64,000 bases of DNA from Microbotryum violaceum (GCA_001244265.2 CDLV01000004.1:3348001-3412000); one strand, 5' to 3'; shown: positions 1 to 64,000, numbered from the stretch's first letter. Notes: generated by a model not told the origin, from the sequence alone. Program-made: numbers and translations.

Positions 1-1
1 C

Positions 2-1446
<1,445 letters not shown>

Positions 1447-1452
<6 letters not shown>

Positions 1453-4400
1453 CCCCCCTTGCTCTTGGCCTGAAATGCGGCGCAGACCGATGGCGTCACA
1501 ATGACGCTGGAAGACTACTCGCGGCAGCGGCTTGGTGAAAATGTCGGCAACCATATCGTGGGTTGGGATGTAGGTGACCGAGATCTCTCCATTCCGAACA
1601 TGCTCCCGAACGAAATGCTCCAACATGCGCAAATGTTTGGTGCGAGCGTGGAAGACCGGATTCTGGGTGAGCGCTATAGCTCCCTGGTTATCCCGAGAAG
1701 ACGTAAAGGGGACGACGTATCGAGACCGAGTTCGGTGAGGAGCGAGCGAAGGAAGACAGCCTCCTTGGCTGCATGCGAGAGGCCCAGGTACTCCGCTTCC
1801 GTGGATGAACAAGCTACGCGAGGTTGGAGACGAGATGACCATGAGATGGCCCCACCCGCCAGTTTGAACAAGTAACCCATAGTGGACCTCGACGTCTGTA
1901 TGTCCGATCCCCAGTCCGAGTCAGAGTACCCCTCGTACCCCAGCAGAGGCGCACTGGTGCGCGTGTAGTGTATGCCAAGATCGAGCGATCCTTTGATGTA
2001 ACGAAGGACGCGCTTGGCCGCCTCGAGGTGAGTGTCGCCAGCCTTGCCGACGAAACGTGACAGATATCCGACGGAGTGGGCTAGATCAGGGCGAGTGGCA
2101 ACAACAGCGTACATGAGTGAGCCGATCATGGAACGGTAGATGGCATTGTCGGCGGAGTCTGTATCGGGTTCCGGCGAAAGCTGTAGGTTGGCTTCCATGG
2201 GTGACTTGCAGGGGTTGCAGTCGGACATGTTGAAGCGATCCAAGACGTCAAGGAGGTATTGACGCTGGAGAAGGGAGATCCCGCCATCGTCGTGTCGTAC
2301 GACCTGAACCCCGAGTACCCATTCGGCCGGGCCGAGGCGTTTGACTCCGTAGAGGGTGTCGAGTTGGTCAAGGACTCGATCGATTTCCCCGAGATCCGGC
2401 CCAAAGAAGAGTAGATCGTCGACGTAGAGTGCAATGTAGTGATCACCCCAGCGTCCTCATGACGATAGATGCATTCGTCGCAGGCGAGGCGACGATAGCC
2501 GAGACTCGCGAGCGTGGCGTTGATCGTGTCGTTCCACACTCGACCTGCCTGCTTGAGACCGTAGATCGATCAATGAAGGCGGAGGCATTTGCCTTCGTAG
2601 CCTTCGATGCCAGTTGGAACCCGCATGTAGATCTCCTCCTCCAGCACACCGTGAAGATAGGCCTTGTCAACGTCGGCTTGAATGATGTGGTGGCCCTTCG
2701 AGGCCGAGTGCGCGATGAGCGTGCGGATGGAGGTGTACTTAGCCGTGGGTGAGAAGGTGTTGTTGAAGCTGTTTGGGCCTTGTGCGCAGCCCTGTGCAAC
2801 AATGCGGTTCTTCAGTGAAACCATCTTCCCGGCTTTGTCGCGTTTGGTTCGAAAGACGTGACGACTTGGTAAGATCGTAGCTCCTTTGGGCACGGAGGAT
2901 AGTCCGACGACGCTGAACACCTTGAGATCGTCTTTCATCGAGCGGAATTCCTCAATGGCTCCCGCTTTCCATGCCGCGGCGTGAGGATGGCGCATGGCCT
3001 CATTCCATGTGGTGGGATCACTGCTCGGGAGCGAGAACGGGTCCTCTGGTTCCGAGAGCGGTCGATTCGCCGTCGAGGTGTCAATGCCCGCCGCGTCGAG
3101 ATCAGCAACAAGTTCGGTTACCTCCTTGCCTAGAGAGAATGCGAAGGCAGAAGGGGTCGAGCGCAAAGATGCTAGGGCGCCGTAACGAGGTGGGGGGTTG
3201 CGCGGGCGCGAACCCACGGGTGGCTGCCACGCGGGCCCCGGTGCGTCGAAACGTAAAGCAGCCGGAAGCTCCGCTTGGTCGGGGGGTGCCTGATTGGCAT
3301 GCTGGTCAGGGAGTACAACGACTTCGTCATCGTCGTCGTCGTCGCCTGCAACGGGCGCGTGAGCTGCTGTGATGCCCTCCCGCCTGGCTGGGAACTCGTC
3401 CTCGAAGAATGTGACGCTGCGCGATTTGAAAACTTGTCTGGTAGCGGGGTCAAACAGTCGGTATCCCTTGGATTCGAGATCGTAGCCGACGAATACGAGT
3501 GGAATGCCCCGCGGATCGAGTTTGCTGCGCGCTTCGGTGGTAGCTGCCTTCCACGCTCTGCAGCCGAATACGCGGAGATGGCCGGCTGACGGCTTCGATC
3601 CGTGCCAACGCGTGTGTGGTGTGACGCCTGAATTTGCCGAGTGTGGTGAGCGATTTTTGACGTAGACATATGTCGCCAATGCCTCGGCCCACAAAGCGTG
3701 AGATAGACCCGACTGGTGGAGCATTGATCGGACACCCTCGGTGATCGAGCGATTTGCGCGTTCGGCAACCCCGTTTTGCTGAGGGGCATCGGGAATCGAA
3801 AGCTGACGAGTGATGCCTTGTTCTTCCAGGAAGCTCGAGAACTCGTTCGACAAGAATTCACCACCGTTGTCGGAGCGGACTGCCAGGAGTTTTCTCGACG
3901 AGGAGCGCTCGACCTTTGCAAGCCACGACTTGAAGGCCGCAAAGGTATCGGACTTGTGCGACATCGGAATTGCCCAGAGATATCGGGTGTAATCATCGAC
4001 AATGACGAGGGCGTATTTTGCGCCGCCTAACGACACGGCGCCGTCGAACGCAAGAAGGTCCATGTGGACTCGATCAAGAGGCTGGGCTGAACGATTTGAC
4101 GCGACGGTGGGGAAAGGGTGATGTGTGATCTTCCCAGCCTGGCATGTATCACATTTCAAGTCTGCGTTCAATGCTACCTCCATGTTGACTCCCAGCACAG
4201 CCTCAGTTGAGATCAGCTGTCGTAGAGCGCGAGGGTGAAGGTGAGCGAAACGTCCGTGCATGATGGAGACGGGACGGCCGCGAACGCACGTGGGGACGCA
4301 CCCGGTTGCTCGATGAGAGTAGTGACGTCGACTAGGGAAGCATGCATGTGGTACAAGCCGTTCGTGATCTCCCCGGTGTGGCAAATCGACCCGTCGACTG

Positions 4401-5555
4401 AGACCGTTGCTTTGCCTCGGGAAAGGTTGATGTCGTAGCCCGCGGCGTTGGCGCGACTGGCGGAGAAGAGGCTGACCGGCGCGCTGGGGACGAACAACGC
4501 GTGGTGGAGTTGACCGATGCTGCCGTCGAAGGAGCGAACGACAGCGGAACCGACGCCTTCGATCGAATTGACCGCCTCGCCCGTGATGCCCTCGAGCGGA
4601 GCAGGCTTGCACTTGCGGAAGTTGGTGAAACAAGCGCGATTGTTGACGATGTGATGCGTCGCGCCGCTGTCGAGGATGAGGGAAGGTTTGGCCAATGTGG
4701 ACATCGCTGCGATGAGGTATCCGCGGACCGGGCCGTCTACCAACGTCGAGATGTCGGGAGCAGCGGCGAGTGATGCGGACGGCGCGGAGGAGGCCTTGGA
4801 CTTCTTGTCCTTGACGGGGCATTTTCGATTCCAGTGAGGACCTCCACAGTGTCGGCACGGAGCTGACGGAGTCGATGAAGATCTGTCCGTCGCGGTCAAG
4901 CTAGCTACCATCGCCACGGGCTTGTGTGCCGGCGTGGATTCAGCTTGAGTCTGAAGCGTTTGAAGCGCTTCAATCGGATCAGGGAGCTTGTCGAGGTCTT
5001 GACGGAGCGCTTGAGTATAGTACTCCTTGTAGAGGTCCTTGCCAAAGTGGATCAAGCGTATCGAGATGACCTGGTCAAAGGTAAGGTTGTATCCCGAAAG
5101 AGTGTTAAACAGCTCAATGGTGTTGGCTTGGTACTTCTCGAACGCGTCGACACCGGAGGGAGGCGGACCCGCATCGAGCAGGGCTTGGAGCTTGATGAAG
5201 ATGTCGGTGACTGTGCCTGCTGCGACCGCTTTCTTGATCATCTTCAAGACGTCGGTGGGAGTGTGATCGAATCCATCTTTGATCTGCTTCTTGATGTTGA
5301 GGGAGACCGAGCGCCTCAAGAGCGCGATCGCTTGGAAGTTGGCGTGCTCCAGGTCGGTGCGCGCGTTGGGTTTCTGAATGGGCGTCGCAAGCGTGCAGTT
5401 CCAATAGTCGCCCCGAGAGCTCCACGGACGTCGTTGATCCATTGCGACCAGCCTCCCGCGTTGCGCAGGTGGCATGACGGGTCGATATCGCGGGGTTTGA
5501 CATAGACGATAGAGGTTGTTCCCCCTGATACCACAGTGTCCGTATCACCGGGCAT
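1447..5555 (-). pseudogene. Copia gag-pol polyprotein with several 1-bp frameshifts and one TGA at 2570
   Basis: CRHCGGPHWNRKC knuckle, LILDSGATHH protease, integrase VRSDNGGEF and PQQNGVAER, RT ADVDKAYLHG and YVDDLL, RNase H YSDSDW and SSTEAEY. Confidence 0.92.
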
Positions 5556-5605
5556 GATGACTTGATGACTCGAGTTGGCTGGGCCGCTACGTTGGGCTCG
5601 TAACC

Positions 5606-6266
<661 letters not shown>

Positions 6267-6406
6267 CTAAGACCATAAGTCCCTCTGGACCGCAGACCCC
6301 ACTAATTTCCCACAACAGTTGGCGCGCGCATGGCGCGGCGCCGGATGGAGGCAGATGACGGCGTGGCGTATTGATTGGACTCAGAGGTGGCTTGCACACG
6401 GATACT

Positions 6407-13484
<7,078 letters not shown>

Positions 13485-13520
13485 AAGGAGACACCTCGTC
13501 CGCCCCTGGGTGGTAGGTCG

Positions 13521-15251
13521 TCATAACGGCGTCCCCTCAAGCACGCGCAAGGAGGGGTCGAAGTCATGAAAGGCCAGGAAGGTCCGGCAAAGCCTCGGAA
13601 GAGGCGGGCGAGACAGAGCATCCGCCGTGGTGTTGTTCTTACCCGCGACGTGTTGGACCTTCAGGTCGAAGCGACGGGAGGCGGAGATGGTGAAAGCCCG
13701 CAGCATCAATGTCCGCAGCGGGAGGAACGGAGTGTCCGAGCACGCGCCCAAATCCAGCGCGTAAACTGCGGGTGCGGAGTCCGTGCAAACCAAGACTCGT
13801 CGAAAAGACCCGAACGCCCCCGATGTAGTGATGTCGAGAGCAATGACCACCGTCAGGGCTTCCGCGAACTGGATCCGCTCGAACGTGCGGCCTGGGTTTG
13901 TGGCAAAGTAGTGGCATCCCCCGGGTAGCGTGAACCAGAAGCCCAAGCCAGCGCCAGTGTGGTCATTGTTTTGGAGACATGCGTCGGTGTAGATGACCAG
14001 ATCAGCATCATTGATTGACCAACAAGTCAGGCTTGTTGCATTGAGGTCAAGCCTTGGGGTGGCTGCCAATAGTCGCGCGATTGAGGCGAGCAACTCCCGT
14101 ACCTTGAGGTTCAGGGGATCTCCCGCATTGGCCCGAGTTTTTGAGCCAATTTTGTTGTACAAAGGTGTGACATGTGGGCGGGCCTGAGGCGCCACGTTGA
14201 GAGCCCAGCTCAGCCAACCCGTCATCTGGCGCCATTGGCGGAGCGGCGGGCAGCGGCCTGGGAAGTCCAGAAAGGCCTGAATTGCGGTCGCGAGGTCGTC
14301 GATAGCCTTGGGTGTGAGTGAGATGGAAAAGTCATCTAACTCACAATCGATCCCCGTGATGCTAACCCGCCGGCCAAAGGGGGCTTTGCCCGGTGAGAGT
14401 TTGAAGGGGAGGCCGAGCAATTGCCACAGGTCCGCCATCTGCGCCTGCTGCGAGGGTACCATGTGTTGGACGCCGTTGTGAACGAAGGGCACGAGTGTAC
14501 CGGATACATCCACCCCAAAAGCGTCGTCCATGTAGGCCAGAGGGTACTCGATGCCGTAGGACTGCTGAGTGATCCAAACTACGAGCGACATGAAGCGGGT
14601 CCAGAGATAGGGCATAGCCCGGCAACCAAATACGCCGGGCCACTCAATGTGATACCACGTGACAAGATCACCGTCCGGCAACCGCCTCTTGATTGCGATC
14701 CCTTGGCGAGCCTGCCAATTCTTTGACATGACGAGGACTTTGGGTGCAGAGGAGACATCAAGCTTCCACAGCACTGAATCGGGCGTCAGCAATTTGGAGG
14801 CAAAGCGGTGCCACCGAAGCAGTTGAATGAAATCGATGATCGTGTTGTAGACCGTGGGACAAGCTTCCCGAGAGATCCCGTCGTTGAGGCCCAATCTTGT
14901 GTGGTTGGCAACGACGACGCACATCCGGTGATTGGTTGACTCTACGACAAAGACGGAGCTGTATGTCGCGCCGGGGATGGGGAAAGACGTTCCCTCTGAT
15001 AGCCAGCCCTTGCCAACTTCTTCATCAATGGTTGATTGGATGAAGCTTCGGTGAGTTTCCGAGCGAGGGAAGTTTATCGTCGATGGGTTGTCCCCAGAGG
15101 CCACGCTGCCATCGTGCTCTGGTTCAAACCCCTCCAAACGAAATCCGAGAGCGAAAGACCGGACAAGGTCCTGGTCGGGATGTGAGCGAAGTAATGTCTC
15201 GAACGAGTTGTCCTTGATTGTACAGACAAAATTGACTTGTGACGGGTACAT
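13521..15251 (-). CDS. DIRS/Ngaro reverse transcriptase-RNase H
   Basis: LWKLDVSSA, VFGCRAMP, YMDD, YTDAC, CTDS, HVAGKNNTTADALSR. Confidence 0.85.
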   Translation of the reverse strand: MYPSQVNFVCTIKDNSFETLLRSHPDQDLVRSFALGFRLEGFEPEHDGSVASGDNPSTINFPRSETHRSFIQSTIDEEVGKGWLSEGTSFPIPGATYSSVFVVESTNHRMCVVVANHTRLGLNDGISREACPTVYNTIIDFIQLLRWHRFASKLLTPDSVLWKLDVSSAPKVLVMSKNWQARQGIAIKRRLPDGDLVTWYHIEWPGVFGCRAMPYLWTRFMSLVVWITQQSYGIEYPLAYMDDAFGVDVSGTLVPFVHNGVQHMVPSQQAQMADLWQLLGLPFKLSPGKAPFGRRVSITGIDCELDDFSISLTPKAIDDLATAIQAFLDFPGRCPPLRQWRQMTGWLSWALNVAPQARPHVTPLYNKIGSKTRANAGDPLNLKVRELLASIARLLAATPRLDLNATSLTCWSINDADLVIYTDACLQNNDHTGAGLGFWFTLPGGCHYFATNPGRTFERIQFAEALTVVIALDITTSGAFGSFRRVLVCTDSAPAVYALDLGACSDTPFLPLRTLMLRAFTISASRRFDLKVQHVAGKNNTTADALSRPPLPRLCRTFLAFHDFDPSLRVLEGTPL

Positions 15252-15523
15252 GCGTTGTGCACGCTAGATAGTGTGAAGTTGTGCGGGGGTGAAGGTTGCG
15301 GAGGAAGTGAGAAGTGAGGTAGAGGGAGGGTCTGAAGTGGGAGCCTCGAAGTGGAATTGGCGCTGTATGCGGGGTGCCGGCCCAATGCCAGCGAGGAGAG
15401 AGGGGGGAGGGTGACCAGGGGGCGGGAGGGTGTGCGGCGACAGGTGGACCTGGTCTTCCGAGCTGTCCCTCGTTGAGGAATCTACTTCTGAGCGGCAGAA
15501 CGAGCTGAGGACTTCGCTGCCAT

Positions 15524-16237
15524 TCATGCAAGTCGGCCGCCAATCCCAGCCTCGAGATTCGAACAGATGCAATCACCAGATCGGTGTCCCTTAGTCTTGC
15601 AGTCCAAGCAAATATGCTCCAGTCTGCACGTCTCAACCGGGTGCGCCTGCCCTCTGTTGAAACGCATGCAGATCCAATTGATCTTTGAGAGCGTCAATCT
15701 CTTCTTTGCCGGGCCAGAAGCGCTTGGCAGGTGGTGCTTACGAAACGTCCGCTCCTCGAGCGCGGGTTGGGTTGACGATTGGCTCGCGAGGGTCGCTACC
15801 TTGATAATGAAATTTACGTAGACTGAGTGGCTGGCGTTGGCCTCGAGGAGAGAGGTGACCGTAGCGCTTGGTTCCGAGCGCAGGGTCCGAAAACGCTCAT
15901 CAAAAGCAATCGGAAGCTTGGAGCCCTTCATGCCGCTGTGCACTCCCGCATGCATGTCGTCGAGGAACTTGAGGTAATGAGACCAATCCGCTCCCGCCCA
16001 CGTGCCAAAAACCTCGTTTTCGACCGCTTGAATCTCTTTCAGAGCGCGGAGATACTCGGGGAAGTCGGTAACGGGAGTCTTGACCTTGCTGGCCTTTTGC
16101 TGGGCTCGCGCTTGGATGCCCGTGAATTCGATGCCATTCTCGTCAGTGTAGGAGTCGAAGAGTTCAGCCTCTTGGGGGTGTACTATGTCGCGAACGTCTA
16201 TGTAGGCGCCACACATGATCTTCATGACTTCAATCAC
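15524..16237 (-). CDS. Ngaro-type gag-like protein (C-terminal part)
   Basis: ICMRFNRGQAHPVETCRLEHICLDCKTKGHRSGDC; overlaps the region upstream of the RT. Confidence 0.75.
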   Translation of the reverse strand: MIEVMKIMCGAYIDVRDIVHPQEAELFDSYTDENGIEFTGIQARAQQKASKVKTPVTDFPEYLRALKEIQAVENEVFGTWAGADWSHYLKFLDDMHAGVHSGMKGSKLPIAFDERFRTLRSEPSATVTSLLEANASHSVYVNFIIKVATLASQSSTQPALEERTFRKHHLPSASGPAKKRLTLSKINWICMRFNRGQAHPVETCRLEHICLDCKTKGHRSGDCICSNLEAGIGGRLA

Positions 16238-16639
16238 GTATCACGAAGGACAAAGATAGGAGGAACGAACCGGACAAAGGGGCTCAAGACGAGGGATAAG
16301 TCGAGAGAGGTTCTAGGGACTTCTCAAGAGAGACGAGGACGAGGGACGAGTGCAAGGATGTGACCTTTGACGAGATTCGAGTTGCAGAAGGGAAAGAGAG
16401 AAGTAAGCTACGGAAAGGGGGAACTAGACCAGAGGAGTCGGGGACGAGGTGACAAGCTTGAGGAGGCGAGGCACGAGGATCACGTAATAATGTTGAGGCT
16501 GAGGATCACGTAATAGAGCTTGGTTGATGATCACGTAAGAGTCGGGGGCGAGAGGGTTGTTAGTGTGTAGTTGGAGGAGAAGAAAGCAGTGCAGATGCCG
16601 AAGCGGGGAGAGGAGGTCCGAGGCGCGGGAAGGCCGAGG

Positions 16640-17813
16640 TCACGCGGATGACGAGAGTGCTGAGAGGCCGAACTCGGAGTGGTGAGCTTCCATTTGTGAC
16701 ATCACGTCCATCTTGATCTCGCCTTGGCGCTGGAGCTTAAGCCTGATGATGCCTGCCGCCGTCTCGAGACGAGTCGGATCATTGCATGGGAGCAAGCGGG
16801 CCTTGTCCCAAGACGCTTCTTGGCTGAGTCGTCCAATCACTTTGGGATCCGCGGAGTAGGCTGGCGCCGCACGAGCTGCATTGAGGCGTTCAAGGCGGTA
16901 GCGGCGGTCCTCGTCATCGGCGGGCTCTGCAGTGGGTACATGGATAGGCGGGGGACGTGGGCTGGTACACTGAAGGGTACTGTTGCGTTGGGGGTGCCAA
17001 GTGGGCTTGCAATGGCGCCGTTTGCGCTCGGTGAATGGGCAGGCAAGCCGGAGCTGGAGCTGGAGCTGGGGACCCGGCGAGACGCATGAGTTGCTCCATC
17101 CTCTCGGATCCGACGTCTGCCCAGTTCTGCTCTTCATCGTCGATGGCGTCTTGGGTAGAGACGAGCATTCCTCTGGGAAAGATTACGAGTTGAGCAAGAC
17201 AGCCGACTGGGAACTGAGTGGCGTCAAATTGCGTGGAAAACACGAAAAGACGCTTCTCCACGATGACAATCTCGTCCGTTCCCCGAGGAAGAGCGTTGAG
17301 GTGGTAAGAGGGACCTTCGTCCACGCCTTCTATCGTCACGATACTAGGGGGGCCGGGAACCGCAGCGGCCGCGGGCGCAGCCTGCGCGACGTGGAAGGCG
17401 CCCTCCGCGAGAGGGGCATCGGGGGTCGTAAGTGCCGCCGAAGTCGCGCGCTTGCGGTAATAGCCCTCGTTCGTCCAGTATCGAGAGCCATTTGTTTCGA
17501 AAAAGCCTTCGACGTCTCCGGAAACCAGGGCGTAAGCAGTGACAGGGTGGAGCTCGCTGAGGTTATCAATGGCTAGCGGAGTATCCGTCGGGATGGCTCG
17601 CAACTGCCCGAGCCAAAAGACCAGTTCGATGTCCCCAGAGGGGTGGTTCCTGGTCGAACCCGCCTCAAGAGAGAGCTTAGTGATAAGATCCCTGCGCGCG
17701 TCCTCCGTTAGGATGTCGGCAGAAAGCGCCGCGTCGACTAGCTTGATCGCGTCGACTGTTCGCTTGAGCGAGCACGGGATCCGATTATCCTTTTCTAGGG
17801 GAGGCAACGACAT
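16640..17813 (-). CDS. Unknown ORF upstream of Ngaro gag, split by one frameshift
   Basis: Overlapping 299-aa and 165-aa ORFs on the same strand as gag; no recognised motif. Confidence 0.4.
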
Positions 17814-17940
17814 GATCCTTGATGGCGCGCAAGGCGGGCTGTTTGAAGCTTAAAGGACCGAGAGATCGCTTTGCGAGGCGTAGCGCGGACGCGAGGCACT
17901 CGCAGAGAGGTTGAGGGCTCTGAGGAACTCACGGAGAGAC

Positions 17941-18032
17941 CTAGGACGCTGAGCGCTCCGGAGAGGCTAGGAATACGCTGAGCGCTCCGGAGAGGCTAGG
18001 AAAATACGCTGAGCGCTCCTGAGAGGCTAGGA
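17941..18032. repeat. Tandem repeat, about 26-31 bp x3
   Basis: CTAGG(A/T)nACGCTGAGCGCTCC(G/T)GAGAGG repeated. Confidence 0.9.
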
Positions 18033-18136
18033 TTGGCTGACGCTGAGTCATGACTAGAATGCACGGATGCGCGCTTGAACAATGAGCGTGGAACTCTTAC
18101 CGCTAAAGCTGAACAGACAGCCAAATTTTTCCACAT

Positions 18137-18164
18137 GCGCCTCTGGCTGGGCTTTCGGGGGTCC
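18137..18164. repeat. Orphan copy of the GGACCC TIR motif
   Basis: GCGCCTCTGGCTGGGCTTTCGGGGGTCC matches the ends at 24000, 26410, 29821 and 32239. Confidence 0.7.
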
Positions 18165-18370
18165 TCTCTCGCCTATCGACTCACCGAGGCGCGCCCGCTG
18201 GTCTCCGCAGGTCTCCGCTGTTCGCCTTCTGTCGCCTTCGGCAACCGGCCATCAATGCGTCCTCACCCGCTTACGTCATTCCTGTCGGCTACGCCCGGGT
18301 CTTGTTCCAGCTCCCAGCTCCGAGTCCTCCCTCGCCCTCTGGTCTAACCCTCAGGCATGCACTAAGTGCC

Positions 18371-19542
18371 ATGTCCCCGATTCCGCAGCCATCGCCCAGC
18401 CACGATCTGCCCAAGTTCCATCTCCAGATCCTCGATCTTTCACATCCCGGTGAGTTGTTGTAGCTGCGTTCGGATCCGCACCCGCCACATGTGGGGGGTG
18501 GGAACGGCGCGCGGGGCAGACCGGGTCGAATCGAATGGCACCAGCTGATCGGGAATTGTTCCGTCTGGTCTGGTTTGGCCAGGGACGGGAAAGTTTTTTC
18601 ACACTGTGGAACACCCCTCAAGCTCCTCGAAACGTCCGCATCCGCGGTGCTGAGGTGGTTGTATCCTTTGAGCGCGAGCTCCATTGAAACACCTATAGCT
18701 AACTCTGCTACGTCCTTGGCCGAACGAGAAACCGCCTACAATCAAGTGCCAGAAGCGCACATCCGTCCGTCAGATTAGTCACCCTCCACGTCAGATCCGT
18801 TGACGGCGTCGCGTACACCCAATCGATCCCTCTCGATTCCGAGCATAAGGAGGTACACTTCTCGGCGGACTACGTGCACGGCATCGACTCGGCCAGGATA
18901 GGCGACGAAATCAGAGGGGTCATCGTCCACGAGCTGGTTCATGTGTTCCAGTACGATGGTAAGGTAAGTTCCAAATCCACTTGAAAAGCGAACACAAAAG
19001 CCCAAGACGAACTGACGCCTTGTGACGGATTCTCGGGGGTGGGGGGGGGGGTCAGGGCACTATGCCTGGAGGCTGCATCGAAGGAATCGCCGATTGGGTC
19101 CGAGTGAGTGTGATTTTGAGCTCACTGGCTTGGTGTGATGTCATGACATCAACGAGTTCGTGTTTTCTGCTTGGATAGGCTAAGGAGGAGCTCGATCGTC
19201 CCCATTGGAGAAGAGGCGTAGGCACACGGTGGGATGAAGGATACCAGGCAAGTGCCTCTAATGCAGCCTTGGCGCTACCGGACCACTGATGTGCAATGAA
19301 TTCGCGTCCAGACGACCGCCTACTTTTTCCTGTGGCTTGAAAAGCGCTTTGACAATCCGTGGTTCGTGCCGCAGCTCAACGCGCTGATGGCTGAGCACGA
19401 GTGGGACGATGGCAAGTGGCTGCGAGAGCTGCTCTAAGGCCAAGACATTGAGGACCTCTGGGCCAACAAGCCGTCACTTGGAGACACAGATCGCCAAAGT
19501 GACTCGACTGCATCGAAGCCGGTTCCGACACACGGCTGTTAA
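18371..19542 (+). pseudogene. BSP/PBSP-family (basic secretory protein) metallopeptidase gene, damaged
   Basis: Spliced exons give VDGVAYT, GVIVHELVHVFQYDG, PGGCIEGIADWVR, WDEGYQ and TTAYFFLWLE. In-frame TAA at 19435-19437 before GQDIEDLW, plus 1-bp frameshifts. Confidence 0.75.
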
Positions 19543-19719
19543 GAGGGTTTGAGTAGATTTTCGTATAGTAACTGGCTCTGACTAGTAACTGGCTCTGACG
19601 GCAGATCATTACGAACCAGTAGAAATGAAGCAAGCACTCCTTTACCCCAGTGGAAAACAAAAGCGAGACACCACACGCAGAGCTTCTTCCTTTGAAGCTC
19701 TGTTGAGGATGTGGGTCAC

Positions 19720-21566
19720 TTATTCTCCGACCATGCCGATCTTGCCGCTGCGCTTCATTCGTTCGGCTAGATCCATACCTCCAAATACGCACTTCTCCTG
19801 CTCACGGAGGAACCTGGGCCCCACCCCTTCACTCTTCATGCGTTTCTCCATCTCCATGTCATGCTCGCGCTGATCGGCCTCGTCCTCTTGCTTGACTCGT
19901 GCGGCACGAAACGTTGACAATGACGCAGCGGAGGCTTGCATGACCGCCAAGCGTTCTTCAACGGCCTTTTTTTGAGCCATCTCAAGTTCAGCAGACGAAG
20001 TCTCGCCGCGAGCATTCCAAAGCGGCGCAGATTTGCGACCTGAGGTTTGAGACGCACGCGAGGCCCGGTGATCATCATCATCATGGCGGTGAGGTCCGGA
20101 GGGTGCATGGCTATCGACGTCGCGGCCACCATGCATCCGAGATGGTTTGACGTCACCGTGAAGACTTCGCCTATCACCTCTTGTCTCACTCCTTGAATGT
20201 GGCGAGCTTTCGCGACGAGTGCCAGAACTTGGAGAGCGGTCCCGATTTGCTCGATCTCCTGATTGGAACGGCCTCACCAGATTAATACGACAGTCCACTG
20301 GTCTCTCTGAACCGCGCCCACAACCGCTGACGTTGCTTCGTTTTCGCTCTTCGTGTCCAACCCGGTCGTCAGGTCGATCCCAGTCGTTATGCCTATCCCA
20401 TTCGTCGCGTCGCTGTCGGTCTCGGTAGGCTTCATCATCATCCCGGCGCACGCAGTGCCGAGTCGACAAAGGGGGACCTTTGCCCTCCCCGTTCGTCCGC
20501 TGACCCTTCGAGTGTGATCCATTGTGTGTATCGTCTCTGGATCTGCCCCCATCACCACGCCTATGTTCATTCCCTGCGTGCCCTCCCCTGAAAGCTTTCT
20601 TGCGACTGCCTTCATCCTGCTCATCCATCAAGCGCTTGTCTTCCTTGCGTGCTCGTCGTTCCTCCTTGGTCTCGTCCTTCTTGCTCTTTCTTTCCTCATG
20701 AGATGTACCAAGCGTGGGTGAGCCGAATTCGCGTTCGCGCAGCTCTTTGAGCCATCTAGGATTCTTCAGCAGTTTCTCGTACTGCAGCTGCTCCTGACGC
20801 TTGATCGCGAGCAGAGGATCTTCTCTGATCTTGGCGGCGGTGTCGCGGGCCGTGTTGGCATTTTGGAGAGCGGTGAACGAGCTACCGGGCGCATCTGCAG
20901 AAGTTGCCGCCATCAACTGTCACAGCAGCGAGGGAGCGACGAACGAAGGAAGAAAACGAAATTGAAGCAGATTAGAACGTGGCTTTTCGCTGATCGAGGC
21001 GAAGCCGTCAATAGGTAACGGACCTTTTCTTCATTGCCCTTGAGTAGCTTGTCAACGCGTTTCTTGCCCAACAAGTACGCCTCGAGCTCTTCGGCGTTAG
21101 GCCCAATGCCCTCGGCCGGGGCGGCATACATCCAGTCGACGCGGTCGGCGCGTTTCTTACCCCCTGCCTCAGCCTGGAGGCGTTGCAGCTCTTGCACGGC
21201 GCGCTCTTGCTCCAGCTCCTTCTGCAGCTCCTGGAGCTTTTTACGTTCCTCCAGAGCAGACTTCTCGTGCTTCCACACTCGTTCCTGCAGGCACACAAGG
21301 AGGGAGCAAAGGCTTGCAAGGGTCAGACACGATACCAAATGGCAGCGATGCGCAACATTTCGATCGAAGAGATCACTTGTCAGCCACCCACCTTGTTGGC
21401 AAAGGTACCCGTGTGCCACGACTTCTTCATGTTGAGATCTGTAGCAGTTCAATTCCCGAAGGTAGGCGTTCAGGCGTTTCCAAGTCAGCGCATAAGCCAG
21501 CGCTCATCCGACTAGTCGGTTTGTCGTGGGCATGTTCAGGGGGGAAAACGCACCTCCACCTCCCAT
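19720..21566 (-). CDS. CWC25: Pre-mRNA splicing factor CWC25 (multi-exon)
   Basis: [58 protein letters not shown]. Confidence 0.92.
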
Positions 21567-21757
21567 ATTGAATGTTTATCTCGCCGTCGCGGTGTTGGAG
21601 GATCAATTGAACGGGATCCAACGATGTCGTTGATGAGGGAAGATCCCAACGAACGCTCGAGGTTGCGCGTGCCGTGGCCGGGAGTGGGCCGCCTTTTGTC
21701 GTTCTATTCCGTGTGAACCAGATACAAAAAAACACAACGCGCGGCGCAATCCACCTA

Positions 21758-21940
21758 TCTCTATATTCTTTATTCTATCCTTAAAACTATCTACTATCTA
21801 CATAAATGAATCTGTGTGGCTAAATCTTTAAACTATTTAAAAAGAACTGTGTGGCTAAAGAACGTCAAAGAACCACTGAGGGCCGTAGAGAGCGGGGAAT
21901 TCCACGGAATACCCGAGGTCTCGTCTGGTATTTACAAAAA
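21758..21940 (+). mobile_element. Probable Helitron 5' end(s), AT-rich
   Basis: A|TCTCTATATT, A|TCTACTATCTACATAAA and A|TCTTTAAACTATTTAAAAA starts; CTGTGTGGCTAAA occurs twice. Confidence 0.45.
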
Positions 21941-23987
21941 CCAGTGGGAACCCGTTAAATTAACGGGAGAATGAAATTCAAAAAATAGCAGGATAATCGA
22001 ACAGTCTACATGATCTCAGCGCAGAGGTTAAGAAAACACAATACGAAGTACAGCAAAACAACCAAATCCATTCATCCTACATTCATTGCCGAAACAGCCT
22101 GCATGTCGCTTGTTGCCGGACTTGGCTTCAAACACTCGTGCAATGAGATCCGGACGGTTGCATGCTTTGTCACTCGGCCCCAGTGCAGCCTTGATTTCCG
22201 GTGCTTCGGGGTCGTACGTCATCGTGATGAGCAGCGGAGGTTTTCCATGTTTGACAACGCACGCCATCGCATCCTGGTATCGCTGCCACGTGATGTCGCG
22301 ATTTGGTTCGGGGTCAAGCCGTTGATGCCTTGGGTCGTGGTGAGGCGTAGGTTCTCTTGATGTAACCGGATTTGTTGAGTCAATCGGTCTTGACTTGGGA
22401 GTACATCCGTAATTCACGAACTCCAGGAAGGGACGTTGGGTGCCATGCGGGATTGAGAAGTGCTCGTCGCGTTTGGCAAGTAGTGCGCAAAGAATTGTGA
22501 ACGCGAGACTCGCCACCTCGACCCCTTTACTTGACCTTTGTCCTAGGTGTTCAAAAGTTCAATGTCAGTCTGTGCTTGCGCCTTGAACAGAATGGAGCAT
22601 CCGAGAAAGAGCCGAAGACGGGTACGTTCACCATCACCATTCTTTTCGTCCCCCGCCGTCTTCATCCTCATCGTCACAGTCTTCGTCCTCCTCTTCGCCT
22701 TCGTCAGCAAGACCGAGACCGGCAAGTACCTCGCGCGATTGGACACCTTTGCCAATCTGCTCTCGGTTTCTGGCGATTGGCAGCCCAGCTTAGCAAAACC
22801 CGCAAAGAGGAATATTGGGGTGGAAGCCATCTTCCCCTGCAGGAAATAGTAGTGGGTAATGGAGAGTCGCGGACGGATGGAGCGAGCTAACGATTTGGTA
22901 CTTGGGCCGACCATCGGGACATCGATCGCCGTGCACCTGGAGAATAAGGTCTTGCGGTCCACGATCTCCGGTGTTGGTGTCGGAATCGCAGATAAGCATC
23001 GCCATTTCCGTGCTCGACGTAGGAGGGTTGTGGGTGCGTCGGTCCCGGCCTGGCGGGAGGCAGAGGCGCAGGATCCACTCTTTGGCCGTATCCCAACCTG
23101 CGCGAGGTTTGGCCGATGCGAACTCCCTCACAAAGTGATTCTTGGTACGCAACATGGACTCGAGCTTGGTCAAAGTAGATCGTTGCATGTGACTGTCTGC
23201 GCCGTCGGGTTCAAGTCGAGTGTCGGTGGCCTCGGCCGGGTTGATCAGCCATGTTTGAGCAAAGGCTGGGCATTGATTCACGGCAGGGATCAGGGCGCCG
23301 AGTCGATGGCAGAGGCGACCAAATACGCGAAACACGGGGGGTCCTAGCGTGCCCACTTGAGTTTGGTCCCAGTGGGCAGCAAGCGAAGTGAATGAAAACG
23401 CGTTGTTGTACGACCGGGCGTTCTCGCGGAACGCTTTCGCTTCTATGTGCGTGGGAAGATTGTCGTGGAAATATTGTCGCACAGTTCAGCATGTGGGCCT
23501 ACTGCAGACAGACGTTGTTGGACGGAGCAAATGACCGCTATCCGAGCCTTGAAGAAGCTGCCGATACTCGAGATTGGGCTGGGGAGGGGGAGATAGCCGC
23601 ACCTTGCCCTGCGAGCAGCACGCGCCGAAGTGTCTGGTCGACTTGGACCTTTCGCACTCCCAGTGCCGAGCCTTGCAGTGGGTGCACACGGCCGTCTGCG
23701 GGCCGAGGTCGTCGCGGATCGAAACGTGGGCTTGAGGGGTTTGAGCGCGATTCGAGCCCGGCGCACTCGCCTTTGCGGAGGCGGTGGTAAGGCGAGCCCA
23801 GCGTCGAGTTGGCCATCGCGCTGACCACGCTGTCCGTTCTGCACAGCTGCACGGTGGGCTCGTATACGTGTCGCAATGCCAAGATCGGTTAAATTGTTGT
23901 CATGACGCACCGGGGGCTGATTCTGTTGATCGGAGCGGGACGAAGAGGAGGGTCGAGCCGCCGGGCGTCCAGCAGCGGGCGCTCGAG
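21941..23987 (-). mobile_element. Helitron deletion derivative (Rep N-terminus plus 3' end)
   Basis: CTHCKARHW...CCSQGKV, FRENARSYNNAFSFTS, YPLLFPAGEDG, YQDAMACV...GKPPLLITMT...RPDLIARVF. The 3' end is hairpin CCCGTTAATTTAACGGG then CTGG|T. Confidence 0.88.
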
Positions 23988-26410
23988 CAGGCCCATGGAG
24001 GACCCCGAAAGCCCGGCCTGAGGCGCGTAGTGCCCGACTAGACAAATTGTGGGCCTCAGATGGGCCAAAATCGCCAAGGCGCGTAGTCGGGGCTGGACAA
24101 ATCAGGGTGCGCCGGTGCGGGGGGGTTCTAGGATCCTAGGCCCGTAGGTGCCAATGGACAAATCTGGACCCATTTCAGCCACATTCGGCTTGGTACGCCG
24201 GAGTTTGCCGACCCTCAAGAACGTGCGGAGCGCGCGCGAAACACTCTGGCCTGTACCGAATTCACAACAAGGGCTCTAATGGTTCGATTCTGCAATTAGA
24301 AGCCTCTTGGCCGGTTGAACGAGCCGTCTCGTCTGAGTGCGCCGTCTCTTGCCTCCCCCGCCGCGTCGCGTCGTCTGTGCCATCATCGTCATTATCCTAC
24401 GTTCTCGCTTCGCCAGCTTCGACGAAATGTATCTAGACGATCCGGATATCGAGCTTCTTGGCGATGATTTCGAGCGAATGGCACCCTTCTTGGACGTGAG
24501 GGTGTCTTGAGCTTCTCGCCTTCCGCTTCGACAGCCCACTGCAGACACCCAGATAACCCAGATACAGCTTTCATGGTCGACAGACGAGCCTCTCGAGTGT
24601 GATACTCTTCCTAGGCCGCTCGATGCTTGGACGGACAAGTTCAAGGATCGTGGAGCAATTACTGCGGCGCGTGAGCAAGGTTACCGGTCAATTGCTATCG
24701 CTGGGCACCGGCTGCCTTTCGGTGCCGAAGGATCTGGCGGCATATAGATTACGCCGAGCGCATGCGTTCGATCGTTATCAGCAGCCAAAAGTGGATGGAA
24801 ATTCATCTGGGTGTCGACATCAAAAGTCAGCATCTCATCGTGAAGGCTTTGGAGGTGCTGCCGTCACTGCTCATAGAGGAGCAATATACCCCCTCAAGGA
24901 TCCTCGGTGTAGCGCGTCTTTGCACTCGCTGCTCGATTTCGTTGGGAAGCAGCCAAGTTGTTCGTCTGTTCGATGGCGTGGATTGATTGGGATTATTTTT
25001 TGTGCTTTTCCTAGGGACAACGTGGCTTGGAGAAAGGTCTCGTCGTGCTGGACCCGAAAGAGCGGAAGTCGGTTGAAAACGCTGTTCGCTCTTTAGCTGC
25101 TCTTGGCCTTAACAATGATGCTGCACCGTAAATTGAGTGCCATGAGACCTGTACCAACCTTCTCTGAGCTGATCACTCATCTCTTCCAATTCTAGGCTTG
25201 CCATTCAGCAGGCCTATGACGAGGCCGATGCTCAAGCAGAGGAACACTTCCTGCTCAACGTCATTGTGACAGCAAATGAAAGCTTGTCGGGTCGTGTAGG
25301 TTCATCTAAGCAATTGGTTTCGTGTAGCAACACTAAATGGACCCATCATTCTTTCACAGGCTCAGATTATTCGGCTCCCATCCCTTCTGCGTCACGACAC
25401 TCGTCAGCTTGCGCTCGATCTGAAAAGCTTGATCGAGCACCGTCGGGCCCATCAATGTGCCCACCTCAAGGCTGTCCTACTCAAGGGAAGGTACGGCGCC
25501 CCCACCTCGACTGCCCAAGATTTCGATCCCACATCAAAAGCAAAATTGTCCGAGCACGGTGAAGTGCACTCCAGTGTCCTCCGAGGCTTAGTGCAATCAA
25601 TGGGTGCAGCCCGTCTCGAAGCTATGTCAGGAGTTGCGAGGTCCATTCGTTGGACAGGACAAGGGACCTTCAGTATCGTTTTGACCGCAAACGAGACAGA
25701 CAACATAGGATACATCGAAGAGGGACGTAAAGAAGTGAGCTACAATCGTGTGCTGTGCACATATGGCCCAGAGAGTGCTCATCAATAATGTTCATTCTTG
25801 CCCAGGTACGGATGCAATTGCGAGCAAGGCAATACACGGTGTTCGCCAAGATCCCAACGTTTGGGTCGATTGACGGAAACGTCACGTCAGCCATGCCTTT
25901 GAAAATCGGCTCTCTTGTCTGCTTCAGATTGAAACGAGGCATCATACCTGGCAGTTGTGACGCCAGCAACATAGGAAAAGAACAATTGTCCATTGGACTT
26001 GGTTCGTGCATCTCACTGTATCTAGCTTACTGCCTTGCAGAGTGACTGGCATCGTTTTTACCTCTCGTAGTACGTTACATGTATGCCAAGGCCACGTCAA
26101 ATCATAGTCAAAGAGGTAGGCAGGAAGTGCAGGTGAGGAGCCCTCGGCGAAGCAGAACTGAAGCGGCTGACGCGCGCGCGGGCTCCGGCGATTCGGTCCG
26201 GGCGAAAAACGTCCGGACGGCGTTTTCGCGATTTTTGAAGATGTTTTAGAGGAAGCAGTTCTAGAGCTATTTTTGGACGCGCGTAGATAGACTGGACATT
26301 CTGGGGACCTTTTTGGCCGAAAAATCCAAAAATTGGTAGACCAATGAGGTCCAAAATCGGGAATTTTGGCGGATTTTACCTACGCGCCTCAAGCTGGGCT
26401 TTCGGGGTCC
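23988..26410 (+). mobile_element. 2.4-kb non-autonomous TIR DNA element, copy 1, with a degenerate spliced gene
   Basis: About 31-bp TIR GGACCCCGAAAGCCCRGCYTGAGGCGCGTAG at 24000 and 26410, subterminal GGACAAAT motifs, and an inverted second copy at 29819-32254. Confidence 0.85.
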
Positions 26411-26862
26411 AGCTGGTAGCTCGTTGGGCTCATAACCTATGAAGTTGCGACGAACACCTGCTCAAGCGGTGGTAAGGCTCTGATCGACGGACCAAGGAGA
26501 CCAGACCAAGAAGTTGCTTGAATTACACACCTGCTCAAGCGGTGGTAAGGCTCTGATCGACGGACCAAGGAGACCAGACCAAGAAGTTGCTTGAATTACA
26601 CACCTGCTCAAGCGGTGGTAAGGCTCTGATCGACGGACCAAGGAGACCAGACCAAGAAGTTGCTTGAGCAGGAGAAAGAGAAGCGCGGAGCCAGTTGGCT
26701 CGGGTGAGCGCGCAGCTGGGCCAGCCACCTGTGTCAGGCGCACGGACCCAGCCCAGAAAGGAAGAGAGCTAAGGTGTGAAAGGCAGGTCAAAGGAAGTAA
26801 AACGAGACCGAGAAAAGGAGACATGATGCGAGAAGGAAACACAGGAGGTTGTCAATCTCACA
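26411..26862 (-). mobile_element. Copia 5' LTR plus PBS, truncated by the TIR element
   Basis: LTR at about 26438-26862, PBS GGTTATGAGCCC (26437-26426), and only about 8 codons of gag before the TIR. Confidence 0.75.
26454..26668. repeat. 73-bp perfect tandem repeat x~2.9 inside the LTR
   Basis: Units start at 26454, 26527 and 26600. Confidence 0.95.
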
Positions 26863-27240
26863 CTGCCCATGGTAGCCCATGGTACGGCGCTACCCTCGCG
26901 CCCAAGACTTGGCGAGGTTGCGATGGCCCTCCCTGAGTCCCTGGCGACCTTTGGACCGGGACATAGCAGCGAGGGTTTGTTCTTGAATGAGTGTCACTAA
27001 AATTGGATGAGAGTGAGAGGGAGAAAGGAAAGGTTCGAGGCAGTGGCGCAGGATTATTTACGTGGTATGATTTGTTGTTCAGCCCCTAATCCCGCTGGTC
27101 GACTGCCGGAATGACACTGACACCGCCGGCGCACCGCATCACGTGACAAACGCCAGCCCTCGCCTCGCGCGTCAGGCAGAGCTCTGCTGTAGAAGCAATA
27201 TCATGCAAAGCCACGCGCTTGCGTTTCATTAAATACCATA

Positions 27241-27744
27241 TGAGTGGAAGCATTGTTTTATACCAGCGAAAAAAAGAAGGAAAATACTGGGAGCGCTGTA
27301 GCTTCGTTGGAACGGCGCGGAAAATATAAAAGTCACCACAGGGCTTGTACATGACTTCTGATCGGAACCCCGACACCACAGGCAGGTGCGGTAGACACAA
27401 CAGTATGCTGGTACACCCACCACAGGCAACCCTCCAGGCCGCAACCTAGTTAAAAACAGCGATTTTAGGTACATTCCTTAACTCACCTTTTTTTTATAGA
27501 GAGGTAGTAAAGCGCTTGGGTAATACCCGACAGCCTGGTATTTCCAGAGCGCCTGGTTTTACCACGCGCCTGGGTATCTCCGGGCCCGTACCCATGTCGG
27601 GGGTGGGGGGAGGAGAGGAAAAGAAAAGAAGAAGAAAAGAAAAAAAAAGGACAAAAGGAGGGGGGGAAAAAGGTATGAGGCGCCGTTGCTAACACGAGCG
27701 CCGCAGAAAAAAGAAAAAAAAAAAAAAAATGCGCGCCGCGCGAG

Positions 27745-27776
<32 letters not shown>

Positions 27777-27960
27777 TCGACTCGGACGTTGCCCCTCGGA
27801 GCAGTCGGGAGCAGTCGGGAGCTCTGAAGCTCTGAGTCGCCGAGTGGCTGAGAGGTGACGAGTCTTCGTCTGCTTCGGGCCCCTTGAGTGCCCAACGTCC
27901 CGAGATGGCTACGTTGCCGCCTGTTCTCACCCACCTTCAAGACGGCGATCAGCATGCCCT
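27241..27960 (+). mobile_element. Possible Gypsy LTR, leader and gag start fragment
   Basis: TGAGT...ACTCA bounds (27241-27485) with TATAAAA, followed by CC-T8 as after the 8697 LTR, then A-tracts and MATLPPVLT. Confidence 0.3.
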
Positions 27961-28199
27961 AGGGACGGAAGTCGGCGACGAAGTGCTGGACGAAGAAGCC
28001 AAGACAGCGCTATTCGAAGAGATCCGAGTTCAAGGTTTCCAATCTAATGCTCTTGAGATTGAGGAGGCGCGGCGGATATATTGGTCGCTGTTCGATGGTC
28101 GGAAGAGAACCTTGCAATGTGACAGCTTTTCAAATCATACCCTATCGCTCGCTAGCTGGAATTGATGGTCCAAGCTGGGCCTCATCCGAGTGACAAAGT

Positions 28200-29729
28200 G
28201 ACAGCCGCGCAGTGTCGCCGATGCGCCGATCGTCTCTGTCTCGCACAAGAGTCAAAATTTGGTACATGTTACGAATTAATGTCTATAGTTTCAATCCGAA
28301 CTTGCTAGTCTACAACGCATGGTTAGTCTCGTGGCCGCGGGGACGAGAGGTTCGTTCTGAGCGTCGAGGGGAAAAAATCTCCGAAGGCGCGTTCGACAAG
28401 GCGGGGTAGCAAGACGAGTGAGATCTTCTGGAGTTTCGGTCGAAGAGCTAGCGGTAGCAGGTTCCCTTGAGTCGGCAAGTGATTGCATCTGTTGCTCAAT
28501 CACCTGCCTTGGCTGTCGCTTCGGACCAAAGTTCGGTGGCGGAGGTAACGTTTTCTCCTCTGATCCCTCTTCGGATCCGAACTTAGAATCATCTCCTGGA
28601 TCCTCTGCTTCCCCGCAAGGATGTCCTGAACCTGACGCCTCTCCATACTTGATTCCGAAAGTCCCGACGATGGTGAATCATCCTCGCTCGCTTTGTCGTC
28701 GTCGTCGTCCCGGCAGATCAACACTTGCGCTCTTTCCCCAGTCTTCCTCTTCTTCTGATTGCCTCCCACTTACGAATATTTGCACACCCTTGCCCTTCCT
28801 TCTCTCCTCCTTGCTAATGGGCATCACTTGCATCGCTTCGGCGGGGGAGGGGGAAGGGGCGCGCGAAGCGGATTTCTTGAGCCCGAGCTGAGCGCCACTC
28901 AGCCGGCCACGCGCCGAGCGTGGCGCTGGTGTAAAGAGCCTACCTCCATTGCGATCATCCGCATGTACCGGAGATGATCGCGACGTCCTTGCGTCGCTCG
29001 AGGTTGATCGGCTAAAAGCCGGGTCGGGCAATGGCGCGGTGGGAGCTGGATGACGGGTGGTCGAGGCGCGACTCGACGACTGCAAAAGAGTTGAGCTCGA
29101 TCCCGAGGGATAGACGAGGGACGACTTGAGGATGTGGAAAGAGTCGAGCCGGATTTGAAGGGATTTGGCCAGTCGTTAACGTAAGCCCGAGGCACATTGT
29201 CCCGGATCTAGTCTACGAAAGCGAGAGCCGAGAGATCAGCAATGGGACACGGAACAAGGGACGGCAAACGGCAAACGTGAATCGACGAGACTAACCTGTT
29301 TCCTCTCGACCCAGGTTGTGAGAGTTGATCAGCTCCAGATATGCTGCTGGACCTCGTTTCTCAGCCGCGACCCTAGCTTCCGTCTTGCCGAAAGCCATCG
29401 CGCGTTGTTCATTTGAGCGTAGATCGGCTCGGCGAGCTTCGATTTTGGCAGCCATGGCAGCGAATTGTTGTTCATTTTCTGGAGCGTTACCATCGGAGCG
29501 TTATCATCATGTTCATCATTTCGAGCTGTTGAACTGGAGTGAGTGGAGCTTGAGGTTGAGGTTTCTAAGAAGAGTCGGGCGCGAGCCCCACTACGCGCTC
29601 GGTATGTTGTTGTACCGAAGGAGGTGCATCGCCAGCGGTTGCAGCGCCAAAAGAAGAAGCCGTATCGAAATTCAAGGCCAAGCTGAGCAAATCGTCGGTC
29701 GAGCCAGATGTTGATCCGTTCATGTTCAT
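28200..29729 (-). pseudogene. Degenerate gene of unknown function
   Basis: Chain of broken same-strand frames, including a helical-looking EQQFAAMAAKIEARRADLRSNEQRAMAF segment; no recognised domain. Confidence 0.3.
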
Positions 29730-29818
29730 TGGGAGAGGCGAGGGGAAGACAGTGGCAGGAGGAAAAGAGGCAAATCCAGGCGGGACTCGAGGCGGTTGCC
29801 TCTGTGTCGGGCCGCCGG

Positions 29819-32254
29819 CAGGACCCATGAAAGCCCAGCCTGAGGCGCGTAGGTAAAATCCGGGAAAATCGCCGATTTTGGACCTCATTTGTCCAACATT
29901 TTTTGGAATTTTCGCCCAAAAAAGTCCCCAAAATGTCCAGTCCATCCACGCGCCTCAAAAAATAGCTCTAGATTCGCTTCAAATGCTCTAAAACATCTTC
30001 AAAAATCGCGAAAACGCCGTCCGGACGTTTTTCGCTCGGGCCGAATCGGCGGAGCACGCGCGCGTGTCAGCCAGTTCGGTTCTGCTTGGCCGAGGGCTCC
30101 TCACCTGCACTTCCTGCCTACCTCTTTGACTATGATTTGACGTGGCCTTGGCATACATGTAACGTACTACGAGAGGTAAAAACGATGCCAGTCACTCTGC
30201 AAGGCAGTAAGCTAGATACAGTGAGATGCACGAACCAAGTCCAATGGACAATTGTTCTTTTCCTATGTTGCTGGCGTCACAACTGCCAGGTATGATGCCT
30301 CGTTTCAATCTGAAGCAGACAAGAGAGCCGATTTTCAAAGGCATGGCTGACGTGACGTTTCCGTCAATCGACCCAAACGTTGGGATCTTGGCGAACACCG
30401 TGTATTGCCTTGCTCGCAATTGCATCCGTACCTGGGCAAGAATGAACATTATTGATGAGCACTCTCTGGGCCATATGTGCACAGCACACGATTGTAGCTC
30501 ACTTCTTTACGTCCCTCTTCGATGTATCCTATGTTGTCTGTCTCGTTTGCGGTCAAAACGATACTGAAGGTCCCTTGTCCTGTCCAACGAATGGACCTCG
30601 CAACTCCTGACATAGCTTCGAGACGGGCTGCACCCATTGATTGCACTAAGCCTCGGAGGACACTGGAGTGCACTTCACCGTGCTCGGACAATTTTGCTTT
30701 TGATGTGGGATCGAAATCTTGGGCAGTCGAGGTGGGGGCGCCGTACCTTCCCTTGAGTAGGACAGCCTTGAGGTGGGCACATTGATGGGCCCGACGGTGC
30801 TCGATCAAGCTTTTCAGATCGAGCGCAAGCTGACGAGTGTCGTGACGCAGAAGGGATGGGAGCCGAATAATCTGAGCCTGTGAAAGAATGATGGGTCCAT
30901 TTAGTGTTGCTACACGAAACCAATTGCTTAGATGAACCTACACGACCCGACAAGCTTTCATTTGCTGTCACAATGACGTTGAGCAGGAAGTGTTCCTCTG
31001 CTTGAGCATCGGCCTCGTCATAGGCCTGCTGAATGGCAAGCCTAGAATTGGAAGAGATGAGTGGTCAGCTCAGAGAAGGTTGGTACAGGTCTCATGGCAC
31101 TCAATTTACGGTGCAGCATCATTGTTAAGGCCAAGAGCAGCTAAAGAGCGAACAGCGTTTTCAACCGACTTCCGCTCTTTCGGGTCCAGCACGACGAGAC
31201 CTTTCTCCAAGCCACGTTGTCCCTAGGAAAAGCACAAAAAATAATCCCAATCAATCCACGCCATCGAACAGACGAACAATTTGGCTGCTTCCCAACGAAA
31301 TCGAGCAGCGAGTGCAAAGACGCGCTACACCCGAGGATCCTTGAGGGGGTATATTGCTCCTCTATGAGCAGTGACGGCAGCACCTCCAAAGCCTTCACGA
31401 TGAGATGCTGACTTTTGATGTCGACACCCAGATGAATTTCCATCCACTTTTGGCTGCTGATAACGATCGAACGCATGCGCTCGGCGTAATCTATATGCCG
31501 CCAGATCCTTCGGCACCGAAAGGCAGCCGGTGCCCAGCGATAGCAATTGACCGGTAACCTTGCTCACGCGCCGCAGTAATTGCTCCACGATCCTTGAACT
31601 TGTCCGTCCAAGCATCGAGCGGCCTAGGAAGAGTATCACACTCGAGAGGCTCGTCTGTCGACCATGAAAGCTGTATCTGGGTTATCTGGGTGTCTGCAGT
31701 GGGCTGTCGAAGCGGAAGGCGAGAAGCTCAAGACACCCTCACGTCCAAGAAGGGTGCCATTCGCTCGAAATCATCGCCAAGAAGCTCGATATCCGGATCG
31801 TCTAGATACATTTCGTCGAAGCTGGCGAAGCGAGAACGTAGGATAATGACGATGATGGCACAGACGACGCGACGCGGCGGGGGAGGCAAGAGACGGCGCA
31901 CTCAGACGAGACGGCTCGTTCAACCGGCCAAGAGGCTTCTAATTGCAGAATCGAACCATTAGAGCCCTTGTTGTGAATTCGGTACAGGCCAGAGTGTTTC
32001 GCGCGCGCTCCGCACGTTCTTGAGGGTCGGCAAACTCCGGCGTACCAAGCCGAATGTGGCTGAAATGGGTCCAGATTTGTCCATTGGCACCTACGGGCCT
32101 AGGATCCTAGAACCCCCCCGCACCGGCGCACCCTGATTTGTCCAGCCCCGACTACGCGCCTTGGCGATTTTGGCCCATCTGAGGCCCAAAATTTGTCCAG
32201 TCGGGCGCTACCCGCCTCAGGCCGGGCTTCCGGGGGTCCTTTTCGGGGGTCCTG
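29819..32254 (-). mobile_element. 2.4-kb TIR DNA element, copy 2 (inverted)
   Basis: CAGGACCC...GGGTCCTG termini. The interior is the reverse complement of copy 1, and the ORF track mirrors it. Confidence 0.88.
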
Positions 32255-32549
32255 CTCAGGCGCTCAGGCGCTCAGGCCCTCGCTCGGCCTGTGCACTCAC
32301 GTCGCACGACGAGTCGACGACGAGCCAGTATCACTTGCTTGCATCGAGGGGTTCTCGGGGACGTTTACATGCCCACGTACAGCTGAACGCAGGCAGCCGC
32401 AACAAGACCGTGTTATCCTCCTGCACCGACCACAACCACGGCTACAGGCCCGATCATCATACCAGTCTCAGCCACGATTATTGCCAGAACGACGACAGCC
32501 AACTCAGTTCGAATCGTCGATTGTTGACTGTTGGCGATTTTGAGGGGCC

Positions 32550-35500
32550 ATGTCGCCCGGTACAGGACGATCGTCTCGCTCCACCGCGTCGTCGTCGCAT
32601 GTCCCACGCGAGGACAATAACGTGTACCAGTATGCGCTACGCTTCGCGGTGCTGCACTCGGTGCTCCGTGCTGGACGAGAGAGCGATGCTGATGACGCGA
32701 ACGAGGCCGGTGCCGCTGGTGCCGCGTCGGGCTTGGGCTCAGCCTCAGCCACGACCTCGACCTCGACCATCACCGCTTCGAACCTGACCGCAAAGCAACG
32801 GGCGAACAATCTCAAATTGTCCACCACCTCGTCCTCAGCCATGGGATCATCCTTGCGCCCCGCCGACGGGTGGACCAATGCGCTGCTTTCCGTCGGTGAC
32901 GTATTCCGAGACTCGAGCGGTGGCAGCGGCAGCGGCAAGAGCGTCAAGTTCCCCAAGGAGTTTGTCAAGGTGCTCGATGGAAAGCTCGTCAAGATATTCC
33001 AAGGGTCGGATCCCAAGCACGACGATAAGTTGTTCCGAGCCACTGTCGGTGCCTTCTACGGTACCTACAAGGACAAGTCGTTCCAGACCAAGCTGCTGCA
33101 GAACCGAGGCATAGAGGAGATCATCTTGACTTTCGTCACCATCGCTTCCGGGTACCTCAGGAAGCGGCTCGAAGGGGATGACTGGAAAGAGCACCTCAAC
33201 CAACATGTCGCCGAGTTCGTCATGGTGCTTCGAGATGGCCTCAAACTCTGTCGCGGCGTGCCCTCCGAGCTCCTGCTCAGGCTCGACTCGTACTGCTCAA
33301 AGATGCAGACTCCGGCGAGTGCAGGTGGTCCCAACTCAGCATCGACCGCTTCGACCAACAAGGACTTGTATTCTAGTGCCTCAACCGGATCGGCGCAGGC
33401 TTCGACCTCGAAACTCACCCTCGATACCCACCTCACCCCACCCATACCAGGATCGGCGAAAGTGCAGGATATGCCAATGGTCCTTGCAGTCGGCAAACTT
33501 TTTGGCAAATCGATCGCCGATCTGAATCGCGACTACTTTCCAATCCGAAGGACATGTACTGAACAGGTGAGCAGTTGTTGTGCCACATCATGCGCACTGC
33601 GTTCACGGTCGATGTGCTGATCCCTCTCGACATGGGCTGACAGTCCGCCTTCAATGACCTCAAGCTCTGCATCAACAACGTCGCGAAAAGTGCTCGCTTT
33701 CCCGCACGAAGAGAGGATTTCAATTCGGACGAGTCGTTCTCGACCTGGCGCAAACAGGAGAGCGATACGCTGCAGGAATACATGCTGAACATGATCAAGT
33801 GCTACCCGAATCTCGTGCGATCGGCGTCATCGACTGTCGCGACGGGTGAAACGGGCTCGAGTACCCCCATCACAGGATCACCGAGTTTGCGCCGGTCTGT
33901 TCTTTCGGTTGATGGAGGTTTCCCGCTAAACTCCGAGGACGACAGCGAACCGCTCGTCGACCCAGCGTTCGTATTTGTACCGCCGGATCCCAAGTTCTAT
34001 TACCGACGGCTGTATGAGATCGCCCTCAATCACGACTATGAAACAATGAGGGATCTTCCTCCCGATCAGGACGTCTCGCTGACGATTCTGTCGCCACTGC
34101 ACGAGGAGCTTCTTTCGGGTTGTGCGACGCGATGGCGTATCATGGCCCCGACTCGAGCGGGGACGTTTCTCTCGCTCATCGGCCAGCACTACAAGTTTCA
34201 AGCCGTGCCGGAAGCCTGTGTTGCGCAGGCTCTCAGCGATTTGGCTCAGGTCGTGGAGGACTGGGAATACGCCCGCTGGCCCTGGGCAGACCGAGACTAC
34301 CTCTTCAAAGGGCTCTCAGTGCTCTTCGACACGCTACTCAGCCGTTTCTTTGAGGTCTTCCAGGGACTTCTCGCGATCTCCCTGGAGGAGGTAGTGGATC
34401 TGATCCACGAGGTGCACACGAACGAAGTCTTCCGGGAGGACATTCGGGACCTTGATGCGACCTTGCAAGAGCTGCAACAGGGGATGCGCAAATTTATCGC
34501 GATGATGTACGAGGAGAAACAGCTCGAGGTCATTGAGAGGTCTCCGCCTGGGAATGCGCTGCACCCGTTTTTGACGATGCTTGATTGGATCACTGCCGAG
34601 GCTAAGAGCTATGACACGTTGTTCCCCAACAAATTTGTTGAGTGAGTTCTAAAAGTGGCCATACCAAAAGGCAATAAAGCAATGCTGATGCGTCCGTATT
34701 ACGAAATGTCAATAGCGTGATCGATCCGCCAGCCTTGTTCCTGGGAATTGCGGGTCCGTGGTTCGTCCAACACCTCAACTCGCAGCGCCAAACTCTTTTG
34801 GACGCGCTGACCAGGAATGAAGGGGAAGGAGGCGCGAATGATGCAGATATCTTGGATCTGTATCGCGCCATCTTGGCCTTGCAGAGGATGCATGGCGCTT
34901 TCTGTCCCAAGTGCGTGTTTTTTCACCAATTTCTCGCGGCTTTCTCAAGACTTACCCCTGTTTTTTGTTCGTTGCACAGGGAGCCGCTCAAGGTTGAATT
35001 TTCGAGCTGGTTTGAACCCTACATCCGGAAATGGCTGCAAAGGACCGATGCCAAGACGACCGAATGGGTGAAGGCGGCCATTCATCACGACACGGTGAGT
35101 GTTGCTAGTGCTCGATCAGGATCAGCTACGGAATACGAGCTGATGCTCAGCCTCGCTGCTCCCAGTTCGAACCCGAAGGAGCCGACGGTCATTCATCCTC
35201 CATCATCGACCTCATCGATTCGTGCCGATCCGCAACGGACTTCATCCTCAAACTCAACTGGCCCGACTCGTATGACAACGCTCGATACCTTACCGCCCTG
35301 TCTGAAACCATCGCAAAGTCAATCGAACGGTATGCGAGTGCGCTGGAAGCAATGTTCATCGATGAGATGTACCCTCGCGGCGAGCAAGAGCAAGATCCGG
35401 AAGCGGCTCGACCTTCGGCGTGGCTCACGAAAGCGAAGATGGTCGTGCAAGGGGATAAGAAGATCCAGCCTTTTGTCTTCAAACCCGAGGTATGTGGCCT

Positions 35501-37592
35501 TTTGACTTGGTTTTGACTCGTGTTTAACTGAACTCAACGGGATGAACTGCTTCTGCAGACGTGTGTCAAGCTTAACAACATCCAAGCCGCACGCAAGCTC
35601 TTGGACATCATGTACATGACGCTCGATGCCGACAACGTCTCTCGTACCGTCGAAGCTCATCAGCAGACGGAAGCGCCGCAGCAGGTGCTACAGCCCACGC
35701 GGTATCTCTTCACGGTCAAGATCCTACTGGGCGAGAATCTGGCCCCGAACGACAGTGCCTCGCGCAAGAAGCTCGACCCGTTCCTGATTTTGTCGGACCC
35801 CCAAGGATACCGCGTGGCCAAGACGCGAACGCTGTACGATACGAACGACCCACGATGGGATGAGACGATTGATATTTCAGTCAAAGGCGATCTCTGGCTA
35901 CGTGCGACGGTTTACAACCGCAACCTCGTAGAGAGCCACGACAACTATGGCTGCGCTTACGTCCATCTCGACCCGAAAGAGTTCAGCGATTTCATGCCCA
36001 AGGACCTGTGGTTCCAACTTGAAGATACCAAGCGACGTCGACTTGACAGTCGCATTTCGTTCCGCATCAGTATGGAAGGGGAGAAGGATGATATTCAGTT
36101 TTACTTTGGTCGCGCGTTCCGATGGCTCAAGCGTGCCGAGAGTGATATGGTCCGAATCATGGTCGACAAGGTAAGCCGCCTGATCGGTACAGTCGAGATC
36201 CCACCCACTGAACCTGTCCTCGCTCATATTGAAAAGATGTCGCCTTTCGTGCGCCACTACATCTCCCGCAATACCCTCAAAGCGCTCGTCAAGACTTCGT
36301 ATAACTTTGACATCGATCTAGACAAGGTGCGCGGCGACGTCGTCAAAGTCGGTGGCAAGCTCAACGCCTATGTCCGTGACGCCATCAATGGGCCTTCATA
36401 CACGATTCCGCCCGTCGAGGAATACGGTCACTATGAGACTACGGCTTCGCCGAGTGACAAGAAGAAGGGTCGAGGGCCGTTGACGGATCTTGAGATTGAG
36501 GACGCGATTGGGGACCTGTTTGATTACTTCAACGATACCTTTGGTACGCTCAGGACAAGCTTGAGTCAAGACGGTGAGTCCTTGAGAGCCATTTCGTTGA
36601 TGTTCTTAACTCATGATGGTGCTGGACCCCTTGCGCAGCGTGGAATCTCGTCATCTCGAGACTGTGGAAGGTCATTCTCACAACCATCGAAGGCTTGATC
36701 GTTCCGCCTCTGTCGGACCGACCTACACCGATGAAAATGATGAGTGAGAAAGAATTGGACATTGTCTTCAAGTGGCTTGGGGTGAGTACTGCGAAGGACC
36801 TTTGCGGTAGATTTTTGGGGCTTAAATGCTGACAGCGCTCCAATCAATCCGTTTTCCGTTTCAAAGTTCTTGGTGAACTTCTTCCACAGCAGCGGCGACG
36901 GTGTCCCGCTTGAGGATCTTCGCAATGCCAAATATCGAGGTGAGCAACGAGATTCTGAATGCGGTGCTCGGTGCGGTCCACTTACGGGAAACTGTTCGCA
37001 CAGAACTCGTCGAAGCGAGGATGTACTGGGACTGGACCACGGATCAATTGATGGAAGAGTCGGTTCGATCGAGTAAGTCGCGGCGGCAATGACTTCTCAT
37101 GCTGTGTGAAGCTGATCGCTGACCTCCGATTCCGACCTACAGTGCAACGCTCCATGCTGAGCAAGAATGACTCGCTGTTATCGCGATCCAAGTCGGTGTA
37201 TCAGCAACGCAACCTGGGTACGATCCGCGCGCGCAAGATCGAGAAAAAGCAGACGTCCTCGACTAGTGGCGAGATGATATTGAGGATCCTGAGGATGCAG
37301 TGAGTAGCTTACTCCTTAGAGTGACCCTTCAACTCGGACTAACTGAGCAACGAGTCGATTGGTCTGGTACAGCTCTGGCACGAGTGACTTTATTGCCCAA
37401 CAGCTTGCGACGATAGCTTCGTTGCAGCAAGAGAGCACGCGTTTGCAGCAAGGCAGGGGCGGCAAAGCTGCCAGTGGAAGCTTGCAGCGACGTCCTCTCA
37501 ACAATGGCGGAAAGCAGTTATCTTCATCGCGATTGGGGAGAAGCCATGGCGCTCCTGCTGTACCCAAGCTGCCATCGACGTATGGTGATTGA
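32550..37592 (+). CDS. Fungal C2-domain/Munc13-homology (MHD) protein, YOR296W/ync13-like, multi-exon
   Basis: Long spliced frame with FVPPDPKFYYRRL and SWFEPYIRKWL, C2 domain FTVKILLGENL...KTRTLYDTNDPRWDE, SMEGEKDDIQFYFGRAF and FFHSSGDGVP. Confidence 0.8.
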
Positions 37593-37936
37593 GTTGGGGT
37601 TGGCCCGATCCGGAGGCCGAATGGCGTGGCGGACGATACCCCTCGCATTGTCAGGAAGCTTGCATTATATTCTGCGAATAATTCAATGGGTTCATCATTT
37701 ACACTGCTGTGTGGGATTGATCAGAAGATCCTTCCTAAAACTGGGTTGTATCGATACATAGTGAACCGGGGAGGATTCAGGTCTCGGCGACGATGAACTC
37801 CGGCTCGGCTGGCTCGGGCACTCTCGGGCATGAAACCGGTTATGACTTTTTGACCGACCGGCCGGTTAAACTGATCGTCGCTCCTTCTCGACCGTCCGTC
37901 TCGACCGCTCAATCGCAAGTATCCGAGCGGGGCGCC

Positions 37937-40900
37937 ATGTCCATCCAAGATGACCTCCTGGCGTCGATCAAAGTGCAAGACGACACCCACGCTGACGAGG
38001 TGGCACTGAGTGATGCGCTGTGGCAGTGCTTACGCGACTTGAACGCCGAGGACGACGATCAGGCCAAGTCGGGTCATGGTGCCTCGATCTCATCCCAACT
38101 CGTGACAGAGGCTAGATTTGCCATCGCCTTAACACCGAGAACACGACTTGTTCAAGCTCGGAATAGCTCGACTACGTTCGGCAGTTTGGTCGTTAATGCT
38201 AGCAAGGCGACGGGCAAGAACAAGGCTGAGCAGCAACCGGTCAGTCGTCTGCCTCAGCTCTTGTGCCGGTGCTGGTTGTTATTGGGCCACTGATGGATCA
38301 CTGATTTTCTGCAACAGAATACAAACGTTGTATACGTACCACAAAGACTGCTCGAGCAGCACCCCGCCATTTTTGGCTCCGCGCTCAAGTCGACTTCGAG
38401 CTCAGCCTCGTCGTCCTCGACGTCTTCCGTCTCGCTCGGTGTATCCCGTGTTCGACCGGTCCCGCTTTCGGACCTCATCCTCATCGCATATAACTCCAAC
38501 TCGTACGACTACTCGGTCACCAACAAGGACGAGTTCCTGCAGTCACTCGGCAAGCACGGGCGCATCGTTAGGCCAGGCGAGGTGCTGAGCTCCACTTCGG
38601 CTTCCGGTCAGGCGCTTAGTTGGACTGTCGCTATAGCCGAGCCTGTGCTGCAAGGCGTGTTGGTTCCCGGTAGCACGCGCTTTCTCGTGCTTACTCCTAC
38701 GGACGAGCCAGCGTCGTTGCTCAATGGGAGCAGTTCTCCGAATGGGCATGGCGACCACCTCGATCTACACTCGCTCGACGACGATGACGGCGCATTCGAC
38801 ATTGACGAGTCTTTCTTGGCCGCTTCAGTCCTTTCTCTGCCCCGACTTGATGGCACTTCCACACCCATCTCTTCTCGAGACCTTTCAGGTATTGCGCCTT
38901 CGAATTCTTCTCCTTCCCCTTTCCCTAGCCATGGCGATGGTCCGCTCTCGCCAACGAGATCTGCTCTGTCTCGGAGTCAGAACCAGCGCGCGCTCGTACA
39001 AGCTCAGGCTTTACAGCGCCCTGTCGACTCTTCGACTTTGGTTCCGCAACCTACCGAAGGGGAGGATGAAACACTATGGGCTTTTTTGGGCAGTAGGGAT
39101 CTCAGTCGGGTGGGATTGTTCAGTGGGGATTGGGCTCTGGTCGAGTCCGAGGGATCGAGCTTTTTAACGTCGGAGCGAAGACTGGTGCGAGTCTTCGTTT
39201 CGGACGAACTGCAGAACTTGATCAACGCGACAGGGTAAACTGTGGAAGCTCCTATCATTCATGGTCCCAAGAGGCTAACACACGACCCTGTACGACTCGC
39301 AGGGTACCTGTTGCGTTGTTCGCCCCGACACTTCTCCACACCTTGCCGTCCAAAACGGTCACGCTCGTTCCTGCCGCTCTCCCCTTCCAGACTTCATTCC
39401 CTATCGCCTCCTCCGTCACTGTAGCCCGAGTCGCATCACCCCGGTCAGTGCATCGAGTGTACCAGTCCCTCTTCCTCGACGGTCTCAAAGGTTTCTTTAA
39501 GGATCGACAGCGGATATTGAAGAAGGGCGACGTGATCGCCGTCGGCATCTGTGAGGATATGGCTCGGTTCAGCGAAGGAGCAGCCGCAGAAGATGAGGAT
39601 GAGGTCGAGTGAGTTACGGAGCTCTTTCTGGGTGCGGGGCCGAATTCTTTTCTGACGACGCTCAACAATCTCCGTTACTTTCGAAAGGCTACCGGCGTCC
39701 CTGAACGTTCCTACCGCCGTCGTTTATTTCGTTATCACGTCACTAGAGCTCTCGCCTCCGACAGAGGTCCGAGCAGAGGGGGGCGATGAGCTGACGGAGC
39801 TACTGGACCTAGGCGCGTTCGGCTGCCATGTGGATCCTCGAATGACGAAACTGGTGCAGAGTGGCGTTGAGCATAGTCTGGTCCCGGACGTGGAGGGGTA
39901 TCTCAGGATAGGTGAGTTGTCATCCCAGCGTTGGCTTAGGCAGCCGCCACCAGCTGAAGTTTATCCATGATGTTCACCCATAGTCGACTCGTTTGCTGCC
40001 AAGTCAGATAAGGCCGCCTTGGAAGAGGGAACACCAACCTGGCGGCTGCTGGAATACGTCAAAGCGTCTCTGCGACCTGGGACAAGCGACTATGATCTGC
40101 ACTTGACGGTGCTCGTCAAAGGCGCTCATGGGTCGGGCAAGCGATCTCTCGTCAAATCCGTCGCTCGTTCTTCTGGTCTACATTTGCTCGAGTTGGATTG
40201 CTACGACCTGATTGGCGAGTCGGACGTCAAAACGGAGGGACATCTACGAGCGAGGATCGATAATGCGCTCTCGTGCTCCCCGTGCATCATGCTCTTGCGG
40301 AACATTGAGGCGTTGGCGAGAAAGAGTCAAGCACTCGAGACTGGGCAAGGTGCGCCGATCGTCGAATTGATCTCAGACACGTGGAAGATGATTGAGGTTT
40401 TCGTCGATCTCTTGATGTTCGTGCAGAGCCTGCAATCACCACCGTATTGAAAGAGTGCTTCGCGACCGCACGGCAAGGGTGGAAGACGAGCAAATTCCCC
40501 GTCATCATCATCGCGACAACGTGTGACATCGAAAAGCTACCCAGGGGCGTTCTTGGTGCATTCAAAGAGGAGATTGCGATCGAGGCACCAAACGAAGCTG
40601 AGCGCCTTACGATCCTGCGTTCGTTGACCCGTTCCTCGGTCATCGCGCCTGACGTTTCGTTGCGGGCTCTCGCCGTCCAGACCGCTGCACTGGTGGCGAA
40701 TGACCTGGTCGACCTGGTGCGACGGGCTGGTTTGGCTGCAGCGGAGCGAGCGCTCGCGTCGTTCGACGCCTCCGAGGCGGATGCAAGGCCTCTGCGAGTC
40801 GAAGATGTAGCTCGTGCCGGACTGGAGTTGACGGCTGTGGACTTCAACAAAGCACTGGACAAAGCTCGGGCCTCGTATTCGGAGAGCATCGGCGCCCCCA

Positions 40901-42215
40901 AGATCCCCAACGTGACCTGGGACGACGTCGGAGGCCTAGCCAATGTCAAGAGCGATATCTTGGATACGATTCAATTACCCCTTGAGCATCCCGAGCTCTT
41001 CGCTGATGGGCTGAAGAAGCGAGCTGGTATCTTGCTGTACGGTCCACCGGGAACGGGCAAAACCTTGCTCGCCAAAGCCGTGGCGACGTCATGCTCGCTC
41101 AACTTCTTCTCCGTCAAGGGCCCAGAGCTACTGAACATGTACATTGGAGAGTCTGAAGCCAACGTACGAAGGGTATTCCAACGCGCTCGGGATGCCAAGC
41201 CGTGCGTCATCTTTTTCGACGAGTTGGATTCGGTCGCACCGAAACGTGGTAACCAGGGAGATTCGGGTGGTGTGATGGATCGTATTGTCTCTCAGCTGCT
41301 GGCCGAGTTGGATGGCATGTCGGAGGGCAAGGGTGGCAGCGACGTTTTTGTTATTGGGGCGACCAATCGACCTGACTTGCTCGATCCAGCTTTGCTCCGC
41401 CCCGGTCGGTGAGTGAAGGCTTTTCTCTCCTCCCCGCACCCAACGGTTCACTGACTTGCATCTTTCCGGCGGCGACAGATTCGATCGCATGCTGTACCTT
41501 GGCGTGAACGATACGCATGATGCGCAGCTCAAGATCATCCAGGCCCTCACACGCAAGTTCAAACTCGACCCCGACATTCGACTCGAGGATGTCGTGGCGT
41601 TGTGCCCGTACAACTACACCGGAGCTGACTTTTACGCGCTGTGTTCGGACGCGATGCTGAAAGCCATGACGAGGAAGGCGACGGAGATTGATGATACCAT
41701 CAGTGAGTTGAGATGAGAATGTAGTTCGGTCTCATTGCATTTACTAGAGACAGACCTTCCCTCACCCGCAGCCAAACTCAATTTGAATCCGCCTTACTCG
41801 AATGGCATCAAGCTCACGCCTCAATACTACCTCGCCGAGATGGCCACTCCGGCCGAGATCGAAGTGCTTGTTTCGCAGAAAGATTTCGAGGCTGCTCTTG
41901 CCGAGGCGAGTGATTGTGTGGTTGGGTGTAGACGCAATAGCGCGTTCGTCTGCTAACTCCGACGGTCGATGTAGCCTCTTGCAGTTGGTTCCGTCGGTGT
42001 CCAAGGCGGAGATGCTTCATTACAAGACGGTGCAGCAGAGGTTTTCGAGTGAGACGATGAATATCGACGAGAAGATGGCGGAAAAGGAGCAGCAACAGCA
42101 GCAGCTGCGGATAGGGTCGAAGGCTGTGGCTCCGGGGTCTGTCACGATCGCACCCCCTGTCGAGCTCTCTGCGGCTGAACAGAGAAGGATCGCTAAAGGC
42201 AACGGGCGAGCATGA
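37937..42215 (+). CDS. PEX6: Peroxisomal AAA+ ATPase PEX6, multi-exon
   Basis: Degenerate D1 (GAHGSGKR), [69 protein letters not shown]. Confidence 0.96.
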
Positions 42216-42774
42216 TGAGGTGTCAGGTGATGACTCACTACGGGCAGATTTCAACTAGAGAGCACACGGTTTGGATCGTGGTATATCTGTAACCCGCTAT
42301 GAAGTTGAAATGCCTGTGTGGTCTTGGTTCGCTCGACGCTGGTCCAGAGTTGATGAGTTCAGCCAAGCCGAGTCAAGGGCGACTTGATCGATGGGATTCC
42401 GGTCGCGACCGAGGCGGCGAGGCGGCTGTTGATCGATTTGGCGAGTGACTTCATCGCCGGGGGCTGATTTGAGCGCGATAAACGTGCGTGCGACGTCCGA
42501 GTTGGCTTTCGCGAATCTGGAGGGGAAAAGCCCGCTGCAGACGACGTTGCCGCACATCTTGGGTGAGGGTTGGATGCTCGGTATTGCCACGTCGCTCGAC
42601 GCTCGGAAGCCCTTTGATTCCCGACTCCCGACCGGCCCCGCTTTAATCCGAGCGAGGGGGCCGCGATCAGCATATCAGCCGCCGCTTCTTGGCGATGGAT
42701 GAGGCAGCTCAGCGCAGCTCCGCGCGCGCAGACGTGGTGGTGAAGCGACCGACTTGCGACCTTTGACCTCTTTC

Positions 42775-42848
42775 CACCACCCACACTCCCCCTCCTATTT
42801 AAGCCCACACCCACGCCCAACGCACCACACCTCACAACTTCAATCAAC
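42775..42848 (+). promoter_or_regulatory. GAPDH core promoter (CT-rich tract, TATTTAA box)
   Basis: TATTTAA about 50 bp upstream of the ATG in a pyrimidine/CA-rich context. Confidence 0.45.
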
Positions 42849-44873
<2,025 letters not shown>

Positions 44874-45821
44874 ATGTTTCGCCCCTGCCCCAAATCCAAG
44901 CGATGCTCTTGATGCACCTTTAATAGCGTTGCCGTTGCGAGCCGCTTGTCCTTAGATCCCCTCCCATGTCCTGTTCTGCCTGCTTTTGCTCAGCGACGAA
45001 AATTGATAGTTCCAACACAATCTGATGATCAACTCCCAGTTTGATGTTTCGGTAAAGGTGTATCTAACAAGAATCCCTCTGCTGGGGATCCAGTCTCGGT
45101 TTCGTCTTGCTTGAAGCGTGTCAGCCCCCACGTACCATTTGCTGACTGATCGAGCGCAGAGTGGAGCTAGCAGCTAGCTGCTCCGCGCTCAGCACCCGAT
45201 CCAGGTTGGCGTACTTGCAGCGGGCCATGAAAATGCTATAAGGTCGAGGGCAGTACCTTCCGAACCCCAAAATATTCCTTGCAAACTCTACCTAGTCAAA
45301 AACTCAAGGAAGCGATTCGTTCGTTTTTTTTTCGCCGGAGGCCTGTTCTGCAAATCCCGCACCGCCATATGTCCGACCCACACTGCCTCTGAGCTCTGAA
45401 GGCTCTCTTCCCGAGGATGGCGCGGCCAGGACACCGAGCCATGCCGGCGCGTGATGAAATCGGTAGACGAGCTCGGTCTGCCGCGCCTGCCTCTGAAGTT
45501 TGATCTGATTTGCTACCTAGCCACCGAGGGCTAGCATGCTTGGTTTTGGTCCATCCTGGTCGCTACCGTGTATTCTTCTTTGTCCTCGAGCCCTTCGTCG
45601 TTAGAAATTGCACTTTCGCCCCCGTGGATCCGCCTTTTCTCGAAATTGGAGCCACGGTTGATCGACTGCAGTGATTGGGTCGCTTTCGCAAGCCCGAGCT
45701 ACACGTCTGATCCGAAGCGGTGCGCTCCTCATAATCACGTCCATCAAACGCACGTCCATCGCCTCGGTCCCACAGGAAAACGGCTCGACAATTGGACCAC
45801 AAGACCTGAAACCGTAGCGTC

Positions 45822-48257
45822 ATGACGGGTACCTTCTTAGAGTGGGCTCGAGGGCCCTTCTCCGGCTCGCCCTCGATGAGTCCAGCGCCGAGTCGCTCGG
45901 ATACGACGACCAATCCGACTGGCGCGCGCCCTAGCAGCTCGAGCAGCGACGTCGACCTCCACGCAGAAGACCTTCACGGCGGACCCAACTCGGATGCCTC
46001 GATCGATATTACGGCATCTCGTCCTCGCAATGTCAATCATACCAGTCACTTCGCGTGGGTCACTGCGCGCTTCAATGCCGGCTCCAAGGCGTTCGACAAA
46101 GCGAGGCGTTTCTCTATCGACGCCGTGCCGGATTTTGTCCACTCGGCACTTTCCTCCATCACTCCTGGCAGCGCGTCGCATAGCAACAACAGCTCTCGCC
46201 ACGACCTCACTGAAGGAATTGAATCCCCCGCTGCGATGGCGTTCACGATCCGACCCTTCCATCATCGCGAGAACACGGGATTGCATGCCATCAAGGATAC
46301 GTTCTCTGTCTACAGGCAAAGTCTGCCCGGCTTGCCTCATCCGCATCTACCTCATCTCAAGGGTGTCTCGGTCGAATCCCTGCCTGGCTCGGGTCTCGTC
46401 AGTCGATTAATGTATTCGAGCTCCAATATGAACGATGAACCTTCGAGTATGGACGATCAAGGTGCTACTCGGCCTTCCACCCCGACGGCGTTCGGTGGGC
46501 TCAAAGGCGATGTGCTCGTCATGGGTGGGTACAGGGGAAGCACGCTCAAGGATGCAAAGACTAAGACGGTATTGTGAGTGATGAATGCAAATTTGCGTAC
46601 GGCTTGTTACTGCGAGGCTTGACTGATGAAGTCGAGTTGCTGCACAGATGGGTAAATCCGAGAATTGGAATGGGGTTCAAAAAGTCGAACTTATTCATGG
46701 GACTTGGCGACGAGGTGAGCCATTGGTTGAGGTGCTGAACCTCCACCTAGCGTCACTGACCATTTAGGCACGACGAACCGCCATAGGATGAGCTTCGATC
46801 GACCGAGACCGTCGTCCCCGGCAAGATGTTGATGCGCATGAGCTTCATCAACCTCGGCAAAGGACTCGAGACCAAACTCAAACTGCTTGCAGCAACGACG
46901 AGAGGCACCGACTTGGCTTTACGGTATCACAACCATGGCTACGACTGGCGGCGGAATCTCGACCTGTCGAGTGCGGAGCTACTGACGAAGCTTGAGCACC
47001 TGAAGGCGGAGAGTGCAGCGCGAGGCGAGGGTGTCGATGGCAAGGGCGAAGGGGCCACGATCGTGGCCCACTCGATGGGAGGTCTTGTCACATTGCATGC
47101 TCTGGCAACGGCAAAGGACCCGACGATCATCAAGCAGATCATCTTTGCCGGCACACCATTCGGGGGCTGCGCCAATATTCTGGGACCGCTACGACAGGGC
47201 GATGGGATTCTCTTTAACAAAGAGATTGGATCCCCGGTCACTGTCTTCTCCATGCGATCGAGCTTTTACTTGCTCCCGCGAAATCACCTCTCTTTCGAAA
47301 CTCCACTTGGAAAACTGCTACCCATCGATTTCTTTGACGCACATTCGTGGGCTAAGTACGGCTTGTCGCCCTTGATGGCCCAGATATATAACACCGACGA
47401 TCCAGAACATTGCGATCAGCGCTCGCGAGCTCGCGCGGAGGCGCTCGAGGTCGACACAATGTCGCTTCATTCGGGATTGGCAATGGTGCCGGGAGAAATC
47501 GACGTCATCTCTCTGTCGCGCGAAGAGGTGGCCCACGATGTGCACCTCGACTTCGGGGCTTTGGGTACGCATTCGAATTTTTCGACGCCGAACAGCTCGC
47601 GGCAAGGAAGTGTCAAGTCGCCACCGATTTCAGCTTCCATGTCACCTACCAACTCGAGTGATCAGTTCTCACCACCCGCTTCCGCATGCATGACACCGTC
47701 ATCCGTGCCCATGATCTCGACTAATGGCGATTCGGGCTCCCGAGCTCTTGCTGCGGGCGTCTCGGGGGAAAAGAAAGGGGCTCGGGCGACCCCCTTTGAG
47801 ATCGACATGAATCGATTACTTCAGTCTGACGCTGACATCTCTGAATACCTCGAACGAACGCTCGAACGAGTGAAGAAGGTAAGACCTTGTGCTAAGCGAT
47901 TTTTTTCTCTTCTCCGCCGATGACTCGCCCTGACCTCCTGATTTTGGTAGTTCTACCATGACATTGATACGCTCTTCGATCCCGCCAAAATCGATCTATA
48001 CCCCAAGATTGCTCTCATCACTTCGCGCAAGACCGCCACGGCGCGTGGGATCGTCGCAGATTCGTACGACACGATCGCCTCGACGCCGTACACGCGGCTG
48101 CTCTTTGGGGAAGGCGATGGCATTGTCACCTACGAAAGCGCTTCGTCGCTTCCTGGTCCGTGGAACGACTTGGTCAAAGGGGTCGTCGAGAGCAACTTTG
48201 GGCATGTCAGTTTGCTCGCGGACATTGATGTGGTTGCTCGTTGCTTTGAAGCCTTGA
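45822..48257 (+). CDS. Alpha/beta-hydrolase (LCAT/PGAP1-like), multi-exon
   Basis: MGGYRGS, GYDWRR, nucleophile AHSMGG, FAGTPF, GEGDGIV, GHVSLL. Confidence 0.8.
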
Positions 48258-49721
48258 GCTCAAATGAGCGCGCCGCGTGACAAGTCTAGGAACGGGAATC
48301 GCAACAGTCCAAAATTGGATGGGCCGACATTAGCGGGTTTCGACGATCGATTGCGAGACTTTTGTCGGACCGCGACCATTGCAAAACAACGTTGTCAAGA
48401 TTGGATTTGCGGGACTGGTTCTATCGCGTTTGACCAGAAGGCAGCAGCTGTGCGGCGGGGGAGGGGCGGTGCCGAGCGGCGCGGCGACGCGGCGACGCCA
48501 GAGGCTTTGGGCTCAAGTAGTTGTAAAATGAGTCAAGTTGCAGCGGGGTAAGGGACAACTAGTGGTGTGTCCAACCGTTCAACAAGTACGAACTATCTAA
48601 GGATGTCTGACAACGAAAGACGAGATTGAAACCCAGCGAGTGTAGCGAGATGAAAGCCAAGAAGACACGGAAATGAACGTAGTGGGAAGGCAGGCTTAAC
48701 CGAAGAAGAGAAAGGAAGAATTTTCCGAAAGAATGAAGTAGTTTTCACGCGAGTGACAAGGGATGGAGGGTGGGATCGATCAAGGAGCTTTGGCTTTGCA
48801 AGAACAAGCTCAGAGTGATGTCAGTTGGCTGCAACTGGTGAGAAAGGGGATAGCTACTTTCGTCTCAGCATACCTTTGCAAGAACAAGCGGGACTCTGTG
48901 ACGCCGCGGAGGCTAGCAGAGGCTGCGTTTCGAGCAGGGGGGTTCGGCAGAAGGACTGCTGAGAGATGCAGGGGTTGCAAGTCAGTGAAGTGGTCCAACA
49001 AGGACTACCGACTAACTGCCCGTACAAGACTGGCAAGATCACTGTAGGAATCAAAGTGGTAAGTTCACCGTGCAACAAGCTTGGGTGACCAATAACACTT
49101 ACCCCGAGTTACTCCTGGACAGAGCCACGTCGAGGATTTAGACGAGAAGAGAAGGAAAGAACAAGAGAAACTCATGTATATCCTAAATAAATATCATTCA
49201 GGCACACATTTTATTATCATAATGGCGTTTAAATAAAGCTTTAGAAGGAATTGGTTTCTGTAAATCTAGGCGCGGCTAGCCGAGAAACGTCCGGCAAGAT
49301 GAAACGCTCGGTCAGTGACTTCGTCAACTGTGAGGTGATCTTGGGAGTGAGGAACGCACCTGTATCAACGGTGGTAAACGCAGCAGCAGAGGCTGGTGGA
49401 GACGTCGACGGTGCAGTGAAGGCCCTGAAGGGAACGTGCAGCGCGAGTGACCGCCTGTGAGCCCGCGTATGTATGAGGCACAGCTATAGCTCAGCAGGGG
49501 AGAGAGGAGAGGGGAGGCCCGAGCGCGCGAGCTCGATCGGCGCGTCAAATCCTTTTTATTTATTTGATAGACTTCATTAACAGCATAATTATATTAATAC
49601 CTAGAAATCTTCGGAAAAGTCGGAGGGAATGCTGTTACGCACACTGGCAGAAGCCAGTAGTGTAGGACTCATTGACCCTGAACCAGGATCAACCATACCC
49701 ACTAAAACCCCCTTTGGTGTC

Positions 49722-52700
49722 TTACAGAGACACTAGGCGACCCTTGGACTCCTGGATAGAGGCTCGAAGCCCCTCGAACTCCGTTTCGGTGATCGGTTCC
49801 AAAAGATCCGACGAAAATCGACGACGGCGACAGAGCTTCCAGATCGAGTGAAAGAAGAGGACTCGTAGTTCGACAAGTCGACGTTCCGAGCGAGACACGA
49901 CCGGGCATACAAAGTCCACAAAGACTGGGTGGGGGGTCGGGGACAGAGCAGACCAGAGGCGCCGGGCAAATGGGCAGCCAACCGCGAGGTGAACCAGGCA
50001 CTCGGGTGCTTCCGAGAGGCACATCACACAGGAGGTAGATCGATTGTTGGGATGTGGGCTGGTTGGGGAGGCGACTTGGCTTCCCGGATGGAGGGACCCC
50101 AGGGAGAGAAGGTGGCCGGTATCCTCGGCGTCCGAGTGAGCCCGGCGAACCTTGCGCAAAGCCTTCCACCAAGCGTTCCAGCGTTGCTCAGGCAGATCGA
50201 ATACCTTCTGGTGTCCCTTGAGGAAGATGAAGACTTGGTGGCGTTTGGACGCGTTCACAAACGAAGACGGGGTCATCACCTCGCCATCGGGCCCTCGAAA
50301 AAGCGTCGGGTTTACCGAGAGTTGTATTCCGTGGCGCGCTGGGAAATAGAGTACGTGCGTCGCCCATTGCTCGAGGTTCTGGCTCTTGGAGAGTTCCGGG
50401 GGATTGAGCGTGGTCACCAACGCCCAGGCTTCGAAGTATCGGACCCAACGAGCAGGAAGAAGTTTTGTCGTTTTTCTCACCGCATGGTCCCACTTTGGGG
50501 AGGATGGCAAAAGTAAGCCCACCAGATCCAAATCCAAGGGCAACGATGCTGGTTGGGGGCCGGTCTGGACAAGGTGAAAGGGGTTGGTTCGTTTGGTGCC
50601 TGGAGGCGGATGCGGATGTCGAAGAGGTGGCGTGTGAAGCAGCCGTCCGGGGCCCGGAGCTGGAAGACCCACTTCGCGTGATCGATTGCTAGACGCCGAG
50701 GCAGATCAATCAAACCGAAGCCGCCGTGATCAAGAGGGGTGCAGAGGCGCGACCGGGAGACCTTTGAACGTCGCTGAGTACCATCCGAAACTCGACCGTG
50801 AATGGCGAGCATAGCGGCCTCCTCGATCTCCTTGACAACGCTCTTGGGGCGGGAAGGAATCGGCTGTAGTACAAGATCTTTGTGTAGCAGTAGATGTTGA
50901 TGATCGAACACTTGGCTGCATATGGGAGATCGTACATCGGAACTGAGCGTATCCGAGCGATGGTCGAGGCCTTGACATCTTCCCAGCCCGCATCCTCGGC
51001 GATCTCCACCCCGACCTGAATACCAAGGTAGCGAAACTGCGAATCGCTGAGACGCCAGGTCCCGAGATCTGGGGCGATCGACCGATCCCGAACAGCTCCA
51101 AGGGGGTAGAGGAAGGATTTGACGTTGCTGAGCTTGCTGGCACTTGCCCGTTCGTAAAGCTCGATCGCCCGATTGAGGTGGTCGAGGTCCGAGAGGTTGT
51201 GGAGTGCGCAGCAAGCGTCGTCGGCAAAAAGGAGTTCGCGAACGTTTTGGAGGCCCGCAATATCGATGCCCTTGACTCTCAATCGAATCTGACAGGCAAA
51301 ACCTTCGATCGCCAGGACGAAGAGAGACGGAGCCAAAGGATCACCTTGCCAAACGCCCAACAGGATGTCGAAAGTGGCAGAGAGCCAACCGTTGAGGAAG
51401 ATCGAGGCAGATTGGTTGGTGTAGGTCGCTCGGTACCATTGGCGGGCTTTGGGGCCGAGGCCAACGGCGCAGAGGACTGCATCAAGGTACGGGTGGGAAA
51501 GACGATCGTAAGCCTTTTCAAAGTCCATCACCACTAGCATGCCAGACCCGGGTGTTGAGCCCGGAAGTCCAGGGTCCATGAGACATTGGACCTCAGCGAT
51601 GTTTGTGCCGATCCAACGGTTCGGAACAAAGCCACGTTGGGTTGGGCCGATCAGGGACTCGAGCAAGGGAGCGAGGCGCTGGTTGTGGGCTTGCGAGATG
51701 ATGCGCTCGTCCGCATTGATGAGCGATATGGGGCGTTTGTTCGAAAGCTGATCCCTCTCGCCGCGTTTGTGGATGAGATGGATGTGGGCGGTGTTGCGGG
51801 GAAGAGGTCCAGGCTGACGGGCCTCGGTGGGGATCGAGTTGATGACGTCTCGAAGAATCGGGCCAGTGGCCGGCCACGTAGCGCGATAGAACTCAACCGG
51901 GAGGCTGTCAGGCTCTGGCAAAGAGTTCGACTTACACGCCTCTTGAGCCTTTGTCATCTCCTCCAACTGGTACGCTTCCTCGAGCTTGAATGAGTCCGCG
52001 GGAAGAGGCGAGTTGGAGCGAGGCCGTCGGTGATCGCCTTCAGGGCCGCGTCATCGATGGGGCGGTCCTCATAGACCCGCTCGAAGTAGTTGCTGGCCGC
52101 TCCAAGCATCGAATCAGGGTCGAAATGAACATCATCGTTGACCGTGAGCGAAGAGATCAGGTCAGATGCTCGCACTTTGCGCAGGCGGATGAAGATGGAA
52201 GAGGGACCCGCCAGAGATGGGTCGAGGCGGGACCGCAGGGCCTCGCCGTAGCGCGAGTGGTCAGCCCTCTCTTGCTCCGACCCGCCACGACGGAACTGAG
52301 CGAAAGTCCGGGCCAGAGCCTGCAGCTCGGGCAGCAGGCGGTGTTTGGTGGACGTCCAAGCTGCTGGTGGATCGTTGGGCGTCTGGAGGAGGGCTTTGTT
52401 GTAAAGGGTGCGGACAATGGAGGTGAGGTACTCGCAGGTCGCGTCGCCCTCGATCACGTGCAAACCCAGCTTGAATTTGCCCGGACCAATGTCGATTGCG
52501 CCCGGCACTTGGAACCGTGCCACAACCATTGAGTGCGTCGATTTGAGGACAGGAGCCCAAACTGTGATCATGGAAGAGGTCGACCCAATCAGGCGAGACA
52601 TAGATGCGGTCAAGGCGACGGCACGTGCCGGGCGCTGAGCAATTCGTCGTGGCTCGTCCTTTAAGATGATGGAGCCGATAGGCGTCGAAAAGATTGTTGG

Positions 52701-53268
52701 CCGTGGCAAGGTCGCGCATCTCCTGACCCCCATAATTCGTTCTGTTTTGGTTCTCCGAATCGAGGGGCTGGGACTCAACACAATTCCAGTCCCCCCGACT
52801 AGGAGCGCAGGCGGCGAGGGTTCGTCACGTACAACTTGTCGGTGAGGTGTGAGAGGAAGCGTTTTTTGTCTGGCTTGTCGGAGGAAAGCGCGTATATTGA
52901 TACAACCCGGACTTTTGAATCACCCACACAAAAGGTGGCGTCGGTGACGCACGCTACAAAGAGAAAGAAGCACGAAGAGTGTTTGGAGGCAACTCGGGAT
53001 CAAAAGTAATGACCACGGAGTCGCTCTTCCAAAGTATGGCAGTGTTGTTGAAAGGAGTGAAAAGAGCGGAGAGCTTTAAGTCTTGGCACTCCTGAGTCCA
53101 CTGGGCCACCCTTTCGGGGGAAGGTCGGCCAGTTTCGCTCAGGAGAAAGACGTCGGCGTTATGGGAGCGGAGATTGGAGAAAAGAGAGGCACACTTACGG
53201 TCTTCATTGACTGACTGCACGTTGGCAGCAACAAAAGACACATTTGGGATTTTAGTTGTGCTCATCAT
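49722..53268 (-). pseudogene. LINE ORF2 (AP endonuclease, RT, C-terminal CCHC), frameshifted
   Basis: AANVQS and LSET endonuclease motifs, RRLDRIY, KRPISLIN, DFEKAYD, QGDPLAP, LFADD, YLGI, CVMC...HLAVGC. Confidence 0.9.
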
Positions 53269-54678
53269 CTTGGTCCATAACGTCTTCCACGTCCTTAGGA
53301 GGTGCTTCTTGGTCTTCGGCTTCATCGTCGGCCTGGTCGTCGGTGTCGGCGTCATTGGGTCGGGCTTTGGGCGCGGCTGAAAGGCAACGGCGTGGGCGAA
53401 GACGGCTCGGGGCTCGGCTCGGAGGCTTCGAGGGCAGGCGCAGTGGGAGGGGCTTCACGAGTAGCTGGCTTGGAGAGGGCGGCAATTGACTTGGATCGAG
53501 TTATGATCGAATTTGGCGTGGCCAGAGGAGGGCCTGGGGATGGAGAAGTGGTCTCTGAGCTGGGGGACTCGGAGGATTTTTCAACGAGGGAGTAGGCAAT
53601 TCCCTGATTGGAGGCAGGCGGGGGGCAGGAGGAGTGGCAGTTTTGCAAGGGAAATTGAAGGAGAACTCGGGGCGGGCATTCTTCGACAGAGAATCGGGCT
53701 GAGCTCTGTTGGACAGATCTTCAGTCTGGGCAGCCAGATCCTGTTCCACTCGACGTTTTTTGGTCGTGCGGTCGTGGGCAGAGGCCGGGGAGATCGACTT
53801 GGACACGGCGGCGGGGCGCGCGGTGGTAGCGGTGGAGGCTTGCGGGGCACGTGACGTGGGGTGGGGCTCGACGCATGACGGGCCGGGCAGTGCTGGGTGG
53901 CGTGCGACGTGCTCGCGCAGGACTTGCACGCCGGGGCGACGGGGCAATCCTTACGGACGTGAGCCGCGGAACGGCAGAAGACGCAGTTGCGCATGCCACC
54001 GGTGATCCTCAGTGGGATTCGCTCAGTGACACCGTCACGAGCAATAGAAAGTGAGGCAGGGGGCAAAACATCTACATCCTTAAGGGAAAGGATAAAGTCG
54101 TACACCCCAGAGATGTTTTTCGTCTTTCCAATGTACTGGATGCGACGACGGAGGACCGTGCCATAGGCAGCGATCTGCTCATCGAATAGGCAGAGGCCCT
54201 CGGGGTCGGAGAAAAAGCCCGTAAGGGTGCATTGTACAACACCTCCTCTGGTAGAGCTGTACAGCTTCTCGAATTTGCACAGAGTCTTGCCAACAGTGAG
54301 GCCGTTGACCACCAGGGTGTCGAGATCGGCGGCCTTGGGAAAGCGGAGGCCGCGCTGACCCTTGATGACGCATGGCATTGCGCCGGTAAGGCCAGGGTAG
54401 TATTTGTCAAGCGCGAGGAGGACTTGCTCGACCGAGGTTGAGGGTGGGGTGTTGATGATGACACAATTCTCGATGCTGTGCATCAGTGGATGGGCGGCGA
54501 CGGCAGTCGAGGCGTTGGCGGTGGCGTTTCCGTGCTTCGCAGCGGAGCGGGCGCCGACCGCGGCGGAGTATGATTTGGTGGTGGTGGCAGGGGCTTGGCC
54601 GGGGGGATCGGGAGGGTCAGGGCGAAGAGGTGGTATAGCAGCATGGCTGGCGTTGTTGGTGTTGTTGTTGTTGTCCAT
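53252..54678 (-). pseudogene. LINE ORF1 (gag-like, CCHC knuckles), frameshifted
   Basis: CVFCRSAAHVRKDC and CKSCASTSHATQHC. Confidence 0.85.
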
Positions 54679-54956
54679 CCAATAGGAGTTTCCTTAGAAG
54701 TCGGCCAAATCACGGTGATTTTGAAATGATCGTTGCAGCAAAGGCCGAAAAGAACATCAGCAGCTCGCTATCGCTCCCCGCGAGCCGTTCTCACGGAAAT
54801 CTCGCGGCAACACAACAACTCCGGCGCGAACGCTCGCACGGTCCTGCGTGCCTCCGATTGTTTGGTCGGGCTTCACATCGGCGCCTCGACGACGGAGGTG
54901 TAGCAAGTCATACTTTCGAACTTGGCGACACCCACTCGCGAGCCTTTGCTTCCGCG

Positions 54957-56407
54957 ATGAACCGCCCCAACATGACGACGCCCCTCAGCAAAGCGCGTCG
55001 ACACGGAACCGCGTTCGTCTTGGCGGCGATGTTCCTGAGCGTTGTCTCGCTCGTGCTGCTCCGACTCCAACACAATCTCACCTCCCACCGCTCCACGCGA
55101 TTTGGTCACGACGGAACACCATCGTGGCAATTCAATGAGCGGGTCCCGACACCGGAGGAGCGGCTGCAGGAGCTCAATGCCGACTATACCCCTGGCCGCT
55201 ACGATGGGTTTGGCGTCGGCTCCGCGGATCTGGCTCGGTACCGCGAGGAATTGGTCGACTTTGTCCACGCCATCAACCTCACCTCCAAGGCCGTTCCCAG
55301 TCCGAGCGGAACATTACCGCACACCGACACACCCTCGCTCGTCCGTTCGCTCGAATGCCACCTCGAACTAAGGTGTCGCGCGGCCTCCGCCACAGCCAAT
55401 GCGGTCCGGAGAGGCCTCTTCGCGACCGCTTCCAAAACCTCCGCCTTCTCGACCCCCAACATGCTCGAGTGGCAACGCATCAACCCAGGTTACGCGATGA
55501 ACTTCTACACCGACGAACAAGTCTTTGCCTTTGTCCACGACCACTTCCCGACCGAATCCTCCTCTGTATCCAAAGTCTTTGACACCTTGCCACTCGAGAT
55601 TATCAAGTACGACTGGTTCCGCTACCTTGCCGTCGGGTTATACGGGGGCTTCTACGCCGACGTCGATACCTACCCTCTCAAGTCGCTGGACGCATTGCTC
55701 TCGGCCCAACCGTTTCAAAAAGTGATTGACCGCACCGATCGATTACTCGTTCCCGACCATGATCCGACCGCACCACCGGGATTGGTCGTCGGCGTCGAAT
55801 GGACTGGGAGACAGAACAATCTGAGGAATGTCCTCTTTGGGCGCAAGTTGGGGATCGTGCAATGGGGATTCGGGGCGCGTCAAGGGCATCCCGTGTTGAT
55901 CGAGTCGGCCAAGAGGGTGTTGGAGAACTCGGTGAGATCGTCGAGGCGGGAATGGGACGCTCGGGAAGGAAAAGGGCCGGAGGATATGTTGCCGTTCAAT
56001 CCGGCCCAGGATAAGACCAAGCCATTGGTGTTGGAGTGGTCAGGGCCGGCTGTGTTCACGGACTGCGTCGCTAGGTAAGTTGGCCGCTCTTAGCTGGGCC
56101 GCTGAACTCAGATGTGCTCACTCATTGATGTGCTTTGGCGCCTTCAGGTATCTTCAAACATGCTACTGTATTTCGTTGAGCTCTTTGGCGCATACGACCG
56201 AACCTATTCGGATAGGTGACGTCTTGCTCTTGCCGATCGCGGCGTTGCAAGTCCCCAAGTACTCGGCGATGCGATGGCTCAACTGGTTCCTTGGGCGAGA
56301 GTTCCACCCGTGGTCCGAGCAATGGCATGTCATGCGACATGGTGAGCAGTTACCCTGCAAGTCTTTATGCTTTTCCTAGATCGTGCTCACCAGGATTTTG
56401 GTTCTGA
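54957..56407 (+). CDS. Glycosyltransferase family 32 (OCH1-like)
   Basis: N-terminal TM helix, KYDWFRYL...GGFYADVD (DxD), IVQWGF, WSGPAVFTD. The last exon is uncertain. Confidence 0.8.
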
Positions 56408-56807
56408 TAGATCATACACACGTATGGTGGGCAGCCGCTCAAAAATCTAAGACAAAGCCGACGACATCACGAGAACGGTGATCACGTTCTCACGGACTGG
56501 TTCAATCTGGATGCCAATCACGATGAAGGAACGTCCCCGACTCCCCGATCATGATTGGGTCGTGACTTTGGTGTCGCTTCGTGTTTTCTCTCTTCAGCTC
56601 GCTACTCTACCCTGATGTCTTTACCCTTCTAGGCTCACCACCTCAAACTAATTGAGTGCGCCGTCGCTCTCCTTGATATATCAGTCGCGACATGGTTTCC
56701 TTGCAGTTGCATAGTCACTCCTTACATAGTCCTATATACTCTCGCTTCGCTTAGAAATGTGATACATTCAACAAGGTGCACGATGTAGAGATACGCAAGA
56801 GCATCGA

Positions 56808-59800
56808 TCAGCGAGACATGAAACCACCCCCTTTGGTGATGTCGTACGTCGTCCCTTCTTGGACTTCTGCCATCCGCGGAACCTGTGGTATCTCCGAACC
56901 AGGTCCCCCACCCAACAGCTCCGCAAGCACGCGATCCCTTTCCCTCACTTCAGCCTCCAAAATCTCCTCCTCTTCCATAGCACCCTCTTTCTCCACCGTC
57001 CTCCGTTGTTGAACGTCGATGAGGGATCTTCGGACGCCTGCGCAGGCGAGATCGATCGAACCGCTCGGGACGATTCCTTGGGCGGGTTCTTGGAGGGGTA
57101 TTGCATTGATGTCGATGGGGCGGTTGAGGATCGAGTCGAGCACGACGAGTGCGCCGAGCTTGGAGACGACTGAAGGAATAGAGAGGTTTCGTCAAGGCGG
57201 TTCTTCCCCAAGGAAATCAGCTCTCACAGCTCGCACTCACTCGTATTGGCTCCCGAACACATGTGGGAAGCGACGCAGGATGGACACCCTTCGGTGCATA
57301 TACAATTCGCAATCGTATCTGCTGCTTGCCGTATCAGTACGGATATGTGATCGAACGCCTTGGCACAGATCCCTCCCGACATGCCGGCCGAGTCATACAG
57401 GATCAATCTGCGCAAGGACGGTCGGTTCTAGATCAGCGCCGGGGCGTAGTAGATGGTGGAAGAGAGCACGATCGCTCACCTCGCCGGTCGTTTTCGACTA
57501 CTAGGCATACTCGCAAACTCCTTCTCAGGCTGTTTACACTCCGTCCTCACGTCACCTTCGGTGCACATCGCGACGATGGGGGTCAAACTCATCAACGCAT
57601 GTTCGGCCGCATGGATCGACGCGGCGGGGTGAAGGTTCTTTAACAAGAAAATTTCCAAGGCTGAGGCCGGGACGTCGATCCAGAACCCGTGGGAACGGCG
57701 GATGAAGGGTGGGGAGGAAATGTCGACCGTGTCGAGGATATTGTTGCGCTTGTCGGTTTTAAAGTAACCGAAGACGATCGAGGTAACTGCAATTTCGGGG
57801 GAACTTGAATGAGTCACTAGGACAATGGTGGTAACTTGCAGATAGAAACGTACTATCGACAAGACCATACGACGCCGCACACGGAGACCCTGTGATCTCC
57901 CGAATGGTCAAGGGCTCCAAGGGGTCGATGTTGGTATAGTCACGTTGGCGTGTGCGCCATTCCACCTGCGCAAGCTCGACCCGCGCAATCTTGCGATCGT
58001 GATTGACCTCACGAACGAGGAATGTCCTGCCCATGTGGTGGTAAATCGCACCCTCGTACGTCGTAAAGATAGCCCGACTCGTCTCAATCTCCTCCATGAC
58101 CTCGTGCCTTCCTTCCGAAATGTCAACAATCGTATACGAGTCCTCCTCCGTACTCCTAATCGGCACCGCCTTAGCGGGGTAAGGTTTATGCTTCGGATGA
58201 CAATGGTAGAAACCTTCTCCATCCACGACGAGGGATCTCTTACCACGCGTGCTAATTCGGGTCCGAAATAGTGTGTATCGACTTCGATTCGGATGGGCAT
58301 CTCGTCCGCTGCGCATTGGAGATGCGCTTCCATGACGATCGGGTTCGTCAGATCGATGCCTAGTTCACTGAAAGGCGAAGTAAAAATCTGATCCGGGTTC
58401 CGAGCGTAATGCTGGTCCAAAGGCCAAGGGTCGCAGATCAACATCGCTAGAGAATCCTTGTTGCGTCGACCGGCTCGTCCCGCTTGTTGCCGAAGACCGG
58501 GGAGCGTGTAGGGGAATCCGACGGTGATTACCGCGTCGAGGGATCCGATATCGACGCCTAATTCGAGGGCGGTCGTGGCAATTACCCGAGCAGTTGGCCG
58601 GAGAACATTTCTTGTTCAATGCGACGACGATCCTGTGGATCTGACATTTCAGCCTTCCTTTTCCAAATAGAATAAGGGTCCTTGATTGAGTACTCACAGC
58701 AGCGCTGTACCCAGACCGATAAGACATGACACGGGAGGCCATATCACTGCGCCCTTCGACCATAAGATCCGTGCGGACTTGTCGCATCAACAGCTCACAT
58801 TGCGCGCGAACCTGAGGGTAGTATCCCGAGTCAGCTTGTTCAGCTGGCAAGTGGGTACAGGATGAACATATCTCACCTTGCAGAACACAATTGCCCGAAT
58901 GCCTCGGTCCATCAAGAACCGGAAGATCCTCGATGCTTCGTACATGTTGTTGATCTGTCCTTGTTTGGGATCTTGGCCATCGATAAAAGGTGGGTTCCAG
59001 ATGAGATATTCCTGCGCATCAAAAGCTGACATCCGTCAGCCACATCTACGCCTCCTGTGCAAAGAGAGCCCGACTCACTTTCTTCCCCGTCGGCGATCCA
59101 TCGACATCAACTACCACAACATCTTCCAGTCCAAACATCGTCTGCATGTGTTCCTTCGGATTTGCGATCGTCGCACTACACGAGATGAACTTGACCTTAT
59201 CATTCCCCACCGCTGCGCAGATCCTCCTCAACCTCCGCATGATGAAGGCGACGTGGGATCCGACCAGTCCGGCGTAGTAATGCAACTCATCGACAACGAC
59301 AAATTTGAGGTTGCTGAAGTAGCGGCGCCAGCTTTCTTAGCGGGGGAGAATGGTGAGATGGAGCATGTCCGGGTTGGTGAAGATCTGTCAAGTCGGGCAT
59401 CGGCTCCCAAGTTAGTGATCCGTTATTTGGGTGCAGAAAGAAGAGAACACACAATGTTCGCATTCTCTCGCAGGTAGTCTCTGTCTTCCCGGTGAGTATC
59501 ACCGTCGACCGTCGCGATCTGCCGTTCGGTACTCATGCCAGTGAGTCACCGTGCACGTCCTTTCCGTCTGAGCCCGGACCTCAAGCCTCACCTTGACATC
59601 TTCCAATCCTCCACAAGCAGCCAACAATTTCGCCAGCGCGCGTTTCTGATCTTGCGCCAGCGCCTTAGTGGGAAATATATACATCGCCGTCGCATCATGA
59701 TCCTTCTCCAACTCCTTCAACGCGGGAAGTTGATAAATGAGGGACTTTCCGGATGAAGTGGAGGTGGATACGATGACGTTGTGGCCTGCATCGAGGGTGT

Positions 59801-59895
59801 TGATCGCTTGGCTTGGTGGGAATACAGTTGGGTGTTTTTTTTGGTCGTGTAGAGGGCGTCCCAGACGGAGGTCGAGAGAGGGAGGTCGAGATCGC
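56808..59895 (-). pseudogene. HRQ1: HRQ1 RecQ4-like helicase, 5'-truncated pseudogene
   Basis: LYSHQ, STSSGKS, FPTKALAQDQ, DELH, SATIANP, ALELGVDIG, QQAGRAGRR, IHAAEH, CTEGCPSC. In-frame TAA at 59337-59339, several frameshifts, and no N-terminal exons beyond the LTR. Confidence 0.88.
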
Positions 59896-59956
59896 CTAGG
59901 GGAGGTTCGAGATTTCATCGTCAGCTCAGGATCGCACGAACATAAGGAGGGGAGGG

Positions 59957-60218
59957 TGTAAGGAGGGAGGAGAGTTTGGTTTAGGTGGTGGAGAGTGTAA
60001 GGCCCGTGCGCCTGGGCCTTAGGAGGAGGGTACGCGCGCCTGGGCACTCTTAGTCTCTCTCCAGCGACTGATACGAGTGTCCAGGTGAGCACAAGGTGGA
60101 TCAGAAGGCATTGTCATACCAGCAACTGATACGAGTGTCCAGTGTCAATTCTACATACTTTGGTCCTGTGATCCTTGTCGTCGCCGCTCAGGTGTACACT
60201 CCAACGGGGTGTATTACA
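59957..60218 (+). repeat. Chromovirus LTR (59996-60218) with adjacent polypurine tract remnant
   Basis: Near-identical to the reverse complement of 8305-8527; preceded by GAGTTTGGTTTAGGTGGTGGAGAG as at about 13304-13327. Confidence 0.92.
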
Positions 60219-60219
60219 C

Positions 60220-60266
60220 TTGGCGCACTGAGTTGGCGCACTGAGTTGGCGCACTGAGTTGGCGCA
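60220..60266. repeat. 13-bp tandem repeat x3.6
   Basis: TTGGCGCACTGAG repeated. Confidence 0.9.
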
Positions 60267-60536
60267 ATCAGGCGCGCCGCACGCGGCGATCCCCTTGTCT
60301 TCATGTTGCAACGTGCCATATTCTACGATGCAACTACTGTTACGCTTCTTTCGGAAACGAAGCGCCGATAACACGGATGACAAAATACAGCAGTTGGAAA
60401 AGCTATCTGGGGCAAGGCTGCAACAAGCAAAGGTCAGTTACTACAGACTTGCCCCAGTCCTGGCGCCGGGCTGGAGCTGATGTATGTATCTCGGACTATC
60501 CCCTTTCACTAGTCCCTTCCCCTAGCAAAACTCGGA

Positions 60537-61930
60537 ATGACGTGGGAAGAAGCGGTCCGTTCGCCGGTATGGAATAAGAAGCTTTGGAGACGCGTTCGTC
60601 GATGGATCCCTCCGCCAAGCATTCTCGAGCCTTTGGTCCGGGAAGTCTTTGAGAAGTTCGGACCATTGATCGATGCGAAGTCGAAGCAACCACTTTTCAA
60701 CAAAGCGGCGCACAAGGCAGCGAAGAGATGTCTTGAGGCGATTCCGAAAGGCCAAGTCTCGGATCCAGTTGGCATCGAGCTGTACACCGACCTTGGGCCT
60801 TGCGGAGGGCCAGATGGAAAGGCGGATGACGGTGTCCGTTTATATTCCTGCCAGCGCGACACCAACAGTCTTGAAGGAGGCATCCATCGGAACCTTCGCC
60901 AACGGTTTCCAAAGTCTGGTGTTTCTCCGTGCCATGTCAATGCGTGCATGGCTGACTACGTGCTAGTGCACAATCTCACGGTCAGTCCAACTCCACCATC
61001 GCAATTCGAAGAAGCGGCAACCATTCTCACCCATTCTCCCTTGTATTCACAGGTTGGGACGTTCAATCGTACCGGAAAACCATTCGTGGGGCACTACGAC
61101 CTCTGGCTCACTGTGGAATTACATCGTCTGAGGCGCAAAACCTCGGCATTTTTCCCACGGCACTCAACCACCGTGTCAGATATAGTCAACCCGCTGCTCT
61201 ACACCCCATCCACCGAAACATTCGGCATCGTACCTGTTGTTCAGTCGCCAACAGCGCAAATGCGCTTTTTGATCGAGCCCTATCAAGTCGAGCGCGGGAC
61301 TCTGCGTTTGGAGCCCATCAAGTGGTCGCCACGAAACTTGCTGCAAACAATACGCCGGCGATACAGCATATGCAAAGCCGGCTGCCGACCGATCGCAAGC
61401 TTCGCCACGACTGGCCAGCGGAACGTCAGGGTACTCGATTCGCTGTATTGTATGTCCATACACCCAGCGAACGAGCGCTATACAGATATCTCTCAAGCAA
61501 GGTACGACTGGGAGCTCCTCAAAATCTTCGGATATTCGAGATTACCGAGCCTTGGAACAAGTATGCCAACGGACTAGACATTTTTTACAAAGTATGTCGC
61601 GTCTGTGTCACACTGAATGGTGATGTTGAGCTGAAGCGCAATCCTCACACAGATGCCAGAGCACATCAATACATGGGCACCGAGATGGTCGTCGCTGGCA
61701 AATGCTCAAGCCACAATGAACATGGGTGGGAACGACGTCATAGTGATTCAAGCTTTGCTTACCGATCCCTCCCGCGGTCGTGATGTTAGCATGCTAGCGG
61801 CTAAGCCATTACTCGGTCACAAACCGCCTGTCTTGGGGAGGCTTACAGAGGTAGAAGTCGATTTCTCGGATCCTCCAACGTCATCCATCCTTTCCCTTGT
61901 TGCAACTCCCTCGAACGACGCTGGTTCGGG
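60537..61930 (+). pseudogene. Probable DNA-transposase C-terminal remnant, family unresolved
   Basis: RRVRRWIPPP, DAKSKQPLFN, GQVSDP, YSCQRDTNSLEGGIH, GHYDLWL. From memory these resemble repetitive basidiomycete DUF6729-associated proteins, which is unverified. Truncated at both ends. Confidence 0.5.
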
Positions 61931-61935
61931 TTAGG

Positions 61936-62837
61936 TAAGCTGGACTGCCAATCGCCAGAAACCGAGAGCAGATCGACAATGGGGTTCAATCACGGGAGGT
62001 ACTTGCCGGTCTCGGTCTTGCTGACGAAGGCGAAGAGGAGGACGAAGACGCGAAGACTGCGACGATGAGGATGAAGACGGCGGGGGACGAAAGAGAATGG
62101 TGATGGTGAACGTACGCGTCTTCGGCTCTTTTTCGGATGTTCCGTTCTGTTTAAGGTGCAAGCACAGACTGACATTGAACTTTTGAACACCTAGGACGAA
62201 GTTCAAGTAAAGGGGTCGAGGTGGCGAGTCTCGCCTTCACAATTCTTTGCGCACTATTTGCCAAACGCGACGAGTACTTCTCAATCCCGCATTGCACCCA
62301 GCGTCCCTTCCTGGAGTCTGTGATTTACGGATGTACTCCCAAGTCGAGACCGATCAACTCAACAAATCCGGTTGCATCAAGAGAACCTACGCCTCACCAC
62401 GACCCAAGGCATCAACGGCTTGACCCCGAACCAAATTGGACGTTCCATGACCTTGAGCTCGACGTTCAAGAATAGACCGCGCGACATCACGTGGCAGCGA
62501 TACCAGGATGCGATGGCGTGCGTTGTCAAACATGGAAAACCTCCGCTGCTCATCACGATGACGTACGGCCCGAAGCACCGGAAATCAAGGCTGCACTGGG
62601 GCCGAGTGACAAAGCATGCAACCGTCCGGATCTCATTGCACGAGTGTTTGAAGCCAAGTCCGGCAACAAGCGACATGCAGGCTGTTTCGGCGATGAATGT
62701 AGGATGAATGGATTTGGTTTTTTTGCTGTACTTCGTATTGTGTTTTCTTAACCTCTGCGCTGAGATCATGTAGACTGTTCGATTATCCTGCTATTTTTTG
62801 AATTTGATCCTCCGTTAATTTAACGGGTTCCCACTGG
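61936..62837 (+). mobile_element. Helitron 3' fragment, inverted relative to 21941-22793
   Basis: Same Rep motif and the same deletion junction; hairpin then CTGG|T end at 62837. Confidence 0.88.
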
Positions 62838-64000
62838 TTTTGTGTAAGTTTTTTGGCCTATTTTGGCCCCAAAATGTCAAAATTTCGCATGCGCCTCGGA
62901 AATATTATCAAAATGTGTTCTACATGCTCCAAAAAACGCTCAAAAGTCCTCGAAAACGCGTTCCGAGCGTTTGCGGACGCGCGGCGGCCTATCGAAAGTG
63001 GCTTGTGGCGCGCGTCGCTTCGGCTGGTGTTGCGCGTGGCTCCACGCTTCAAACAAGCCTTCCTTGCTTTGCTGGCTGGCTCGCTGCTTCGTTGTCAGAC
63101 TTCCTTTTTGCTGAAGTTGAGATCCTTGTTTCCGCGGTGGCATTTGCGCGGCTTGTAGAGGTTCTGCCGGCGGCATCTCGCAGGCCGGGCACGCTCCGAA
63201 GGGCGGCAAATCTTTGCTCGGCATGTGCGCTCGTATTCATTAGGCGCTCGTCCGGGTAACATGAGGTAAGGTCCGTGGTTGAACGATATGTAGTCGTTGA
63301 CGGGCCTAATGACTCGATGACCTGTCGACCATCAATCATGCGGAACGGCATAGTGCCATCAATGAGGTGTGTGGAATAGCATGTTTTCTTGATGAGGCGA
63401 AGCTCCTGTACGACGACATTTGAGAGTAGAACCAACGAGGCGAGCGTGTCTTGGTTGCAGTGGTTTGTTGTCACTCTGCTGTAGATGTGTCGCACTGTAG
63501 GACACAAGACTTGTGTCAAACGAGAACTTCACAGCTCAACTGCCATTCAAGGCATCGTACCAATTCCAATGAACAGCACTTCGTCTCCATAGGCAGTTTG
63601 GTCGCAGCTGAGTGAATGCATGCCACACTTGAGGCCAAAGCAGATCAGAGATCCAATCTCCAGTGGTGTGGCAGCGGTTACAGCTCCGTCAAGCGATCCA
63701 AAATGAGGATAGCGTTGTGCTAGCGCTCCATACTGCTTGTCTCTCTCAGGGAGCTTTTCCTAAAAGTATCGGACCGGCAAAACATTAGATCCAGTTGCCT
63801 TCGTTCCTAAATTCAGCAACAACTCACTTGAATGCGGCCATCCTCAATATAGGTGTTCTTCTGAATCTCGTTCAAGCTCCTCGTCGTGCCCGCCATGTCT
63901 TCGCAGCGAGATGGTCCCATGGACTGTACCAACCCTTTCAAGACGCATGAATGCGTTGTACTGCGTCCTTCCTCTGTATTGCTAACCCCTACGCCTGCCT
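62838..64000 (-). mobile_element. Divergent member of the GGACCC-TIR family (subterminal region plus 3' exons), running off the window
   Basis: 62840-62990 resembles the subterminal region at 29900-30040. Exons at 63955-63049 are homologous to the gene in the 2.4-kb elements. Confidence 0.75.

What the first reader, a model, noticed from the sequence alone, without database searches (positions are those of the whole stretch)
23988..32254. Unclassified TIR DNA-element family carrying a conserved spliced gene, possibly P-element-like
Seen: two inverted 2.4-kb copies with ~31-bp TIRs and subterminal GGACAAAT motifs. Spliced translation of 25561-26001 gives HSSVLRGLVQSMG...YIEEGRKE|VRMQ...FGSIDGNVTSAMPLKIGSLVCFRLKRG..SCD..GKEQLSIGL|. 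A nucleotide-divergent locus at 63955-63560 (minus strand) gives HSCVLKGLVQSMG...YIEDGRIQ|EKLP...FGSLDGAVTAATPLEIGSLICFGLKCG..SCD..GDEVLFIGI|. Both introns are at identical positions and phases, and the gene has the same orientation to the subterminal sequence. I recognise no named domain. Inference: this is the C-terminal part of the family's transposase. CA...TG termini, an 8-bp footprint and 5'-of-gene insertion fit the P superfamily, which is rarely reported in fungi; hAT or MULE are alternatives.
Basis: partly seen in the sequence, partly recalled or inferred. Interest (0 to 1): 0.8.

Follow-up and report, generated by a model that had tools for sequence, protein, structure and literature searches.

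The report
Deleted copies of P-like fungal transposon
Two mirror-image 2.4-kb repeats in this anther-smut fungus genome are gutted, non-autonomous copies of a jumping gene whose full-length enzyme resembles the fruit-fly P-element transposase joined to a SUMO-type protease, a lineage that is widespread in basidiomycete fungi but carries no transposase annotation in the protein records or papers I could check.

Summary
Two inverted copies (23999-26411 +, 29820-32240 -; 98% identical) have 31-32-nt terminal inverted repeats and sense-strand GGACAAAT repeats just inside the ends. A diverged third copy lies at 62848-64000 (-).

The spliced gene is what remains of a transposase gene. Microbotryum proteins of 1375-1517 aa carry the same N- and C-terminal parts around about 1150 residues that the window copies lack. 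Those residues hold a Ulp1 protease domain, a Cys/His region and the catalytic core.

A confident model of the core matches the Drosophila P-element transposase (Z 29.6, 395 of 442 residues). The next best matches are Transib (13.0) and Hermes (10.8).

Four bounded relatives in metagenome contigs share the termini AGGACCCC...GGGGTCCT and the GGACAAA repeats. Three of the four have perfect 8-bp target-site duplications.

The termini are AGG...CCT, not CA...TG. Neither window copy has a duplication.

Rust-fungus P elements were reported in 2011. This Ulp1-fused lineage, without a detectable THAP domain, looks like a new variant of a known kind. I could not check it against Repbase.

The parts
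23999..26411 (+). Copy 1: non-autonomous, twice internally deleted P-like element (2413 bp)
   Evidence: Contigs from other genomes stop matching at about 24003 and 26403 (records 9, 19, 27, 32). The terminal A is inferred from relatives. The 3' terminal base here is A, not T.
24000..24030 (+). 5' terminal inverted repeat of copy 1, GGACCCCGAAAGCCC...
   Evidence: (I4)
26380..26410 (-). 3' terminal inverted repeat of copy 1
   Evidence: I4; 2 mismatches
24041..24163 (+). Three roughly 25-bp subterminal direct repeats ending (G/A)GACAAAT: 24041-24048 variant, 24095-24102, 24156-24163. Presumed transposase-binding sites.
   Evidence: Same positions and orientation as in distant relatives.
24428..25034 (+). 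Remnant of the 5' exons (N-terminal ~190 codons, from the ATG at 24428). It carries a -1 frameshift after 24727 in both copies and another at 24905 in copy 1. Deletion breakpoint 1 lies at about 25034, just where the Ulp1 domain would begin.
   Evidence: tblastn of P0002 and P0025; gene models; an extra A after 24727 in contigs of 4 runs (table 4)
25035..26250 (+). Remnant of the 3' exons (C-terminal region). Exons run about 25035-25127, 25196-25295, 25360-25734, 25806-26001 and 26071 onward. Deletion breakpoint 2 lies at 26115/26116 in the last exon.
   Evidence: tblastn of P0018 and P0010. GT..AG exon joints 25127>25196, 25295>25360, 25734>25806 and 26000>26070 in run X17; loose ends at 26115 in X1 and X15, and an X11 contig piece that ends there (tables 7 and 8).
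29820..32240 (-). Copy 2: the same deletion derivative, inverted (2421 bp). Its 3' end is at 29820 and its 5' end at 32240.
32241..32253 (-). 13-nt tandem copy of the element's own 5' terminus (AGGACCCCCGAAA), directly outside copy 2
   Evidence: Origin unexplained.
62848..64000 (-). Third locus: the 3' part of a diverged family member, 36-44% aa identity to the copy-1-type proteins P0018, P0002 and P0010 over most of the match, and closer to P0025. Exons run ...-63828, 63759-63561 and 63494-63049, with the last exon undeleted. It is cut by the window end, and its 3' TIR is replaced by a Helitron-like repeat from 62847.
18135..18165 (-). Solitary TIR-like end (AGGACCCCCGAAAGCCCAGCCAGAGGCGCATG), with no further similarity behind it

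Best explanation
The two inverted 2.4-kb repeats are non-autonomous copies of a cut-and-paste DNA transposon of Microbotryum.

The full-length element is about 6.5 kb in distant relatives. One long, intron-containing gene fills it. In order, the gene encodes an N-terminal region, a Ulp1/SENP-type cysteine protease, a Cys/His-rich region (presumed DNA binding), a helix-turn-helix, an RNase H-like DDE domain split by a large P-element-type insertion domain, and a poorly structured C-terminal region.

The window copies keep the ends: 31-32-nt TIRs starting (A)GGACCC, and sense-strand GGACAAAT repeats starting about 43 nt in. They also keep the first ~190 and last ~230 codons. Two internal deletions have removed the protease, the Cys/His region and the whole catalytic core, and the copies carry frameshifts.

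Shown: the anatomy, the homology, the fold, the 8-bp TSD in relatives, and spliced transcript-like contigs.

Inferred: the copies can move only if a full-length copy supplies transposase in trans; the transposase binds the GGACAAA repeats, cuts at the AGG...CCT termini and inserts with an 8-bp stagger as P elements do; internal deletions arise as in P elements. The 'conserved spliced gene' is a passively retained remnant, not a cargo gene.
For: Multi-copy family: 23 proteins at E<=0.001 among 704 candidates, all Microbotryum by the names their sources give, 62-93% identical to exon 25360-25734.

Deletion derivative: P0025 aligns only with aa 23-162 and 1324-1486, and P0018 only with aa 1047-1272. 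Contigs of runs X1 and X15 continue with the undeleted sequence at 26115.

Family size: 517 cluster representatives at E<=1e-3 and 341 at <=1e-10, mostly 1400-2000 aa.

Ulp1: Peptidase_C48 in 7 of 18 long members. The profile hits yeast Ulp1 (1euv) at E 4e-17. Catalytic H/Q/D/C are kept in 39-40 of 42 rows.

Core: the AlphaFold model has pLDDT mostly above 90 over residues 40-530. Foldseek gives 6pe2_A/6p5a_A at E 8e-15/2e-14 and TM 0.67/0.70; the next hit is Hermes at 8.5e-5. VIA-align gives 6p5a_A Z 29.6, rmsd 3.9, 395 of 442 residues, chain 137-566; next are Transib 13.0, RAG1 12.1, Tn5 11.1 and Hermes 10.8.

Conserved residues: D139, D261, D326-x2-H329 and E507. These fit the P signature D..D..[C/D](2)H..E described in PMC8230255 (passages read).

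Pfam: the only families hit by more than one of 76 members are P families, PF21787 in 5 and PF12017 in 3.

Relatives: L002, L004 and L006 (6497-6629 bp) and L024 (2175 bp, a deletion derivative) are bounded by AGGACCCC...GGGGTCCT. L002, L006 and L024 have perfect 8-bp TSDs. One gene spans L002 positions 401-6062. GGACAAA lies on the sense strand at 41/85/130/172 from the 5' end and near the 3' end, as in the window copies.
Against: Neither window copy has a TSD of 6 bp or more, in any register or in cross-combination. One of the 4 relatives (L004) has none either.

No Pfam P-family match reaches its curated cut-off; the best are 22.9 bits against 23 and E 0.0081. P0009 and P0018 have no Pfam hit at all.

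Profile searches of PDB sequences did not retrieve P transposase.

No THAP domain was detected.

No KDZ or Kolobok chain appeared among the structure matches, so the fold match cannot rank those superfamilies.

The full-length proteins are automatic gene predictions, and some are chimeric. P0002 residues 87-125 come from an LTR.

The organisms behind the metagenome loci are unknown. Nothing here shows that any Microbotryum copy is active.
Confidence: 0.85

Rival explanations
1. The family is not a P-superfamily member. It is a separate superfamily, or a KDZ/Zisupton- or Kolobok-type lineage, that merely shares the split RNase H fold, an 8-bp TSD and a Ulp1 domain.
For: Sequence similarity to P families is only marginal. 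No THAP domain was found. Zisupton also makes 8-bp TSDs and is common in Basidiomycota (PMC12730594 and PMC5751038, passages read). That Zisupton carries a Ulp1 protease is my recollection only. No structure of those superfamilies appeared among the matches for comparison.
Against: No KDZ or CxC Pfam family was hit in 18 long members at E<=0.001, in 76 members at E<=0.05, or in P0018 at E<=10. The only recurrent Pfam hits are P families. The structural match covers 395 of the 442 resolved residues of P transposase, including its insertion domain, at Z 29.6 against 13.0 for the next fold.
Confidence: 0.1
2. It is a hAT or Mutator-like element.
For: An 8-bp TSD also fits hAT. The [C/D](2)H motif is shared by several superfamilies (recalled from Yuan and Wessler 2011, not read here). 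Hermes appears among the fold matches.
Against: Hermes scores Z 10.8 at rmsd 7.5 and Foldseek E 8.5e-5, against Z 29.6 and E 8e-15 for P. No hAT dimerisation, MULE or Transposase_mut Pfam hit appeared in any scan.
Confidence: 0.02
3. The spliced gene is a captured host gene (cargo), or a second ORF unrelated to the transposase that gene predictors fused to it.
For: No Pfam domain. The C-terminal region is modelled with low confidence, pLDDT mostly below 60 after residue 540. The full-length proteins are predictions.
Against: The region follows the core in the same predicted polypeptide in Microbotryum (P0018, P0009, P0025) and in Agaricomycete relatives. Its motifs (LV..R..HQT, G..R..RW) are conserved across 70 and 42 sequences. 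In L002 one protein (P0034 aa 4-1864) aligns along the whole element in one orientation. All 23 hits are repeat-family members, not a single-copy gene.
Confidence: 0.02
4. The 8.2-kb stretch 23999-32240 is one composite, foldback-like unit with 2.4-kb inverted arms, made by one inverted duplication or by aberrant transposition, and not two independent insertions.
For: Both outer ends are 5' ends. Neither copy has a TSD. The 3' flanks match 8 of 12 bases, and all 4 differences are transitions. Both 5' flanks hold GCGCYYGAGCAGG. The centre is nearly identical, with 3 differences in 2.1 kb, while the ends differ by 11 and 36 columns.
Against: The outer flanks show no TSD for the composite either. 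The flank similarity is short and lies in GC-rich, repetitive DNA. This reading concerns only how the pair arose, not what the element is.
Confidence: 0.2

Closest known systems
Drosophila P element and the P superfamily (P-element transposase, THAP9, zebrafish Pdre2)
   Same: The split RNase H DDE core with a large insertion domain between the second D and the E matches structurally (Z 29.6). The D..D..D(2)H..E pattern is present. Relatives make 8-bp TSDs. The TIR is about 31 bp, followed by internal repeated sites (P-element layout from PMC7776569, passages read). Internally deleted non-autonomous copies are abundant.
   Different: Only about 14% identity in the structural alignment, and below Pfam cut-offs. 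The protein has an N-terminal Ulp1 protease and is 1400-2000 aa, against 751 aa for P (recalled). No THAP domain was detected, and the Cys/His region has no PDB fold match. The subterminal GGACAAA repeats have the same orientation at both ends. GTP dependence is untested.
Rust-fungus P elements in Repbase (P-1_PSt, P-1_MLP, P-2_MLP, P-N1_MLP, P-N2_MLP)
   Same: These are P-superfamily elements in Pucciniomycotina, the subphylum of Microbotryum (by my knowledge of fungal taxonomy). They have 8-bp TSDs and both autonomous and non-autonomous forms (PMC3164196, passage read; PMC5751038 Table 1, passage read).
   Different: I could not see their sequences, since Repbase is not available here. Whether they carry Ulp1, share the AGGACCCC termini or belong to this lineage is unknown. 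None of the 28 named relatives I looked up (of 30) is a rust.
Internally deleted P elements (for example KP-type)
   Same: Both ends are retained, the middle of the transposase gene is lost, and movement depends on transposase supplied in trans. Sizes of 0.5-2.8 kb are given in PMC7776569 (passage read).
   Different: KP keeps the N-terminal DNA-binding domain and acts as a repressor (recalled). The window copies lack the Cys/His region and are frameshifted, so a repressor role is unsupported.
Zisupton / KDZ transposons of Basidiomycota
   Same: 8-bp TSD, abundant in Agaricomycetes, large transposases (PMC12730594 and PMC5751038, passages read). A Ulp1 domain in Zisupton is recalled, not read.
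   Different: No KDZ or CxC Pfam family was hit, and the fold is specifically P-like.
Other transposases fused to Ulp1 (Ginger1, some Mutator-like elements)
   Same: A Ulp1 C48 protease domain sits within the transposase polypeptide or the element (PMC2836005, passages read).
   Different: Those have integrase-type or MULE cores, and in Ginger1 the protease is C-terminal. Here it is N-terminal to a P-like core.

Membership tests
P superfamily of DNA transposons | Transposase with an RNase H-like DDE core interrupted by the P-type (GTP-binding) insertion domain | tested here: met
   The model of P0009 matches 6p5a_A at Z 29.6, rmsd 3.9, 395 of 442 residues, chain 137-566. The next fold scores Z 13.0. 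Foldseek E 8e-15. This is a predicted structure, not an experimental one.
P superfamily of DNA transposons | Signature D ... D ... [C/D](2)H ... E | tested here: met
   D139, D261, D326-x2-H329 and E507 of P0009 are invariant or conserved in at least 90% of sequences in alignments of 70 and 76 sequences. The signature is as described in PMC8230255 (passages read). Equivalence to D230/D303/E531 was inferred from order and secondary structure, not from a residue-level superposition.
P superfamily of DNA transposons | Sequence match to the curated P-family profiles (PF21787, PF21788, PF21789, PF12017, PF12596) | tested here: not met
   No member reaches a gathering score. PF12017 gave E 1.1e-4 at best (22.9 bits against 23) in 3 of 76 members. 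PF21787 gave E 0.0081 at best in 5 of 76. P0009 and P0018 have no hits.
P superfamily of DNA transposons | 7-8-bp target-site duplication | tested here: inconclusive
   Three of 4 bounded relatives have perfect 8-bp TSDs: GGCCAATC, AGCTGACC and GGCGTCGT. Both window copies have none. No further Microbotryum copies were available.
P superfamily of DNA transposons | Terminal inverted repeats with internal transposase-binding repeats | tested here: met
   31-32-nt TIRs. GGACAAA(T) repeats begin 41-43 nt from the 5' end in the window copies and in L002 and L006. Binding itself was not tested.
P superfamily of DNA transposons | N-terminal THAP (C2CH) DNA-binding domain | tested here: inconclusive
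   No THAP Pfam hit in P0018 at E<=10 or in 18 long members at E<=0.001. The Cys/His region (P0018 165-402, model pLDDT 87) has no PDB match: best Z 3.5, Foldseek E above 2.
P superfamily of DNA transposons | GTP as cofactor; 17-nt staggered donor cleavage | not testable with these tools
   This needs biochemistry.
KDZ (Kyakuja-Dileera-Zisupton) | KDZ transposase and CxC zinc-domain profiles | tested here: not met
   No such Pfam family appeared.
hAT superfamily | hAT core fold with C-terminal dimerisation domain | tested here: not met
   No hAT Pfam family was hit. Hermes scores Z 10.8 at rmsd 7.5, against 29.6 for P.
Ulp1/SENP (peptidase C48) domain | C48 fold profile and catalytic His, Asp, Gln and Cys | tested here: met
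   PF02902 was found in 7 of 18 long members. The profile matches 1euv_A at E 4e-17. H, Q, D and C are present in 39-40 of 42 rows. The domain is absent from the window copies.

The most novel reading that the evidence does not exclude
The window copies belong to a Basidiomycota-wide, so far unnamed lineage of P-superfamily transposons. Its transposase is fused to an apparently intact N-terminal Ulp1/SUMO protease and uses a non-THAP Cys/His domain to read conserved GGACAAA repeats. Because Pfam P profiles miss it, surveys have scored P elements as near-absent from fungi, when they are in fact common in Agaricomycetes and Microbotryomycetes.
Probability: 0.5. Interest if true: 0.65.

Novelty: new variant of a known kind. 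Interest (0 to 1): 0.55.

Why it matters
P-type transposons are textbook elements of flies and vertebrates. In the one fungal survey I read, they were found as '11 ... single occurrences', and Repbase held them only from rusts and Allomyces (PMC5751038 Table 1, passage read).

This family has 517 cluster representatives at E<=1e-3. All 28 named relatives I looked up are basidiomycetes (by my knowledge of these genera). It has defined termini, an 8-bp TSD and a conserved candidate binding motif.

That would change the picture of where the P superfamily lives. It would give TE annotators of fungal genomes, including the Microbotryum mating-type chromosome studies, a name for part of their 'TIR' or 'unclassified' fraction. 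It would also offer a compact system for asking what a SUMO-type protease does inside a transposase.

For the window itself the result is ordinary: two dead, non-autonomous copies and one fragment in a repeat-rich region.

Tried and rejected
- The whole genome is not held, so genomic copies of the TIR could not be collected.
- Earlier scan notes held nothing on this genome or sequence.
- Exon-wise Pfam gave no credible hit: nothing for four of the six pieces, and only chance-level matches (E 0.07-0.21) for the other two.
- phmmer of P0018 and profile searches of A1 and A4 against PDB sequences found no transposase. They found only Ulp1 or chance hits.
- The ESM Atlas search of P0018 190-400 gave no usable hit.
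- The Cys/His-region model had no PDB fold match. This says nothing about novelty of the fold.
- A TSD scan of both copies, in all registers and cross-combinations, found nothing of 6 bp or more.
- An exact scan of metagenome contigs for the TIR gave 0 matches.
The single protein P0181 then worked.
- Word-based protein searches with P0009 100-540 and with A4 added almost only Microbotryum proteins.
- The hit of P0002 aa 87-125 at 7737-7853 is an LTR-derived piece of a chimeric gene model, not another copy.
- The solitary end at 18135-18165 has no partner end.
- In one search, parts without contig cover, and the absence of an 'empty-site' joint, were not used as evidence.
- Literature searches found no paper describing a Ulp1-fused P-like transposase or P elements in Microbotryum or Agaricomycetes.
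- Additional file 6 of PMC4469406 is a figure, and only its legend could be read. Twelve of that paper's 24 supplementary files were not searched. The supplements of PMC10502011 were not opened. They may name TIR superfamilies.

Full report
**What is in the window.**
Two copies of a 2.4-kb sequence lie in inverted orientation at 23999-26411 (+) and 29820-32240 (-). The repeat finder gave three collinear arm pairs of 905, 1346 and 152 nt at 99, 99 and 87%. Self-BLAST gave 98.06% identity over 2426 columns. Each copy ends in a 31-32-nt inverted repeat that starts GGACCC. The 31-mer does not occur in 100 shuffles of the window. GGACAAAT occurs 6 times in the window, always inside the copies, against 1.62 expected.

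25735-25805 and 63827-63760 are phase 0. 26002-26070 and 63560-63495 are phase 1 (read). The given outer limits (23988, 32254) are 11-14 bp too wide.

**Ends and flanks.**
Five termini in the window all begin GGACCC: 24000 +, 29821 +, 26410 -, 32239 -, and a solitary end at 18164 -. Four of them are preceded by A, and the bases further out are not conserved. Contigs from other genomes stop matching the window at about 24003 and about 26403 (records 9, 19, 27, 32).

Neither copy has a flanking direct repeat of 6 bp or more, in any register or in cross-combination.

The copies differ very unevenly. There are 3 differences between 24050 and 26148, but 11 differing columns in the first 50 bp and 36 in the last 262 bp. 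The pair is therefore a mosaic, probably homogenised in the centre by gene conversion between the inverted copies (inference).

The 3' flanks resemble each other for 12 bp. Both 5' flanks hold GCGCYYGAGCAGG. Copy 2 is preceded by a 13-nt tandem copy of its own terminus. How the pair arose is left open.

Copy 1 sits next to the 5' region of a Helitron on the minus strand (Helitron_like_N, E 1e-11, in 22028-22558). In runs X1, X15 and X11 the flanks have several times the contig depth of the element. In X17 the flanks are not deeper throughout.

**The gene is a remnant.**
Exon 25360-25734 finds 23 proteins at E<=0.001 among 704 candidates. All are from Microbotryum silenes-dioicae or M. lychnidis-dioicae, 62-93% identical, and have no relevant Pfam annotation. 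The window is thus from a Microbotryum and the gene is multi-copy.

The longest relatives are P0018 (1375 aa), P0025 (1517 aa) and P0009 (862 aa). They carry the window's N-terminal exons (P0025 aa 23-162) and C-terminal exons (P0025 aa 1324-1486; P0018 aa 1047-1272) around about 1150 residues that are absent from the window.

The first breakpoint, at about 25034, lies exactly where the protease domain starts in fuller copies. A second deletion at 26115/26116 removes part of the last exon. Contigs of runs X1 and X15 continue there with the undeleted sequence (table 7). The third locus also has the undeleted exon.

Both copies lack an A after 24727 that contigs of all four runs have, and copy 1 has a further -1 frameshift at 24905. 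The remnant reading frame is therefore broken.

Contigs of run X17 join exons at four GT..AG introns: 25127>25196, 25295>25360, 25734>25806 and 26000>26070. The library kind of X17 is not on record. These joints behave like transcript assemblies of family members.

**The full-length protein.**
P0009 has 517 cluster representatives at E<=1e-3 and 341 at <=1e-10. Most are 1400-2000 aa, with the match in their second half. All 28 named representatives among the 30 looked up are basidiomycetes by my knowledge of the genera: Microbotryum, Phenoliferia, Naganishia and many Agaricomycetes. Two have no name.

Seven of 18 long members have a Peptidase_C48 (Ulp1) Pfam domain in the N-terminal third. The family profile matches yeast Ulp1 (1euv) at E 4e-17. 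The catalytic His, Gln, Asp and Cys columns are kept in 39-40 of 42 sequences.

A Cys/His-rich region follows. It models confidently (pLDDT 87) but has no PDB fold match.

The core (P0009 residues 40-530) models at pLDDT mostly above 90. It matches the Drosophila P-element transposase strand-transfer complex far better than anything else. Foldseek gives E 8e-15 and 2e-14 with target TM 0.67-0.70, and the next hit is Hermes at 8.5e-5. VIA-align gives Z 29.6, rmsd 3.9 A and 395 of 442 residues over chain 137-566. Next are Transib 13.0, RAG1 12.1, Tn5 11.1 and Hermes 10.8. [quoted passage not shown]

D139, D261, D326-x2-H329 and E507 are conserved. They fit the P signature described in that paper.

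At the sequence level the link is weak. The only Pfam families hit by more than one of 76 members are P families (PF21787 in 5, PF12017 in 3), and all are below the curated cut-offs. PDB sequence-profile searches miss P transposase.

**Whole elements in distant relatives.**
A relative from a metagenome (P0181) led to 24 metagenome loci. Four hold elements bounded by inverted repeats that start with the same bases as in the window, 5'-AGGACCCC...GGGGTCCT-3':

| Locus | Coordinates | Length | 8-bp TSD |
|---|---|---|---|
| L002 | 6017-12513 | 6497 bp | GGCCAATC |
| L006 | 180-6808 | 6629 bp | AGCTGACC |
| L024 | 2898-5072 | 2175 bp | GGCGTCGT |
| L004 | 1703-8272 | 6570 bp | none |

Three of the four thus have perfect 8-bp duplications. 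In L002, L004 and L006 one protein aligns along almost the whole element (P0034 aa 4-1864 on L002 positions 401-6062). L024 is a deletion derivative that keeps the C-terminal part.

GGACAAA lies only on the sense strand. It sits at 41, 85, (130) and 172 nt from the 5' end and within about 250 nt of the 3' end. In the window copies it sits at 43, 98 and 159, and 75 nt from the 3' end of copy 2. Termini, motif, motif position and gene orientation are thus conserved between Microbotryum and these distant relatives.

**How it most likely works.**
A full-length copy makes the transposase. Its Cys/His and helix-turn-helix regions recognise the GGACAAA repeats and the TIR. The DDE site cuts at the AGG...CCT termini and inserts with an 8-bp stagger. 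Deleted copies such as the two in the window are moved in trans.

The anatomy, the fold and the TSD in relatives are shown. DNA binding, cutting, GTP use and any role of the protease are inferred from the P-element model (PMC7776569, passages read). There is no evidence that the window copies are still mobile or that their broken frame makes a protein.

**Comparison with what is known.**
P-superfamily elements with 8-bp TSDs were reported from rust fungi in 2011 as P-1_PSt, P-1_MLP, P-2_MLP and P-N1/N2_MLP (PMC3164196, passage read). A survey of fungi lists Repbase P entries only from Pucciniales and Allomyces, and found 11 copies by Pfam domains (PMC5751038, Table 1 passage read).

The Microbotryum genome papers treat TIR elements as one class in the text I read (PMC4469406 and PMC10502011, passages). 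A supplementary figure of the former may split them, but only its legend was readable.

Ulp1 domains are known in Ginger1 and Mutator-like transposases (PMC2836005, passages read). Earlier notes of this scan report one in a pogo-like transposase. Six searches found no paper on a Ulp1-fused P-like transposase. Repbase itself could not be consulted.

**Verdict.**
The window holds two non-autonomous, internally deleted copies and one fragment of a P-like transposon family. The family-level picture is the interesting part: a Ulp1 fusion, no detectable THAP domain, a wide basidiomycete distribution, and invisibility to Pfam. I rate it a new variant of a known kind, with the caveat that rust P elements in Repbase may already represent it.

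Noticed in passing
window 21932-23999 (-) and 61927-62847: A Helitron 5' part lies on the minus strand, with Helitron_like_N (E 1e-11) in 22028-22558. Its segment 21932-22802 recurs inverted at 62847-61927 (92-98% identity), directly abutting and replacing the 3' end of the third P-like locus. The shared boundary (21932 / 62847) follows a CCGTTAATTTAACGG palindrome.
   Followed up: partly
window 26454-26672: A 73-bp tandem repeat, three copies at 100/100/93% identity, lies just outside copy 1. In runs X1, X15 and X11 this flank has roughly 5- to 90-fold the contig depth of the element bins, so it belongs to a much more abundant repeat.
   Followed up: partly
window 18135-18165 (-): A solitary TIR-like end of the same family, followed by three ~34-bp direct repeats, lies about 320 bp upstream of an ATG at about 17812 on the minus strand. 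No partner end was found.
   Followed up: partly
window 32241-32253 (-): A 13-nt tandem copy of the element's own 5' terminus lies directly outside copy 2. It could be a footprint of an earlier excision or of an aberrant insertion.
   Followed up: no
window 24050-26148 vs 26149-26410: The two copies differ at 3 positions in the central 2.1 kb but at 36 columns in the last 262 bp. This mosaic pattern suggests gene conversion between the inverted copies.
   Followed up: partly
window 7737-8530: The end of an LTR retrotransposon pol gene with a chromodomain-like motif, followed by an LTR-like repeat that also occurs near 13000-13366 and 59947-60221. A piece of it (7737-7853) appears inside the chimeric database protein P0002.
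   Followed up: partly
window 27604-27773: A long purine/A-rich low-complexity tract lies between the two copies.
   Followed up: no
window 1287-1452 and 5606-5848: Short dispersed repeats at 100% identity (72, 143 and 49 nt).
   Followed up: no
L024 2898-5072: A 2.2-kb deletion derivative with a perfect 8-bp TSD in a distant (metagenome) relative. Its TIR start (AGGACCCCGGAAAG) is nearly the same as in the Microbotryum copies.
   Followed up: partly
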